Positions 1-64,000 of a stretch of 64,000 nt of DNA are shown in pieces; the first letter of the stretch is position 1; the number at the start of each line of letters is the position of its first letter. The translations under genes and the position numbers were made by a program. The notes under the pieces were generated by a model, which was given only the letters and a program-made list of their open reading frames with translations, did no database searches and was not told where the DNA came from. This DNA is from Planctomycetota bacterium (GTDB lineage: Bacteria; Planctomycetota; B15-G4; JADJEK01), in NCBI GenBank assembly GCA_044225365.1, contig JBGAIQ010000015.1, positions 5,346 to 69,345 on the forward strand. Reading direction: 5' to 3'.

Positions 1-1142
1 CGCCGGCCTTTTCGTGCCGCCGCGATGAGGCTCGTCCCTGAACCAAGAAACGGATCGAGGACGATGTCGCCCGTCTTCGAGGAGTTGCGGATCGCGCGCT
101 CAGCAAGAAGAAGTCCCTTTTGCGTCGGGTGCTGGTACGCGTGCGTGGGGTCACGCGGAAGACTCCACAGGGTCGTCTCGTTCTTGGGACCAAAGAACCG
201 ATGGCGAGCACCGCGTTTGAAGCCGTAGAGGCAAAACTCGGTCTGCTGGTTGTAGTCCGAAAATCCCGGCGAGAACGATTCCTTCGCCCACGTGAGGACG
301 CAGGATGGGTGAAGGTCGACCTCTGGCAGGACTTCGTGCATCAGCCCGAAGTTCGAGTGCCCGTGCCAGAGGTAGAAGGCGCCGCCAGGCAACAGGTGCG
401 GTGCGCAGGCCCTAGCGAACTTCGAGAACCACTCGGCGTAGCGGCGCGGACTGAGATCGTCCGATCGGATCGGGGACCAGGTCTTCGTGGTCCCTTTCTT
501 CGAGTTCGGCCGCGTGGACGCGTCGTACGCGACGTTGTAGGGCGCGTCCGTGAAGAGGAGAGCCGCGCGTTCGCCTTCTAAAAGGGTCGCGTAGGACTCG
601 GGAAGCGTCGCGTCCCCGCACAGCAACCGATGGTGTCCGAGTTCGATCAGTTCGCCGGGTTTCGTGATCGGCGGGCAAGTGCTTTCGAGCTCGCGGTCGA
701 TGTCGAGAGAGTCGTCCCCGTCGGGGTCGGTCCCGCGAACGCGTTGAAGCAGGTCTTCGACATCGGGAAGATCAAATCCCGTGATCTCGAGGTCGATCGT
801 CGGGGACTTCGTGATCTCGCTCAAGACCTCGGCGAGCTTCTTGTCGTCCCAGGCGCCGGTGATTCGGTTGAGCGCGAGGTTGAGCGCCTTCTCCTTCTCG
901 AGGGAAAGGTGAACAACGCTGACCTCAACCTCCGTCTTGCCCTTCGCGAGAAGGATCTGGAACCGCTGATGTCCGCCGACGAGGTGGCCGGTCTTCTCGT
1001 TCCAGACGAGCGGTTCGACGCAGCCGAACTCGTCCATGCTCTTGAGGAGCCGCTGGTAGGCGGCGTCCTCCGGGCGCAGACTCTTTCTCGGGTTGTAGGG
1101 GGCAGGTTCGATGCGAGAAATGGGGACAAGGCGGACCGCCAT
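1..1142 (-). CDS. ParB-like N-terminal domain fused to beta-class N6A/N4C DNA methyltransferase (3' end runs off the window)
   Basis: Not in the ORF track; translated by hand from the ATG at 1142, with AGGAG upstream. Reads MAVRLVPISRIEPAPYNPRKSLRPED...EFGCVEPLVWNEKTGHLVGGHQR (ParB-N), HRLLCGDAT, FTDAPYNV (motif IV), HPTQKG, VLDPFLGSGTSLIAA (motif I). Confidence 0.9.
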   Translation of the reverse strand, partial: MAVRLVPISRIEPAPYNPRKSLRPEDAAYQRLLKSMDEFGCVEPLVWNEKTGHLVGGHQRFQILLAKGKTEVEVSVVHLSLEKEKALNLALNRITGAWDDKKLAEVLSEITKSPTIDLEITGFDLPDVEDLLQRVRGTDPDGDDSLDIDRELESTCPPITKPGELIELGHHRLLCGDATLPESYATLLEGERAALLFTDAPYNVAYDASTRPNSKKGTTKTWSPIRSDDLSPRRYAEWFSKFARACAPHLLPGGAFYLWHGHSNFGLMHEVLPEVDLHPSCVLTWAKESFSPGFSDYNQQTEFCLYGFKRGARHRFFGPKNETTLWSLPRDPTHAYQHPTQKGLLLAERAIRNSSKTGDIVLDPFLGSGTSLIAAARKGR

Positions 1143-1227
1143 GTGGAAACTCCTTGATCCCGGGAATCGGGATGGAGGAGTTCTCGTAATCCATACTTGG
1201 CGGGAGCGGGATCCCCGTCACCCTCCC

Positions 1228-1971
1228 TCAGCCCTGAACTTCCTCCCTAAGTATCGACTTAGCAGGGACTCCAGGAGGCGGAGCATCCAATCGATAGTAT
1301 CCCCGGCCTTTGATTTCTTCGATCGAGTAGCCCTTCTTGCGAATGCGATAGATCGTCTTGTGCACCGTACCGACCGTCGCGGATCCGCCGATTCGCTTCG
1401 CGATGTCCTTCGCGAGCAGGGCGTCGCCGTGAAGCGCGTCGAAGACCTGCTGTTCGACGTCGGCGAGTGCTTTGGGAATCAATACCGGCTTGGGCAACGA
1501 AGCGCCGAGCAGGTGGAGTTCGGAAAGCAACGATTCGAAAGACTCACGCAGCCGCAATGGCAGGTACGTCCGGCGCCTCACTTCGTCGGCGCTAAGGCGA
1601 GTCGGAAACGTGATGAGTCCGTACGCTTCGGCGCGGCGCATCTCCCGCAATAGGGTGAGGACGTCCTCGATTCGCTCATCCCACCGGGCCGCACTGCCGG
1701 CTTTCGACGCCGCGAAGCTGACGGCGCCGGCGCGAGCTCGAAACTCGGCACCAAACCGGCGGTCAAGATCGTCAATGTGCACATCGGCGGGGAGAACCGC
1801 CTCATCGAGCGCGGCGTCGGGTCGATGACCGGCGGCATCACGGACCGCGGTCGCCCAACTTCTCGCAACGCTCAGAAGGTCGTCGACCGGGTCACCCGTG
1901 GCGGCCGGAATCGGTGCGCGTTCGCGGACCTTCGCCAGTGCCTGGGCTCGATCGGGGGATTCGTCGACCAT
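1228..1971 (-). CDS. Hypothetical protein with C-terminal winged helix-turn-helix
   Basis: Start MVDESPDR chosen within ORF 1228..2265. The C-terminal segment LLAKDIAKRIGGSATVGTVHKTIYRIRKKGYSIEEIKGRGYYRL resembles HTH_11/BirA-type wHTH. Confidence 0.65.
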   Translation of the reverse strand: MVDESPDRAQALAKVRERAPIPAATGDPVDDLLSVARSWATAVRDAAGHRPDAALDEAVLPADVHIDDLDRRFGAEFRARAGAVSFAASKAGSAARWDERIEDVLTLLREMRRAEAYGLITFPTRLSADEVRRRTYLPLRLRESFESLLSELHLLGASLPKPVLIPKALADVEQQVFDALHGDALLAKDIAKRIGGSATVGTVHKTIYRIRKKGYSIEEIKGRGYYRLDAPPPGVPAKSILREEVQG

Positions 1972-2172
1972 CGCGCCGCAGGGTACGGGTTTGAAGCGGG
2001 GCGGGGGAAGTGTCCACAGATTGGAAATGTCCGAGGCGCTAGGGCTGACACGCCACAACATTCGTGCGAACAAACTCTTACGTGTTTCCATGGGTCTCGG
2101 CCGGTGACAAAACGGCCACCAAAACCCGCATTTCACCCCTACCCGCCAGCCCTCTCGTGGGGTCTGTATGAC

Positions 2173-2185
2173 GCCCCCGCTACCA
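2173..2185 (+). mobile_element. Putative att site: displaced 3' end of initiator tRNA-Met (GCCCCCGCTACCA)
   Basis: Matches the acceptor-stem 3' strand plus CCA of bacterial tRNA-fMet, with no upstream tRNA body. Followed by a terminator-like hairpin; mobile-element-type genes lie to its left. Confidence 0.55.
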
Positions 2186-2193
2186 GACAACAC

Positions 2194-2228
2194 CGAAGGG
2201 CTCGCCGCGTCTCGCGGCGAGCCCTTCG
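2194..2228 (+). terminator. Perfect 16-bp hairpin
   Basis: CGAAGGGCTCGCCGCG-TCT-CGCGGCGAGCCCTTCG; the U-tract is weak. Confidence 0.55.
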
Positions 2229-2838
2229 CGCGTTCTGATCTCCGACGGCGCTCACGCTTTCGCAAGCGAAGAGATCCGTAGCGGCTTCGCGCGCGCAGGG
2301 CGCGAATTACAGCACACTCCTGCTCGCCCCGCGGAAGCGGCGAGTGGACCCGGCGACTCGCTCTCGCAGCCGGTCAGCCGGACCATCTCGATTTGAGTCG
2401 TTGCATTTTTTGCAACAGTTGCCGATCGCTCCAAGTCTCCGGATTGGAACTCATTGCGCAGAAGCCGCGAAATCACGGATCCGGTGCGTTCGAACGATCC
2501 TGACGTCCGCGTCCGCGCCAGCCAGAAGGTGTCGTGATCGGCTTGGACCTGCGCCTCGCCGTCGGGGTGCGCGGTCCTCCAGGAGGACGCCAAGCGATCC
2601 TGCGGCGGGCGTCTTGCTCGTCTTGACCCAAGCGCTGCGAACGTAGCTCGAGAGCCTTCCGTGGACGGCACGCCCCGGTTCCAGTTTCCGATCGGTTCGG
2701 CATAATCGGCGCTCGGCATCGGCAAGGAGAGCGCCATCCCTTCGAGCAACCGCGAACCCACGCCCATCGCGGGTGACGAACGCGCGCGGCGCGCGAACTT
2801 CGTGAGTCGCCGACGGCGGCGCGTGAGCGGGGGGTCGC

Positions 2839-5800
2839 GTGCGAAGTGATCGCTGGCAGCGGATCCGCGAGATGTTCGATCGCGTGATCGACGTCGCGCC
2901 CGCGGCGCGCGCGGAGTGGCTCGCGACGAACCTCGGCGCGGAGCCCGAGGTCAAAGCAGAAGTGGAAGCGCTGCTGCGCGCGCACAGCGACACCGAGCTG
3001 CGCAGCACGAACCCGAGCGAGCCGCGGCCCGCGACGACTTCGAGCCTCGAGGGCCCGGGGACCGTGATCGGTCGCTATCGCATCGTGTCGGAGATCGGCG
3101 AAGGCGGGTTCGGCAAGGTGTACCTGGCGCAGCAGCAGGAGCCGATCCAGCGCAACGTGGCGCTCAAGATCATCAAGCCGGGGATGGACACCGCGCAGGT
3201 GATCGCGCGCTTCGAGGCGGAGCGCCAGACGCTGGCGTTGATGGATCACGACGCGATCGCGAAGGTGTACGACGCGGGCGCGACGGCGGCGGGGCGCCCC
3301 TACTTCGTGATGGAGCTCGTGAACGGAATTCCGATCACGCGCTTCTGCGACGACGAGCGCCTCGACACGACGCAGCGCATCGAGCTCTTCGTGCACGTCT
3401 GCCATGCGATCCAGCACGCGCATCAGAAGGGCGTCGTCCATCGCGACATCAAACCCTCGAACCTGCTCGTCGCGATGCACGACGGTCGCCCCGTGCCCAA
3501 GGTGATCGACTTCGGGATCGCGAAGGCGATGCAGCCCAGGGCCGAGGGTCAGCTCGCGTTCACCGCGGAACAGCAAATCGTCGGCACGCCGCAATACATG
3601 TCGCCGGAGCAGGCGGGCTCGGGCGACCGCGACATCGATACGCGCTCCGACATCTACTCGCTCGGAGTCGTGCTCTACGAGTTGCTCACCGGCGACACGC
3701 CCTTCCAAATGCGGTCGAAGGGCCCCGCGAGTCTCGACGTGCTGTTGCGCCAGATCTGCGAGGTGGATCCGCAAACGCCGAGTTCGCGGCTCGCGACGCG
3801 AGGGGCCGAAACGAACCAGGTGGCGGCGCAGCGGCGCACGGATCAGCGCCGATTGCGCGAGCGACTGCGCGGCGATCTCGACTGGATCGTGATGAAGGCG
3901 CTCGCGAAGGATCGCACGCGCCGCTACGCGACCGCGAACGGGCTCGCGATGGATCTGAGTCGCCATCTGCGGGGACTTCCGGTCGAGGCCGGTCCGCCGA
4001 GCGTCGGCTATCGCGTGCAGAAGTTCGTGCGGCGCAATCTCGCGATCGTGGCGTCGCTCGGTGCGATCTTCGTCTCCCTCGTCGTCGGACTCGGTATCGC
4101 CCTCTGGCAGTACGAAGATGCGCGCAAGAACGCGACGCTCGCAGCGGACAACGCCGCCGCGGCCAATCGCAACGCGGCGATGGCGGAGACGCGCGAACGC
4201 GAAACCAAGGCCGCATTGCAGCGCGAGAAGGAGGCACTGAACGTCGCGAATGGCCATCGTCTCAGCGCGCAGGCGATCGCGCTCGCGAACGAGGATCCCA
4301 CCCTCGCGCTCCTGCTCGCGATCGAGGGCGCGAAACTCGCGAGCGGGCCCGACGTCCAGGCGGCGCTCTATGCCGCGCTCGAGCACCATCGCGAAACGGC
4401 GATCCTCCCGGGCCACGACGCGGCGAGCCAGGTGCTCGATCTCACCGCCGACGATCGCTTCGCGTTGAGCAGCGATGACTCGGGACTGATCCTGATCAGC
4501 GACCTTCACGAGGTGCGTGCGAAGCGGATCTACGAGCTGCCGGAACCGTCCGCAAAGGCGGGCATCTTGGCGGCGGCCTTCGCATCCGATCCGCGGCGTG
4601 CGTTCGGGCTCACGGGCGATGGCATGCTGTACGAATTCGCCGAGTCCGGCGACTGCGTCGCGATCCGCTCGACGCCGGAGAGTCTGTCGTGCGCCGCGTT
4701 CGTGGCGAAGAACGATCTCGTCCTCGCCGGTGGGGCAGACGGAGTCGTGCGCTCGATCCCGCTCGACGCCAAGGCCGAGGTAGCAGCGATCGCGCGCCAC
4801 GCATCCGCGGTCGTTGCGCTCGCCACCTCGGCCGACGGTGGGTTCGTCGCGAGTCTCGACACGGGAATGACGTTGATCGTCACGGATCGCTCGACCGGAA
4901 CCGCGATCGGGCACGTCGCGCTCGCGAGCGGCGACCTGGATCCGTCGGTCTACAACGCAGCGACCTGGCACTTCCCCTCGCTGCAGTTCGACGCGAAAGC
5001 GCATCGACTGCTCGCGCGGGCGCGGAACGGCCAATTGACCATGCTCGAGATCCCATCGTGTCGAGTCGAGTGGCAGAACGATCCGGGCGAGCGAGTCGAC
5101 CAAAGAGTCGACCAGAGAATCAATGGCTACGCCGCGCTGGCGCCGAGCGGCGAATTCGTGGTTACCGGAGACTTCACGCGTCCCAGTCCGCGCGAGCGGG
5201 CCGAAGGGATCTTCGTCCTCGATGCAGCGACGGGTCGCGACGTCCGTCAACTCGCCACGTCGATCCTCGGTGCGCGGCTCGACATCGTGTTCGACACGAA
5301 CGGCACGACGGTCGTGGTCGCCGGCAATCGCGGGACCGACGCGTGGATGCTCGACACCGGCGCCAGGATCGGTCCGATTCCGAGTCCCGCGCATCGCTTC
5401 GGCGGCATGCGCTTCACGCACGACGGAGATCGAGTCATCGCCGGTTCATCGGGCGGAGATCTCGTCGCCTTCCGGATCGCGGCGTATCCGGGATCGAAGC
5501 GATGGATGAAGGACCAGTTCGAGAGACGAGCCTGGATGCAGCGTGTCGATGGCAACGGGCGGCGCGTGATGATGACCCAGCGAGCGACTCCCGGCGTCGA
5601 TGGTCCCGACGATTCGACGTGGGTCTTCGATGCCGCGACCGGCGATGCGATCGCGGAGATCGTCCCGCCCCGTGCGGGTCGCTGCGAATACGAGATCTCA
5701 CGCTCCGGACGCTTCGCCGTGGCGATGGTGGAGGGACAGCGGGGCGAGCTGTTCGATCTCGATCGCGGCTCGCGGCGGTCGCTCGACGTCTCGAACCTGA

Positions 5801-6834
5801 GCCGGCTGCGCTTCAGCCCCGACGAGCGGTTCCTCTCTGGAGTCGATCTGAAGTCGGAGACGGTGATCGCGGTCGATCTCGAGACTGGAGTCGAGATCGG
5901 CAGGGTCCGCTCCGCGGGCTTCACCGCGCAGGTAGCGACCGGAGGCAAGCTCCTTGCGATCGCGGCGGGCGGTTCGGGACAGGTCACCGCGCACTCGCTC
6001 CCCGACGGGGCCTTGCTCCACACGATCGATCACAGTGGCTTCGCGTTCGATGTCGCGTTCGCGGGCGACGGCGCGCGCCTCGCGACCGTGGCGAACGACA
6101 CGACCGCCCTGATCTTCGACTCTTCCACTTGGGTTCGACTCGCCCGCACCACGATCCCAACCGGGGATCTCGGCCACTGCGATTTCTCTCCGGATGGTCG
6201 CTACGCAATGGTCAAGATCGACGACCACTTGGTGCTCCTCGACGGCAAGGAAGGGTCGGTGGTGGCGCGGTGGAATCGACCCGGCCTGGTGGATGCGCGG
6301 TTCTCCGCGGATTCGAATTGGCTGCGTTGGATGATGCTGGATGGGAGCATCCTCGACGTCCCGCTCGATCCACTCGGCTACGCGCGGTCGCTCGCACCGC
6401 GCGTGATGACGACCGAGGAGATGACCCGCTACGAGGTCGGTACGAAGGACGACATCGCGGCGCGACGGCTCGAACTCGACGCAGCGCCCGATTCCGCGCG
6501 CAATCTGATCGTGCGCGGGGAAGCTGCGATCACGACCCGCGAGATCGAGCGCGGATTGGAACTCCTCGAGCGCGCGGCGAGGATTCGCAGCCGACTGCCC
6601 GTGCGATTCCACCTCGCACGCGCCTGCGGGTTGACGCTACGAATGGCGACCTGGCCGGACACGTCAGAAGGGCGAGCGAATCGATCTCGTGATCGCGACG
6701 CCGCACTCGCGGACCTCGTGGCCGTGCGCGACGCCGGCTACCCGCCTGCGAGTTTCCAGGCCACGGAGGAACTCGCGGGACTCCGCGGCGAACCCGGCGC
6801 CGATTGGGTGTTCGAAGTGCCGACGGAACGGTGA
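2839..6834 (+). CDS. Ser/Thr protein kinase with TM segment, WD40-like beta-propellers and C-terminal TPR-like helices
   Basis: Kinase motifs IGEGGFGKV, VALKIIK, HRDIKPSN, DFGIAK, GTPQYMSPEQ and DIYSLG; hydrophobic segment LAIVASLGAIFVSLVVGLGIALW; repeated WD-like FSPDG units. Confidence 0.93.
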   Translation: MRSDRWQRIREMFDRVIDVAPAARAEWLATNLGAEPEVKAEVEALLRAHSDTELRSTNPSEPRPATTSSLEGPGTVIGRYRIVSEIGEGGFGKVYLAQQQEPIQRNVALKIIKPGMDTAQVIARFEAERQTLALMDHDAIAKVYDAGATAAGRPYFVMELVNGIPITRFCDDERLDTTQRIELFVHVCHAIQHAHQKGVVHRDIKPSNLLVAMHDGRPVPKVIDFGIAKAMQPRAEGQLAFTAEQQIVGTPQYMSPEQAGSGDRDIDTRSDIYSLGVVLYELLTGDTPFQMRSKGPASLDVLLRQICEVDPQTPSSRLATRGAETNQVAAQRRTDQRRLRERLRGDLDWIVMKALAKDRTRRYATANGLAMDLSRHLRGLPVEAGPPSVGYRVQKFVRRNLAIVASLGAIFVSLVVGLGIALWQYEDARKNATLAADNAAAANRNAAMAETRERETKAALQREKEALNVANGHRLSAQAIALANEDPTLALLLAIEGAKLASGPDVQAALYAALEHHRETAILPGHDAASQVLDLTADDRFALSSDDSGLILISDLHEVRAKRIYELPEPSAKAGILAAAFASDPRRAFGLTGDGMLYEFAESGDCVAIRSTPESLSCAAFVAKNDLVLAGGADGVVRSIPLDAKAEVAAIARHASAVVALATSADGGFVASLDTGMTLIVTDRSTGTAIGHVALASGDLDPSVYNAATWHFPSLQFDAKAHRLLARARNGQLTMLEIPSCRVEWQNDPGERVDQRVDQRINGYAALAPSGEFVVTGDFTRPSPRERAEGIFVLDAATGRDVRQLATSILGARLDIVFDTNGTTVVVAGNRGTDAWMLDTGARIGPIPSPAHRFGGMRFTHDGDRVIAGSSGGDLVAFRIAAYPGSKRWMKDQFERRAWMQRVDGNGRRVMMTQRATPGVDGPDDSTWVFDAATGDAIAEIVPPRAGRCEYEISRSGRFAVAMVEGQRGELFDLDRGSRRSLDVSNLSRLRFSPDERFLSGVDLKSETVIAVDLETGVEIGRVRSAGFTAQVATGGKLLAIAAGGSGQVTAHSLPDGALLHTIDHSGFAFDVAFAGDGARLATVANDTTALIFDSSTWVRLARTTIPTGDLGHCDFSPDGRYAMVKIDDHLVLLDGKEGSVVARWNRPGLVDARFSADSNWLRWMMLDGSILDVPLDPLGYARSLAPRVMTTEEMTRYEVGTKDDIAARRLELDAAPDSARNLIVRGEAAITTREIERGLELLERAARIRSRLPVRFHLARACGLTLRMATWPDTSEGRANRSRDRDAALADLVAVRDAGYPPASFQATEELAGLRGEPGADWVFEVPTER

Positions 6835-6970
6835 ACCATGGAGAATCGGACGCACGAAGCTTCCGAAAAGCCCTTCATCCGATAAAACGATCGAGAACAG
6901 CGCACGTCTTCGGCGGCGGCGAGAATCGGCACTCGCCCCGGACGTTCGCGCGAATCCCGGAGACGTGGCC

Positions 6971-7468
6971 ATGTCGTTGCATTCCGTCCTCGTTCGGTCG
7001 TTCCGTGGCGCATCGGTCCTTCTCCTGATCGCCGCGCTCACCGCGTGCAGCGCCGGGCCTTGGGGGAAGGGCGACAGCGAACCCGATTACTTCCTGCTGC
7101 GTCCCACGGTCGAGAATGCGTACGGCTACACGCACGCGGTTCGCATCGGCGAGGACATCAAGATCTCGGGCGCGGTCAGCATGGACGACGCCGGAAATCT
7201 GGTCGCCGCCGGCGATCTCGAACAGCAGATGAAGAACTGCTACGCGGATCTCGAGAAGATCCTGAAGCACTACGGCTGCACCTTCGACGACGTGATGGTG
7301 GAGAACGTCTTCACCACCGACATGGCGGGTTTCATCCGCGTGTCGGGCTACCGCAACTCGATCTACAAGTCCCGCTTCCCGACCGGCACCTGGCTCGAAG
7401 TGAAGGGACTCGCGCTGCAGGGTCAGTTGATCGAGATCGACATGGAAGCACGGGTCCGGTCGCACTGA
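6971..7468 (+). CDS. Rid (YjgF/YER057c/UK114) family protein, probable lipoprotein
   Basis: YGYTHAVRIG, ISGAVSMD...GDLEQQMKNCY, and LEVKGLA...LIEID; N-terminal hydrophobic stretch with lipobox LTAC. Confidence 0.85.
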   Translation: MSLHSVLVRSFRGASVLLLIAALTACSAGPWGKGDSEPDYFLLRPTVENAYGYTHAVRIGEDIKISGAVSMDDAGNLVAAGDLEQQMKNCYADLEKILKHYGCTFDDVMVENVFTTDMAGFIRVSGYRNSIYKSRFPTGTWLEVKGLALQGQLIEIDMEARVRSH

Positions 7469-7537
7469 CATCTCGCGACGGCCATCGCCGCGGCCGAGCG
7501 TGGACCCGATTCCTGATGGGCCTCATGGCGCGAGCCC

Positions 7538-7582
7538 TGTCGCGAGTGTGTCGCGAAACCTGTCGCGAATCTGTCGCGAATC
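7538..7582. repeat. Four tandem TGTCGCGA units at 11-12 bp spacing
   Basis: tgtcgcgagtg tgtcgcgaaacc tgtcgcgaatc tgtcgcgaatc, immediately downstream of the Fic stop codon. Confidence 0.7.
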
Positions 7583-7589
7583 ACCCTAA

Positions 7590-8651
7590 TCATCGATCCA
7601 GAATGCTGTAACGAGCGGATCTCGATCCGCCCCTCGTACGGATGATTCCGGCTTCCACGAGCCTCGAGAGATCGCGCTGAAGTGTCCTTCGATGGACGCC
7701 GGGTACGCGAGCTACGAGGTCCTGAATCCCGACTTCGCCACTCTCGAGGAGGATCTCGATCAACGCGCTCTGGCGTTGATTCAACCCATGTTCCTTCACG
7801 AGCACGTCACGCCGAATGACGGACTCGCCTCGCTGTCGTATTTCCGTCAATTGCGTGACGAGTCCATGAACGAAGTACTCGAGCCAGCCCGTGAGGTCGA
7901 GATCCTGCTCACGCACGCTCTGGATCGCACGATAGAACGAGCTCCGATCGCGGTCATAGAATTCGCTGAGCGTGAACAGGCGTTTGAAGTCGTAACCCGA
8001 TCGATAGAGACAAAGGGTCGAGAGCAACCGCGATGTTCGCCCATTGCCGTCCACGAATGGGTGGATGTGAACGAGTTGGAACTGGGCGATCCCGGCAACG
8101 AGGACTGGGTGGATCTCGGTCTCCTGCCGCAACCAGGAAACGAGATCCCGCATTATTAATGGGGCGACCGCTGTAGGTGGCGGCGGCGTGTAGATCACGG
8201 CTCCCGTCGTGAAGTTCGCCACGTAGTTCTGGATCTTCCGATACTCGCCGGGTTCGGCGGCGCCGCCGCGCACGCCGTCGACCAGTCGCTTGTGGACTTC
8301 ACGGATCAGCCCTTCGGTGATGGGCTCGCCACTCCCGACGTAGCTCGAAACCAGATCGAACGCGTTGCGATAGTTCAGCAACTCCCGTACGTCGTTGCGA
8401 TCGGCGCCGACGACGGACTCACCGGCCCATACTCGCGACGCCTCTTCGAGCGTGAGCTGCGTCCCCTCGATGTGAGTCGTGTGATGCGCTTCGAGCAGGA
8501 GCGCCTGACGGCTCATCTTGCCGAGCCATTCCGCGGACAGACGCGCAGCGTCGAGGAAACCCCGAGCACGTTCGATCGCCGTCAAGCCGGCCGTGATCGC
8601 GTTCGTGATCGTGAAACGCGGCGCGAAGCGTGAAGACATGACCTGACTCAC
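7590..8651 (-). CDS. Fic family protein with C-terminal HTH
   Basis: Canonical [12 protein letters not shown] motif; N-terminal TTHIEGT; C-terminal [19 protein letters not shown]. Start is GTG 8651 or ATG 8639. Confidence 0.93.
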
Positions 8652-8869
8652 AACCCCGCTTTGTTCTTGAGTACCTCAGATGAACTCATGCGAGCTCGTT
8701 CCATCCTTGGCCAACGCCTTGTACCTCGGCGACAAAGCGTGCGCGGGGTACCGATTGCCGAACATACACTCTGGGCAATTCGCATCCACGGCGTTGCCGA
8801 GTCCGGAAGCGTGTTGACGGAGAGACGAAGATCGTGGGACGCGATCGGTTCGACGAGAAACGGAAGCGG

Positions 8870-9295
8870 TTGAAGTTCGACTGGAAAGCGCTCGAGGCCT
8901 ACCTCGGCACGCACGCGGCGCCCTGGCTCGCGAGCATGCTCACGATTCGAGCGACCCACGACGCGGTTCTTCGGTATTCGCTCTTCGCTCGGATGGCGCT
9001 CGATCGGCCCGCGGCCCCCGACCTCGCGCGCCTCGAGGAAGTACTCTTCGACGCGGTGGATCCTGGGCGCGGCGTCGCGTGGAACGAGCTCACGGAATAC
9101 TCGTGCCGGGTGCATGTCGTCGAAGACCTCGTCTCGGAGTTGACTCGACGGGGGCTCCATTCCCTCGCGGCGATGCTCGGGCGCGCGGTCCTCGCCCGCA
9201 TCGAGGCGAAGCTCGACCTCGTCGCCGATGACGGATACGTCGAGATGGCGATCGACGATCTTCGCGGGGCGATCGCCGCAGCCGAAGGCGCCTGA
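8870..9295 (+). CDS. Hypothetical protein
   Basis: Helical-looking ORF with host-like codon usage; TTG start at 8870 chosen within ORF 8834..9295. Confidence 0.5.
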   Translation: MKFDWKALEAYLGTHAAPWLASMLTIRATHDAVLRYSLFARMALDRPAAPDLARLEEVLFDAVDPGRGVAWNELTEYSCRVHVVEDLVSELTRRGLHSLAAMLGRAVLARIEAKLDLVADDGYVEMAIDDLRGAIAAAEGA

Positions 9296-9338
9296 CGAAT
9301 CCCGACCGAAGCGTCGGAATCGTGCAAGGCGACGGAGG

Positions 9339-10244
9339 TCAACGCGGAGGGTCTCGCCGCGCGTTCGCGACGAGACGCGCAATGCGGGCGATGGCCTTCT
9401 TCGTGCCGGGGTCCTTTGGGTCGCCGACGTCTCCCGCGACGGCGGTGATGGCGACGCGGGTCGTCTTGGAGGAGCTCACGTCTTCGAAGACCGCGGGATC
9501 CGAGCGAATGCGTTCGAGCTCCGCGAGGAACGACTCGGCGCGCGCCCTCTCGGCGGGGGATTCGCAATGGACGATCACGAGTCCCGCGTTTTCGATGCCG
9601 CGGCACGAATCGTGGATCGTCCAGCGCTTGCCGCCTCGACGGGAGTGATGCTCCTCTCGGAGTCCGGCGCGAAGGAGCATTCGCAGGTGCTCTTCGATCG
9701 GAGGAAGGCCCTTGGAGTTCGAGGGCGAACCCGGAAGGCCGAGGAGTTGTCGGACGAGTTCGAACTCCGCGAGGGGGTCCGCTGCGAGTCCTTCCGTCGC
9801 CGAATCTTCGTCGTTCCGTTTGCTTCGACCGGCCGAAGAAGGCTTCCTGAATTCGAGCAGCCTCTCGCCCGGGGCGAGGGGCTTTGCGACGAACACTTCG
9901 AGATCGATCTCCGGAAGCGGACGATCCCCTTCGATGAGGACGCAGTCCGAGTAGTCGAGCATGAAGGGAGCGTCGAAGAAGTCGAAGGTGTCGGCGTTCG
10001 AGAACTCGTAGCGATGGGGATCGCCCTCACGCTGGGGGAGTCGATGGATCTTCGCGCCGCGATCCTTCGATCGCGCGGCGGACTTCTTCGCGATCCGAAT
10101 CGCATGGACGTGCGTCGGAAGGAATCGATCCGTCGCGATCAGGGAGCGCGCGAAGCGATGGGCGAGTGCAGGATCGACGCCAGAGATGTGCAGGATGGGG
10201 CGGAAGGACAAGGCAGTGCTTCCGAAGATGGGATCGATGCGCAC
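9339..10244 (-). CDS. Hypothetical protein, possibly a degenerate P-loop/MobB-like fold
   Basis: Alternating alpha/beta pattern (ILHISG, DCVLIEGD, LEVFVA, LVIVH); no Walker A. Confidence 0.6.
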   Translation of the reverse strand: MRIDPIFGSTALSFRPILHISGVDPALAHRFARSLIATDRFLPTHVHAIRIAKKSAARSKDRGAKIHRLPQREGDPHRYEFSNADTFDFFDAPFMLDYSDCVLIEGDRPLPEIDLEVFVAKPLAPGERLLEFRKPSSAGRSKRNDEDSATEGLAADPLAEFELVRQLLGLPGSPSNSKGLPPIEEHLRMLLRAGLREEHHSRRGGKRWTIHDSCRGIENAGLVIVHCESPAERARAESFLAELERIRSDPAVFEDVSSSKTTRVAITAVAGDVGDPKDPGTKKAIARIARLVANARRDPPR

Positions 10245-10285
10245 AGCGTAGCTTCCTCGTCGCCCGTTCGCATTCCTACGGGACG

Positions 10286-13200
10286 CTATCGCGCCTCGAA
10301 GTGAACGTGGACGTTCGAACTCCCCGCCTCGACCTCCACCGGCTTGCTCGACGTCAGGATCTCCGAGCCGTTTCCTTGCGGCGTGCGGCGCTCGAGGGAG
10401 AGGGTGAACTTGCCGGGAGGCAGATGTTCGCAGCGGAGGCTCGGGGATTTGGGATCGACCGGGAGCGTGCGATAGACCGCGTAGTGCGAATCGTAGGAGT
10501 CGATGACGATGGAGCAGGTTTCGTCGAGTGCGCCCAACTCGGAGGCGACGTCGTAGGTGGCGGTGAGCGTCACGCCCGGGTCGAGATCGATGGTGAGATT
10601 TGCGTCGGACCCGTCGCCGCGGAGGTTCACCGTTGCGTGACCGTAGCCGTGGAGAGGGTGGGTCGCGTAGATGTCGTGTTCGCCGATCTGCCCGAGCGAC
10701 AGCTCGGCTTCGCCGCTGTCCTTCGTCATTCCCGGAATGGCGGACACCGAATTCTGCGCGGTCGAATTCGGACCGCCCTGCGACGCATGCCTGGCAATCG
10801 CGCGCACGGCAGCGCCTGCGATCGGCGCACTAGCTTGCACCACGCGAACCACCAGCGGATGCGATTCGAACTCGAAGTCGAGGGCGCGTTGCTCGCCGGG
10901 TCCGAGTTCGACCTGTTTGCGACTGCGCGGCGTCAGCATCGTTCCTTCCGGCATGTCCACTCCGGCATACACCTCGACCGTGTACGCACCGGGCGGCAGA
11001 TTCTCCGCGCGATAGGTGCCGTCGCTCTCGATCTTCGTGAATCGGCGTAGCGGATTCGGCGAGATCTGCAGGATCGCCGTCTTCATCGGCGCACCGCCTT
11101 CGGTGATCCTGCCGACGAGCGTCGCATTGGTGGCGGCGCCGCTCGGCGCGATCTCGATCGTGATCTCCGTGGTCCTTCCGGCCGCGACCTCGAAGTTGCC
11201 CCGCGCGATGAGTTCGGGCTCGAGCTTGCGGAAATCGGTCGCCGCGCGCGCGGAGAGCGTCGTGAGGTCCTGCGTGAGCAGGTCGGAGACGATCTCGTAC
11301 TCGTAGTTGCCGGGCGCGAGGCCGGAGGCATGCACGTCGCCCGCGGCGTCGCTCGTGACGAAGCGCGGCAGTTCGAGGGAATCGTCCAACTTGCCGGCGC
11401 GCACTCCCGGGAAGATCATCAGTGTGAAGCGCTTCGTGGGAGCGACGCCGGCCGTACGCAGGTGCCCGATGAACGCGCTCGGCGGCTCGAGGACGACGTC
11501 GACGCTCGCCGCGCCGGGTTCGACCTGGATCTCGCTCGCTCCGTACCTTGGATGATCGACGCGCACGCGCATCGCCTGGTCCCCCGGGAGCGCGATGCCG
11601 TCGAGGATGGCGATTCCGCGCACATCGGATCTGGCGAGGGCGAGCGCGGACGGGACCCGAACTCCGAACACGGCCGCCGGGCTCTTCCTCGCGTCGGTCG
11701 TCACCATCGCGGCGACGCTCGCGTGTTCGACGGCGCTCTGCGCGAGCGACTCGCGCACGTGGACCTCGAGGCGCCGGCCCGACGGAATCTCCACGCTCGT
11801 TGCGCCGCCGTCGGCGCTCACGGCGAACGAGAACGAGTACGGACCGAGCGTGGGGTGGTCGGGATCGATCGCTCGCAGCAGTCCGTCGTAGTCTCCGGCG
11901 GCGAGGCCGGTGATCGTGAAGACACCCGGACGATCGCAGCGTAGTGATTTCGAGACGTCGACGAGCGGCGACTGGAACTCGATCACGGAACTCGGCGGGC
12001 GGGCCGGTGAGGCGCGCAGTTCGATCGCGTTCACGAGATGGCCGTCAGCGCGCGTCACGTGGAGTTCGTGCGAGATCGTGCCGGCGAGCTGGATCTCCAC
12101 ATCGTCCGCGACCGATTCGACGATCGTCCAGCTCGCGAGCGATTCGCTGCGCGCGGCGAAGTAGGTCCGGCCCTCCTCCGGAAGTGCGCGCAGGGTGAAG
12201 CGACCGGCGTCATCCGTCGCCGCTTCGTTCGACGTCAGCGCGAACGTCCCGATCCCGCAATCGGTTCCTCCGATCACGATCGCCCGCGCGAGTGGTTTCC
12301 CCTGACCGTCGAGCACGCGGCCGGAAACGGTGCGTCCGGGCGCGATCGCAAGGGTGCCGAAGTCTTCCTTCTTCGTCGCGCCCGCGCCGCGCTTGCCCGT
12401 CGCGGTCGGCCCGAAGGCCGTGGGTGCGAATCGATCGTGGTCGACGAGGAGCGTGACGTTCCCGCCCGCGATCCCGGTCAGCTCGAAACGGCCGTCGCCG
12501 TCCGTCTTCGTCGTGGGGAACGGAAGTCGATCGATGACGCGCTGCGCCCACCGCGGCAGCTCGATCACGCGTTGCCCGTCCGCGCGCAACGAGAGAACGC
12601 GCGATTTCGTCGTGAGCCGTTCGACGCCGAGGCGAGCAATTGGAGCCGGCAGGCACGCGGCGCGAACGCGGGCGTCCGCGACCGGCTTGCCGTCGTCGTC
12701 GACGATCTTCCCCGTGATCCCATGTACCGGACCGAGAACGACGTCGCCGAGGTCCGTCGTCTCGCTCGCGGCGAGCGGAAGGTCGACCATTCGCAACGTC
12801 GCACGCTTGCCGCCGAGATCGATGCCGAGCGCGTGCAGACCTCGCGGGAAGACACCGTCGAATTGGAAGCGACCGCCGCCGTCCGTCTTGGTCTCGCCGA
12901 CGAAGGGGTCGATCGTGGCGTCGCGGAACGCGCCGACGAGATCGTTGATCAGGGACGGAGAGTCGAATTCGACGAGCGCGAGGGTGGTGTTCGCCACCGG
13001 GGAGCCGTCGGCTTCGAGGAGGCGTCCGCGCAGGCCCGCGAGCGCGCGGGTGTACGAAGCCGGCGCGGCCACGCCTGGACTCGTCGGAGGGGAAGGCTCG
13101 GCTGCCACGAGCGAGCGTTCGGGTTCGCTGCGCAAGGGCGTCGGTGCGACGCTCGGTGATTCGGACGCGACGAGCGGCGCGCGCGCGGCATTCGAAGGTG

Positions 13201-14011
13201 CGGCGCCGCCGTCGGACGGATCGGCACCCGTGAAGACGTAGCCGACGGCGGCGAGCGCGATCACGGCGAGCGACAGCAGGATCTTCTTCGACATGAGCCA
13301 TGCTCCGGTCTTCGAGAGCCCCGATGAAGTTGGGGAAAGCGTGGAAAGCGGTGGAAGCGAGTGGCCCGATGTCGCATGACCGAGGACTCGCGCTCGCAGG
13401 CTCGAGAGCACGGCGGCCCGACTCGTCCGCGAGAGCGCGAACAGCGCGAAGGTCGCGGTGAGGCCGCGCGGCAGCGAGCGACGCAGCAAGGAGAGCGCGC
13501 GCTGCAATCGCATTCGCACCGCGCCCGGCGGTCGTCCGATCGACTTCGCGACGTCACTCGCACGTTCGCCGCGCAGGAGCCGCGGAACGACCACTTCGCG
13601 GTAGCTCGCGGGCAAGTGGTCGATCGCGTGGGTGACCGAGGTCCAGACTTCCCGTTCGATGGCGAGGTCGCTCGCGGAGGCTGCGTCGTGCTGCATTGGC
13701 CACGGGTGTGCGCTCATCGCGTTCGAGGACGAAGCGCGCGCGGCGCGGCGGCGCGCGACGAAGACGTGATTCGCGAGGATCCCCGCGAGCCACGGTTCGA
13801 GCGGTCGCGTCGCGTCGAACGTGTCGCGCGATTCGATCGCGGTGAGGAACGTGGCTTGGACGAAGTCCTCGGGCGAATCGACGTCGCGAGCGAGCACGCG
13901 CGCGAGGCGCATGAGATCGGGCGCAACCGTATCGAACACCCGCGCGAGCGCGGCGACGTCGCCGTGCTTGCGGAACTGCTCGAACTCGGCTCTTGGATCG
14001 CTCTCTCGCAT
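10286..14011 (-). CDS. ECF sigma factor fused to a TM segment and extracytoplasmic carboxypeptidase-regulatory-like repeats
   Basis: Sigma2 (EDFVQATFLTAIE...FDATRPLEPWLAGILAN) and sigma4 (LPASYREVV...VAKSIGRPPGAVRMRLQRA); TM ILLSLAVIALAAVGYVF; repeated GxxxDxxGxPV...TDxxGRF units. Confidence 0.9.
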   Translation of the reverse strand: MRESDPRAEFEQFRKHGDVAALARVFDTVAPDLMRLARVLARDVDSPEDFVQATFLTAIESRDTFDATRPLEPWLAGILANHVFVARRRAARASSSNAMSAHPWPMQHDAASASDLAIEREVWTSVTHAIDHLPASYREVVVPRLLRGERASDVAKSIGRPPGAVRMRLQRALSLLRRSLPRGLTATFALFALSRTSRAAVLSSLRARVLGHATSGHSLPPLSTLSPTSSGLSKTGAWLMSKKILLSLAVIALAAVGYVFTGADPSDGGAAPSNAARAPLVASESPSVAPTPLRSEPERSLVAAEPSPPTSPGVAAPASYTRALAGLRGRLLEADGSPVANTTLALVEFDSPSLINDLVGAFRDATIDPFVGETKTDGGGRFQFDGVFPRGLHALGIDLGGKRATLRMVDLPLAASETTDLGDVVLGPVHGITGKIVDDDGKPVADARVRAACLPAPIARLGVERLTTKSRVLSLRADGQRVIELPRWAQRVIDRLPFPTTKTDGDGRFELTGIAGGNVTLLVDHDRFAPTAFGPTATGKRGAGATKKEDFGTLAIAPGRTVSGRVLDGQGKPLARAIVIGGTDCGIGTFALTSNEAATDDAGRFTLRALPEEGRTYFAARSESLASWTIVESVADDVEIQLAGTISHELHVTRADGHLVNAIELRASPARPPSSVIEFQSPLVDVSKSLRCDRPGVFTITGLAAGDYDGLLRAIDPDHPTLGPYSFSFAVSADGGATSVEIPSGRRLEVHVRESLAQSAVEHASVAAMVTTDARKSPAAVFGVRVPSALALARSDVRGIAILDGIALPGDQAMRVRVDHPRYGASEIQVEPGAASVDVVLEPPSAFIGHLRTAGVAPTKRFTLMIFPGVRAGKLDDSLELPRFVTSDAAGDVHASGLAPGNYEYEIVSDLLTQDLTTLSARAATDFRKLEPELIARGNFEVAAGRTTEITIEIAPSGAATNATLVGRITEGGAPMKTAILQISPNPLRRFTKIESDGTYRAENLPPGAYTVEVYAGVDMPEGTMLTPRSRKQVELGPGEQRALDFEFESHPLVVRVVQASAPIAGAAVRAIARHASQGGPNSTAQNSVSAIPGMTKDSGEAELSLGQIGEHDIYATHPLHGYGHATVNLRGDGSDANLTIDLDPGVTLTATYDVASELGALDETCSIVIDSYDSHYAVYRTLPVDPKSPSLRCEHLPPGKFTLSLERRTPQGNGSEILTSSKPVEVEAGSSNVHVHFEAR

Positions 14012-14089
14012 GGTCGTGGGATATGGACGGAAGTCGCGCGAGTGTCACTCGGATTCTCGCGAAATCCCATCGCCCCGCGAGCCCTGATC

Positions 14090-14301
14090 GGACCGCCGCG
14101 CTCCAGCGCGGCATCCATCCCATGGCCGGGCAGAGCCCGGCGGTCCGGTTCCTTGCCGGCGAAGCGTGCTTGGACCGTCGCGCTCCAGCGCGGCATCCAT
14201 CCCATGGCCGGGCAGAGCCCGGCGGTCCGGTTCATTGCCGGCGAAGCGTGCTTGGACCGCCGCGCTCCAGCGCGGCATCCATCCCATGGCCGGGCGAAGC
14301 G
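14090..14301. repeat. REP/BIME-like array, 82-bp period (about 2.5 units)
   Basis: GGACCGYCGCGCTCCAGCGCGGC at 14090, 14172 and 14254, the first two followed by an inverted variant GCCGGGCAGAGCCCGGCGGTCC. Confidence 0.9.
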
Positions 14302-14303
14302 TC

Positions 14304-14473
14304 ATCATGCTCCCGGGACTCTCGACCCACGCGAAGGGCGAACTCACCTTCTCCTCGCCGTGGCCGTGCGGCGTCCCCTCCGGCATCACGATCGAATTCC
14401 AGGCGTTCATCACCGATCCTGCCGCGCAGTTCGGCGTCGGCTCGTCGAACGGCATCAGCGCCACGACGCCTCG
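14304..14473 (+). pseudogene. Relic 3' end of a gene carrying the shared C-terminal domain
   Basis: Reads IMLPGLSTHAKGELTFSSPWPCGVPSGITIEFQAFITDPAAQFGVGSSNGISATTP, then CGA where a TGA would be expected. No upstream gene body. Confidence 0.65.
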
Positions 14474-14581
14474 AGCGCACCTTCGGTTCAGCCGTCGACC
14501 TCCTCACTCCGATAGAGAAATGAGCGCGCGCGTCGTGGTCGGCGGGCGTCGCACGATTCCGGTTCGGAGTGAGGTTTCGTC

Positions 14582-15493
14582 ATGTCGTCGAGAATTCCGT
14601 TCGGTCGTTCTTCACGCTGCCTGTCGTGGGTCCTCGTCGGTGCCGCGCTGCTCGCGTGGGGCGCGCCCGCGTTGCGCGCGGGACAGGCGGCGGGCGCCAC
14701 GGACTCGGCGCAGGTCGCCGTCAAGGCGCTGCTCGCCGCACAGGACCAGGCCCTCTCGGCCTTCAAGAAGGCGACGGATACCGAGGCCGACGCCGTCCGC
14801 ACGCTGATCAAGGGCACCGAACAGGGCCTCGCCTTCGGCGCTGACGGCCCGGCCGCGGTCGGCGACCTGTTCGACGAACTGTCGGCGTTCCAGGCGCTGA
14901 TGCAGACCCACATCGAGGATGCCTGCAAGGCGCAGGCGGACGCGGCGAAGGAAGCGCTCGCGGCGCTCGCGCCGGCGACCGAGGGCCAGTATCCGGCCGC
15001 CTTCTATCCGGGGGACGGCACCCCGACCGACAAGTTCGAGCGCGGGATCGACGAGTACGCCGCGAAGACGTACTCGAAGCTGCATGAGAGGCTCGAGAAG
15101 ACCGTGAAGAAGTTCGAGGCGAAGGGCGTCCACGTCGCATTGCGACTCGATCCGCCGCGGCGGCATCGATTCGAATGGAACAGCCAAACGACGGACTTCT
15201 ACGTCATCCCGGCAGCGAGCATCGATCTCGTCGTCGCGTCGAGCGTGGAGGGGATTGCCGGAGACGGCAAGCTGCGCGTGGCGGGCGCCGCGGGGGTCGC
15301 CAATCCGTTCTTCACGTCCGTCAGCATCGATGCGGTGCAGCTCGCCCCGAACACGAAGCAGCAGACCGTCGTGCCCGCGAACAACCGCTACATCGCGGAC
15401 TTCCAAGGCGCGAGCTTCGACGAGGGAACCTGGCTGATTGGGGTCAGTTATCCCGGGACCGTGCCAGCCGACGAGACGATCGGGATCCGCTAG
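14582..15493 (+). CDS. Secreted hypothetical protein
   Basis: GAGG upstream; signal peptide LSWVLVGAALLAWGAPALRA; helical N-half and beta-rich C-half. Confidence 0.8.
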   Translation: MSSRIPFGRSSRCLSWVLVGAALLAWGAPALRAGQAAGATDSAQVAVKALLAAQDQALSAFKKATDTEADAVRTLIKGTEQGLAFGADGPAAVGDLFDELSAFQALMQTHIEDACKAQADAAKEALAALAPATEGQYPAAFYPGDGTPTDKFERGIDEYAAKTYSKLHERLEKTVKKFEAKGVHVALRLDPPRRHRFEWNSQTTDFYVIPAASIDLVVASSVEGIAGDGKLRVAGAAGVANPFFTSVSIDAVQLAPNTKQQTVVPANNRYIADFQGASFDEGTWLIGVSYPGTVPADETIGIR

Positions 15494-15682
15494 CCGCGGC
15501 GTTCCACGGGCGCGGCTTCGCCCGCCGATCCGCCTGGGATTTCGTCCAATCGCTTGACGAAGGCCGCGGCGCGACAATACATTGCGCGCGTGTTCGGAGG
15601 GTGGCGCCTTCGGCGCGACGAAGAAGCGCGGCGCCATGGCATTCGTCCCTGCGGCGTGGAATTCGGAGGACTCGCAGCAGCG

Positions 15683-16399
15683 ATGCGCGAGCGGCTTCCC
15701 AAGGCAGGCAGAAGAGATGACGATGAAGAACCCAGCGGGTTCGACATCGCGCATCACCTTTTGAAGTCCGTCAAGAACCGCGGCGATCTGGACGAGCGGC
15801 TGAAGGCGGCGGGAGCCGATCCCGAGGCGATCGCCGAGATCTTGATCGAGCATGAACCTTGGATCGACGCGAATCGTCTACTCCATGCGTTGTTCTACTT
15901 GCTCCATCCCCTCGTCGATCGACTGACGCGGGACCATCTCTTGCGCGAGTACTACCTCCTCGACCCGCTCCTCGTCTCGGAGAGCGCGATGGGACGCCTC
16001 TACGGCGACGTCCTCGCCGGGCGGCGCCGCACGCCTCTGCGGGATTGGATCCACAACGTCATCGAGCGATCCACGCGCATCGCCGCGGAGGATCCCGAAC
16101 TCTCGCTCTATCACCCTGAGCCCGGCTCGAATTCGCGCACCCTGATGCTGAGCTACATGTGCGAGGTCGTGAACGGGATGCCGCACGACGTGAGGCGGAT
16201 CGCGTACATGATGTTCGTCGACGGGAAGAAGTACCGACAGATTTCCGAACAATTGGGCCTTCCGCTCGAGCGCTGTGAGATGATCGTTGCACAGCTCACG
16301 ATGGCCGCCGCACGCAAGTACTCCGAAGAGCTGGCGCGAAGGAAAGAGAAGACCGTCGACGATGAGGCCGCAGAAGAGGCTGGAGGCGAACATGGCTGA
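15683..16399 (+). CDS. Divergent ECF-sigma-like protein (sigma4-type HTH)
   Basis: GGAGGA before the ATG. C-terminal VNGMPHDVRRIAYMMFVDGKKYRQISEQLGLPLERCEMIV is sigma70 region 4-like; ESAMGRLY...PLRDWIHNVIERS is weakly sigma2-like. Confidence 0.7.
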   Translation: MRERLPKAGRRDDDEEPSGFDIAHHLLKSVKNRGDLDERLKAAGADPEAIAEILIEHEPWIDANRLLHALFYLLHPLVDRLTRDHLLREYYLLDPLLVSESAMGRLYGDVLAGRRRTPLRDWIHNVIERSTRIAAEDPELSLYHPEPGSNSRTLMLSYMCEVVNGMPHDVRRIAYMMFVDGKKYRQISEQLGLPLERCEMIVAQLTMAAARKYSEELARRKEKTVDDEAAEEAGGEHG

Positions 16400-17408
16400 G
16401 AAGAAGCCGATGTCGAGCTTCTTGCTCGACGCCCCGTTCGATCCCAAGGATCTGGTGCGCGACCTTCCGGAACTCCTCGCGGGCCCGGAGCCGGTCCTCG
16501 ACCACCCGATCGCGCGCCGCATGCTCGTCTCCGACCCCACCTGCCGCGCGGGCATCCAAGCCGTCGCCGAGATGCTCCTCGCCGTCCGCGGCGGCTCCGA
16601 GGCCGTCTCCTCCCTCCGCCGCACCCGCCCTCCCCGCGTCCCCAGGTCGGTGGAGGTGGCGCGGAAGTACCTGAAGGAGGAGTTGTATGGGGTACTCCTT
16701 CGATGGATTGCACCCATTCGACTGGCGAGTGTGGCCGAGAGCTCAAAAGTAGGTCCAGGCTTCTCAATGGACTTCGACCCCGAGCACCTCAAGCGGATGA
16801 CCCGCCAACTCGAACGCGCACGGTCTCGAGGCGGACTCGGATCCGCGTATCAGACGTCGATTGCGCATATTCATGATGCGTTTACGGATTCCGCTTTCGA
16901 TGATGCTGCGCGAGCAATCACTGCTGGCGGGACGCTGTTTCCTAATCGTTCGCTGACTGAACTCAATCGCCTCATTCTTCAGTATCGTTCCAATCGTGGC
17001 GCCTCGGTGGGCGCGTGGCTTGGACTTGCGAAATCGGCTGACGATTCAGAGGTTGTCGGGCATGCCCTGACGTGGGCTGCGGTCACTGCGAGTGACCACG
17101 GCGATCCTCGTCTGGCTCTCGATCTCGATTGCGCTATTGTTGAGCGCTACGAGTCAAAATGGGTCGCTTACTACAACGGATGTTATCATGCTGCGGAAGC
17201 GCGGCGATTTCATGACCTTGCGAGATTCAGCGCTCTGCTCGCAAGTCGCGTTGATGCATCGCTCGCCCCGGACGACATTCAGCGCCCACTTCGAGATCAG
17301 TTCCTTCGTGATGCGGATTTCTGGCGGCAACAGATGAGGACTCAATACGAGTCGATCGAATTGATTTGGAAGGCAGCGACCGGAGAAGCTGTGGGAGATT
17401 TTCCGTGA
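16392..17408 (+). CDS. Hypothetical alpha-helical protein with TPR-like C-terminal half
   Basis: Overlaps the upstream stop and has GGAGG SD. HALTWAAVTASDHGDPRLALDLDCAIVERYESKWVAYYNGCYHA resembles TPR helix pairs. Confidence 0.7.
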   Translation: MAEKKPMSSFLLDAPFDPKDLVRDLPELLAGPEPVLDHPIARRMLVSDPTCRAGIQAVAEMLLAVRGGSEAVSSLRRTRPPRVPRSVEVARKYLKEELYGVLLRWIAPIRLASVAESSKVGPGFSMDFDPEHLKRMTRQLERARSRGGLGSAYQTSIAHIHDAFTDSAFDDAARAITAGGTLFPNRSLTELNRLILQYRSNRGASVGAWLGLAKSADDSEVVGHALTWAAVTASDHGDPRLALDLDCAIVERYESKWVAYYNGCYHAAEARRFHDLARFSALLASRVDASLAPDDIQRPLRDQFLRDADFWRQQMRTQYESIELIWKAATGEAVGDFP

Positions 17409-17626
17409 ACACGAGCGGTAGAACGTCTGGGGCGTCCCGCTCGGCTTGGCGGGCGATTGTATGTTCTGTTTCGGTTCTGTTTCTGATTCCGATACAGCCC
17501 GCAAAAGGAGCGCTACGGGCTGCAGTGAGTGTCTCGCCGACGAACCGAGGTGGTTCTGGGGATCAGCCCGTCGGCCCATCTGGACCTGGGATCGGAACTC
17601 CGCCAACGAAGAAGCCAGTTCCGTGA
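17405..17626 (+). CDS. Small exported peptide A (73 aa)
   Basis: GTG start overlaps the upstream TGA (GTGA); hydrophobic core followed by tail RGGSGDQPVGPSGPGIGTPPTKKPVP; paralogous to the next ORF. Confidence 0.7.
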   Translation: MNTSGRTSGASRSAWRAIVCSVSVLFLIPIQPAKGALRAAVSVSPTNRGGSGDQPVGPSGPGIGTPPTKKPVP

Positions 17627-17647
17627 GGAGCATCAGGAGACTCGCGC

Positions 17648-18022
17648 ATGACTAAGAATTGGTATCCGGAGGATCCCTCGCGTGGCGAGAGGTCAGGCAC
17701 GATCCAACACGTCGGCGTGCGAGTCGGTGAGTCGGGCGGACTGGAAGTGGATCCGGGTGTGCTCGCAGCTACTTCCGAAGGGAATCGGCGTGCGAGGCGG
17801 AACTTGAACTCGCCAGTTGTCGTTTCACCTCGGCGTTCGTGGGTGGCGGTTTCAATGTCGGTTCTCCTTGGCATCGTCTTTGGCATCGGCGAATCGAAGG
17901 GTATGAGTTTTCCGAGTCCTCCTGGGTCGCGCAGGATCGAGTTACGAGGCGGTGCGGGAGATCTGCCTTCCGATCCGGTGTCGCCATCCTCAGTGCCGAC
18001 TACAAAATCACCTGTGCCCTGA
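17648..18022 (+). CDS. Small exported peptide B (124 aa)
   Basis: AGGAG SD; hydrophobic core WVAVSMSVLLGIVFGI followed by tail RGGAGDLPSDPVSPSSVPTTKSPVP. Confidence 0.7.
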   Translation: MTKNWYPEDPSRGERSGTIQHVGVRVGESGGLEVDPGVLAATSEGNRRARRNLNSPVVVSPRRSWVAVSMSVLLGIVFGIGESKGMSFPSPPGSRRIELRGGAGDLPSDPVSPSSVPTTKSPVP

Positions 18023-18080
18023 TTCATGTTCATGGTTCATTGCAGTTGATGGCCCCAGAGGCCGCTAGGGCATTCAGCAT

Positions 18081-21000
18081 ATGAGGTTTCACCGGGTTGT
18101 TGGTGCCAGCTTGGCACTCCTTGCAGTTGCCATAGCTCTAGTGTTTTTCAGATTTGTCGGCGACGGGGGTCGGAGTGAGAAGAAGAGTGTGTCCGGGGAG
18201 GTCTCTCCGAGCGAGATTTCGAAACGCGAGTCCGTAGGTGGCAGAATTGACTCTGCTGTTCGCGACGAGCTCGGGCATACGACCATTCACATAACCAAAG
18301 ATGGCGCGGCGGTCGCCGGGGCCGAGGTTGCTATCTGTGGTGTTTCTGAATATCGAGACCCTTGGGCGCCCCTCGATCGAAAGTCGATCATACGTGCGGC
18401 AACTGATCTCGATGGAAATTACGTGCTGGATCGCGAGACTCGTTTTCCTGTGATCGTTGGTGTTCAAGCCTCACCGAATGCGGCGGCGTGGAAGCGATTG
18501 GAGACTGGCGGTTCGATCGTGGAAATAGGTTTATCCGACGAGTATGAGTTGAAGGGTCGGGTGACGGATGCGGCTGGTAAGTCGATAGGCGGCGCCTCGA
18601 TCGTTGCTTCATTCGATGCATACAATTCTTACTATGCCAGCGAGTCGGCTGATGTGTTTATATCCGCGCAACTATTCGACGACAGAGCGGAGACGGATAG
18701 TGATGGGGCGTTCTTGCTAGGGAGATTGGGCGGGTCTCTGCTGAAAGTCGAGGCCGCCCATCCTCGTTTCGGTCGCGTCGTAGTAGAAGGGCTCAGCATT
18801 CCGAGAGAGGATCCATTGCAGCTCGTTCTGGGAGCCGGCACGGCGCGGTGCAGAGGTCGTGTGAGGCTGACGACAACGGGTCAGCCCGTTGCTTCAGTGC
18901 GCGTAGTAGGGTACGGCTTCGAATACGGAGTAGAGAAAGCCCGCTCTCCGGCTGCATACAGTGAGAAGGATGGGTCGTTTGCGCTCGATGGATTGGCGGC
19001 GGGGTGGTCCGACAATCGCGTGACGTTTGAGAAGCCTGGACTCGGAATGACAGTTCGCGACATCGATGTGGTGCGCGATGGCGACCTAATCGAACTCGAT
19101 GTCGCGATGAGCCCTACGCTTGATTTTCTTGGATTCGTCACGGATCCGCTAGGAAATCCGCTCTCTCGTGCACAGTTGATGGCTATGGATCCTGCTTATT
19201 CCATGGTCCTTGATATTGCTCAAACCGATGCTTCTGGGAAATTCGTAATCCACACGATTGCTGGGGATGAACCATTCGTCTTGAAAGTGACGAACAAGGA
19301 CTTCTCGCCCTTGTTTAGGGTGATACGGCGCGGGTGGCCTGAACCACACACCTATGTCCTAAGCCCAGAACAGCCACTTCTTGGGCGACTTGTGACTGAT
19401 TATTACCCGCTCGAGAAGCCGCGCGTTCGTGCAATCGCCGAGGGCGCTAGATATGGGAGGGTGATAACGAAATGGGCCGAAGTGGATCCTGCAACTGGTA
19501 CCTTTGAATTTGCAGGACTCGCCGCTGGAACTTACGTTCTCGATGCTTTTGCGGAGGGTTTTGCGCGTTCGCGGATTGACGGGATCGCGCTAGACGTCAT
19601 TCGTCCCCGTGAAGCTGTAGAGATTGTGATGAAGAAGGGTTCCTCGTTGCGCGGACGGGTTGTGCAACGCGGATCCGGAAAGCCAATCGGGGGCGCGACG
19701 ATCTACTTGGGGGACCCGAGTCCCGGAGAAGATCCGACCTACAATCATTTCGACGAAGCATTTACCTCAAATGCGGACGGAACGTTCTCAATCGAGGGTG
19801 TTTCCAGCGACTCGAAGAGCGGCGTTGTGGTAAGTGCTTCTGGTTACGGTACCCGCCACTTCTTACTCAACATCGGAGCGGCCGAAGGTGTCGCGAATAG
19901 GGTGTTCGAATTAGATCTTGGGGCAAGCGTCAAGATTACGGCTACCCGGCCTGACGGCTCGAAGTCGCGCGAGTTCGTTGGATCAGTGAATCCCCCGGAC
20001 GGGTATTTCTCAAGCCAATACGTGATCGGCGGAGAGTTGGTTCTGGATGGACTTCAAGCCGGACATGTCGCGGCTCGAGTTGACCTATGGGATCCCAGTC
20101 CTCCTGAGTATCGCGGTCTTAGCCTCGAAGAATCACTAGACCTAGCTCCCGGAGAGCACCGAGACGTAAATATCTCTTTTCACCTCGGTGCTACAATACG
20201 CGGTCATGTCAATGGTCCCGAGCGGCTCCTTGAGCCGGGATCTATAGCAGTTCATATCTCGCCGCCCGAGAACGATCCTGCATATCGCAGCTATGGCTCC
20301 CTTCGCCTTACCGGCAGCGACTACGTCGCCTACGGGGTTCGCCCCGGTCCGGTGAAGGTGCTCGTCTACCCCGCCATCCCCGGCTCCTTCGTGACCGCCG
20401 AGAAGCGGCTCACGGTCGAGGAAGGGAAGGAATACACCGTCGATATCGAGATCGGCGATGCGGTGCAAACTGGGGCGGTGCTCGATGCGAACGGGGCGGC
20501 GGTCGTCGAGGCGTGGGTGTCGATGCGGCGGACGAAGGAGGCGTTGAAGAATGCGGGAAACGGAGAGGAGACCGACTCGTGGCACTCCGATCTCTCGAAG
20601 AGCGATGGTGCGTATCGGATCGAGGGGCTGGGCCCGGGAGAGCTCGAGTTGCGCGTGCGGGCGCGAGGATACGGCCGCGCGCGCGGCAGGTTCCTGCCCA
20701 TCGTGAGATCGGACGGGTCGTTCGAGCCGCATGAGATTCGCCTCGCGCGAGAGGGCGTCGTGAAGGTGAAGGTGCAGGATCGCGGCGGGGAGGACGTCGC
20801 GGGCGCTCGCGTCGAGCTTGCCCCCGCGGACGTGCCGGACGATCCCTATGTGCCCGAGGCGCAGGAGGGCGTGCGGCGCGGGGAGGCTCGATTCCTCGGC
20901 GTGGGCGTCGGTGTGAACGTCCTGCGGGTCTCCGCCGAGGGCTTCGTGCCCTATGAGAGCGAGACGAGCGTGGCGGCAGGGGATGTCTTCGAGGCAACGG

Positions 21001-21299
21001 TCGTGCTGCGGCGTCCGGCGGCACTCGAGTTCATCCTGCGCGATGGCAATGGAGCGCCGCTCGAGGGCGCGGCCCCCAGCTTGGTCGACGTGACGACGGG
21101 GTACTCGCTTCTCGATCTCGCGCGTCACGGCCTCATCTCGGCCGCGACCCTGGATGCGAAGAGCGACAAGACGGGCGCACTTCGCTACGAGGGGCTCCCG
21201 GAAGGCGAGTACCGCATCGTGTTCGGGGGGATCGAAGCGAAGGGCACGGCCGGTCCCGGGGGAAGCGAGAAGCCGATCACGTTGATGCTCGGGAAGTAA
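18081..21299 (+). CDS. Membrane-anchored protein with multiple carboxypeptidase-regulatory-like (prealbumin/Cna-B-like) repeats
   Basis: N-terminal TM; repeated GRVTDAAGKSIGGASI, TDSDGAF, TDASGKF and SNADGTFSI units. Confidence 0.88.
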   Translation: MRFHRVVGASLALLAVAIALVFFRFVGDGGRSEKKSVSGEVSPSEISKRESVGGRIDSAVRDELGHTTIHITKDGAAVAGAEVAICGVSEYRDPWAPLDRKSIIRAATDLDGNYVLDRETRFPVIVGVQASPNAAAWKRLETGGSIVEIGLSDEYELKGRVTDAAGKSIGGASIVASFDAYNSYYASESADVFISAQLFDDRAETDSDGAFLLGRLGGSLLKVEAAHPRFGRVVVEGLSIPREDPLQLVLGAGTARCRGRVRLTTTGQPVASVRVVGYGFEYGVEKARSPAAYSEKDGSFALDGLAAGWSDNRVTFEKPGLGMTVRDIDVVRDGDLIELDVAMSPTLDFLGFVTDPLGNPLSRAQLMAMDPAYSMVLDIAQTDASGKFVIHTIAGDEPFVLKVTNKDFSPLFRVIRRGWPEPHTYVLSPEQPLLGRLVTDYYPLEKPRVRAIAEGARYGRVITKWAEVDPATGTFEFAGLAAGTYVLDAFAEGFARSRIDGIALDVIRPREAVEIVMKKGSSLRGRVVQRGSGKPIGGATIYLGDPSPGEDPTYNHFDEAFTSNADGTFSIEGVSSDSKSGVVVSASGYGTRHFLLNIGAAEGVANRVFELDLGASVKITATRPDGSKSREFVGSVNPPDGYFSSQYVIGGELVLDGLQAGHVAARVDLWDPSPPEYRGLSLEESLDLAPGEHRDVNISFHLGATIRGHVNGPERLLEPGSIAVHISPPENDPAYRSYGSLRLTGSDYVAYGVRPGPVKVLVYPAIPGSFVTAEKRLTVEEGKEYTVDIEIGDAVQTGAVLDANGAAVVEAWVSMRRTKEALKNAGNGEETDSWHSDLSKSDGAYRIEGLGPGELELRVRARGYGRARGRFLPIVRSDGSFEPHEIRLAREGVVKVKVQDRGGEDVAGARVELAPADVPDDPYVPEAQEGVRRGEARFLGVGVGVNVLRVSAEGFVPYESETSVAAGDVFEATVVLRRPAALEFILRDGNGAPLEGAAPSLVDVTTGYSLLDLARHGLISAATLDAKSDKTGALRYEGLPEGEYRIVFGGIEAKGTAGPGGSEKPITLMLGK

Positions 21300-21459
21300 A
21301 GCGCGGGCTTCCCCCCGAAAAGCGGCTGTCGAACGCGCGGCCGCTCGTGTAGCGTCTTCCGCGTTTGCCCGCCACCGGCATCCGAAGGGGTGCGGCGGCC
21401 AGTCTCAGCAAACCAGTTCGCGTCGCTGCGAATCGCACTGTGCGGAATAAGAGATCCTC

Positions 21460-21984
21460 ATGATCAAGAAGCTCTTCGCCCTCCTGTTGATCGCGATCGT
21501 CGTCGTGCTCGGCATCGCCATGACCAAGCCCGATCACGTCGAAGTGGTGCGCGAAGCCCGCATCAAGGCGAAGCCGGAGAAGATCTACCCGCTGATCGAG
21601 GACTTCCACGAATGGGCGAAGTGGTCGCCGTGGGAGAAGCTCGACCCGGCGATGAAGCGGACGTTCGGCGGGCCGCAGAAGGGCGTCGGGGCGACGTATG
21701 AGTGGGAGGGGAACAAGGACGTCGGCAAGGGGAAGATGGAGCTGACGGCGGCGAAGCCCTCGTCGCAGATCGATGTGAATCTCGATTTCATCGAGCCGTT
21801 CGAGGGTCACGACAAGGTGGTGTTCACGCTCACGCCGGAGGGGGAAGAGACGGTCGTGAAGTGGTCGATGGGTGGGCCGGCGAACTTCATGTCGAAGGTG
21901 ATGTGCGTGTTCGTCGACATGGACAAGATGGTGGGAGGGGATTTCGAGAAGGGGCTCGCGAACTTGAAGGCGGCGACGGAGTAG
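21460..21984 (+). CDS. SRPBCC/START (polyketide cyclase-like) family protein
   Basis: IKAKPEKIYPLIEDFHEWAKWSPW, GVGATYEWEGNKDVGKG and DFEKGLANLK; N-terminal TM. Confidence 0.9.
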   Translation: MIKKLFALLLIAIVVVLGIAMTKPDHVEVVREARIKAKPEKIYPLIEDFHEWAKWSPWEKLDPAMKRTFGGPQKGVGATYEWEGNKDVGKGKMELTAAKPSSQIDVNLDFIEPFEGHDKVVFTLTPEGEETVVKWSMGGPANFMSKVMCVFVDMDKMVGGDFEKGLANLKAATE

Positions 21985-21990
21985 GAAGGG

Positions 21991-22157
21991 GCATGCCGGG
22001 CTGGAGCCCGGCGGTCCGATCCGCATGCCGGGCTGGAGCCCGGCGGTCCGATCTAGCAGCCCGACGCTTCCACCCGGCAGCCCGGCCGGTCCCACTCAAC
22101 CGCCCGACGCTCCCACCCGGCAGCCCGGCGGTCCCACCCGCCAGCCCGGCGGTCCCA
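21991..22157. repeat. REP-like repeats (same family as 14090 and 40453) plus degenerate partial copies
   Basis: GCATGCCGGGCTGGAGCCCGGCGGTCCGATC twice at 32-bp period, then three CAGCCCGGC(C)GGTCCCA half copies; lies between convergent genes. Confidence 0.85.
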
Positions 22158-22167
22158 TGGCGCTCCA

Positions 22168-23937
22168 TCAGGAGTGCGTAGGGGGAGCGGCGTCGTGCTT
22201 GCGGTGCCGGAGCTGAGCCCACGCGGCGAGCAGGCCGACGGTGATCCAGAAGCCGAGTGAGCCCGTCACGCAGAGTTCGAAGGTGCGGTCGGGGCGATCG
22301 TGCTCCCACTTCGCCTGCTCGATCGCGACTTCGCGGGCGCGCTCCTCGGCGGCGCGGGCGCGTTCCTTCGCCTCCGCGATCTTCGCCGCGGTCGCGGCGC
22401 GATCGCGGGCGATCTTCTCCTTGATCCGCGTCAACTCCGAACGCTCGAGCTCGCGCATCGACGCGCGGCCCTTGGCGTCCAGCTTGGAGCCGATGAGGGA
22501 CGATCCGTCGCCGCTCTTCTCCAGTTCGTCGTCGAAGCGAATCCGCCGATCGATCTCGTCGCGGAGCGCATCGAGCTTGGCGATCCGTTCCTCGTCGGTC
22601 GCGTCCTGCGCGCGGACCTTCAACAACTCCCGCTCGAACGAGGCGCCGGTGGAGCTGAGCGTGGGCTGGAAGATCTCCATCTCCTGCTCGAACGTGGCGG
22701 GGACGGGTTCCGGCTCGGCGGGCTTCGCGACCGGCTCATCGGACAGGCTCGCGATCACGTGGAAGCGCGAGAAGACGCCGCGGAACGTGACCTCCTGGAC
22801 CACGACCGTCGTCGAGAAGAGGCCGAGGCCGATGCACAGGGCGAGCAAAGGCCAGTACTCCTCGAGGCGGGGCACGCGGCGAAAGGCGATGCCCGCCGCC
22901 AGGAGGACGACGGCGGGGACGAGGAACCACGCGTTGGTCTTGCCAAGGAGCGTGAGCGCGACGAGGAGCGTGCCCGTCAGGAACGCGACGAGCGACCACG
23001 TCGCTGGAATCGCGGACGGGCGGCGCAGGAGCGGCGTGATCCCGCCGAGCACCGCGCCGGGCAGACCGAAGACGAGCGCGGCGAGCGCAAGGAGCATGAA
23101 GAGGTTCGAGAGATCGCGAAGGTAGGGGACGACGAAGAAGACGAGCGCGAGCACGCCGAGCCAGCGCTTCTTCACGGCGAGGGCGACGACGATTCCGATC
23201 GATACGAGCGGGGCGAGGATCGTCACGCCCGTCAGTCCGTCGAGCCAGACGACGATCCGCGCGGGAAGCGCGAGAGGCCAGAACCCGGTCGCGACCAGCG
23301 AGTTCATGACGCCGCGCCACGTCGCGTGATCGAAGATCATCTGCAGCAGGATGCCGACCGCCCGCGCCACGATCAGGAAGGCGAGCACGATCGTCGGCGC
23401 GAGCAAGAGGCCGGATCCCGCGCCCGCGAAGGCCGACACGCCGGGCGACAGCGGCGCTCCGGTCTCGTCCTCCGTGACGAGATGGGAGAGCGCGACCGCG
23501 AGACCGACGCCGAGCACGACCCAGAGGGCGGCGAGCGCGATGAGGTGGCCCGTCGCACCCGCGCTCTGCGCGAGCTCCGGGCCGAGCACAGCCGCGGGCA
23601 ACTCGTGAGCGATCTCCTTCCACACCTCCGGCAGCGCGTGCCACGCGGCGACGAAGAGCTCGAACGTGGCGAGCGTGAGGATCGTGACGATCATCCGCGG
23701 CGGCGTGAGTTCGTGGGGCTCGATCTCGCCGTGGCGAATCAGATCGCGCGTCATCTCGATGATGCACGATACGACCGCGGCGACGAGGAGCGACGAGACG
23801 AAGACCCACGGCAGGTGCTCGCCTTCGTGTTGGAGGAGGACGAAGACGGCGAAGCCGCTAAGCGTTCCGAACGCGCCTAGCGCGCCCGCGAGGACCCTCG
23901 CTCGCCTCGGCGTCGTCGACCAGGTGTTGCTCGTCAT
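22168..23937 (-). CDS. Polytopic membrane protein with coiled-coil insertion, function unknown
   Basis: More than ten hydrophobic segments, then a charged coiled-coil region and a final TM helix. Confidence 0.8.
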   Translation of the reverse strand: MTSNTWSTTPRRARVLAGALGAFGTLSGFAVFVLLQHEGEHLPWVFVSSLLVAAVVSCIIEMTRDLIRHGEIEPHELTPPRMIVTILTLATFELFVAAWHALPEVWKEIAHELPAAVLGPELAQSAGATGHLIALAALWVVLGVGLAVALSHLVTEDETGAPLSPGVSAFAGAGSGLLLAPTIVLAFLIVARAVGILLQMIFDHATWRGVMNSLVATGFWPLALPARIVVWLDGLTGVTILAPLVSIGIVVALAVKKRWLGVLALVFFVVPYLRDLSNLFMLLALAALVFGLPGAVLGGITPLLRRPSAIPATWSLVAFLTGTLLVALTLLGKTNAWFLVPAVVLLAAGIAFRRVPRLEEYWPLLALCIGLGLFSTTVVVQEVTFRGVFSRFHVIASLSDEPVAKPAEPEPVPATFEQEMEIFQPTLSSTGASFERELLKVRAQDATDEERIAKLDALRDEIDRRIRFDDELEKSGDGSSLIGSKLDAKGRASMRELERSELTRIKEKIARDRAATAAKIAEAKERARAAEERAREVAIEQAKWEHDRPDRTFELCVTGSLGFWITVGLLAAWAQLRHRKHDAAPPTHS

Positions 23938-24174
23938 GCGGGAAATCCCTCGGGCCCCGATCGTACGGGACGCGGGTAGCCGTGGCGAGAGCCGGGGTGC
24001 GTCCGTCTGCCTTCGAGATGGAAGCCGTCCGGATGCGAGATCGGCCGAGCCGTTTTGCCGGAAGTCGGGCCTGAACCGGCGCCTTGCGTCCTTGGCACGC
24101 CCGGTGCCTTATCGGCTCCCGTCCAATCAACCTCCTCCGAACCTTCGTTCGAAACCACTCCTCAGGAATCTCCC

Positions 24175-24777
24175 ATGAAGTCTCTCGCTCTCGCCGTCGC
24201 CTCGATGCTGTTCGCCGCCACTGCCGTCTTCGCCCAGGACGTGTCGTTCTCGGGTCACGTCCAGGACGGCAAGGCCGTCTGCTACTACTGCCCCGGATTC
24301 GAGTTCGTGCTCGACAACACGCACGCGAGCCTCCACAGCAGCACGATCGCGCTCGCGCCGTTCGTCGGTTCCTACGTGACGGGCACGGGTCACTGGAACG
24401 GCTCGACGACGACGCCGTCGATCGAAGTGACCGCGATCCAGGTCGTCCCCGAAGCCTTCTCGATCGGCGGCGGCGGAACGATCGGCAAGAAGATGAGCTT
24501 CAACGTGCAGGCGGCGCCGGGTGTCACCGCGGTGAGCGTGCTCTCGTTCAAGGACGGCTTCGTGCCGATGGGTACGTGGGGCACGTTCTTCCTCGACCCG
24601 CTCCAGTTCTTCGTCCTCGGCCAGGGCGTCACCGACTCCAACGGCCAGTTCGCGATCAAGATCGACGTTCCGAACGAGCCCGCGCTGATCGGTCTCAAGG
24701 TATTCGGCCAGGCGGGCATCCTCGGCTCGGCCGGCAACTGGACGCTCACCAATTCGGATTTGAAGGTCCTGAACTGA
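24175..24777 (+). CDS. Small secreted protein with shared C-terminal domain
   Basis: Signal peptide MKSLALAVASMLFAATAVFA; CYYC motif; ends VPNEPALIGLKVFGQAG...LTNSDLKVLN. Confidence 0.85.
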   Translation: MKSLALAVASMLFAATAVFAQDVSFSGHVQDGKAVCYYCPGFEFVLDNTHASLHSSTIALAPFVGSYVTGTGHWNGSTTTPSIEVTAIQVVPEAFSIGGGGTIGKKMSFNVQAAPGVTAVSVLSFKDGFVPMGTWGTFFLDPLQFFVLGQGVTDSNGQFAIKIDVPNEPALIGLKVFGQAGILGSAGNWTLTNSDLKVLN

Positions 24778-24817
24778 TCGGCTCACGCCGACGCTCGATC
24801 GTTCACACCCCACCTGC

Positions 24818-24856
24818 AGCCGGAATCCTCCACACGACATGCGGAAGGTTCCGGCT
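24818..24856 (+). terminator. Possible terminator hairpin
   Basis: AGCCGGAATCCTCC...GGAAGGTTCCGGCT, downstream of the 24777 stop. Confidence 0.35.
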
Positions 24857-25022
24857 CTCGTGTTGCAGCGATGGAAGTTACGGAGATGTGGATGCCGAGA
24901 TCGCATTTCCGCGCTTGACCTGCCGCGGGTTTCGGGGATCCTGCACGATCCGCATGGCTCTTCATGCGCTCCGTCGAATTCACGCCGGAACTCGCACCCT
25001 CTGCTCCTGGATGATTCACCCG

Positions 25023-26477
25023 ATGGTCCTCACCCCTGCCGCTCGCGTGTCCTTCCTGTTCGTCCTCGCATCGCCCGGAGCGCTCTTCGCGCAAAGCACG
25101 TTCAACGAGATCGGCGCGAATCAGACCGCGTCGGGCGTGAGCATGAACGGCGTCGTGGTGGGCACCAACCCGTCCGGGTACTTCCGCTGGACCGTCGCGG
25201 GCGGACTCGTCAACATCGGTGGCACCGCTCCGGGCGGCGGGGTAGGCGGTCAAGCCAAGGTCTCGAACGACGGCGTGTACACCTGCGGTGCATTCCTGAA
25301 TCCGGCGAGCGGCTCGAACGAGATGTCGCGCTGGAGTTCCGTGAGTTCGAGCTGGCTGCCGTTCGGCGGCATCGGCGGGTCCTCCGGTGTGGAGACCAGT
25401 TCGGGCTGGAGCATCTCCGGCGACGGCCGGTGCACGGTCGGCCTCGGCTGGGTGAACGGCGGGACCGCACACGCGATTCGTCGACTCGACGGTGGAGCGA
25501 CGATCGACCTCGGCTCGACCGTCGCGAATCGCAGCACGCGGGCGAACGGCGTGAACACGAGCGGCAGCGTCGTCGTCGGCTGGCAGGATGCCAGCTCGGG
25601 CTTCCGCCAGGGCGCGATCTGGACGAACGGCGTGCAGACTCTGATCACGCTCGCGAGCAATGGACAGCCGCTCGGTGAAGCGCAGGACGTCTCCGATGTC
25701 GGCACGGTCGTCGTCGGGACCGGTGTCTCCGCCAATCAGAATCAGGCATGGCGCTGGACTTCGGCGACCGGTGGTCAATCGCTCGGCACGCTCAATCCGA
25801 CGTGGCTCGCCGCCGCGACCGCGGTGAGCGATGACGGCAACACGATCGTCGGCTACGAGCGACCCTTCGGTTCGCCCGCTGTGTTCGGCACCGGATTCAT
25901 CTGGCGACAGGGAGTCGGTATGACCGACCTCAAGACCTACCTCGTATCGAAGGGAGTACCGGTTCCCGCGGCCTTCACGCTCGCGCTTCCGCTCGGCATC
26001 TCGGCGGATGGTCGCACGATCGTCGGCATCGGTCGCAACGGCATCGTCGCGAGCGGATTCGTCGCGAGGGTCGACGACTGCTCGGGCAAGGCAGCGGCCT
26101 ACGGCGCCGGCCTTCCGGGAACCGGCAACTACGTGCCCTTCCTCGAAGTGAATGGCTGCCCCGCGATCGGGAGCGCGTTCTCGATCGACCTCACGTCGGT
26201 GCGCGGCGGAGCGAGCGGACTGCTCTTCGTCGGCCTGTCCCAGACCTCGGTTCCGCTGCTCGGCGGCACGTTCCTCGTCGGCTCGCTCGCGCTCTCGTTG
26301 CCGATCGGCGTCTCCGGCACCCCCGGCGTCGCCGCCGCCGGCAGTCTCTCGCTCCCCGCGACGCTCACCGATCCCGCGCTCATCGGACTCACGCTCACGA
26401 TGCAGGCGGCGTTCTCGGACGCGGGGGCCATCTTCGGAGCGAGCCTCACGAATGGCGTGTCGATGACGATCGGTTGA
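25023..26477 (+). CDS. Secreted HAF-like extracellular-repeat beta-propeller protein with shared C-terminal domain
   Basis: Signal peptide ending ALFA-Q; repeats of the type ISGDGxxxVG and VSDDGNTIVG with FRW/AWRW; ends QAAFSDAGAIFGASLTNGVSMTIG. Confidence 0.88.
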   Translation: MVLTPAARVSFLFVLASPGALFAQSTFNEIGANQTASGVSMNGVVVGTNPSGYFRWTVAGGLVNIGGTAPGGGVGGQAKVSNDGVYTCGAFLNPASGSNEMSRWSSVSSSWLPFGGIGGSSGVETSSGWSISGDGRCTVGLGWVNGGTAHAIRRLDGGATIDLGSTVANRSTRANGVNTSGSVVVGWQDASSGFRQGAIWTNGVQTLITLASNGQPLGEAQDVSDVGTVVVGTGVSANQNQAWRWTSATGGQSLGTLNPTWLAAATAVSDDGNTIVGYERPFGSPAVFGTGFIWRQGVGMTDLKTYLVSKGVPVPAAFTLALPLGISADGRTIVGIGRNGIVASGFVARVDDCSGKAAAYGAGLPGTGNYVPFLEVNGCPAIGSAFSIDLTSVRGGASGLLFVGLSQTSVPLLGGTFLVGSLALSLPIGVSGTPGVAAAGSLSLPATLTDPALIGLTLTMQAAFSDAGAIFGASLTNGVSMTIG

Positions 26478-26745
26478 TCTCGATTCGATTACGTCCGCGT
26501 GTTAGGTTCATTGCGCCTCGTATCCCCCCGACCCTGCATTGCCGATGTTCACGCCTGCAACCATCTGAGGTTCGCTCCGCGCGATCCGCCGACGAGAGTG
26601 TCGTCGCGTAGTTCGCGTGGAGCGGGTTCTCGCCTCGTAAGACCGCGACGACGTCGTCGCGGTCCTCGAGACGTCATGTCTCGAGACAAGAACCCCGCGC
26701 GGTGACGGACGAGCGTCCGGCCGCGCCGAACCCAAGCAGGATCCC

Positions 26746-27510
26746 ATGACATCGAATTGGTACGAAAACTTCTTCCACGGCCTCGCTCTCGACTTCTGGC
26801 GAGCCGCGGTGACGCCGCAGCTCACCGCCAACGAGGTCGACTTCGCCGTCGCCGAGCTGCACCTCGACGGCAGGAAGGGCGCGCGCGTCCTCGACTGCCC
26901 GTGTGGCAACGGACGGCATTCGCTCGAACTCGCCCGCCGCGGCTACGCGGTGACGGGAATCGACATCTCCAACGAGTTCCTCGCCGAGGCGCGCGCGAAC
27001 GCACGCGCGGCTGCACTCCCGATCGAGTTCCTGTTGCGCGACATGTCTGCGATCGAGGGTGAATCGCGGTTCGACGCCGCAGTCTGCTTCGGCAACAGCT
27101 TCGGATACTTGTCGCACGCATCGACGCAGAGATTCCTTTCCGGGCTCGCGCGAGCGCTCGTCCCGGGTGGGCGGCTTCTCATCGACACGGGTGCGCTCGC
27201 GGAGTCGCTCTTGCCGAATCTCGAGGAGCGCTTCGAGATGGAGATGGGGGGCGTGCGCATGACGGTCGATCATCGCTACGACGCACTGAAGAGCCGGATG
27301 GAGGCGACCTACGTCTTCCAGCAGGGCGATCGCGTGGAGCGCAGCGACATGAATCAGCACGTCTACTCCGCAGGTGAACTCGTGCGCATGCTCGAGGCGG
27401 CGGGATTCTCCGACGTGACGATCACGGGCGGCGGAGAGATGGGCGCCGCCGCGAGCAAGCCCTTCGCCCTCGGCGACGCCTGGGCGCGAGTGGTCGCGAC
27501 GCGTTCCTGA
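26746..27510 (+). CDS. Class I SAM-dependent methyltransferase
   Basis: RVLDCPCGNGRHS, VTGIDIS, FDAAVCFGNSFGY and LVPGGRLLID. Confidence 0.92.
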   Translation: MTSNWYENFFHGLALDFWRAAVTPQLTANEVDFAVAELHLDGRKGARVLDCPCGNGRHSLELARRGYAVTGIDISNEFLAEARANARAAALPIEFLLRDMSAIEGESRFDAAVCFGNSFGYLSHASTQRFLSGLARALVPGGRLLIDTGALAESLLPNLEERFEMEMGGVRMTVDHRYDALKSRMEATYVFQQGDRVERSDMNQHVYSAGELVRMLEAAGFSDVTITGGGEMGAAASKPFALGDAWARVVATRS

Positions 27511-27533
27511 CGAACCGCAGACCGATCGGGTCG

Positions 27534-27577
27534 GGACGAGCGCCGCGCGGGGCCGATCGCGCGCGCGGCGCTCGTTT
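27534..27577 (+). terminator. Probable intrinsic terminator
   Basis: GACGAGCGCCGCGCG...CGCGCGGCGCTCGTTT, just after the methyltransferase stop. Confidence 0.5.
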
Positions 27578-27637
27578 CCGCCTCTCGGTGTCCTCTCGCG
27601 GGGGACGACCGTGGTGGACGTTCGAGCGCGACCATTG

Positions 27638-27671
27638 AGCGCTGGGAAGCGCTGGGGAGCGCTGGAAAGCG
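27638..27671. repeat. Three 10-bp tandem repeats AGCGCTGGRR
   Basis: agcgctggga agcgctgggg agcgctggaa agcg. Confidence 0.6.
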
Positions 27672-28139
27672 AGCCTGTGTCGCGCGGCGCAGCTCAGGGC
27701 GTTGCAGGTTCAAGAAGAAGTGGGTGTGACGCGGTGTGCCTCCGTTCGCGCGCAGAAGATCGAAACGCCGGGGTTTCGCGGGGTCGTCAACAAGAAGGCA
27801 AAGACCTCAAGAAAGAAAAATTTAGTTCGCGCCAGTTCGATCATCGTATGTACGAATACTGGCACGCCTGCTCGGTGGAAACAGGCGGAGAGTTTCGGCT
27901 CGGCTCCTTTTCAGCCTTTCGAAGAAGTTGGACGCGCAGCGAGGCGCGGAAGGAGTGGCGCCAAGACGAGGAAGCTGAAGGAGACGTTTCGCTGAAAAGC
28001 TATGGAGGCGATTCGCTACCGACTTCCGAGTCGAGCGAACGTCGGCTCGTTTCTTCAGCGGGCTGTCCGGGACGACTCGAGTTACATGGCATTCGAGGGC
28101 TGTGCCCCTGGGCATCCGGGGGACGCGAAGGAGGTTGAT

Positions 28140-28865
28140 ATGACCGCAAGCAAGTCGGCACTGGCGTGTGTAGGCCTGATTCTGCTCGTAGCCGTGGCGT
28201 TTTCTATGCGTGCTCGGCATCCAGGCGCAGCACCGATGGCTGGCGAGTCGCAGGCACTTGGTGACCCGCGAGAAGTCCACGACTATGCAGCGCTTCGAAC
28301 GCCAACTCGGGTTTCGACGCCAAGCGTGGCTGTGGATGCTTCCGAAGTTGAGGCAGTTTCGATCCCGCCGAAGATACAGCCGAGAAAGGAGCAGATCGAA
28401 GATTCACGGCTCGGCCGCTTCAAATGGAGTTTCCGACGCAAAGCTCCTACGGCCGAGAGAGTGCTGGCGAATGACTTCTTCAATCCAGACCACGCGATCT
28501 TGAGTGATGAGGCGAGGGCCGGTCTCGATGAGAAGCTGACCAGCATCATCCGACTCGAATCCGAGCTAGAGATGGGTTATCTCAGCACTCGTCAGAGTTA
28601 CGTCCTCGAGCGTCTTCGGGATGGACAATTTGAGCCACATCACGCGATCGATGGCAAACCATCACCACAAGACGCGCCCCGAGATCCTGAGGAGGAAGTC
28701 GTCTTTGCCGGCGACACCGCGAGAGGCGATTGCATTATCCGGATCCACTGGGGAGAAAGCGCGAGTCTAGACGGCGAAAGAGAGAAGATACTCGCTTTCA
28801 AATCCGAGTCCATCAAGGAGGTGACGAATTATATAGCGCAATGCAAGAGCGGCTCTCAGAAATAG
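28140..28865 (+). CDS. Hypothetical exported or membrane-anchored protein
   Basis: AAGGAGG SD; N-terminal hydrophobic ALACVGLILLVAVAF; AT-richer codons than its neighbours. Confidence 0.75.
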   Translation: MTASKSALACVGLILLVAVAFSMRARHPGAAPMAGESQALGDPREVHDYAALRTPTRVSTPSVAVDASEVEAVSIPPKIQPRKEQIEDSRLGRFKWSFRRKAPTAERVLANDFFNPDHAILSDEARAGLDEKLTSIIRLESELEMGYLSTRQSYVLERLRDGQFEPHHAIDGKPSPQDAPRDPEEEVVFAGDTARGDCIIRIHWGESASLDGEREKILAFKSESIKEVTNYIAQCKSGSQK

Positions 28866-28907
28866 CGGTGTTCTCGACTCTGGAGCACATTCAATAGGGG
28901 TATTCAA

Positions 28908-29420
28908 ATGAAGGTGATGCTGCTTCTCTTCCTGGTAATACTGATGCCTGCGTTCGCGTTCGGGCAGTCGCAATGCAATGGGCAGAAGTGTCGCGCGGCT
29001 GTTCTCAACTCGGAGGCCCCTGGCATCAACTACTGCTATTCGGCTACGATTACATTTTCGCCCGACGATGGGCTGCCGTGCGCCTGGGATGGCACGAAGT
29101 GTGTCGGCGACCCATGCTTCACTACATATACGGTCACGGTGACGAAGGCCGCGACTGGGAGCTGCACAGGTGCGAATGACTGCCCTTCACGGCTCAAGGA
29201 GGAGCACACGAAATGCAGTGTACTCGTCGGGACATCCGTGTTCATTCCAACGGATTATTCCGGAAACACCTACACGCATAGTGGATTCGTCGACATCCCG
29301 TGTGGATGCACATTTTCGATCAAGGTCTCGGTGAACAACCCGCCGGATCCATCGGACCCGTGCGTCGGAGGTTGGTCTTTCGCAAAGGGGGTCAGCTGTA
29401 CCAACTGCGTTGGTCTGTGA
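28908..29420 (+). CDS. Secreted cysteine-rich protein (14 Cys)
   Basis: Signal peptide MKVMLLLFLVILMPAFAFG; 14 cysteines counted in the mature part; ends CTNCVGL. Confidence 0.8.
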   Translation: MKVMLLLFLVILMPAFAFGQSQCNGQKCRAAVLNSEAPGINYCYSATITFSPDDGLPCAWDGTKCVGDPCFTTYTVTVTKAATGSCTGANDCPSRLKEEHTKCSVLVGTSVFIPTDYSGNTYTHSGFVDIPCGCTFSIKVSVNNPPDPSDPCVGGWSFAKGVSCTNCVGL

Positions 29421-29440
29421 TGTTGTTCAGCAGGCCCTAA

Positions 29441-29601
29441 CAGCCTGTTGAAGAACTGGGCCGGCGTTCGCCCGGCTGCGGAGCGCGTGAGCTTCGTCGG
29501 ACATCGTCACCATGTCTTTCCATTGACATGCCTCCGATGTCCTCCTCGCTCGCACGCTCCTCACTCGGGCTCGGCGCTCGGCCGAGATCTTCAACAGGCT
29601 G
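29441..29601. mobile_element. MITE-like element, copy 1 (161 bp)
   Basis: 14-bp perfect terminal inverted repeats CAGCCTGTTGAAGA / TCTTCAACAGGCTG; internal hairpin GGACATCG...CGATGTCC. Confidence 0.75.
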
Positions 29602-29625
29602 CTAACACTCCCCCCTTCCCCCGAA

Positions 29626-29786
29626 CAGACCATTGAACAACTCGGCCGGCATTCGCCCGGCTGCGAAAGGCCAGGAAATCGTCGGACATCGTCGCCACAA
29701 CGGTCCACGGATATGGCGACGATGTCCTCCCCGTCCTGACGCTTCTCGCTCGGTCGCGGCGCTCCGCCGACTTGTTCAACGGGCTG
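29626..29786. mobile_element. MITE-like element, copy 2 (161 bp, diverged)
   Basis: Imperfect TIR CAGACCATTGAACAACTCGGC / GCCGACTTGTTCAACGGGCTG; shares internal GCCGGCRTTCGCCCGGCTGCG and GGACATCGTC...GATGTCC blocks with copy 1. Confidence 0.7.
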
Positions 29787-30067
29787 TGACGTCATGAACC
29801 GGGAGTCGGGGCCCGACTCGGCGGCCCTGACAATCGCGGGTGCCGCGTGCCGTGGATGGCTCCCTTTCCGCCTTCCGTCCTCCTCCGACCTCCGTGGCCC
29901 TCCGTGGAAAACGAGTCGCGTCAACCTCGCGGACAGCCCTCGGCGTCCGTCGACCGACTTCGTGATTCGGCTTCCGCCGAGATCCTCGTGCATCCACTCG
30001 TCGCTTGCGCGGGGTTTGTATCCTCCTTGCCGTTTTCCCCAGGTCCGTGGACGTCCTTCGCGGCGAG

Positions 30068-31372
30068 GTGACTTTGAGGCAAGAGGCGGCTCGATCGGTG
30101 TGGAATCGACGGTCCTACGTCGTCGTGATGATGTTCCTCGCCGTCGTGATCGGTTACTCCGATCGCGTGAACATCTCCGTCGCGTCGATGGAGATGAAGG
30201 ACGAGTTCGGATGGAGCCAGACGACGAAGGGCGTCGTCCTCTCCGCGTTCTTCATCGGCTACATGGCATTCATGTTCGTGAGCGGCTGGCTCGCGACGCG
30301 CTACTCGGGACGACTCGTGTTCGGGCTCGCCGTGCTCTGGTGGTCGTCGTTCACGCTCCTCACGCCGCTCGCCGCGTCGATCTCGCTGCCCATGTTGATC
30401 GCCGCCCGCATCGCTCTCGGGATCGGTGAGTCGGCGATGTTCCCGGCGGCGATCGAGATGATGGGTCGCTGGGTGCCTTCCTCCGAACTGACGCGCGCCA
30501 ACGCAACGGTCATGTGCGGTATCTCGTTCGGTACCGTCGTCGGCCTCATCGGCACGAGTTTCCTCGTCGGGCACTTCCACTGGCCCGTCGCGTTCTACGC
30601 GTTCGGCGCGGTTGGCCTCGTGTGGACCGCGATCTGGTTCAAGACCGTCGTCAACGATCCGCACGACGATCCTCGAATGCATTCCGAAGAGCGCGCCTTC
30701 ATCCTCGCGAGCGCGCAGCCGACCGCGGCCCCACTCGCGCCGACGAATCCGGCATCGCGCGGCGCGACGTGGCGTGCCGTGATGCGCCACCGCGAATTCT
30801 GGGCGCTCGTCGTCACGCACTTCGCCGCGACGTGGACGCTCTACATGCTCGTCACGTGGCTGCCGAGCTACCTGCGCGATGCGCGACATCTCAGCATCCA
30901 GAACTCGGGGCTGCTTTCCGCAGCGCCGTGGCTCGCGATGTTCGTGTCGACCTTCCTCGCCTCGCACGTCGCGGATCGCCTCACGCGACGGACGGGGCGA
31001 CTTGGCCTCACGCGCAAAGTGATGCAGTCGGTCGGCCTCCTCGGCTCCGGCGCGCTGCTCCTCGTCGCGCAGCGCGTCGATTCGGTCGCGATGGCCGTCA
31101 CGATCCTGTGCATCGCGACGTTGCTCTACGGCTGCGTGTACTCGGGATATGGGCCGAACTTCCTCGACATCGCTCCTCGTCACGCGAGCATCCTCGCCGG
31201 CTTCTCGAACACGATCGCGACGATCCCGGGAATCGTCGGCGTGAGCATCACGGGCTGGCTCGTCGACGTGACGCAGAGTTACGCGGCGGCCTTCGTTCTT
31301 GCGGCGTCGATCAGTCTTCTCGGCTCGCTCACGTTCTGCGCATTCGGCACCGGCCGGCGACTCGTCGAGTGA
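30068..31372 (+). CDS. MFS transporter, anion:cation symporter (ACS) family
   Basis: YSDRVNISVA, SAFFIGY, RIALGIGES, WLPSYL and DIAPRHASILAGFSNT; about 12 TM helices. Exact start uncertain (30005-30098). Confidence 0.9.
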   Translation: MTLRQEAARSVWNRRSYVVVMMFLAVVIGYSDRVNISVASMEMKDEFGWSQTTKGVVLSAFFIGYMAFMFVSGWLATRYSGRLVFGLAVLWWSSFTLLTPLAASISLPMLIAARIALGIGESAMFPAAIEMMGRWVPSSELTRANATVMCGISFGTVVGLIGTSFLVGHFHWPVAFYAFGAVGLVWTAIWFKTVVNDPHDDPRMHSEERAFILASAQPTAAPLAPTNPASRGATWRAVMRHREFWALVVTHFAATWTLYMLVTWLPSYLRDARHLSIQNSGLLSAAPWLAMFVSTFLASHVADRLTRRTGRLGLTRKVMQSVGLLGSGALLLVAQRVDSVAMAVTILCIATLLYGCVYSGYGPNFLDIAPRHASILAGFSNTIATIPGIVGVSITGWLVDVTQSYAAAFVLAASISLLGSLTFCAFGTGRRLVE

Positions 31373-31503
31373 TCGCGCGGGCGGACGGCGAGATTCCGCC
31401 GATTTCCTGCCCTGGATCGTCTTCGCACAGGCATCCTGTTCGGACCCGCACGGACTCGCCTCTCGGCCGGCGAACGCCGACGGCCAGCAGGAACCCGAAC
31501 TCG

Positions 31504-34500
31504 ATGACGTCGCTTCGCCGAATGAAATCCTGCCGCGCGCATCGATGCGTGTCCGCGTTCATCGCCGCTTCGTTCGTGGTTTGCGGATGTGCGCCGCGCG
31601 AGGATCTGACCGCGCCGCCACCGCTGCCGGGTGCAATCCGGATCGACGTCGATTCCCGCGCCGACTGGACGGCGACGCCGTTCGTCGTCGCCGCCGGGAA
31701 CCAGATCGAAGTCCTCGCGACCGGAGACGTGCGAGTCGCGAAGAACGGACCGTTCGGTTGGAACGGCGCGACGTACTCCGGCCCGCACGGCACGTACGCA
31801 TGGCGCGACGAGGATTCGGAAGGGGAGTTCCCCCTCGCCGCGGGAGAAGCGGGTCCCGCGCCAGCCTTCGCGCTCATCGGCAGGATCGGCAAGTCGGGCG
31901 CGCCGTTCCTGATCGGCGGACATCGAATCTGGCGCGCGGCAAGTACCGGTGTCCTCGAGCTGCGCATCAACGACGCCGATCTCGACGACAACTCGGGCCG
32001 TTTCCGCGTCGCTGTGAAGGTGTCGAGCGCGTCGCGCGAAGGGGCGCCGAGAAGGGACTCCGCGCCTCAGGACGAGCGAGCCGTCATCACCGAGAAGGCG
32101 GCGCCGAACCCCGTCCCCGATTCGCACGTGATCCTGCTGTTCGTCGATGGGCTGCGCTACGACGTGCTGCGCGAGATGGCGTTCAACGGCTACCTCCCGA
32201 ACTTCAAGAGCCTGTTCTTCGACGGCGGCGTCGACATGGAGCGCACGTTCACGATCGCGCCCGCCAACACGATCCCGGCGACGACGGCCTGCCTCACGGG
32301 CTCGTGGCCCGATCGGACGGGGCTCTTCGAGCAGGTCGTCTTCCATCGCGCGCAGGGCACGCTCGACACGCTCCTCGACACGCTCGGACCCGCGAATTCC
32401 GCGCGCAAGATAAGGCCCGAATGGTGGCGGACTCCGTTCCCGTCGGGCGCCGAGCGGCCGCTCCTCATCAACGAGTGGTGCGACTACGCGAAGGTCCCGT
32501 TCGCTTCGACCGTTCTCCCCGTGCTGCCCGATTATCCGCCGGACCTCTACTTCCAGCGACTCGCGAACGTCGTCCCGTTGTTCGGTGCGCATCACTTGCG
32601 TCGCACCTACGCGGATCGCGTTCAGACTTCCTTCGCGCTCGAACGGGTCGTGCGGAAGGAGAACCGGGTGATGTCTCTCTGGTATCCGGGCGCCGATGCC
32701 GCGGGCCACGAGAGCCCGCGAGGGTTGTTCGGCGCGGCGCGACGGGAGCTCGCGTGGATCGACGAGGATCTCGCGAAGCTACGCGACAAGGTGGCCGCCG
32801 AGGGAATGGCGGATCGCACGTACTGGATGCTCTTCGCCGATCATGGCTCGATCGGCGGCAACGACTTCATCTCGCGCAACTACGACCTCGCGAACGATTT
32901 CTTCTACGAGTCGATTCGCAACTCCGACGGCGATCGGGCGCCCGATCTCGACGGCGGCCTCGGAATGAACGTATTGTTCCAGGCTCACGACATCTCGGTG
33001 GAACGTTCGCATCCCGATCTGTCCGGCTCCGACTACGCGGTGTGCGCGACGCAGGCGTACGCAGCGTCGTGGATCGCATTGCCCAAGGGCTCGTTCCTGT
33101 CGCGCGACTGGTCGTCGCCGAACACGATCGATGAACTCACGCATTATCCGATCCATCCACAGTTCGACCCGATCGACATCCCGCAACGATTGCTCTCGGT
33201 CACGAGTACCGAGGGCAAGGCAGCCGGGATCGGCGAACATCCCGTCGAACTCGTCGTAGTCCCTGTCGAGGGTCAGCGCGTTCTGGTCCTCGGCCGCGAA
33301 CACCGCGCGGCGCTCATCGAGCGGCGGCGGGTCGACCCCGCCACGGCGGACCATGCGACGGCGGGAACCCCCAACCCCCGAGTCTTCGAGTTCCGCTATC
33401 GACCGCTCGAGAGATGGACCACGAAGGGAACCGAGTTCGCATTCGAACCGACGCTCGACGTGGGCAAGGACCCACTCGGCTATCTCGGAAGCGAAGCGTT
33501 TCGCACCGCGCTCGAGGAGAATCCGAAGTGGCTCGAGGAGTGGCACGACGATCGCACCTGGCTCGCGATGACGGCGGACTCGAACTATCCCGACGCCGTC
33601 GTCGCCTTTGCGCATCAACAGCTCGAGGATCCCACGCAGCCGCGGGTCGAGGCGAATGAGCGCTACGACTTCTTCGTGGTTGCATCCCGAGGCTGGAATT
33701 TCGCGACGGGCCGCGTGAAGCCCGCAGTGCACCACGGCGCTCCGCAGTACGAAGGAACGCACATCCCGTTCATGGTCTCGGGTCCGAACATCGCGAAGGG
33801 CGCGCGAGTCGTGCGCCCCGCGCGGATCATCGACGTGCTGCCGACCCTGCTCGACATCGTCGGGATCACCCACGAAGACGCGGCGCTGGACGGCAGCGCC
33901 GTCCGTGAGATCTGGGCATCGCCGGATGCGACGCCATCCGCGACGTCTCCGCGGGCCGTGCCGCTCGCGGTCGACCTCTCACCGTCGTATCCCCCGCCCG
34001 ATGAGCGGGTCGAGCACGCCGCGCTGATCCACGACCCCGAGGAGTGGTACGACCTCCACAACATCGCGACCGACCTGACCGGCTTCTTCCTCCAGGAACT
34101 CGTGAACCTGTTCGATGGACCGCTCGACACCGTGATCCCCGGGCAGGAACGTCGCCCGATCTCGAGCACGATCGACTACCTCGTCCGCTCCTACGGCAAG
34201 CTCCCCGAGAACAAGTTGCGAACGCGGCCCGCCGAGCTGTTCGAGGCACTCCGCCTGCGCCACATCACGATCGGCGAGTTCATCAATCCCGTGCAGAGCC
34301 TGCAGCACGTCGATCGCGCCGTCGGCGTCGTGCGCTGGGGGCAAGACGTGATCAAGGATCCCGTGCGGCCCCTCGGCGACGGCGCTCTCGTCGTGTACTA
34401 CCCGATCGACAAAGTACTCGATGGGACAGTGTGGCTGGCGCTCCAGATTCGCGACGTCGTGGAGCGGGGTCTGATCGGTTGGATCGACGGCTCGATCAAC

Positions 34501-34590
34501 GGAATCGAGGGCGGCATGCGTGCTTGCGCGCGAGCGTTCGGGAACGGGACCGATCCCGCGTCGCCCCGGCTCGCCACTTCGTCGAAGTGA
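31504..34590 (+). CDS. Probable lipoprotein: LecA/PA-IL-like domain plus alkaline phosphatase/nucleotide pyrophosphatase superfamily domain
   Basis: Lipobox-like VCGC; LIGRIG...LELRINDADLDDNSG (lectin-like); LFVDGLRYD, PANTIPA (Thr nucleophile), DAAGH, FADHG, HHG and IIDVLPTLL. Start 31504 or 31522. Confidence 0.82.
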   Translation: MTSLRRMKSCRAHRCVSAFIAASFVVCGCAPREDLTAPPPLPGAIRIDVDSRADWTATPFVVAAGNQIEVLATGDVRVAKNGPFGWNGATYSGPHGTYAWRDEDSEGEFPLAAGEAGPAPAFALIGRIGKSGAPFLIGGHRIWRAASTGVLELRINDADLDDNSGRFRVAVKVSSASREGAPRRDSAPQDERAVITEKAAPNPVPDSHVILLFVDGLRYDVLREMAFNGYLPNFKSLFFDGGVDMERTFTIAPANTIPATTACLTGSWPDRTGLFEQVVFHRAQGTLDTLLDTLGPANSARKIRPEWWRTPFPSGAERPLLINEWCDYAKVPFASTVLPVLPDYPPDLYFQRLANVVPLFGAHHLRRTYADRVQTSFALERVVRKENRVMSLWYPGADAAGHESPRGLFGAARRELAWIDEDLAKLRDKVAAEGMADRTYWMLFADHGSIGGNDFISRNYDLANDFFYESIRNSDGDRAPDLDGGLGMNVLFQAHDISVERSHPDLSGSDYAVCATQAYAASWIALPKGSFLSRDWSSPNTIDELTHYPIHPQFDPIDIPQRLLSVTSTEGKAAGIGEHPVELVVVPVEGQRVLVLGREHRAALIERRRVDPATADHATAGTPNPRVFEFRYRPLERWTTKGTEFAFEPTLDVGKDPLGYLGSEAFRTALEENPKWLEEWHDDRTWLAMTADSNYPDAVVAFAHQQLEDPTQPRVEANERYDFFVVASRGWNFATGRVKPAVHHGAPQYEGTHIPFMVSGPNIAKGARVVRPARIIDVLPTLLDIVGITHEDAALDGSAVREIWASPDATPSATSPRAVPLAVDLSPSYPPPDERVEHAALIHDPEEWYDLHNIATDLTGFFLQELVNLFDGPLDTVIPGQERRPISSTIDYLVRSYGKLPENKLRTRPAELFEALRLRHITIGEFINPVQSLQHVDRAVGVVRWGQDVIKDPVRPLGDGALVVYYPIDKVLDGTVWLALQIRDVVERGLIGWIDGSINGIEGGMRACARAFGNGTDPASPRLATSSK

Positions 34591-34674
34591 TGGCGTTGCG
34601 CGAAGCCCAGGAATCGGGGATACTCGTCCCTTGGAGAGCCCTCTTCAAGTCGGGCGAGTACCAGGAAATCGAAC

Positions 34675-37260
34675 ATGACTCCACGAACGTCGACTCGACG
34701 CGCGAGCGTTCTTCCGCTCATTGCCGTCCTCGCTACGGTTCCATGCCATATCGCTGCCGCGCAGACCAAGCCTCTGTTCCCTGCGGTGCAGTACGCGAGC
34801 GGCCCTGCTACCTCGGGAGTCGCGATCGGCGACCTCAACGGTGACGGGAAGATCGACGTCGCGACCTGCAATCGAGGCGCCGACAACGTGGTCGTGCGTC
34901 TCGGCAGCGGCTTCGGTGCGTTCGGTACGGCCGCGACCTTCGCCGTCGGATCGCTGCCGGACGCGATCGCGATCGCGGACGTGAACGGCGATGGCAAGCT
35001 CGACTTCGTCACCGCGAATTCGGGCCCTTCGAACATCAGCGTCGCTCTCGGGAACGGCGCGGGCTCGTTCGCCGCAGCGGTCTCGTTCGCCGCAGGCGCC
35101 GGAACTCTCACCGACGTCGCGCTCGCCGATCTCGATGGGGATGGGAAGATCGACGCGCTCGTCGACAACACCCTGACGAACTCGCTCAGCTTCCTGAAGG
35201 GCAACGGCGCGGGTTCCTTCGCTGCTCCGCAATCGATCGCCGTAGGAACCGCGCCCGAGCGCGTCGCTCTTTCCGACCTCGACAACGACGGCGATCTCGA
35301 TCTCGTCGTCGCGAACAACGGATCGAACGACGTCTCGGTGCGCCGCTCGAACGGCAACGGGACTTTCGCGGTGGTGGCGAGCATCGCGGGGAACAACTTC
35401 CCGCGCGGCGTTGCGGCGGGCGATCTCAACAACGATGGCCTCGCCGACGTCATCGCGGCGAATCAACTCTCGCAAGACCTCTCGATCGCGAAGGGGCTCG
35501 GCGCGGCGACGTTTGCGGCACCGACGACGCTGGTCCTCGATACTAGTTTCGGCCCGGCGTATCCGCGTGATCTCGCGATCCTCGATCTCGATGCCGACGG
35601 CAAGCGCGACGTGCTGGTGCTCGGACAGGGCCCCGACCGGGTATACACCCTCATCGGCGATGCGCTGTTCCACTTCACACAAGGCGGCTCGTTCGGTGTC
35701 GGCACGGAGCCCGTGCGCATGGCGACGGGATTCGTCAACGGCGACGGCACGCCCGACGTGATCACCGCGGGCAACGGGGCGAAGGCCGCTACGGTCCTCC
35801 TCGGTAACGGCGTCGGTGGGTTCATCCAGTCGCCTTCGTATCCGCTGCCGGCCGATGGAACGTGCGTCGCGCTCGGCGACCTGAACGGCGATGCCAAGCT
35901 CGACGCGGTCGTCGGCGCCGGATTCAGTTCGAAGTACGTGGTCTTCACTGGCAATGGCGGCGGCGCGCTCACCAACGTGGGCACGTTGTTGTCGGGAGCG
36001 AATCCCGCGGGCTGCAGGCTCGGCGACTTCAACGCGGACGGGAAGCTCGATCTGATCTCGACCGCGCTCTTCTCGTCGTCGGTCGCGCTGCACCTCGGCA
36101 ATGGCACGGCGACGTTCGCGCCGTTCACGTCGTTCGCCGTCGGCCCGCAACCGCGCGGCATCGCCGCGGGCGACCTGAATGGCGACGGCAAGCTTGACGC
36201 CGTCGTCGCGAACTTCGGGAGCACGACCGCTTCGGTGCTCGTCAACAGCGGCGGCGGATCGTTCGCTCCCGCAGTGAACTACACCTGCGGCACGCAGCCC
36301 GGATTTCCCGCGCTCGGCGACACCGATCTCGACGGGGATCTCGATCTCGTCGTCGTGAACGTGTGGAGTCCCGACGTGTCGTACCTCCGCAACAACGGCG
36401 GCGGCAGCGGGACCTTCGCGCCCGCCGTGGCGCTCGCCAACGGGACGAATGGGTCTCACATCGTGCTCGACGATGTGAACAACGACGGTCGGCCCGACAT
36501 GATCGCGACGAATGGCGGCTCCCAGGATCTGTGGATCCGGCTCGGAGGAGCGGGCGGAAACTTCGGCGCGGCGACGGTGATCTCGGGTTTCCCCGGCGCC
36601 GCGAGCACGGCCGTGGTCGACGTGTCCGGCGATTCGAAGAAGGACCTCGCGGTCGTCAATTCGCTCGGCAACACGGTGTCGGTACTCGAAGGAAACGGAG
36701 CCGGCGCGTTCGCGCTCGCCGCCGACTACGTGACGGGGGTCGGCCCGGTCGCAATCGCGGCCGGTGATATCAACGGCGACGGCAAGAGCGATCTCCTCGT
36801 CGCGAACGGATCGTCTTCGAACGACGCGACATTGCTCCTGAACCAGAGCACCGCGGCCTATGTATTCGCCTATGGGACGACCGGAACGCACTGCGTGGGC
36901 AGCGGCGGTTTCACGCCGCGATTGCAGATGACCTGCTGCCCGATCCCGGGGCAGAGCGTGACGCTCACTCTCGACAAGGCCCTTGGCCCGTCGACCGCGA
37001 TCCTCCTCTTCGGCCTCGCTCAGGCCTCGATCCCGATTCCCGGGCCCGGCGCGTGCCTCCTGCGAGTCTCCCCGTTGTTGCCGCTCACGCTGACGTTGCC
37101 ACTCTTCGGTACGGGCGCGGGTAACGGTGTGATATCCTTCCCCTCCGCGATTCCCCCGGGCGTGTACAACGCGACCGTCACGTTACAGGGATTCGTCGTC
37201 GATCCCGGAGTGCCGCAAGGCTACGCCGGTTCGAACGGCCTCGAGATCCACATTCCCTGA
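34675..37260 (+). CDS. Secreted FG-GAP/VCBS repeat protein with shared C-terminal domain
   Basis: More than a dozen GDLNGDGKxD-type repeats; signal peptide; ends LQGFVVDPGVPQGYAGSNGLEIHIP. Confidence 0.92.
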   Translation: MTPRTSTRRASVLPLIAVLATVPCHIAAAQTKPLFPAVQYASGPATSGVAIGDLNGDGKIDVATCNRGADNVVVRLGSGFGAFGTAATFAVGSLPDAIAIADVNGDGKLDFVTANSGPSNISVALGNGAGSFAAAVSFAAGAGTLTDVALADLDGDGKIDALVDNTLTNSLSFLKGNGAGSFAAPQSIAVGTAPERVALSDLDNDGDLDLVVANNGSNDVSVRRSNGNGTFAVVASIAGNNFPRGVAAGDLNNDGLADVIAANQLSQDLSIAKGLGAATFAAPTTLVLDTSFGPAYPRDLAILDLDADGKRDVLVLGQGPDRVYTLIGDALFHFTQGGSFGVGTEPVRMATGFVNGDGTPDVITAGNGAKAATVLLGNGVGGFIQSPSYPLPADGTCVALGDLNGDAKLDAVVGAGFSSKYVVFTGNGGGALTNVGTLLSGANPAGCRLGDFNADGKLDLISTALFSSSVALHLGNGTATFAPFTSFAVGPQPRGIAAGDLNGDGKLDAVVANFGSTTASVLVNSGGGSFAPAVNYTCGTQPGFPALGDTDLDGDLDLVVVNVWSPDVSYLRNNGGGSGTFAPAVALANGTNGSHIVLDDVNNDGRPDMIATNGGSQDLWIRLGGAGGNFGAATVISGFPGAASTAVVDVSGDSKKDLAVVNSLGNTVSVLEGNGAGAFALAADYVTGVGPVAIAAGDINGDGKSDLLVANGSSSNDATLLLNQSTAAYVFAYGTTGTHCVGSGGFTPRLQMTCCPIPGQSVTLTLDKALGPSTAILLFGLAQASIPIPGPGACLLRVSPLLPLTLTLPLFGTGAGNGVISFPSAIPPGVYNATVTLQGFVVDPGVPQGYAGSNGLEIHIP

Positions 37261-37335
37261 CCTTCTCGCTCCGTCCACGCGCAATCGTCGCGCTCGACAC
37301 CGCACTTCGTATCCCATCTACGGAGATTCTTGTCC

Positions 37336-39390
37336 ATGCACCGCTCGGTCAACGCGCGCACGGCGCCCCCGTTCCTCGGCTTCCTCGGTCTCCTTGTCGG
37401 CCTCTGCGGAGCATCGTCGGCGTTGTCCGCCACGCATGACGACGGCGGAGACTACTTCTGGAACGGGGCGGACCGGATCGACGTGACCGTCGATTCGAGC
37501 CAGCTCGGCGTCCTCCTCCCCAAGTCCGTCGACGAGTCCGAGGCGCGGGCGATCGTCGGCGCTTCGAGCGTGGTCGACCCGGATCGGCTGAATACCGCGG
37601 TGTACGTGAAAGGGCACATCTTCCAGGTGCCGATGCGCAAGGGCGTCACGGTGCAAGCTGCGCTCGAAGGGTCGCGCGAACTCGGGGCGCGCGCCGACGT
37701 ACTCGCCGCGGGGCCCCGTTTCCTGGCCGGCGTCGAACCCTACTACGTCACGGACGAGATCCTGGTGCGGTGGCGCGTCGGCACGCCGGTCGACACGATC
37801 GCGAACCTCGAGCGTGCGCATGGGCTCGCGCGAAGCGGGAAACTCGACTACGCGGTGAATCCCGGTGTCGTGTACCGCCTGCCGCACGGCAAGAGTCTCG
37901 ACGCCTTCTCCATCACGCGCCGGCTCGTCGAGAGCGGAGCCGTTTCGTTCGCGATCCCGGACTTCTCGGTCCAGCGCGTGCCGTACGCGACGACGAACGA
38001 CGCACTCTTCCCGAATCAGTGGCACCTCGAATCGACGGGCCAGAACGGCGCGAAGCCGAACGCGGACGTCGACATCCAGGGCGCATGGGACGTGACGCGC
38101 GGCGATCCGAGCGTGATCGTCGCGATGGTCGACACCGGCGTCGAACTCGCGCATCCGGATCTCGTGCCCAATCTCGTGCCGGGCACCGACGTGCTCGACA
38201 ACGACAGCAATCCGCAGGCGACCGACTACTTCTTCGGCCTCTTCACCGAGAACCACGGGACGTCGACGTCGGGCATCGCGTGCGGCGCGGGTGACAACGG
38301 AATCGGGATCAGCGGCGCGGCGCAGCACTGCAAGGTCATGCCGATCCGCTTCCTCTCCGAGTTCATCCTCGTCCAGCCCACGATCCAGGACGAGGCCGAC
38401 GCGTTCAACTTCGCGCGCGCGAACGGCGCCGCAGTGATCAACAACTCGTGGGGACCGTCGGCCGCCGCGGCGCTGCCGGCATCGACGAAGGCGGCGATCG
38501 ACGATTGCGTGGCGAACGGTCGCGGCGGCCTCGGAACGATGGTCTTCTTCGCGGCCGGCAATTCCGCGGTCGACGTCGCGACGAATGGCTACGCGGCCTA
38601 CGCGAACACGATCGCGGTCTCTGCTTCGACCGATCAGGATCTCTTCGCGAGCTATAGCAATTTCGGCAACGAGATCGATTTCGCGGCGCCGAGCAACGGT
38701 GGCGTCACGACGGGCACGTGGACGACCGACCGCTTCGGCAGCGTGGGCTACTCGGCGGGCGACTACACCGATGCGTTCGGCGGCACTTCGTCGGCCTCGC
38801 CACTCGCGGCGGGCATCGCGGCGCTCGTGCTCTCTGCGAATCCCTATCTCTCGTGGGACGAGGTACGCGACGTGATGCGCACGACCACGATCAAGATCGA
38901 TCTCGCGGGCGGTGCCTACGACGTGAACGGACACTCGTCGAAGTACGGCTACGGAAAGGTCAATGCGAACAACGCGGTGCACGAGGCGCTGAATCGACCG
39001 CCGCACGGCATCGAGATCTACGGAACGGGCCTCGCCGGCAGCTTCGGGCTCGTTCCGAAGCTCGGCGCCAATTCGGTTCCGAAGGCGGGAAACGCGGGCT
39101 TCGCGCTCACGCTGCAGAATGCGCTCGCCAACGGTTCGGGCTCGCTGCTCATCGGCTTCGCGCCGCTGAATCTTCCCGTGCTCGGGGGCACGCTGCTCGT
39201 CGACGTCATCGGCCCGAGCTTCATCCTGCCGCTGCCCGTCGGCCCCTCCGGCTCGCAGACGATTCCGTTGCCGATCCCGAGCTCACCTTCGCCGGTCGGT
39301 GTCGCGTTCTATTCGCAGTGGATCGGGAACGATCCTGGCGCAATGCACGGCTACGCGTTCTCGCGCGGCGTGAAGGCGACGATCCAGTAG
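37336..39390 (+). CDS. Secreted S8 subtilase with shared C-terminal domain
   Basis: Catalytic triad motifs VDTG, HGTSTSG and GTSSASP; oxyanion FAAGN; signal peptide and prodomain. Confidence 0.93.
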   Translation: MHRSVNARTAPPFLGFLGLLVGLCGASSALSATHDDGGDYFWNGADRIDVTVDSSQLGVLLPKSVDESEARAIVGASSVVDPDRLNTAVYVKGHIFQVPMRKGVTVQAALEGSRELGARADVLAAGPRFLAGVEPYYVTDEILVRWRVGTPVDTIANLERAHGLARSGKLDYAVNPGVVYRLPHGKSLDAFSITRRLVESGAVSFAIPDFSVQRVPYATTNDALFPNQWHLESTGQNGAKPNADVDIQGAWDVTRGDPSVIVAMVDTGVELAHPDLVPNLVPGTDVLDNDSNPQATDYFFGLFTENHGTSTSGIACGAGDNGIGISGAAQHCKVMPIRFLSEFILVQPTIQDEADAFNFARANGAAVINNSWGPSAAAALPASTKAAIDDCVANGRGGLGTMVFFAAGNSAVDVATNGYAAYANTIAVSASTDQDLFASYSNFGNEIDFAAPSNGGVTTGTWTTDRFGSVGYSAGDYTDAFGGTSSASPLAAGIAALVLSANPYLSWDEVRDVMRTTTIKIDLAGGAYDVNGHSSKYGYGKVNANNAVHEALNRPPHGIEIYGTGLAGSFGLVPKLGANSVPKAGNAGFALTLQNALANGSGSLLIGFAPLNLPVLGGTLLVDVIGPSFILPLPVGPSGSQTIPLPIPSSPSPVGVAFYSQWIGNDPGAMHGYAFSRGVKATIQ

Positions 39391-39402
39391 CGCGGGACCG
39401 TT

Positions 39403-40380
39403 CTACCCCGTGATGACGACGCGGGAGCCCTCGCGCACGGCTTCGACGAGCCGTGACAGGTCGCTCGGGGACAGCCAGATGTCGCCGGACGTGACGGTCG
39501 TGGGCGCGATCTTCGCACCGGCCTTCGCCGCGCGGATCGCGAGGCGTTCGACGTCGAGCGCGTCGGCATCGAGGCCGAGGTAGGCCTCTTCGATCGCTGC
39601 GGCGACGTGCTCCGCGCTTCCGCGCTCGGGCGGGATTCGCTTCAAGACCTTGGTCGTTCCGGTGGGCGTCGGTGTCGTCGCGGCGCCGCACGAGATCGGG
39701 ACGTACAGGAGGAGCGTCGACACGCTGTCCTCTCGCAGGTGCCACAGGGCGAGGCGCCGATGGGCGAGGTCGATCTCGATCTCGAGTTCGCCCTTGGACA
39801 GATCGACGATCTTGAGGCGCTGGCCGATGCGGAGCTTCGTCGGGTCGCTGCTCGGATTGTCGCGCTCGAGGAGCGCGGCGTCGATCTTGAACAACGGGGC
39901 GAGCTTCCACGGGGTCTCGCCGGCTTTCACGACGTGATGGCGGACGCTCACCGCGTCGCTGCCCTTGAAGCTCTCGCCGCTGAAGAACATCCGCTTCAGG
40001 AACGGCTCGAGGCGGTCGCCGAGCGCTCGCGCTTCGTCGGGCTCGCTGACGCGGATGCGCGCGCTGCCTTGGATCACGAGATCGGTGACCGCGTTCGGAT
40101 CCTTCTTCGCGAGCACGAACAGTGGATCGATCGGCGTCGCGGCGTGCTTCGCCTTGTCGACCGGCTTCGTGGGTGGAGGCGCGGACTCCTTCGCGGGAGG
40201 GTTCGCCTTCGATTCGTGGTCCGTCGCGGACGGCGGCGTTTCGCTCGCTGGCGCGTTGCGCAACTTGGTCGAAGTCGGACTCGGCGGGTTGATCGCCTGG
40301 ACTTCGTCGGCGGCCGGAGCGCAACCGAGGACGCCCGCCGCACCGAGGATGAGAGAACCGAACACGAAGGACCGTCGCAT
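39403..40380 (-). CDS. Lipoprotein with LysM and L,D-transpeptidase (YkuD)-like domain, catalytic residues missing
   Basis: MRRSFVFGSLILGAAGVLGC lipobox; HVVKAGETPWKLA...LRIGQRLKI (LysM); IEIDLAHRRLALW...YVPISCG...TPTPTG (YkuD). Confidence 0.85.
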   Translation of the reverse strand: MRRSFVFGSLILGAAGVLGCAPAADEVQAINPPSPTSTKLRNAPASETPPSATDHESKANPPAKESAPPPTKPVDKAKHAATPIDPLFVLAKKDPNAVTDLVIQGSARIRVSEPDEARALGDRLEPFLKRMFFSGESFKGSDAVSVRHHVVKAGETPWKLAPLFKIDAALLERDNPSSDPTKLRIGQRLKIVDLSKGELEIEIDLAHRRLALWHLREDSVSTLLLYVPISCGAATTPTPTGTTKVLKRIPPERGSAEHVAAAIEEAYLGLDADALDVERLAIRAAKAGAKIAPTTVTSGDIWLSPSDLSRLVEAVREGSRVVITG

Positions 40381-40452
40381 CGCGAGACCTCCTGCCGCAC
40401 CAGCGATCTTAGCGATAGCACCCGAAGGGCCGCTCTGTTCTTCACTCTTCCT

Positions 40453-40625
40453 GGACCGCCGCGCTCCAGCGCGGCCCCACAACGCGAAGACGGGTCGACA
40501 GCCGTCGACCCCTACGACTCGGCAATCGGACCGCCGCGCTCCAGCGCGGCCCCACAACGCGAAGACGGGTCGACAGCCGTCGACCCCTACGACTTGGCAT
40601 TCGGACCGCCGCGCTCCAGCGCGGC
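40453..40625. repeat. BIME-like array, 75-bp period, alternating two palindromic REP types
   Basis: GGACCGCCGCGCTCCAGCGCGGC at 40453, 40528 and 40603, alternating with GGGTCGACAGCCGTCGACCCCTAC (reverse complement starts GTAG). Confidence 0.9.
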
Positions 40626-40743
40626 CGCCGAAACCGTGGCCCGGCCCTCCGCCCTCACGAATCGAAGGCCATGCGCGGTTGCGCCGCCTTGGTGATAACT
40701 TGCGGGGCCTTGGTCTCATCCGTCCGTCGAAAGAAGGCTGAAG

Positions 40744-41880
40744 ATGTTGCATGCCGACCGCGTTGCGTTGGAAGGTGCGTCGCGTCGCGAGTTTCTCTCG
40801 CGCGTCTCGGCGGGGGCGTTGCTGCTGTCGCAAACCGGATTCGCACGAAGCGCCGTTTCCGCGCTCCCGCGCGCGATGGAGGGCAAGCCGCTCGGCGTCG
40901 CGCTCGTCGGGCTCGGTGGCCTGTCGACGAATCAGCTCGCACCGGCGCTGACGAAGACGACGCGATGCAAGCTCGCCGCGGTCGTCTCGGGATCGAAGGA
41001 CAAGCTCGCGCAGTGGGGCAGGGACCACTCGATCCCCGAGCGCTCGCTCTACACCTACGACGGCTTCGACGCGATCGCGAACGATCCCGCGGTCGATCTC
41101 GTCTACATCGTGCTCCCGAACAGCCAGCACTGCGAGTTCGCGATTCGTGCGGCGAAGGCGGGCAAGCACGTGCTCGTGGAGAAGCCGATGGCGGTGAGCG
41201 TCGCCGAGTGCGAGAAGATGATCGAAGCGGCGAAGCAGGCGAAGGTGCGCATCGGCGTCGCGTATCGCTGCCAGTTCGAGCCGCATCACGTCGAGTCGAT
41301 GCGTCTCGCCAAGGAGAAGGCGTTCGGCGAGACTCGATACGTCGAGGCGGGTTTCGGATTCGCGATCGGCGCGGCAGAGCAGTGGCGCCTTTCGAAGGCA
41401 CTCGCGGGCGGCGGCGCGATGATGGACGTCGGGATCTACGCACTCCAGGCGGTGCGTTATCTCACGAACGAAGAACCCGTTCGCGTGAGTGCGACCGAGG
41501 TGAAGACCGATCCGGTCAAGTTCAAGGAGGTCGACGAGACGATCGGTTTCACGCTCACATTCCCCTCCGGCATCCTCGCGCAGTGTTCGACGACGTACCG
41601 CTGGAACGGAACGAACTTCTTCCGCGTCACCGGTGATCGCGGGTTCTTCGAACTGCGCAACGCCTACGGCTACGGCGGACAGGGCGGAGTTCGCAGCGAT
41701 GGCAAGACGATCGCTTTCCCCGCGGTGGACCACTTCGCGACGATGCTCGATGCGTTTGCCGAATCGATCATCCAGGGCAAGCAAAGCCGCATCGATGGCG
41801 AAGAGGGCCTGAAGGACATGCGCGTGATCGAGGCGATCTATCGCTCGATCGCCGAGAAGAAGACGATCGAATTGAAGTGA
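40744..41880 (+). CDS. Tat-exported Gfo/Idh/MocA oxidoreductase (glucose-fructose oxidoreductase-like)
   Basis: SRREFL twin-arginine motif; GVALVGLG, AGKHVLVEKPMA and GGGAMMDVGIY. Confidence 0.93.
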   Translation: MLHADRVALEGASRREFLSRVSAGALLLSQTGFARSAVSALPRAMEGKPLGVALVGLGGLSTNQLAPALTKTTRCKLAAVVSGSKDKLAQWGRDHSIPERSLYTYDGFDAIANDPAVDLVYIVLPNSQHCEFAIRAAKAGKHVLVEKPMAVSVAECEKMIEAAKQAKVRIGVAYRCQFEPHHVESMRLAKEKAFGETRYVEAGFGFAIGAAEQWRLSKALAGGGAMMDVGIYALQAVRYLTNEEPVRVSATEVKTDPVKFKEVDETIGFTLTFPSGILAQCSTTYRWNGTNFFRVTGDRGFFELRNAYGYGGQGGVRSDGKTIAFPAVDHFATMLDAFAESIIQGKQSRIDGEEGLKDMRVIEAIYRSIAEKKTIELK

Positions 41881-41908
41881 GTCTCCGACCGGCGATTCTC
41901 GCTCGGTT

Positions 41909-42772
41909 TCAGCCGATCGCGGCGATCCAATCGGCGAGGAGCTTGTCGCCCGAGATGCCGAGAATTGTGTCGAACTCCGCGGGCTTCGTCGCAGCGAGGA
42001 GGCGGATGAGAGTCTCTCGTCCGAAGCGCTTGTCGATGTAGCGCACGAGCGAGCCGCAGACGGCGTAGCGGTACTTGCCGGACCAAGCGGTCGCTAGCGA
42101 TTTCGGCGCGGCGCCCGAGCGCACGGCCTCGATGTCCCGGCCGAGATGCTCGTGATCGAGTTGACCGGAGGCGTAGCACGCGAGGCCTTCGCAGAACCAG
42201 CCGACGTCGTCCATTCCGGTGAAGTCGCGGGTCGGGTTCTTCTGGCCGTGGAAGACGTGGAAGAGTTCGTGCGTGATGATCCGTTGGACCTGCTCGGCGT
42301 TGGATCCGTCGTGCTCGCACGCCTCGGTCTTCCAGACCGCGGGATCGAGGACCGCGAGGCCGTCGGCAACGCCGGTCGCGACCATCCAGCACTCCGTCTT
42401 GGGACCGCCGTAGCGTTTCTGCATGTAGGCATCGAAGTCCGCGCGATGCGGGAGGATCTCCACCTCGAACTTCGCGGGGAACTGTGTGCCGAAGAAGAGC
42501 TCGACGGAAGCGATGCCGATCTGAATGCGAGGATCGGTGGTCTTCGAAGCGTCGTCCTTGGGCGCCGTCGTCTCGACATGGGGTGCGGAGGGCTTCTCGG
42601 GAGCCGGCAGGGGAAGCTTCGCCGTTTCATTCCTGGCCGCTTTGCTCCCCGCGACATCCTTCCCCGCGTCGCCCGTCGTGGGCTGCGCGCAGCTCCACGC
42701 CATAGCGAGCGTGAGAGTCGTGATGAGAGTGGTTCCGACGGTGAGTCGGCCTCGCATGGCTCGAGTCGTCAT
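41909..42772 (-). CDS. Lipoprotein with zincin-like HEXXH peptidase domain
   Basis: Lipobox AWSC; IITHELFHVFH followed by WFCEGLACY (gluzincin-type third ligand). Confidence 0.8.
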   Translation of the reverse strand: MTTRAMRGRLTVGTTLITTLTLAMAWSCAQPTTGDAGKDVAGSKAARNETAKLPLPAPEKPSAPHVETTAPKDDASKTTDPRIQIGIASVELFFGTQFPAKFEVEILPHRADFDAYMQKRYGGPKTECWMVATGVADGLAVLDPAVWKTEACEHDGSNAEQVQRIITHELFHVFHGQKNPTRDFTGMDDVGWFCEGLACYASGQLDHEHLGRDIEAVRSGAAPKSLATAWSGKYRYAVCGSLVRYIDKRFGRETLIRLLAATKPAEFDTILGISGDKLLADWIAAIG

Positions 42773-43372
42773 TCTTGCTCCTTGCTGCGTCCGCGCTGAG
42801 TGTGCATTCCACGTCGTCGTGAAACCCGCGCGGGGCAACGGGGCAGACGCTACCAAGGTTCCCTGGCGAGCGGAATTCGGGAGCGGTGAATGGGCGCGAA
42901 CCGCGATCACGACGAGGAGGAGCATTCCTTCGTCGCTTCGACGAGGCTCGCCGGGGAGGCAATGCAAGGCGGCGCGGGTTCGCCCGCGCTTCGAGGCGGC
43001 AGCGGGTTCGAGAAGTGGGCTCCGCGGCGACTACGGAGCAGCGAGGCGAAAGCACGACACCGCGAGCGAGAGGTGGAGCGGCCACTCGTCGCAACGCGTC
43101 GTCGGTGACGCAAGAACCCATTCGGTGACGCCGAACGCGGCACAGACGGGAAGCAGCGAAGCAAAGGAGCAGGGATTCTGCATCGACATGATGAACTCCG
43201 GCACGGATCGAGTGGATTCGGCGCAGCAGGGCAAGAGGACCCGAGAACGGTGGCGGAAGGGGGAACGCAGCGCCCGCCCCGCCACAACGAAGAATCGGTT
43301 CCAGGTGGTGTTTCGCCTCGGCGGTGGTGTCCCACCGACCCGTTCGTGGGTTATCTTCGAAGCACGAAGGAC

Positions 43373-44134
43373 ATGTCGAAACCCGTGCACGAGAAGAGTC
43401 ACGCCTCGTTTCCCCCGACGCGACCGTCGATCGTAGTCGCGGCGAGCGATGGCGATCCGAACGTGCGTCGAGCGGCGTTCGAACGCGTAGCGTCCGCGTA
43501 CCTCGCGCCGATCTACGCCTACCTGCGACTGCGACACGGCAAATCGCGAGAGGACTCCGAGGACCTGCTGCAGAACGTCTTCGCGACGTTGTTCGAGCGT
43601 GATTCGCTCGCCACGTTCGATCCGACGAAGGCGCGCTTCCGCACGTTCCTGCGGGTCTGCGTCGATCGTCTCGTCCTGAATGCGAACGCCGCGGATCGGG
43701 CCGAGAAGCGGGGCGGCGGCGGAATTCGCATCGACATCGCCGATCTCGAGTCGCGACTCGGCGAGAGGGCGATCGAGCGAGCGTCGCGGGAGCCGATCGC
43801 GGACGCGGCGGAAGGCGAAGTCTTCTTCCTTCGCGAGTGGCGTCGCGCGCTCTTCACCTCCGCGATCGGCGAGGTGCGGGAGGATTGCGAGCGCCGTGGT
43901 CGCACGATGCGATTCTCGCTCTTTCGACGTCTCGACATCGAAGCGAGCGATCCTCGCCCGTCCTACGCCGAACTCGCGAAGGAGCATGGCGTCGACGTCA
44001 CGACCGTCACCAACGAACTCGCGGCTGCGCGCCGCGAGTTCCGCCGCGCGATCCTCGATCGGTTGCGCGAACAAACGACCGATGAGTCCGAATTCCGGGA
44101 GGAACTCGACGCGCTGCTCGGAGGGTCGCTGTGA
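43373..44134 (+). CDS. ECF sigma factor (kinase-associated type)
   Basis: FPPTRPSIV, YLAPIYAYLR, EDLLQNVF, FDPTKARFRTFL, RAEKRGGG and SYAELAKEHG; stop overlaps the kinase start (GTGA). Confidence 0.88.
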   Translation: MSKPVHEKSHASFPPTRPSIVVAASDGDPNVRRAAFERVASAYLAPIYAYLRLRHGKSREDSEDLLQNVFATLFERDSLATFDPTKARFRTFLRVCVDRLVLNANAADRAEKRGGGGIRIDIADLESRLGERAIERASREPIADAAEGEVFFLREWRRALFTSAIGEVREDCERRGRTMRFSLFRRLDIEASDPRPSYAELAKEHGVDVTTVTNELAAARREFRRAILDRLREQTTDESEFREELDALLGGSL

Positions 44135-45087
44135 CGGGCCTTGGCGACGACGCACTCGAACACCTGAGCTCGATCGCCCGCGATGGCGAACCGCCGAACC
44201 TCGAAGGGGATCGCTACATCGTGCACGATCGCATCGGTCGCGGCGCGATGGGCGAGGTGTGGCGTGCGCTCGATCGTTCGCTCGATCGCATGGTCGCGAT
44301 CAAGGTGTGCGCCGATGCACGTGACGCCGAAAAGGCGAGGCGGCGGTTCCACCGCGAGGCGCGGGTCGCCGCGCGCCTCGAGCATCCGTCGGTCCCGCCG
44401 ATCCACGAGATCGGCGTCCTCGAGGATGGCCGTCCGTGGTACGCGATGCGTCTCGTGGAGGGCCTCACTCTCACGCGGGCGGCGGAGGGAGTGGGATCGA
44501 GGAACGATCGCTTGCGCCTCTTCCTGAAGCTCTGTGAGCCGGTCGCGCATGCCCATCGACTCGGATACGTGCACCGCGACCTGAAGCCCGACAACGTCAT
44601 GGTCGGTCCGTCCGGCGAGGTGTACGTCATGGATTGGGGGCTCGCACATGCGGTGGCGAGGCCGGACGACGACGGATCGCCGATGGCGACGGCGGCGGGC
44701 ACGCCGGGCTACATGGCGCCGGAGCAGGCGAGCGGGGCGCGCGCTTCACCGCGCGAGGACGTGCATGCGCTCGGCGGCGTCCTCGTCTTTCTGCTCCTTC
44801 TCGACGTCGCGGCGAAGGATCCATTCGCTGCGCGCTCCGACGTGCCGCGACCGCTGCGCGCGATCTGCGCCCGCGCGCGCTCGATCGATCCGTCCCTGCG
44901 CTACGCGGACGCGTCGCTCCTCGCGCGCGACGTTGCGCGATTCCTCGATCGCGATCCTGTCGAAGCCTACGACGAGACCCTGTTCGAGAAGACGGCGCGG
45001 CAATTCCATCGCCATCGATTCCTCGTCCTCCTCGTCGCGTCCTACCTCGGCCTGCGCATGATCCTCTATTTCTGGTTTCGTGGTTAA
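44131..45087 (+). CDS. Ser/Thr protein kinase with C-terminal TM
   Basis: IGRGAMGEV, VAIK, HRDLKPDN, DWGLA and GTPGYMAPEQ. Confidence 0.92.
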   Translation: MTGLGDDALEHLSSIARDGEPPNLEGDRYIVHDRIGRGAMGEVWRALDRSLDRMVAIKVCADARDAEKARRRFHREARVAARLEHPSVPPIHEIGVLEDGRPWYAMRLVEGLTLTRAAEGVGSRNDRLRLFLKLCEPVAHAHRLGYVHRDLKPDNVMVGPSGEVYVMDWGLAHAVARPDDDGSPMATAAGTPGYMAPEQASGARASPREDVHALGGVLVFLLLLDVAAKDPFAARSDVPRPLRAICARARSIDPSLRYADASLLARDVARFLDRDPVEAYDETLFEKTARQFHRHRFLVLLVASYLGLRMILYFWFRG

Positions 45088-45149
45088 AGGGCCCACGAGG
45101 CGAGCGGAATAGAAGGCGACCCGTTCATCCCCGCTCGAAGGAAATCGAC

Positions 45150-45536
45150 ATGTCCAAGATCCTGCTCGCACTCGTACTCGGCGCCGTTCTCGGTTGCGTC
45201 GACGGTTGGACCGCCCGCTTCTACGACACGGTGAAGCCCGAGGAGTACCTCGGCATCATCGGAGGCTCGACGGTGAAGGGCGTCCTCACCGGCCTCGCCG
45301 CCGGATTCGCCGCGCGCAAGACGAACTCGCTGCGCGCCGGCATCCTCACCGGAGTGATCGTCGGCTTCGGCCTCTCGTTCGCCGTCGGCTACATGGTGGA
45401 GCACGGGGATCCCGCGAACGGAGTGGCCGGCAAGCCCGGCGCCTTTTGGCAGATCCTGCTTCCCGGCACCGCGCTCGGCGCGCTCGTCGGCATCGCGGCG
45501 CAGAAGTTCGGGAAGGCCCCGCAACCGGCGTCCTGA
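45150..45536 (+). CDS. Small membrane protein (about 4 TM)
   Basis: AAGGA SD; MSKILLALVLGAVLG...; Gly-rich hydrophobic helices. Confidence 0.8.
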   Translation: MSKILLALVLGAVLGCVDGWTARFYDTVKPEEYLGIIGGSTVKGVLTGLAAGFAARKTNSLRAGILTGVIVGFGLSFAVGYMVEHGDPANGVAGKPGAFWQILLPGTALGALVGIAAQKFGKAPQPAS

Positions 45537-45546
45537 GCGGATCTCG

Positions 45547-46722
45547 TCAGAGGGCGACTGCGAGCGCCTCGTACTCCGCGCGTTCGTTGTAGAGCTGCGC
45601 GGAGACGCGCAGCAGACGCTGCGGTGCTCGGGGCCACGGCATCACCGGGACTTCGATGCGATGCTCGAACAGCAGACGATCCTGCAGTGGGTCGGTGTCG
45701 AAGGCGCCCTGCGTTCCGGTGTCGCTGCGATCCTCGATGCGCACCGCGGCAAGGCTGCCGATCATCGATTCCGGACAGATCGGTTCGGTCTTCACGGAGT
45801 CGAGCAGGATCGCGCGGGCTTCGAGGGCAAGGGTGCGATTGCGCGATCGCACTTCTTCGATGCCACCCGGGACGACGCGGGCGAGGAAGTCGATCGCGTG
45901 CGGGACCGCGAGCCAGGCCGAGAAGTCGTCGGTGCCCGTCCAATCGAACTCGAGTCGAAAGCGCGAGCGCTCGGTCGTCGGCGCGTTCGCGCCGTGGCTG
46001 ATCACGGCGGGCCGCACTTCGCTCTGTTGGTCGCGACGCACGTAGAGGAAGGCCGCGCCCTTCGGCGCGCACATCCACTTGTGGCAGTTGCCCGTGTAGT
46101 ACGCGGCGCCGAGCTTTCCGAGCTCGTCGAGCGCGAGGGGGACCATGCCGGGCGCATGCGCGCCGTCGACGAGCGTGCGGATGCCACGAGCACTCATCGC
46201 CGCGAGAATCGCTTCGAGGGGCAGGACGAGTCCCGTTGGACTCGTGACGTGATCGACGAGAAGGAGCTTCGTGCGGCTCGTCGCCGCGGCGGCGATCGCA
46301 TTCACCACGTCGTTCGGGTCACGGATCGGGAACGGCAGGGTCGCGACGACGACTCGGGCGCCGCGCTCGTTCGCGACGTAGTCGAGCACGTTGCGACAGG
46401 CGTTGTACTCGTGATCCGTGACCAGGAGTTCGTCGCCAGGCTCGAGCGGGAGCGAGCGCAGCACGGAGTTCACGCCCTCCGTCGCGTTGCGAACGAAAGC
46501 GAGGCACTCGGGATCGGACCCGAGGAACTCACCAAGACGCGCCCTTGCGGCGTCGAGCAGCGCTGGGGCTTCGCGTACGAAGAACCGCACCGGCTCGCGC
46601 TCCATCTGATCGCGGAGTTCCATCTGACGGCGCAGGACGACGAGCGGCGTCGCGCCGAACGAGCCATGGTTCAGGAAGGCGATCGCGGGGTCGAGTTGCC
46701 AATGCGCTTTGAAGGGGTTCAT
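45547..46722 (-). CDS. PLP-dependent class V aminotransferase (isopenicillin N epimerase/EgtE-like)
   Basis: FLNHGSFGA, NATEG, DHVTSPTG, VDGAHAPG and GNCHKW (PLP lysine). Confidence 0.92.
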   Translation of the reverse strand: MNPFKAHWQLDPAIAFLNHGSFGATPLVVLRRQMELRDQMEREPVRFFVREAPALLDAARARLGEFLGSDPECLAFVRNATEGVNSVLRSLPLEPGDELLVTDHEYNACRNVLDYVANERGARVVVATLPFPIRDPNDVVNAIAAAATSRTKLLLVDHVTSPTGLVLPLEAILAAMSARGIRTLVDGAHAPGMVPLALDELGKLGAAYYTGNCHKWMCAPKGAAFLYVRRDQQSEVRPAVISHGANAPTTERSRFRLEFDWTGTDDFSAWLAVPHAIDFLARVVPGGIEEVRSRNRTLALEARAILLDSVKTEPICPESMIGSLAAVRIEDRSDTGTQGAFDTDPLQDRLLFEHRIEVPVMPWPRAPQRLLRVSAQLYNERAEYEALAVAL

Positions 46723-46840
46723 GCGTGCCGTTTCCTGCTCGTCAATACAGCGGGGCCACGATCATCGAATCACTCGCCGCGCGTTAGGCAAGCGGAGAAC
46801 GACCCGCTCGCAGTGTCTCGGGGACAATCGCGAAAGACGG

Positions 46841-46884
46841 GAAAGAAGAACGGCGCGACCCCGCATCCGGAGCCGCGCCGTTCA
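46841..46884 (-). terminator. Intrinsic terminator after the matrixin gene
   Basis: GAACGGCGCG...CGCGCCGTTC stem followed on the minus strand by TTCTTTC. Confidence 0.55.
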
Positions 46885-46906
46885 CTTCGATTCGATCGTG
46901 CTGCGC

Positions 46907-48586
46907 TCAGGGCGCGAACGTGACGGCGATCGCGTTGGACAGCGTGAAGCCGCCCTTCTTGCCGGCATCACTGCACACCGCCTGGATCTGCACCGTCGCC
47001 ACCGAGGTGATGACGGGCAACGTCGTCGGCACACTCAGCGATCCGTTGCAGTTGCCCACGCCGCCGAGCGGCAGCGTGACGCTGAACGGCAGCGAGGTGC
47101 CGATGCGCAGGATGCAACCATTCGGCGCCGGGATGCTCGCGGTCGATAGACCGAAGAGCAGGATCGACGTCGCACCACCGACCGCGTTCGAGACCGAGAA
47201 GGTGACCGTCTGGTTCGACGACGGGCATCCGGTCATGTTGATCGCGGGAGTGCAGCCGCCGCTGCCCGCGCAACCCGCGCCACCCTGGGCGATCGAGCCC
47301 GCGCACGTCGGGTCGGCATCGACCGTCAGCGTGTAGAGCTGCGATTCCGTCGGTGCGTTGTTCTCGAACACGCGGATGAAGTAGGTGCCAGCGGTCGGCA
47401 GATTGAAATTGGTGAGCACTTCGTTCGACCCGGCGGCGGTCGCATTGACCGTCGTCAGGATCGGGTTGCCCGCCGCGCTGCTGCGGACTTCGAACGCGAG
47501 GTCGTCGATCGCCTTGGTGTCGATCGTGGTGCCCGCGCTGCACGCGCCGTTCTGCTGCTGTGGACCGCTGAGGTAAGCGAATCCCTGGGGGGCCAGCGTG
47601 ACCGTCAGGTTCGCTGCACCGTTCACCGTGAACTGATACCAGTCCTGCTCACCGTTGCCGTCGATCGAGAGGATCGAGGTGTTCGCGATCGTCGGACTCG
47701 GCACCGAACCGAGGACGACCGGAGTGCCGGTGAGGACGCCGATGTCGAACGCCGCCAGCGCGGAATCGTCCGGTTCGTTGTCGTCGCCGTAGTGGCGCTG
47801 CGCCGCGCGGATGTCGTCGTGGCGCGGGCCATCGAACGCCGTGGAGAGGAACGGTTCCATGAGCTTCGACTGCTGGATCGGGCAGCTGTGGAGCAGGCCG
47901 ATCGCGTGGCCGAGTTCGTGCGTGATCGTGTTGCGCATGAACAGGCTGCTCGGCTGGCCCTGGGCCCAGTTCTCCGAGCTGTCGAGGACCATGTCGCCGT
48001 TCTGCGGCAACTGGGTGTACCCGAGGATGCCGTTCACGCCGTCGATGTTGTGCATCGAGAGGCGGATGTCGCCGTGGGTCGTGTCGTTGCCCGAGGTGCC
48101 CCACGCGACGCCATCGTCCCACTCGACGCCCGCCGCGGTGACGCGCGTGAAGTCGATGCCGGACAGCGCTTCCCAGCGATCGAAGCACGCCTGGATCTTG
48201 CTGACCCACAACGCCGTGTTGTTCGCGAAGAGCGTGTTCATTCGCGCGAACATGTTGGACGGCGTCGAAGCCTCACCTGCAGCGCCAGGGATCACGAGTC
48301 CGTCGGGCACGAGGCTCCACGTCACGATCACGTTGCTGCCCTGGCCGCCGGTCCAGCGATTGCCGAGCTGGTACTTGTAGGGGACGCCGGGCGTGCCGTA
48401 GGTCTTCTCGAGATAGGCTTCGATCGCCGCGACGTAGTGATCGGTCGTGCCTTCGGCGAAGCAGACGATCGGGGCGGTCTCGCGACCGGGATTGTTCCAG
48501 TCGGGCGCCTGTTGGGCGAAGGCAAGCGTCGGGGTCCACGCACACAGGGTGAGAAGGGCCGCGCGCAGCGGGCTGCGAGTTTTCAA
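46907..48586 (-). CDS. Secreted matrixin (M10-like) metalloprotease with PPC-like domain and shared C-terminal domain
   Basis: TTG start with AGGAG SD; signal peptide ending LAFA-Q; HELGHAIGLLH and Met-turn LMEP; DWYQF...AGTYFIRV (PPC-like). Confidence 0.9.
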   Translation of the reverse strand: MKTRSPLRAALLTLCAWTPTLAFAQQAPDWNNPGRETAPIVCFAEGTTDHYVAAIEAYLEKTYGTPGVPYKYQLGNRWTGGQGSNVIVTWSLVPDGLVIPGAAGEASTPSNMFARMNTLFANNTALWVSKIQACFDRWEALSGIDFTRVTAAGVEWDDGVAWGTSGNDTTHGDIRLSMHNIDGVNGILGYTQLPQNGDMVLDSSENWAQGQPSSLFMRNTITHELGHAIGLLHSCPIQQSKLMEPFLSTAFDGPRHDDIRAAQRHYGDDNEPDDSALAAFDIGVLTGTPVVLGSVPSPTIANTSILSIDGNGEQDWYQFTVNGAANLTVTLAPQGFAYLSGPQQQNGACSAGTTIDTKAIDDLAFEVRSSAAGNPILTTVNATAAGSNEVLTNFNLPTAGTYFIRVFENNAPTESQLYTLTVDADPTCAGSIAQGGAGCAGSGGCTPAINMTGCPSSNQTVTFSVSNAVGGATSILLFGLSTASIPAPNGCILRIGTSLPFSVTLPLGGVGNCNGSLSVPTTLPVITSVATVQIQAVCSDAGKKGGFTLSNAIAVTFAP

Positions 48587-48770
48587 GGGGGGGCTCCTGG
48601 GACGGAAAACGGGGGTGAAGCGACCAAGGGGTCTTGGGGTCGGAGAGAGTCGGGAACGGTACGAAGCGGGAGACGGACTGCGGTCGCGACGCCAGCGTGT
48701 GGGACTGGGGTCGTCGGACGGGCAACGCATCGAACTGCCGAAACCGGTCGAATCGATGGGCGTTGCGGGG

Positions 48771-48813
48771 ATTATCCCTCGCGGCGGGTGTTTGGCAAAG
48801 ATCCTATTTTTTT
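48771..48813 (-). promoter_or_regulatory. Candidate sigma70 promoter with A-tract UP element
   Basis: Minus strand reads AAAAAAATAGGATCT TTGCCA-N16-GATAAT, upstream of the matrixin gene. Confidence 0.35.
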
Positions 48814-48824
48814 CTGCTTCCGAG

Positions 48825-51800
48825 TCAGCGCTTCACGACGAGGAGGTTGCGGAAGCGGACCTTCTGTCCGTGGTCCTGGAGAACGAGGGGAGCGCTCGCC
48901 ACTTCGGGCTCGCCGCGGGCGGCGCCGGTCGGGCCGGCGATCTCGACGCCGTCGTGGATCTTCTTGCCGTTGAGGTAGCAGGTCACGCGCGCGTTCGCGA
49001 TCTTCTTCCCGGTGGGGTCGAAGCGCGGCGCCGTGAACTCGATGTCGTAGCTCTGCCAGCGGGCGGGTTCGCGGACGGCGTCGACGGCGGCGGCTCTCGT
49101 CTCGTAGATCGCGCCGCAACTCGTCTGGGTCGGCGCCGAACCGAACGAATCGAGGATCTGGATCTCGTAGCGGCCCTGGATGTAGATGCCGCTGTTGCCG
49201 CGCTGGTCGTCGGGAACGACGCCCTGTCGCTCGGGTGTCGCGAACTCGACGTGGATCGTGGCATCGCCGAACGATTCGGTCGTCGCGATGTCACCGCCTT
49301 CCGCCGTCCACACTCCGTCGGTGAGCGGCACGGAGCGACTCTTGGCGTCGTCCTTCGCGAAGTGGATCGCTGGGGGATTCGATGCGAATGGCGCGACGAC
49401 GCCGTCGCCGAGGAAGCTCGTCGCGGCGGGCAGGTCGGGACCGTTCGCGGTCCACGCGATCCCGGCGGCGAGGTGCTTCAAGAACAGGTCGTTCTTCCAC
49501 ACGTCGTCGGTGTGGCCGAGCGTCGTGACGAAGACGCGACCGCGGCCGAATTCGCGCCACCACGCGACGGGCGTGAGCGGGGAGGTCGGCTGCGGCAGCT
49601 TGGGGTCGAGTGAGCCCTTCGCGACCGCGAGCAACGGATGGACGATCGCGTTCTTCTGGAACGTGACCCGGGGCAGCCGGTCCTCGACCTCGAGCTTCCC
49701 GCCGAGCATGGCCGTCGCCGGGTGATGGGGGTCGAGGACGTCGAGCACGAGATTCCCGACCCACGGTTCGGGTTCGCCGGTCGCGTCCAGCCGCGCGCCG
49801 ATCAGATCGCCGAAGAATGCGTCGTTTGGCCAGGTGTCGAGCGCGGTGTGGATCAGCGTGAGGCCGCCGCCGTTTCCAACCCACTCCACGAGGCGTGCTC
49901 GGCCCGCGTCGTCGAGCGGCAGGTCTCCGCCCGTGAAGAGGACGAGAGCTTCGATGCTCTTCAGCTTCTCCGCGGTGAGCTGTGAGACGTCCTTCGTCAC
50001 CGACAGCTTCACCTTGCCGCGCACCGCTTCACCGACCTGGATCTCGGCGCGCGATAGCGTCGCGGCTTGCGGGCGCTTCACGGCATCGTGCTCCTTGCCC
50101 ACCGCCTGCGTGAGCAGCAGTGCGCGCGGGAGGTTCTTGTCGTCGCGACGGTTGTCCATCCCGGGGATGTTGGTGAGGGTGTAGTAGGCGCGATCGTGGA
50201 GCAAGGTCTCGCCGGTCTTGCTCTTCACGCCCTTCGCCACGAGTTCGTGGACGTAGTCGCGCTTCAACGGGGTGACGACGAGCTTGACGTGGCGCGCATC
50301 GACCACGGTCGCGCTCGCGACGGTGAGCGTCTGCGTGTCGGTCTCCGGTGCGCCGTAGTCGGAGTGGTAGGGGTAGGTGTACGAGATGAACGAGTACGAC
50401 GCCGGATCCGCGGCGCTCACCGCGTCGACGTCGGCGGTGAATTCGAGCTCGAATCCATCCTTCTGGGCGCGCATCGCGAGCATCTCGAACGGAGTCTTGC
50501 CGGTGAACACGACGCGCTCGAGGCCTTCGCGCCGCCGTCCGACCGAGGTCCAGCCGCGATCGGTCTCACCGACGAGTAGGGAACCATCGCGTGCGAACTC
50601 GAGTCGATTCACGCCGCAGCCGAATCCATCGAGGAACGGGAAGCACGCGCCTTGATGATGCCCGTCGACCTTTTCGAGGAAGACGCGCATCACGATCGCG
50701 GCGAGCTGATCGCCACAGAACAACTGCCCGTCGTAGGGACCGAACTTGCCGTTCTGTTCGCAGAGCTCGACGTCCGCGACCGATTGGCCCATCTTCTTGT
50801 AGGGGAACCATACCGCGGGCACCTGTCGCGGCGGGCGGTCGTCGCCCTGGAGATCGGTGTGCCAGCGCAGACTCGCGGGGTGGCCGTGCCACACGCCGGG
50901 TTCGAGTGCGGCGAGCTTGTTCGTCGCGACGTAGTCGCCTTGGTTGTCGACGTAGAAGGGCGTGCCATCGGTGAAGAACGTGAACCCGTTCGGTGAGCGC
51001 ATGCCGTCGCAGATCGGGGTCAGGTTGCCCTGCGCATCGATTCGGACGCACCAACCGCGCCACGGCACGATCGACTTGCCGAGCGAGTTGCAGAAGCCGA
51101 CGTTGAGCGTCACGAGCGCGGAGCCATCCTTCGGGTCGAACGCGGGGCCGAACGCGAATTCGTGATAGTTGCCGGAGACTCCCCACGAATCGCAGATCGT
51201 CTCGTAGTCGTCGGCGACGTCGTCGCCATCGCGATCGACGAGGCGCGTGAGTTCGCCGCGCTGGACCGTGTACGCGGCGAACGCGTCCTTGTCCTGGCGT
51301 GTCGCGAGACCGAGCGGTTCGTGCAATCCCGTCGCGAACAGCTTGAACTTGGCCTGCCAGGGAGTCGCATCGAAGGCGTGATCGACGAGGTAGACGTCGC
51401 CGCGTCGCGTCGCGACGAGTGGACGGCCGTCCTTGTAGATCGCGAGTCCGCCGACCTCGAGCACGACACCTTGCGGCGTCGGGATCGTCGCGACGCGATA
51501 GTGCTCGCGTTCACGCGAGGGCGGGAAGTCGGAGTCGAGCTGGTAGAAGAGTTGCGCGTCGAGGTCCGTCGGCAGATCCCGTCGCGTGTTGATCTGGAAC
51601 TCCCAGCTCACTGCGCCGTTGCTGATCTTCAGCATCAGATGGTTCACGCCCTTCTTGAGGTCGAGCGTGAGCTTGTCCTGCGTCGGATCGAGGCCGCGCG
51701 GCACGTCGAGGTCGTGGATCAACTTTCCGTTCAGCCAGAAGCGCACGCCGTCGTCGGAGCCCATCGTGATGGGCGCCTGGCGATCGGAGTCGCAATCGAT

Positions 51801-52241
51801 CGTCGTGTAGACGTAGCAGACGGAATTGTCGTTGCGCCAGCGTTGGTCGGTCCGCCGCAGGTCGAACTTCTCGTTGGGATGGACGTCGATCGGCTCCCAG
51901 TGGCACTCGAAGTCGCGCTTGCCCTTGTAGACCTTCTTCAAGTCGGGGCCGGGACCGTTCGCGATGCACTTGCGCAGTTCGGTCTCGGGCTCGAGTCGCC
52001 GAGCGAGGTCGTTCTGTTCGTGGCCCGCGTACGGGAACGGCGTGAGCAGATACCACTTCCCGAAGTGGCCGATGTCGGGCGCGAGGAGATCGAGCATCCG
52101 CGTGAGAGTCTCCTCGCGCGAGCCCATCTTCTTGTACTCCTGTCCACCGATCTTGACGGGCTCTCCGCCCGCGGTCGTCGAGTCGGAGGTGGGAGCGGCG
52201 AAGGCGAGGAGGCAGCCGAGCAGGTTCGTCGCGAGCATCAT
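48825..52241 (-). CDS. Secreted multidomain protein: PA14-like + sugar dehydrogenase-like beta-propeller + ThuA-like + DUF1080 (3-keto-disaccharide hydrolase-like)
   Basis: GSDDGVRFWLNG (PA14-like); GLHEPLG, GNYHEFAFGP and GMRSPNG (propeller); GRGRVFVTTLGH (ThuA); GNSGIYIQGRYEIQILDS and LQDHGQKVRFRN (DUF1080). ATGA overlap with the upstream gene. Confidence 0.87.
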   Translation of the reverse strand: MMLATNLLGCLLAFAAPTSDSTTAGGEPVKIGGQEYKKMGSREETLTRMLDLLAPDIGHFGKWYLLTPFPYAGHEQNDLARRLEPETELRKCIANGPGPDLKKVYKGKRDFECHWEPIDVHPNEKFDLRRTDQRWRNDNSVCYVYTTIDCDSDRQAPITMGSDDGVRFWLNGKLIHDLDVPRGLDPTQDKLTLDLKKGVNHLMLKISNGAVSWEFQINTRRDLPTDLDAQLFYQLDSDFPPSREREHYRVATIPTPQGVVLEVGGLAIYKDGRPLVATRRGDVYLVDHAFDATPWQAKFKLFATGLHEPLGLATRQDKDAFAAYTVQRGELTRLVDRDGDDVADDYETICDSWGVSGNYHEFAFGPAFDPKDGSALVTLNVGFCNSLGKSIVPWRGWCVRIDAQGNLTPICDGMRSPNGFTFFTDGTPFYVDNQGDYVATNKLAALEPGVWHGHPASLRWHTDLQGDDRPPRQVPAVWFPYKKMGQSVADVELCEQNGKFGPYDGQLFCGDQLAAIVMRVFLEKVDGHHQGACFPFLDGFGCGVNRLEFARDGSLLVGETDRGWTSVGRRREGLERVVFTGKTPFEMLAMRAQKDGFELEFTADVDAVSAADPASYSFISYTYPYHSDYGAPETDTQTLTVASATVVDARHVKLVVTPLKRDYVHELVAKGVKSKTGETLLHDRAYYTLTNIPGMDNRRDDKNLPRALLLTQAVGKEHDAVKRPQAATLSRAEIQVGEAVRGKVKLSVTKDVSQLTAEKLKSIEALVLFTGGDLPLDDAGRARLVEWVGNGGGLTLIHTALDTWPNDAFFGDLIGARLDATGEPEPWVGNLVLDVLDPHHPATAMLGGKLEVEDRLPRVTFQKNAIVHPLLAVAKGSLDPKLPQPTSPLTPVAWWREFGRGRVFVTTLGHTDDVWKNDLFLKHLAAGIAWTANGPDLPAATSFLGDGVVAPFASNPPAIHFAKDDAKSRSVPLTDGVWTAEGGDIATTESFGDATIHVEFATPERQGVVPDDQRGNSGIYIQGRYEIQILDSFGSAPTQTSCGAIYETRAAAVDAVREPARWQSYDIEFTAPRFDPTGKKIANARVTCYLNGKKIHDGVEIAGPTGAARGEPEVASAPLVLQDHGQKVRFRNLLVVKR

Positions 52242-55042
52242 GGCGTCACCTCGATCTCGAAGCGGAACGACTTCGCGCCGGTTTCCGGCGTGAGTTGGAA
52301 CCAATCGGCGCCGGCCTTTCCAACGGAGAATCCGCTCGTGGCGCGCACCTGGGCGTGGGCGCCGTCGCCGCCGGGATTCACGACGAGCGCCTTGGGATCG
52401 CCCTCGATCTCGAAGCTGCGCGTGAAGTGGGGCTTCGGTGTGAGCGACGCGTCGATGCGCTCGTTCACGACGACGCCGTTCACCGAGTAGCGGAACGTGG
52501 GCGGCGCGTCCTTGCTCGTGAAGCGATAACCGAGGAATCGGTATCCGGCCTTCTGGCCGAAGGTGTTGGGCCAGGTGTCGGGCGGCGCCGTCGCGACGAG
52601 CAATGGGGGCCCATCGATCCCGCTCCACAGCGCCTTGCCCTGACCGCCGCAGATCGTGCCGCCGCGACCTTCCCACGCACCGGTCGCGTCGAGGAAGTCG
52701 CCCTGCCAGACCTCGGCGAGGCGCACGCGCTCGGCGTCGAAGCCGTAGTGGATGCCGACGGGCAGACCGACCGCGATCCCGCGCACGCCCGAGCGTTCGA
52801 GGAAGGTGCGCAGCACGCGCGGCGTGTCGGTGACGACGATCTTCAGCGCGTCCTTGCCCGCAATGCCTTCGGGTGGCGGCATGTTCTCGGAGAGCGTGAA
52901 GTACGCCCAAAGCGCATCGCCTTGGGAGTAGATGTCGCCCTGCTGGATCCCGGGAACGGTGCTCCGCCTTCCGAGGGCAAAGCTCGGCATGCGTGTGCCG
53001 GGTTTGAATCGCGCGGGCTGTTGGATGTAGGCGGTCCACCACTCGTAGCGCAGCCGGCCGGCGAATTCGTCGATGCGCGGCCCGGGCGAGCCGACGGGCG
53101 GGTTGTTCTTGAATTGATGGCAGCCGATGCAGTTCATGCCGGTCGAGCCGACGAGCTTCTGCCCGTCGCGAACGAGTGCGTCGGTGGTCGCCGGCGGGTT
53201 CGCGTCGGTCTCGGGTCGCGTGCCGAGTTCCGCTGAGAGTGCGGTCGCGATCGCGGCGGTGTCGAGTTGCGCGAAGCTCGGCATGCGCACGCCCATGTAC
53301 GGCCGCGCGATTCCTTCTCCGCGCAGGACTTGCTTCATCCAGTTGGTGTGCAGCTTGAAGCCCACGCTCGTGAGATCGGGCGGGAGGCGACCTTCATCGC
53401 CGAGATCGACCCGATCGTCGCGCGAATGGAAGTAGATCGAGACCTCGGGCGCGACGCCGTACAACGTGTCCTTGCGATGACAACTGAAGCAGTGGGCGGC
53501 GGTCTGCGTGCGATAGAGCCGATCCGTCGGTGCGACGATCCCGGTCGCGCGCGTGGTCGCGGGCAGCGCCGCCATGAGTGCGCGACCCTCGTCGCCGACG
53601 AAGGCCGTCTCGCCGAAGCGATACCTCGGCGTGGAACCACTCCCCGCGAGGCAGCCGCCTGCGGGATTCGCCGCGATCGTTCCGAGATCCTTCGCGAAGT
53701 CGTGTTTCGAACCGAAAGGCGTGAGCACGCCATGGCACGCATCGCAACGCAATCGTGCGAATGCCTGCTTGCCGCGTTCGACCCTCGCCGCGTCGACGAT
53801 CGATTCGTCCTTCGCTTCTTCGGCCTTGCGGGCGTTGCTTTCGAACGACGCGAGGAGATGATCGGCGAGCGCGTGCGAGTCGTTCTCCGACAGGAGGAAC
53901 GACGGCATCGCGCCGTCGCGATGCAGCTTCGCGGGATCGCGCAGGAATTCGGCGAGCGCGCCGCGAGTCCACTTGCCCGCGAGATCGCCATAGGGATGGA
54001 CGACGTCGGCGGTGGGCACCGTGGTCGACTGCTGCGGGTCGTCGAACACCTCGCGCGGACTCGCGAGCGCCCCGTGACACGCGACGCATCCGATCTCGTG
54101 GAAGATCTTGCGACCGATCGAGGGGGCGAACGCCCAGCTCGCAGCGGTGGCGCGCTCCGTAGCGAGGCTCTTCACGAAGTGCGCGAGATCGAGCGCGACG
54201 CCATTCGGATCGCTCTCGCCGTCGAGCAGGCTCGGCATGTCGGCGTGCGGTCGAACGCTCGAGGGATCGCGGATCCAGCGGGCGAGCCACTCGATCCGCG
54301 AGAAGCGCGCCGTCACGGAGAGATCGGGACCGACGCGGCGACCGACCGCTGCCGCGCTCGTCTCGTTCGGTTCGTGGCATTGAGTGCAGCCCTTCACTTC
54401 GAGCATGGCGCGGCCGCGCGTGGCGACGAGTCCGGCGAGAGCGTTCGTCACGTCGGCGTCGGGAACTCGCACCACGTAGGCCGGAATCGGCTCCGGACGA
54501 AAGCCCGAGGTATCGTCGGGCGCCATCTCCCAAGAGGTGCGGAGCCGCGCGGCGCCGCGCCCACTGCGCTCGAACACGACTTCGACCGTCACGTCGTGAT
54601 CGCGGGTGGACGAGAACTTGTTCCACTGCGAATCGGCGCGCCCGCCGTTCTCGGCATGACACTCCGCGAGCAGGGACTTCTTGGCTTCGTCGCGCACTCG
54701 CAGGTCGGCCTTGCCTCCGTCCACTTCGATCGCGAAGCGATAGGTTCCGTCGGAAGGGATCGCGATCTTCGCACGATACGTCGCGGTGAAGCCGGCCGCG
54801 CGCACTTCGGGATGGGGCGCTTCGTTCTCCTGCAGCACGAAGGCCGCCGCGGGCGCCCAGGTGTCGGCACTCGCCTGGAAGACGCCCATGTTCTGCGCGT
54901 AGTGCACGGCCCATCCCGCGGGCAACTCGGGAACGGCGCTCACCTCTGCGCTTGCGCTGCGGGTCGTCGCGAGTGCGAGGAGAATGGTCCATGCGAACAG
55001 AGACGCGTTGCGGACCGATCGAGTCAGGGCTTGCAGCAGCAT
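52238..55042 (-). CDS. Secreted multi-heme c-type cytochrome (five CxxCH)
   Basis: CTQCH, CVACH, CDACH, CFSCH and CIGCH, with distal MP motifs (DMPS, AMPS, RMPS); signal peptide. Confidence 0.9.
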   Translation of the reverse strand: MLLQALTRSVRNASLFAWTILLALATTRSASAEVSAVPELPAGWAVHYAQNMGVFQASADTWAPAAAFVLQENEAPHPEVRAAGFTATYRAKIAIPSDGTYRFAIEVDGGKADLRVRDEAKKSLLAECHAENGGRADSQWNKFSSTRDHDVTVEVVFERSGRGAARLRTSWEMAPDDTSGFRPEPIPAYVVRVPDADVTNALAGLVATRGRAMLEVKGCTQCHEPNETSAAAVGRRVGPDLSVTARFSRIEWLARWIRDPSSVRPHADMPSLLDGESDPNGVALDLAHFVKSLATERATAASWAFAPSIGRKIFHEIGCVACHGALASPREVFDDPQQSTTVPTADVVHPYGDLAGKWTRGALAEFLRDPAKLHRDGAMPSFLLSENDSHALADHLLASFESNARKAEEAKDESIVDAARVERGKQAFARLRCDACHGVLTPFGSKHDFAKDLGTIAANPAGGCLAGSGSTPRYRFGETAFVGDEGRALMAALPATTRATGIVAPTDRLYRTQTAAHCFSCHRKDTLYGVAPEVSIYFHSRDDRVDLGDEGRLPPDLTSVGFKLHTNWMKQVLRGEGIARPYMGVRMPSFAQLDTAAIATALSAELGTRPETDANPPATTDALVRDGQKLVGSTGMNCIGCHQFKNNPPVGSPGPRIDEFAGRLRYEWWTAYIQQPARFKPGTRMPSFALGRRSTVPGIQQGDIYSQGDALWAYFTLSENMPPPEGIAGKDALKIVVTDTPRVLRTFLERSGVRGIAVGLPVGIHYGFDAERVRLAEVWQGDFLDATGAWEGRGGTICGGQGKALWSGIDGPPLLVATAPPDTWPNTFGQKAGYRFLGYRFTSKDAPPTFRYSVNGVVVNERIDASLTPKPHFTRSFEIEGDPKALVVNPGGDGAHAQVRATSGFSVGKAGADWFQLTPETGAKSFRFEIEVTP

Positions 55043-55291
55043 GCAGCGTCTCCGGTCGGAGGGGGAAGAGGGGTACAGAGTATGGGAGAGACGGCGGTTT
55101 CGGAACAGGGCATCGCATGCAGGAGCGGAGTCGTACAGCGGTCTCGGTCTCGTACGACGTACGTTGTACGAGCCCGACGTACGATCCTGCTCCCACAGTC
55201 GTGCCACCGCTCTCCCCTATCCTGTTCTCGCGGACGCCGTTTCGGGTTATCCTGTCGTATCAAGCCGTTCCCCTCGGAAGATCCCATCGAC

Positions 55292-56998
55292 ATGAAGACC
55301 GCTGTTTGCCTCGTGGCGTCGTGTGCACTCTCCTCGTTCGCGCTCGGGCAGTCGGTGCTGTTCACCGTGAACGGCGATAACGCGAGCGACGTATTCGGGC
55401 AGTGCATCGACATCGTCGGCGACGTGAATCACGACGGCTACGCCGACTTCATCGTGGGCGCGTGGCGCGACGACAACAATGGCAAGACCGATTCGGGGAG
55501 CGTGCGGCTCGTGTCCGGCAAGGACGGAACCACGCTGCTCGTCATCAACGGTGATCTCGCGAACGATCACATGGGATTCGGATCGAGCGGCGCGGGCGAC
55601 GTCGACGGCGACGGAACGCCCGACATTTGCGCGGCCGCGGACGAGGCCGATGTGGGCGGGATCGTGAACGAAGGCGCGGCGAAGATCGTCTCCGGCGCGA
55701 CGGGGCTCACGCTGTACACCGTGACGGGCGACAACGCGAGCGACCTCTTCGGCTGGTCGTCGGCCGCGGCCGGCGACATCGACGGGGACGGCTTCGCCGA
55801 TTTCGTCGTCGGCGCCCTGCAGGACGACGACACCGGCAAGACGAACTGCGGCAGCGTCACGGCGTTCTCCGGCAAGACGGGAGGGGTGATCCGCCGCGTC
55901 TTCGGCTTCGTGGGCGGGGACAATCTCGGCGATACCTGCGGCGGAGTCGGCGACATCGACGGCGACGGCAAGGCCGACTTCGTCGGCGGCGCTCCATCCG
56001 CGGATCCGAACGGCGCGACGTCGGGCCAGGCGCTCGTGTTCTCCGGCGCCACCGGCCAGATCCTGATCGGCTTCGACGGCGCGGCGGCGGGCGACGGCCT
56101 CGGCGGTTCCGTGTCCGGCGCCGGCGACACCAACCTCGACGGGTTCCCGGACGTCCTGATCGGCGCGCCGAACGAGGACTCGAACGGAGCGAACGCGGGA
56201 ACGGTGCGCGTCATCTCCGGCGCGACGCACTTCGTGCTGCTCCAGGCCCATGGCGACGCCGCGGGCGATGCTCTCGGCACGGCGGTCCGCGACGCGGGCG
56301 ACGTGAACGGCGACGGCTATCCCGATTTCATGGCGGGGGCGACGGGCGACGACGACAACGGCTCGGGCTGCGGCTCGGTACGAATCTTCTCGGGCAAGGA
56401 CGGCTCGATCGTTCGCACATTCTTCGGCGACAGCGCGGGGGATTCGCTCGGCACCTCCGTGGCGGGCGGCGGGGACATGGATCTCGATTCACTCTCCGAT
56501 GTCGTCGCTGGCGCGATCGGCGACGACAACAACGGTTCGGGCTCTGGAAGCGCGCGGGCGTACAGCCTGCGACCCGTCGGCCTCACAATGTTCGGTACGG
56601 GCACGCCGGGCTGCGCCGGCAAGATGCACCTCTCCGGCAACGGCGTTCCGCAGATCGGAAACGCCGGCTTCACGCTGATCGGTGACCACGCGCCTCCGAG
56701 CAGCGTCGGCTACCTCTTCGTGTCCGACGTCGCGAACGTTCCCGGCTCGGTCCTGCCGGGCGTCGGCGCGATCCTCCACGTGGCTCTGCCGCCGGTCTCG
56801 AACGTGCTGTTCATCGGCAACACGTTCGCGGATGCGCATGGCTCCATCCTCTCGCCCGTCCCGCTTCCGCTCGACGTGTCCCTCGTCGGTTTCGCGGTCT
56901 CGTTCCAGGCGCTCTCGGTGTGGCCGAGCCATTGCGCCGGTCTGCCGCTCACCAACGTGAGCTCGTCGAACGGGCTCACCGCCGTCCTGCAGCCCTGA
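55292..56998 (+). CDS. Secreted FG-GAP (integrin-alpha-like) beta-propeller with shared C-terminal domain
   Basis: Seven FG...GDVxxDGxxD...GA repeats; signal peptide MKTAVCLVASCALSSFALG; ends SSSNGLTAVLQP. Confidence 0.92.
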   Translation: MKTAVCLVASCALSSFALGQSVLFTVNGDNASDVFGQCIDIVGDVNHDGYADFIVGAWRDDNNGKTDSGSVRLVSGKDGTTLLVINGDLANDHMGFGSSGAGDVDGDGTPDICAAADEADVGGIVNEGAAKIVSGATGLTLYTVTGDNASDLFGWSSAAAGDIDGDGFADFVVGALQDDDTGKTNCGSVTAFSGKTGGVIRRVFGFVGGDNLGDTCGGVGDIDGDGKADFVGGAPSADPNGATSGQALVFSGATGQILIGFDGAAAGDGLGGSVSGAGDTNLDGFPDVLIGAPNEDSNGANAGTVRVISGATHFVLLQAHGDAAGDALGTAVRDAGDVNGDGYPDFMAGATGDDDNGSGCGSVRIFSGKDGSIVRTFFGDSAGDSLGTSVAGGGDMDLDSLSDVVAGAIGDDNNGSGSGSARAYSLRPVGLTMFGTGTPGCAGKMHLSGNGVPQIGNAGFTLIGDHAPPSSVGYLFVSDVANVPGSVLPGVGAILHVALPPVSNVLFIGNTFADAHGSILSPVPLPLDVSLVGFAVSFQALSVWPSHCAGLPLTNVSSSNGLTAVLQP

Positions 56999-57087
56999 CG
57001 CCGCGACGAAGTCGCGCGTTCGGGCTCGACGAACAAACGACCATCGCTATCGTCGGCGGCTCGAAGTGTCCCCGCGCGGAGCGACCC

Positions 57088-59367
57088 GTGGCCAATCCGA
57101 CCAAGCCTCAACCCAAGGCTGCCCAGAAACCGACGCCGAAGGCCGCGCCCGCGAAGCCTCACAATTGGCGATTCTTCCGCTCCGGCGGCGTCGATCAAGT
57201 CCGCATCGACCGCGGCTCGGACATCGCGAACCTGAAGCACCTCGACCAGAAGTTGTGGGTCGCGCTCAGTTGCCCGGTGAAGGGCCTCGAGTTCGACGAG
57301 AAGACGCTCGCGCTGATCGACTCCGACAACGATGGCCGCGTCCGCGCACTCGAACTGCTGCACGCGATCGATTGGACGATCGAACGGATCGTGAACCCGG
57401 ACGAACTGGTCGAAGGGCGCGATGCGTTGCCGATCGCGTCGATCTCGGATGCGACCGAGGAGGGCAAGCAACTCCGCGCCTGTGCGAAGCGCATCCTCGC
57501 GAGCCACGGCCGGGCCGATGCGACCGCGATCACGGTGGCGGACGTCGCGAACACCGAGAAGGTCTTCGCCACGATGAAACTGAACGGCGACGGTGTCCTG
57601 CCGCCCTCGTCGATCGACGATCCGGAATTGAAGAAGATCGCGGAAGAGGTTCTCGCCTGCGTCGGCGGTGAGAAGGATCGCGGCGGCGAGTTGGGGATCG
57701 ATGCCGCGAAGTTCGAGTCCTTCATGAAGCAGATCGCGGCGTATTCGGCGTGGTGGGATTCGGGCGAGGCGCGCGCGAAGGAGATCCTGCCGCTCTCGAC
57801 CGAGACGCCCGCGACGTACGAGGCGCTCGAAGCCGTGCGCGGCAAGATCGACGACTTCTTCGCGCGCTGCGGGATCGCCGCGTACGACGAGCGGGCGCTC
57901 GCGGCCCTGCAAAAACGCCAGGAGGAGCACTTCGCCGCCGCGGCGAGCGACATGGTGATCACCGCCGACGAGTTGAAGGATCTGCCGCTGTCACGCATCG
58001 AGGCGGGGCGTTCCCTGCCCCTCGAGAGCGGGATCAACCCGGCGCACGTCGGACTCATCGCACACTTCGTGGCCAAGGTCGTGACGCCGCTGCTCGGAAA
58101 GGGCAAGAAGGAGCTGAGCGAGACCGAGTGGCGATCGATCGAGGCCAAGCTCGCACCCTACGGTGAATGGGTGAAGAGCAAGGCCGGCGTCGCGGTCGAG
58201 AAGCTCGGTCTGGCTCGCATTCGCGAGATCGGGAGGAGCAACGCCGCCGAACCACTGGCGAAGCTCTTCGCCGAGGACAAGACGATCTCCGGTGAGATGT
58301 CCCGCGTCGCGTCGCTCGACCGGCTCGTGCGCTTCTACCGGGACCTGCACAAATTGCTCGTCAACTTCGTCTCGTTCGCCGACTTCTATTCGAAGCGCGA
58401 CGCGATCTTCCAGGCCGGTTCGCTCTACCTCGATGGTCGCAACTGCGATCTCTGCGTGAAGGTGGAATCCGCGGACAAGCACTCGACGATGGCCGTCCTC
58501 GCGAAGACCTATCTCGCCTACTGCGACTGCACTCGGCCCGCGACGGGCCAGAAGATGACGATCGCGGCGGCGTTCACTGCGGGCGATTCCGACCACTTGA
58601 TGGTCGGCCGCAACGGAGTGTTCTACGACAAGAAGGGCAACGACTGGGACGCGACGATCGTGAAGCTGCTCGATCAGCCGATCAGCCTCGGGCAGGCGTT
58701 CTGGGCGCCATACAAGCGACTCCTCCGCTTCATCGAGGAGCAGGTGACGAAGCGGGCTTCCGCGGCGGACGCGGCGGCAACCGAACGGCTGCAGACCGGG
58801 GTCGCCGCGACGGCGGAAGCGAAACCGGCGGCACCCGCGCCGCCCAAGCCGAAGATGGACATCGGAGTCGTGGCGGCGATCGGCGTCGCGGCGGGTTCGT
58901 TCCTCGCGGCGTTCAGCACGCTCACCGACGCCTTCTTCAAGCTCGGCCCGTACATGCCGCTCGGCGTGCTCGCGGTCGTGCTCGCGATCTCCGGGCCCTC
59001 GATGTTCATTGCCTGGATCAAGCTGCGTCAGCGCAATCTCGGTCCGATCCTCGACGCGAACGGCTGGGCCGTGAACGGACGCGTCAAGGTGAACATCCCG
59101 CTCGGTCAGGTGTTCACCGACACGGCGCGGCTGCCGCCGGGCTCCGAGCGATCGCTCATCGATCCGTTCGCCGAGCAGAAGGCGCCGTGGGTCAAGATCG
59201 TCACGATGATCGTGCTCGTGAGCCTGCTCACCCTCGGCGCGATCTATCACGAGAAGGTCGTCGACATCTGGCGCGAAGCGAACGATCGCTTCAAGAAGGT
59301 GAACACGCAGGACGAACCGAAGCCCGCCGATCCGGGCGCGCCGCCAGCGGCCGGCGAGAAGAAGTGA
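57088..59367 (+). CDS. Large hypothetical membrane protein with EF-hand-like loop
   Basis: GTG start after GGAG; DSDNDGRVRALE canonical 12-residue loop; three C-terminal hydrophobic segments. Confidence 0.82.
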   Translation: MANPTKPQPKAAQKPTPKAAPAKPHNWRFFRSGGVDQVRIDRGSDIANLKHLDQKLWVALSCPVKGLEFDEKTLALIDSDNDGRVRALELLHAIDWTIERIVNPDELVEGRDALPIASISDATEEGKQLRACAKRILASHGRADATAITVADVANTEKVFATMKLNGDGVLPPSSIDDPELKKIAEEVLACVGGEKDRGGELGIDAAKFESFMKQIAAYSAWWDSGEARAKEILPLSTETPATYEALEAVRGKIDDFFARCGIAAYDERALAALQKRQEEHFAAAASDMVITADELKDLPLSRIEAGRSLPLESGINPAHVGLIAHFVAKVVTPLLGKGKKELSETEWRSIEAKLAPYGEWVKSKAGVAVEKLGLARIREIGRSNAAEPLAKLFAEDKTISGEMSRVASLDRLVRFYRDLHKLLVNFVSFADFYSKRDAIFQAGSLYLDGRNCDLCVKVESADKHSTMAVLAKTYLAYCDCTRPATGQKMTIAAAFTAGDSDHLMVGRNGVFYDKKGNDWDATIVKLLDQPISLGQAFWAPYKRLLRFIEEQVTKRASAADAAATERLQTGVAATAEAKPAAPAPPKPKMDIGVVAAIGVAAGSFLAAFSTLTDAFFKLGPYMPLGVLAVVLAISGPSMFIAWIKLRQRNLGPILDANGWAVNGRVKVNIPLGQVFTDTARLPPGSERSLIDPFAEQKAPWVKIVTMIVLVSLLTLGAIYHEKVVDIWREANDRFKKVNTQDEPKPADPGAPPAAGEKK

Positions 59368-59395
59368 CGAACCGCGGTCAGGAGCTCGCGAGCGC

Positions 59396-60511
59396 ATGAG
59401 CGAGACGTTCCCCGGTTTCGTCATGGCGAGCGCGGTCGCGGCGGGTCGCGCCGGGGCCGAACTCGAGGTGACGCCTTCCGGACTCCTCGCGCGCACACGC
59501 GCCGACGGTGACTTCGTGATCCCGTGGTCGGATGCCGAATTCGAGCGCGGCGGCGCGAGCGGGCGGATGATCTTCGTTCGATCACGGCGGACCGACGTGA
59601 TCCTCGGATCGGAGGCGCCGGGATTCGCGGAGTCGATTCTCGCAGGAGCGGAGCTTCCCGCGCGAGAGCGACTGCGCGCCGCGATCGAAGCCGACCGCGG
59701 GCGGTTGGCGACGAGGCGAGTCGGCATCGCGCGAATCGCCGCGATCGGCGTCGTTCTGCTCGTCGCGCTCGTGTTCGGACTGAAGTACGCGACTCGCTTC
59801 GTCGCCTCCGCCGTGCCGCGGTCGGTCGACGCAGCGATCGGCAAGGCCTACTTCTCGAGCATCGAGGGTTCGCTCGCCATCGTGCATCGTGCCCCGGTCG
59901 ACGAAGCGTTCAAGACGATCCTCGCGCGCTTCGCCGCCCATACGGATCTCGAGGGCTTCGAGGTGGAGATCGATCTCGTCGACTCGAGCACGATCAACGC
60001 GATGGCGCTGCCCGGCGGGCGGATCCTCGTGTATCGCGGGCTCCTCGAGATCCTGGGCGACGAGAACGAACTCGCCGGAGTCCTCGCGCACGAGCTCTCG
60101 CACGTAACGCAGCGGCATCATCTCACCGCGATCGGCCGGTCTCTCGGACTCATCGCCGCGGTTCAGTTCTTCGTGGGCGACGTCGCTGGACTCGTGGCGG
60201 TGGGCGTGGAAGTCATGCGGCGACTCACCGAGAACGGTTACAGCCGCGATCAGGAGAGCGATGCCGATCGGCAAGGCGTCGCACTGCTCGAAAGGAGCGG
60301 CATCGATCCGCTCGCGCTCGAACGCGCACTCGAGAAGATGGCGAAGGCGGCGGGATCGACGCCCGAAGCACTGAAGTGGCTCTCCACTCATCCCGCGGAT
60401 GAAGCGCGAAGGGCCGCGATCCGCGAAGCGGCGGAGCAGGAGTCCGGCGGGCGACGCATGCGATTCGAGCCGCTCGGGATCGATTGGAATCGCGTGAAGC
60501 AGTCGCTGTGA
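59396..60511 (+). CDS. M48 family metallopeptidase
   Basis: INAMALPGG, ELAGVLAHELSHV, YSRDQESDAD and LSTHP; single TM. Confidence 0.92.
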   Translation: MSETFPGFVMASAVAAGRAGAELEVTPSGLLARTRADGDFVIPWSDAEFERGGASGRMIFVRSRRTDVILGSEAPGFAESILAGAELPARERLRAAIEADRGRLATRRVGIARIAAIGVVLLVALVFGLKYATRFVASAVPRSVDAAIGKAYFSSIEGSLAIVHRAPVDEAFKTILARFAAHTDLEGFEVEIDLVDSSTINAMALPGGRILVYRGLLEILGDENELAGVLAHELSHVTQRHHLTAIGRSLGLIAAVQFFVGDVAGLVAVGVEVMRRLTENGYSRDQESDADRQGVALLERSGIDPLALERALEKMAKAAGSTPEALKWLSTHPADEARRAAIREAAEQESGGRRMRFEPLGIDWNRVKQSL

Positions 60512-60596
60512 CCGCGCTCGACCGGGCGATGGAGAATGCAAACTCCAGTCTCTACAGTCGCGCCCACCTCGAACTCGTTGCTCTCAGGAATCGGAC

Positions 60597-61259
60597 ATGG
60601 AAGTCGAGATTCGCGAACGCCCGTCGTTCGGCCATCTGCGCGTGAAGCTTGCGTCAGGAGAGTCGATCCTCGCCGAGTCCGGAGCGATGGCGAGCATGAC
60701 GAAGGACATCTCCTTCAAGCCGCGGCTCAACGGCGGCTTCCTGAAGGGTCTCGCGCGCAAGGTGTTCGCCGGCGAAACGATGTTCATCAATGAGTTCACG
60801 TCGAACGCGTCGGGCGGCGGCGAGCTGATCCTCACGCAGCCGTGGCCGGGTGACGTCGACGTGATGACGCTCGACGGCACCGAGATCTACCTCCAACCCG
60901 GCGCGTTCCTCGCGTGCGAGCCGAGCGTGAACATGGAGCTCTCCTTCGCGGGATTCTCCAGCATGATCGCGCGGGAGGGGCTCTTCCGCATGAAGCTCTC
61001 CGGCCGCGGCAAGGTGTGGTTCGGCGCGATCGGTGGAATCATGGTCCGCCAGATCACGGATGAACTGGTCGTCGACTCCGGCCATCTCGTCGCATACGAC
61101 CCGAGCGTGAACCTCTCACTCGGGTTGCCCGGCGGCATCTTTTCGAGCTTCTTCGGCGGCGAGGGCGTGATCGCGAGGGTACGTGGCCCCGGGCGCATCT
61201 GGTTGCAGTCACGCACGCTCGATTCCATCGCGGACTGGACCAATGGCTACTTGTTCTGA
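60597..61259 (+). CDS. AIM24/TIGR00266 family protein
   Basis: AESGAM, FAGETMFIN, VDSGHLVA, GGEG and GPGRIWLQSR. Confidence 0.92.
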   Translation: MEVEIRERPSFGHLRVKLASGESILAESGAMASMTKDISFKPRLNGGFLKGLARKVFAGETMFINEFTSNASGGGELILTQPWPGDVDVMTLDGTEIYLQPGAFLACEPSVNMELSFAGFSSMIAREGLFRMKLSGRGKVWFGAIGGIMVRQITDELVVDSGHLVAYDPSVNLSLGLPGGIFSSFFGGEGVIARVRGPGRIWLQSRTLDSIADWTNGYLF

Positions 61260-61268
61260 GGTGGGACG

Positions 61269-61955
61269 ATGAAGATCGAGATTCTCGAACGTCCCGCCTT
61301 CTCGGCAGCGAAGATCACGCTCGCTTTGGGTGAAGAAGTGACGGCCGAGTCCGGCGCGATGATCGCGATGTCGGCCGGGATCGACGTCGAGACGCGTGCG
61401 AGCAAGAAGGGCGGCGGCGGGATGCTGGCGGGACTGCGGCGCATGTTCGCGGGCGAGAACTTCTTCTTGAACCACTTCACCGCGCGCAAGGACGGCGAGA
61501 GCGTCCTCCTCGGACCATCGCTCGTCGGCGACATCCTGCATCATCCCCTCGCGAGCGGAAACCTCATCGTCCAGGGGACGAGCTGGCTCGCATCGTCCGA
61601 GGGAGTGAACATCGACGCGACGTGGCAAGGCTTCACGAGCGCGTTGTTCTCCGGTGAGAGCGTGTTCTGGGTGAAGTGTTCCGGGCAGGGCGACGTGCTG
61701 CTCTCCAGCTTCGGCGCGATCTACGAGATCCAGGTCGACGGCGAGTACGTCGTCGACACCGGTCACATCGTCGCGTTCGAGGACACGCTCCAGTTCGAGG
61801 TCGGCAAGTCGGCCGCGACGTGGCTGCAGAGCTTCCTCGGCGGCGAGGGCATCGCGTGCCGTTTTCGTGGCGTAGGACGCCTGTGGTGTCAGAGTCACAA
61901 TCCGCCGGCCTTCGGCGGTGAACTCGGCCCGATGCTGAAACCGGTGCGGCGATGA
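61269..61955 (+). CDS. AIM24/TIGR00266 family protein
   Basis: AESGAM, FAGENFFLN, VDTGHIVAF, GGEG and LWCQSH. Confidence 0.92.
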   Translation: MKIEILERPAFSAAKITLALGEEVTAESGAMIAMSAGIDVETRASKKGGGGMLAGLRRMFAGENFFLNHFTARKDGESVLLGPSLVGDILHHPLASGNLIVQGTSWLASSEGVNIDATWQGFTSALFSGESVFWVKCSGQGDVLLSSFGAIYEIQVDGEYVVDTGHIVAFEDTLQFEVGKSAATWLQSFLGGEGIACRFRGVGRLWCQSHNPPAFGGELGPMLKPVRR

Positions 61956-62659
61956 ACTACGAGATCCTCGAACGACCCGAATACTCGATCCTCGTGATGA
62001 AGCTCGCAGCCGGCGAGAAGGCCTACGCCGAGCCCGGAGCGATGGCATGGATGTCGCCGTCGATCGAGATGAAGACCGGCTTCGCTGGCGGTTTCAAGAA
62101 GACGCTCGGTCGTGCGTTCGGCGGTGAGAGCGTGCTCGTGAACACGTTCGCCGCGCGCTCCGATTCCGAGCTCGCGATCGCCGCCGGACAACCGGGCGAC
62201 ACCGTTTGCTATCCGCTCGACGGCGGGCTCGATCTCTATCTGCAGCGCGGCGCCTATCTCGCGAACGGCGACGGCGTGACGGTGACGGGAAGCTGGCAGG
62301 GCGCGCGCGGGTTCTTCGGTGGCAACGGGCTCGTGATGCTGAAGGCATCGGGACGAGGCAACCTGTTCTTCCAGACGTACGGCGCCGTGCTCGAGATCGA
62401 CGTGCGCGACGAGTACCTCGTGGACAGCGGATACATCGCGGCGTTCGAGAGTTCCCTCGAGTACCGAGTGACGACGATGCCGGGGCTCACCACGGGCGGT
62501 CGTGTGAAGACGTTCCTCTTCGGCGGCGAGGCGCTCGTCACGCGATTCATGGGCCGGGGCAAGCTCTGGGTGCAGACGCGGTCCGTGCGGCCCTGGCTCT
62601 CATGGGTCCAGCAATTCCGACCGGTGCAACGTTCGTCGAGCAGCGGCGGAGGCGACTGA
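61952..62659 (+). CDS. AIM24/TIGR00266 family protein
   Basis: AEPGAM, FGGESVLVN, VDSGYIAAF, GGEA and LWVQTR. Confidence 0.92.
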   Translation: MNYEILERPEYSILVMKLAAGEKAYAEPGAMAWMSPSIEMKTGFAGGFKKTLGRAFGGESVLVNTFAARSDSELAIAAGQPGDTVCYPLDGGLDLYLQRGAYLANGDGVTVTGSWQGARGFFGGNGLVMLKASGRGNLFFQTYGAVLEIDVRDEYLVDSGYIAAFESSLEYRVTTMPGLTTGGRVKTFLFGGEALVTRFMGRGKLWVQTRSVRPWLSWVQQFRPVQRSSSSGGGD

Positions 62660-63117
62660 TGGTCGATATCGAAGGCGCTCCCGAAAATCATCGGGTGCGT
62701 CAGCTTGCGGTGTTCCTCGCCAACCGCCTCGGCGCGCTACTCTCGCTGCATCGTGCGCTCGAAGGCGCGCAGATCCAGATCCTCGGACTCACGGTCGTCG
62801 ATGCCGCGGATCACGCCGTCGCGCGACTCGTCGTCGATCAGCCTACGCTCGCCGCGCAGGCGCTCCGCGACGGCGGCTACGCGTTCGTCGAGACGGATCT
62901 GATCGCGGTCGCGTTTCCGAGCTCGGTGGGAATCCGCCGCGTGCTCACCGCGATCCTCGTCGCCGAGGTCAACATCCACTATCTCTACGCGCTCTTCGCG
63001 CCGCTCGCCGACCGTGCGGTCCTGGTGCTGCATGTCGACGACCCCGCCTCCGCGGCGCAACTCCTCCTCCAACGCAGCATCGAGCTGGTCGACCAGAGCG
63101 CCTTCCGCCCGGCCTGA
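62659..63117 (+). CDS. Tandem ACT-domain protein
   Basis: TGATG overlap with the upstream stop; QLAVFLANRLGAL...RLVVD and EVNIHYLYA match the double-ACT pattern. Confidence 0.82.
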   Translation: MVDIEGAPENHRVRQLAVFLANRLGALLSLHRALEGAQIQILGLTVVDAADHAVARLVVDQPTLAAQALRDGGYAFVETDLIAVAFPSSVGIRRVLTAILVAEVNIHYLYALFAPLADRAVLVLHVDDPASAAQLLLQRSIELVDQSAFRPA

Positions 63118-63370
63118 CTCGCGGTACGGAATGTTTTTCCGCTCGCTGCGCGCGACGACGAAATCGTTGCGAGCCGATGGCGCGTCGTAGCTGCGGCGCT
63201 CTGCCACCGCGATCGTCGGAAGTCCTTGCCAAATGGGGGATCGAGAGTCTCTGAGGCCGTGCACGACTACCGGCTCCGGCGCACGGCGGAATCGGCAAGC
63301 GGCGTGCACTGGGCACTCCGTCCAGGACCTTCCCGTCTGCGGGAGATCGCACGATCTCCGGAGCATCTCC

Positions 63371-64000
63371 ATGTCCCTTGGAAGCAGCCTCACTCCGACG
63401 ATCCCTGCCGAGAACGCCCCGTCGGCCTACGAATCGCTGAAGGCGTCGTACCTCGCCGCACAGGCTCGCTACGAGCGCCTCGAGGACCTCGTGCGGGCAG
63501 GATCGCGCGACGCGATCCGTGTGGGACAGGAGAAGGGCGAACTGCCCGATCCCGGCCGCGTCTCGATCGTGATCCCGGTGTGGAATCAGGGCGATCTGAC
63601 GAAGGCGTGCATCGCGTCCATTCGCACGCACACGGGTCTCGACCACGAGATCGTCCTGATCGACAACGGATCCGATGCGGCGACGAAAGAGATCCTCCTC
63701 GAGATGCAGCGGGAGTCGACGCGCATTCGCGTGATCGAGAACGAACAGAACGAGGGCTTTGCTTTCGCATGCAATCAAGGGATCGCCGCGGCGAAGGGCG
63801 AACACATCGTGTTCCTCAACAACGACGTCGCCGTGACCGAGCGTTGGCTCACGCGGATGCTCGCGTTCTCCAGCCTCGACCGGCGCCTCGGTCTCGTCGG
63901 CCCACGCTCGAACCGCGCCTCCGGTCCACAGCAGGTCGACGAACTCAAGTACGACGATCTGCAGGCGATGGAGCGGGTCGCCGCGCGCTACTGCACCCGA
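63371..64000 (+). CDS. Glycosyltransferase family 2 (truncated by window end)
   Basis: Translated by hand: VSIVIPVWN, IVLIDNGS, NEGFAFACNQG, IVFLNNDV and LGLVGPRSN; GGAG SD. Confidence 0.9.
   Translation, partial: MSLGSSLTPTIPAENAPSAYESLKASYLAAQARYERLEDLVRAGSRDAIRVGQEKGELPDPGRVSIVIPVWNQGDLTKACIASIRTHTGLDHEIVLIDNGSDAATKEILLEMQRESTRIRVIENEQNEGFAFACNQGIAAAKGEHIVFLNNDVAVTERWLTRMLAFSSLDRRLGLVGPRSNRASGPQQVDELKYDDLQAMERVAARYCTR

Follow-up and report, generated by a model that had tools for sequence, protein, structure and literature searches.

Pairs of an ECF sigma factor and its anti-sigma factor are a major signalling device, and to our knowledge the signal input of soluble anti-sigma factors is known for only a few. 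A run of five genes, g1–g5, in a 64,000-nucleotide stretch of planctomycete DNA (hereafter the window) raises the question of whether such a pair could take its input from a small exported peptide encoded beside it. Here, we report a computational analysis of this run and of its counterparts in related genomes. We find that the locus can be read, with a little short of an even chance of being right, as a lineage-specific ECF sigma/soluble anti-sigma operon for which the co-encoded peptide, or its precursor, is the likeliest input.

A conserved five-gene cassette

The five genes form one co-oriented run on the plus strand, and both the list of open reading frames and the sequence itself show that the gene junctions given in the initial annotation are real. 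g1 (15683–16399, 238 amino acids) overlaps g2 (16392–17408, 338 amino acids) by 8 nt; the GTG start codon of g3 (17405–17626) lies within a GTGA at 17405–17408 and overlaps the stop codon of g2; g4, as first listed from an ATG at 17648 to 18022, follows after 21 nt; and g5 (18081–21299) begins after a gap of 58 nt. This order is kept in 13 of the 14 related loci with downstream DNA, a recurrence far beyond chance. The genes flanking the cassette encode an SRPBCC protein, a membrane protein and a protein that has a signal peptide but matches no Pfam family. As the initial annotation remarked, neither a modifying enzyme nor a transporter is encoded next to the cassette in the window; a protease gene is likewise lacking there, and at the related loci examined no modifying enzyme, protease or ABC exporter was found in or beside it.

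A sigma-70-type promoter-like site (TTGACG, 18 nt, TACATT; plus strand, 15554–15583) was located by consensus scan roughly 100 nt upstream of g1; within the window alone, the site is not above chance. Across 15 upstream regions (the window, 13 related cassettes and an orphan g1 paralogue), the strict pattern TTGACn-N16-18-TnnnAT occurs 84–114 nt upstream of g1 in eight, against 0.008 expected from shuffles, and most of the regions without it, including that of the window, have near variants. Judged by these motifs the operon promoter looks housekeeping-type, and so gives no evident sign of the autoregulation that ECF systems typically show.

A predicted ECF sigma factor and its soluble partner

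g1 had been annotated as sigma-like from a sigma-4 region alone, and structural modelling extends this to the full ECF fold. The AF2 model (pLDDT 90.9) has the two domains of an ECF sigma factor plus an extra N-terminal extension of about 60 residues with three helices. Its top ten Foldseek matches, each with a probability of 1.00 over 145–189 columns, are all ECF sigma factors and include sigmaE (1or7), AlgU, SigW and SigH. At the level of sequence, g1 matches Sigma70_r4_2 weakly (19.3 bits, cut-off 25.7) and TIGR02937 below cut-off (19.8 against 42.9), and Pfam gives no Sigma70_r2 match in the g1 of the window; among 16 members of the g1 family, four have weak r4_2 matches and three weak r2 matches. 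Profile comparison with hhalign aligns g1 with the Pfam-positive sigma factor of a distant cassette (probability 79%, E 1.6e-5).

The product of g2 is predicted to consist of an anti-sigma-like N-terminal domain and a TPR domain. The N-terminal domain (16392–16736, plus strand; residues 1–115) has four predicted helices (residues 18–30, 39–47, 49–75 and 85–115) and is the conserved part of the protein, with a motif LPELLAGxEPVL and a mean pairwise identity of 0.40. Neither g1 nor g2 scores above the cut-off of any Pfam or NCBIfam model, and Pfam anti-sigma models match none of the 47 members of the g2 family. Profile–profile alignment with hhalign nevertheless places the domain in register with the N-termini of nine zf-HC2 anti-sigma factors of the same genome (probability 60%, E 8.5e-5), and the whole g2 family in register with a zf-HC2+TPR anti-sigma factor (probability 92%, E 5e-7), such that LPELLAGxEP falls on LDGEL and LxxDPxxR on HxxxCxxC. 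The HxxxCxxC zinc motif is not present in the g2 family, in which the consensus at the aligned positions is LxxDPxxR; g2 is therefore not a ZAS member. Class I anti-sigma domains without zinc are known.

The C-terminal TPR solenoid (16764–17408, plus strand; about residues 125–338) is the most divergent part of the cassette, with a mean pairwise identity of 0.21. The initial description of g2 as helical and TPR-like agrees with three comparisons: the family profile matches consensus TPR among PDB sequences at 1e-36, with PEX5 and Cdc16 aligned over positions 168–311, and Foldseek and VIA-align both return TPR proteins (Z 9–12.8, residues 88–338). Pfam TPR models match only a few family members, and weakly. 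TPR is a classical peptide-binding fold. No transmembrane segment was found in g2 (maximum 19-residue hydropathy 1.08), which is thus predicted to be a soluble protein. A tblastn search found g1 immediately before g2 at 14 of 15 related loci, the fifteenth being cut by a contig end, and g2 occupies the +1 position relative to g1 with the genes overlapping. We infer that g2 binds g1 and that the two very probably constitute an ECF sigma/soluble anti-sigma switch.

Small exported-looking peptides and an envelope protein

The gene g3 encodes a putative exported-peptide precursor of 73 amino acids. Its N-terminus resembles a signal peptide, its core is RGGSGDQPVGPSGPG and its tail is TKKPVP. g4 was first taken to start at ATG 17648, a reading that adds an N-terminal stretch of 52 amino acids found in no homologue. 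A TTG at 17804 is preceded by GAGG and gives a product that aligns with g3 from the first residue; this TTG is the most likely start, so that g4 (17804–18022, plus strand) would encode a 72-amino-acid precursor with the core RGGAGDLPSDPVSPS and the tail TKSPVP. With that change of start, the proposal that g3 and g4 are small exported-looking paralogues stands, given their K/R-containing, hydrophobic N-termini and their alignment, in which 27 of 65 residues are identical. At the DNA level the two are alike in the core only, and the duplication is therefore old. The contig of a relative matches the window as far as the g3 stop codon (17624) and is unlike it beyond.

Whether a small signal-peptide ORF follows g2 in homologous loci had been proposed as a test of the locus, and such an ORF was found directly after g2, bearing the motif GG[GS]-x-P-x2-P-GG in its core, in 12 of the 14 related loci with downstream DNA. 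g3 aligns with these 12 small ORFs at the same position. The overlap with the g2 stop is 4 nt long in the window and at 10 of these 12 loci, and 11 nt long at a further one. In each of the 14 aligned small ORFs, two to four N-terminal K/R residues precede a hydrophobic 12-mer with a score above 2.0 (hydropathy and charge); in g3, the N-terminus is K/R-rich and the 12-mer scores 2.89. On these measures the N-termini are predicted to be ordinary Sec-type signal peptides, unlike RiPP leaders. The homologues range from 57 to 82 amino acids, and g3 has no family match in Pfam or NCBIfam. The conserved motif is central, not C-terminal, and the predicted mature part is long (about 35–45 amino acids); the C-terminal tails are semi-conserved as [KR]xP, with those of g3 and g4 differing by one residue. 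The pN/pS of the peptide genes is 0.54–0.71 at saturated pS, and purifying selection outside the motif is therefore weak. Some cassettes depart from this pattern: one without g5 has a leaderless 44-amino-acid ORF retaining GGGHPTSPAGGG, one (L018b) has a decayed small ORF of 27 amino acids beside intact g1, g2 and g5, and one (L021) has no small ORF. Judged by position, overlap and motif, the peptide gene belongs to the cassette.

g5 (plus strand) encodes a 1,072-amino-acid envelope protein with CarboxypepD_reg (transthyretin-like) repeats, which match PF13620 in seven stretches (8e-51), and with a single hydrophobic segment, the N-terminal membrane anchor. Membrane-anchored CarboxypepD_reg proteins of about 1,060 amino acids are found in 13 of the 14 related cassettes with downstream DNA; these orthologues align over residues ~90–1070 at about 25% identity, and with a mean identity of 0.28 the protein is fast-evolving. 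The likeness first noted between the g5 repeats and those of a fused ECF protein at 10286–14011 holds at the level of the shared Pfam domain and not at that of direct similarity, the best BLASTP E value being 0.02.

A hypervariable core

The cassette has a mosaic composition. A low-GC3 segment (16690–20180, unstranded) takes in the TPR part of g2, all of g3 and g4 and about 2,100 nt at the start of g5, with a GC3 of 0.46–0.61 against 0.84–0.94 in both flanks. An assembly chimera was ruled out as its source: contigs from two runs, both of the same sample, span the left junction and show 0 differences. Two other studies yielded contigs of relatives that are 90–97% identical to the flanks; those reaching the left boundary end at 16655–16688, and the only pieces found from the centre of the segment are 86–88% identical.

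In all three cassette pairs compared, nucleotide identity is 0.82–0.98 over g1 and the g2 N-terminal domain, a few bins being lower, and falls to 0.48–0.71 across the TPR domain and the peptide; the trough is deepest there and not over g5. In 15 of 15 loci, GC3 is lower in the TPR part of g2 than in its N-terminal domain. Once shared history is removed, peptide and TPR divergence correlate weakly (partial r 0.22, over 55 non-independent pairs). By these comparisons, the TPR domain and the peptide are the hypervariable core of the cassette and vary together.

Distribution in Planctomycetota

The host had been suspected to be a planctomycete, and its relatives are indeed Planctomycetota. The g2 family was found in one Planctomycetota family only, with up to five copies per genome; divergent cassettes number five in one genome (G002) and three in another (G001). 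Among the best 150 matches in 1.84 billion representatives, none has a sigma factor fused to the g2 N-terminal domain. Three other planctomycete families carry trios of a sigma factor, a zf-HC2–TPR anti-sigma factor and an exported protein. In the three genomes concerned, a Pfam-positive sigma (Sigma70_r2 and r4_2), a zf-HC2+TPR protein and a signal-peptide protein are encoded by overlapping genes. The exported proteins of these trios have 149–216 amino acids, without detectable similarity to the cassette peptide, which fits a reading of the third gene as exported cargo. The host genome has two OppA-family binding-protein genes, and peptide uptake is therefore possible.

Relation to known systems

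Compared with class I ECF/anti-sigma pairs (SigW/RsiW, sigmaE/RseA and SigR/RsrA), the cassette is alike in the predicted two-domain sigma fold of g1, in a partner gene that lies immediately downstream and overlaps g1, and in the four-helix N-terminal domain of g2 that aligns in register with zf-HC2. RsrA is a soluble anti-sigma factor, as g2 is predicted to be. In contrast to these pairs, however, g2 has its HxxxCxxC ligands replaced, lacks a transmembrane segment and carries a TPR solenoid directly after the anti-sigma-like domain; the N-terminal extension of g1 and the housekeeping-looking promoter are further differences.

With the RRNPP systems (Rap/Phr, PlcR/PapR and AimR/AimP) the cassette shares a TPR protein in the place of the receptor, an adjacent Sec-type small ORF and the presence of several divergent cassettes per genome. 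Rap acts by sequestering a protein, not by DNA binding, and by analogy g2 would do the same. PlcR is among the structural matches to g2 (Z 10.7), at a level common for helical repeats. Unlike these systems, the cassette has a planctomycete and not a Firmicute host, an anti-sigma-like domain as the output of g2, and a gene for a large envelope protein; in its peptides a Gly/Pro motif is conserved at the centre, whereas RRNPP pheromones are short and C-terminal. g2 has no sequence relationship to any RRNPP family, and the RRNPP-family models of Pfam and NCBIfam do not match it. Given this lack of homology and the Planctomycetota relatives, g2 and its peptide may work like an RRNPP pair and are not filed as a member.

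According to PMC11506125, the ECF sigma factor DdvS of Myxococcus xanthus is held by DdvA, a protein with a small zinc-type anti-sigma domain and TPR repeats that its authors regard as a protein-sensing input. The cassette resembles this system in placing an anti-sigma-type domain and TPRs on the partner of an ECF sigma factor, but as described there DdvA is a transmembrane protein with a periplasmic TPR-CHAT module of about 900 residues, whereas g2 is soluble, has 338 residues and lacks CHAT; nor does that text link a co-encoded peptide to DdvA, unlike g2 (PMC11506125). In ECF42-type sigma factors, as mentioned in PMC7826278, a C-terminal TPR extension is fused to the sigma factor itself; regulation of an ECF sigma through a TPR domain would be the shared element, but in the cassette the TPR domain belongs to a protein of its own, where it follows an anti-sigma-like domain. 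In the literature searched, 'anti-sigma' and 'RRNPP' occur together in only two papers, both apparently reviews on other topics.

Proposed mechanism and alternatives

In the reading we favour, the N-terminal four-helix domain of g2 would hold the sigma factor g1 and its C-terminal TPR domain would be the input domain. The operon would be read from its housekeeping-type promoter with its genes translationally coupled, yielding one (here two) Sec-exported Gly/Pro peptides of about 35–45 residues once cleaved, together with g5, a membrane-anchored beta-sandwich repeat protein made for the envelope. The co-encoded peptide or precursor would be bound by the TPR domain that matches it, and this would tilt the equilibrium between sigma and anti-sigma factor. 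That the variable TPR domain is matched to the peptide of its own cassette and binds it is a step we hold more tentatively than the reading as a whole. By analogy the arrangement looks like peptide signalling. Because g2 appears cytoplasmic, the peptide is marked for export and the host is diderm, a meeting of the two would have to take place before export or after uptake; this meeting point, the direction of control and the regulon are all matters that we infer. A stricter version, a peptide-gated anti-sigma in which a Rap-like g2 sequesters the ECF sigma and releases or captures it on binding its cognate Gly/Pro peptide, seems rather unlikely to us. The peptide would then reach g2 after export and re-uptake, or as an unexported precursor, and the divergent cassettes of one genome would be orthogonal, pherotype-like channels.

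A plausible competitor, though short of an even chance, is that g1 and g2 are a sigma/anti-sigma pair whose TPR domain senses an unrelated cytoplasmic cue and that the peptide and g5 are co-expressed envelope products without feedback, such as part of an adhesin or surface layer and its small partner. Hypervariability would then reflect surface-antigen diversification that carried neighbouring DNA along. The conservation of g5 in 13 of 14 cassettes together with its own fast evolution (mean identity 0.28) favours this account, as do the folded exported protein, rather than a peptide, encoded in the distant trios, the decayed peptide gene tolerated in one cassette and the lack of adjacent uptake or processing genes. 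It sits less well with the finding that identity falls lowest across the cytoplasmic TPR domain and the peptide and not over g5, with a peptide gene coupled to the g2 stop codon and not to g5, and with the motif-bearing small ORF still present in a cassette that lacks g5.

A special case of the favoured reading, put forward in the initial annotation, is RRNPP-type extracellular quorum sensing, in which the peptide would be secreted, trimmed outside and accumulate with cell density, then be taken up by an oligopeptide permease and bind g2 as its TPR receptor, the sigma factor being released or captured. The signature of an RRNPP pair comprises five criteria as worded in PMC10075063, and the g2/peptide pair has all five, including propeptides within 10–100 amino acids (73 in g3, 72 in g4) that carry a Sec signal by hydropathy and charge, a receptor of 250–500 amino acids with TPRs (338 in g2, by profile and fold matches), and adjacent genes, here overlapping by 4 nt. 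The several divergent, pherotype-like cassettes per genome, the [KR]xP tails one residue apart in g3 and g4, and the OppA-family genes point the same way. Nevertheless, we consider this improbable, as the host has a diderm envelope and falls outside the phylum to which that text assigns RRNPP systems (PMC10075063), g2 has an anti-sigma-like domain where RRNPP receptors have an HTH or a Rap-type output, and a leaderless small-ORF variant exists; the large exported proteins of the distant trios, the decayed peptide gene and the central position of the motif likewise argue against a classical pheromone. Far less probable still is a RiPP or bacteriocin-like locus, in which the small ORFs would encode what is later modified into a natural product, with g5 or g2 acting in maturation or immunity. 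Two small paralogous ORFs with a conserved core beside large genes of unknown function would suit such a locus, and one family member weakly matches a daptide RRE model (NCBIfam, E 0.066), most likely noise; against it are the Sec-type N-termini, the lack of a modifying enzyme, protease or ABC exporter at the loci examined and the identity of g1 and g2, by fold, as regulators.

If the peptide proved not to be the ligand, the cassette would still define an undescribed soluble anti-sigma architecture, in which an anti-sigma-like domain is joined to TPRs and which is seen repeatedly in Planctomycetota beside a gene for an exported partner. If it proved to be the ligand, genetically encoded peptide signals like those of Firmicutes would also operate in a diderm phylum and in the control of a sigma factor, and the cassettes would offer naturally orthogonal sigma/anti-sigma/peptide triplets for synthetic circuits. 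Should the peptide-gated version be true, RRNPP-like logic would for the first time be known outside the Firmicutes, and for the first time with a sigma factor as its target.

Organization of the cassette

The five co-oriented genes of the cassette claimed by the initial annotation are borne out by the ORF list and the sequence. On the forward strand, g1 (15683–16399, 238 amino acids) overlaps g2 (16392–17408, 338 amino acids) by 8 nt, and g3 (17405–17626, 73 amino acids) starts at a GTG within the GTGA at 17405–17408. After a 21-nt gap comes g4 (17648–18022), which has 124 amino acids counted from ATG 17648, and after a 58-nt gap comes g5 (18081–21299, 1072 amino acids). The fourth gene stands as proposed. 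Its proposed start, ATG 17648, does not, since it would add a 52-amino-acid leader found in no homologue; TTG 17804, preceded by GAGG, gives a 72-amino-acid protein that aligns with g3 from the first residue. With this corrected start and their signal-like N termini, g3 and g4 are small exported-looking paralogues, as had been described. Each has a basic N terminus followed by a hydrophobic stretch, and their cores and tails are RGGSGDQPVGPSGPG and TKKPVP in g3 and RGGAGDLPSDPVSPS and TKSPVP in g4. No further copies of the peptide family were found in the window's genome besides these two.

In the g5 protein, a single membrane anchor at the N terminus is accompanied by seven detectable CarboxypepD_reg stretches. 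The claimed likeness of g5 to the fused ECF protein encoded at 10286–14011 (−) holds for the CarboxypepD_reg domain type, common to both; no likeness of the repeats beyond that, and with it no specific kinship, was found (BLASTP E 0.02 at best). In the 1241-amino-acid fused protein, a complete ECF sigma factor, with both Sigma70_r2 and r4_2 exceeding their cut-offs, is linked to a hydrophobic segment and CarboxypepD_reg repeats; the whole resembles a membrane-tethered sigma factor and its extracytoplasmic repeat domain on one polypeptide.

The cassette is flanked by a 303-amino-acid protein with a signal-peptide-like N terminus (14582–15493, +), an SRPBCC protein (21460–21984) and a 589-amino-acid multi-pass membrane protein whose C-terminal part is charged and coiled (22168–23937, −); the first and last have no Pfam family. 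Tandem arrays at 14074–14319 and 21973–22166, built of 82-nt units and of 32-, 21- and 43-nt units around a palindromic core, lie in inverted orientation on the two sides of the 14.1–22.1 kb region. Within the window, the palindromic element is present at these two intergenic sites only. We rejected the inverted repeats around 14086–22053 as ends of a mobile element: their 13-mer core is found at 200 places distributed over 57 contigs of the genome, so the element belongs to a dispersed REP-like family.

Upstream of g1 lies a promoter-like site, TTGACG-N18-TACATT (15554–15583, +). Among 15 upstream regions (the window, 13 related cassettes and an orphan g1 paralogue), TTGACn-N16–18-TnnnAT occurs 84–114 nt upstream of g1 in eight, against 0.008 expected from shuffles, and most of the others have near variants. 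Judged by this motif, the cassette promoter looks like a housekeeping type, and ECF-type autoregulation is thus not evident.

A sigma factor and a predicted soluble anti-sigma factor

Sequence models gave g1 a sub-threshold sigma-4 match alone, and its sigma-like nature is supported by its predicted fold. In a Foldseek search, the top matches of the AlphaFold2 model (16 homologues, pLDDT 90.9) were all ECF sigma factors (sigmaE, AlgU, SigW and SigH among them), each at probability 1.00. At its N terminus, g1 carries roughly 60 extra residues that form three helices. An orphan paralogue (34% identity, E 1.5e-38) is encoded elsewhere in the same genome (L027, G000:C78:100215–100868, −); it has no g2, peptide gene or g5 behind it, and is followed by a convergent gene.

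No Pfam or NCBIfam family and no transmembrane segment were found in g2. Its AlphaFold2 model (47 homologues, pLDDT 84) is all-helical, and profile and fold matches agree with the helical, TPR-like character first ascribed to it: residues ~88–338 form a TPR solenoid. The family profile matches consensus TPR proteins at 1e-36, as well as PEX5 and Cdc16 over positions 168–311, and the fold matches are TPR proteins with Z of 9–12.8; the TPR part filled the list of structural matches, so that the N-domain was barely probed by this search. The first 115 residues form four helices. When the N-domain profile was compared with the N termini of nine zf-HC2 anti-sigma factors from the window's genome, it aligned with a probability of 60% (E 8.5e-5), and the whole g2 family aligned with a zf-HC2 plus TPR protein of a distant planctomycete with a probability of 92% (E 5e-7, 254 columns). 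Both alignments place LPELLAGxEP on the LDGEL motif and LxxDPxxR on HxxxCxxC. As predicted from these alignments, g2 is an anti-sigma-like domain without the zinc ligands, fused to a TPR domain. No fused sigma–g2 or g2–peptide protein that includes the g2 N-domain appears in the top 150 representatives. As a candidate anti-sigma factor, g5 was rejected because only about 2–18 residues precede its membrane anchor, too short a segment to hold a sigma factor.

Related loci and their distribution

A search for g2 in 60 relatives and the surrounding DNA yielded 15 g2 loci, 14 of them with downstream DNA. By tblastn, g1 lies directly upstream of g2 in 14 of the 15; the last is cut by a contig end. 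A small signal-peptide ORF after g2, the check asked for by the initial annotation, was seen in 12 of the 14 loci with downstream DNA. These ORFs (57–82 amino acids) have a signal-peptide-like N terminus and the motif GG[GS]-x(2–4)-P-x2-P-x-GG. Ten of them overlap the g2 stop codon by 4 nt (ATGA or GTGA), as does g3 in the window, and one more does so by 11 nt. The two exceptions are one locus with a decayed 27-amino-acid ORF and one without a small ORF. A g5 orthologue (about 1000 aligned residues, ~25% identity) is found downstream in 13 of the 14; in the loci L022 and L023 (genomes G010 and G005), g5-like genes of about 1060 amino acids stand in tandem pairs.

A profile scan of contig collections with a five-sequence alignment gave four loci in genome_contigs and two in metagenome_contigs. 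The metagenome locus L046 comprises g1, g2 and a 44-amino-acid ORF (5963–6097) that has retained GGGHPTSPAGGG and still overlaps g2; this ORF has the Gly/Pro motif and no signal peptide, and there is no g5. L046 and the peptide-less L021 form a g5-less subtype, both continuing with a homologous protein of 151 or 166 amino acids. In L021, the g2 C terminus near 3950–4003 may carry the Gly/Pro motif as a tail, GGGSGSAAAGPAGAGS, which could equally be low-complexity chance.

The family is concentrated in the window's own taxonomic family, where 9 of 11 genomes have matches that take in the N-domain or the greater part of g2, and a tenth has a weak TPR-only match. One of 30 genomes from other families of the order matched (E ≤ 1e-5), in the TPR region only. 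The profile was also run on 400 further Planctomycetota genomes, evenly sampled, and matched six of the seven from the same family and three of the 393 outside it, the latter in the TPR part only. Among 1.84 billion representative proteins, 41 matched at E ≤ 1e-30 and about 60 are full-length members, weaker matches being generic TPR proteins. Copies per genome range from one in the window's genome to five in G002.

Beyond the family, the matched gene in three distant genomes (G192, L058; G327, L059; G341, L060) encodes a zf-HC2 plus TPR protein. For zf-HC2, the G192 protein scores 22.1 bits (cut-off 22.2 bits), that of G327 exceeds the cut-off, and the domain was assigned by eye in G341, which had no match; at least one Pfam TPR model is above cut-off in each protein. 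Ahead of the zf-HC2 plus TPR gene lies one for an N-terminally extended sigma factor, in which both Sigma70_r2 and r4_2 score above cut-off, and the g1 family aligned with one of these sigma factors at a probability of 79%. The following gene encodes a signal-peptide protein of 149–216 amino acids without a Pfam family, with no similarity to the small peptides by hmmsearch or BLASTP. Neighbouring genes are separated by about 40 nt in G192 and overlap or adjoin in the other two trios.

A mosaic locus with a variable core

GC3 is 0.90–0.94 in the first 300 nt of g2, falls to 0.46–0.58 in the remainder, stays at 0.51–0.61 across g3, g4 and the first 2100 nt of g5, and then returns to 0.84. An assembly chimera does not account for this break: contigs from two sequencing runs of one sample, covering 15500–19443 (X1) and 16389–17593 (X2), showed no differences from the window. 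One contig in each of these runs joins 15530 to 20810, skipping 5279 nt, with a shorter side of 21 letters; this joint is probably repeat noise. In two other studies, contigs of relatives match 15500–16688 at 95–97% identity and 20283–21400 at 90–94%; those reaching the left boundary stop at 16655–16688, and the sole pieces found in between are 86–88% identical, a comparison made from covered pieces and contig ends, with the cassette centre uncovered in runs X3 and X5.

The same pattern recurs among the related loci. GC3 is lower in the TPR part of g2 than in its N-domain in all 15, and in three of three cassette pairs nucleotide identity falls over the TPR domain and small ORF, with g5 intermediate (roughly 0.6–0.9). 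Between L022 and L023, identity is 0.82–0.88 across the final 300 nt of g1 and the N-domain of g2 (0.71–0.76 in mid-g1) and 0.48–0.60 over the TPR domain and small ORF; between L024 and L025, the values are 0.96–0.98 over g1 and the g2 N-domain (one bin at 0.89) and 0.59–0.66; and between L020 and L017, they are 0.94–0.98 over g1, 0.76–0.82 over the g2 N-domain and 0.60–0.71. Mean pairwise protein identity is 0.32 for g1, 0.40 for g2 residues 1–100, 0.21 for residues 101–338, and 0.28 for both the peptide and g5. The identity and GC3 patterns thus mark the cytoplasmic TPR domain and the exported peptide as a variable core between more conserved parts. By analogy, this is a layout known from receptor–ligand specificity loci; the joint variability may, alternatively, be hitch-hiking within a recombination block. 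In a mirror-tree comparison of 11 cassettes, peptide identity tracks g1 and both parts of g2 alike (r 0.36–0.48; partial r with the TPR part 0.22), a correlation too weak for use with so few cassettes.

Mechanism and relation to known systems

The best-supported core of the system, which we consider highly likely, is an ECF sigma factor, g1, that would be held by a soluble anti-sigma factor, g2, whose TPR domain would receive the input. We favour the co-encoded peptide or its precursor as that input, a putative ligand whose role we propose tentatively and put somewhat short of an even chance. It is favoured because of the TPR fold, the translational coupling of g2 and peptide, the retention of an ORF with the motif in a cassette where g5 is missing, the shared hypervariability of TPR domain and peptide, and, by analogy with known TPR ligands, a PxxP-type core that would be extended. 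The main rival, that the peptide and g5 are merely co-expressed envelope products, is possible, at rather less than an even chance. Several observations speak against the peptide as input: g2 and the peptide reside in different compartments, no processing or uptake genes adjoin the cassette, the motif is conserved in the middle of the peptide, the exported proteins of the distant trios are longer, the peptide gene of one cassette is decayed, and the peptide genes are under weak selection (pN/pS 0.54–0.71 at saturated pS). The window's genome has two OppA-family genes. A predicted complex of g1, g2 and mature g3 (residues 36–73), with the peptide as scored partner, gave an ipSAE of 0.01 against a mark of 0.32, which speaks neither for nor against binding. 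A more far-reaching reading, a peptide-gated anti-sigma factor with pherotype-like channels, seems to us rather unlikely.

The closest characterized counterparts of g1 and g2 are class I anti-sigma/ECF pairs. According to passages of PMC7826278, soluble anti-sigma factors are recognized in 10 ECF groups and others probably exist; the same paper mentions ECF42 sigma factors, in which a TPR extension is fused to the sigma factor itself. DdvA of the DdvA/DdvS pair is, like g2, an anti-sigma factor with TPR repeats; unlike g2, it is transmembrane, with a periplasmic TPR–CHAT module, as described in part of PMC11506125. RRNPP pairs offer a functional analogy for g2 and the peptide, and not a family to which the cassette belongs; all five formal RRNPP criteria, as quoted from PMC10075063, apply to the pair. 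A literature search pairing anti-sigma factors with RRNPP returned reviews only, apparently on other topics, and one combining Planctomycetes, quorum sensing, signalling peptides and sigma factors returned nothing relevant among the papers listed.

The distant trios point to the window cassette as a divergent offshoot of a broader planctomycete trio, predicted to comprise a sigma factor, a soluble TPR anti-sigma factor and an exported product, and these trios may represent a widespread, undescribed soluble anti-sigma architecture.
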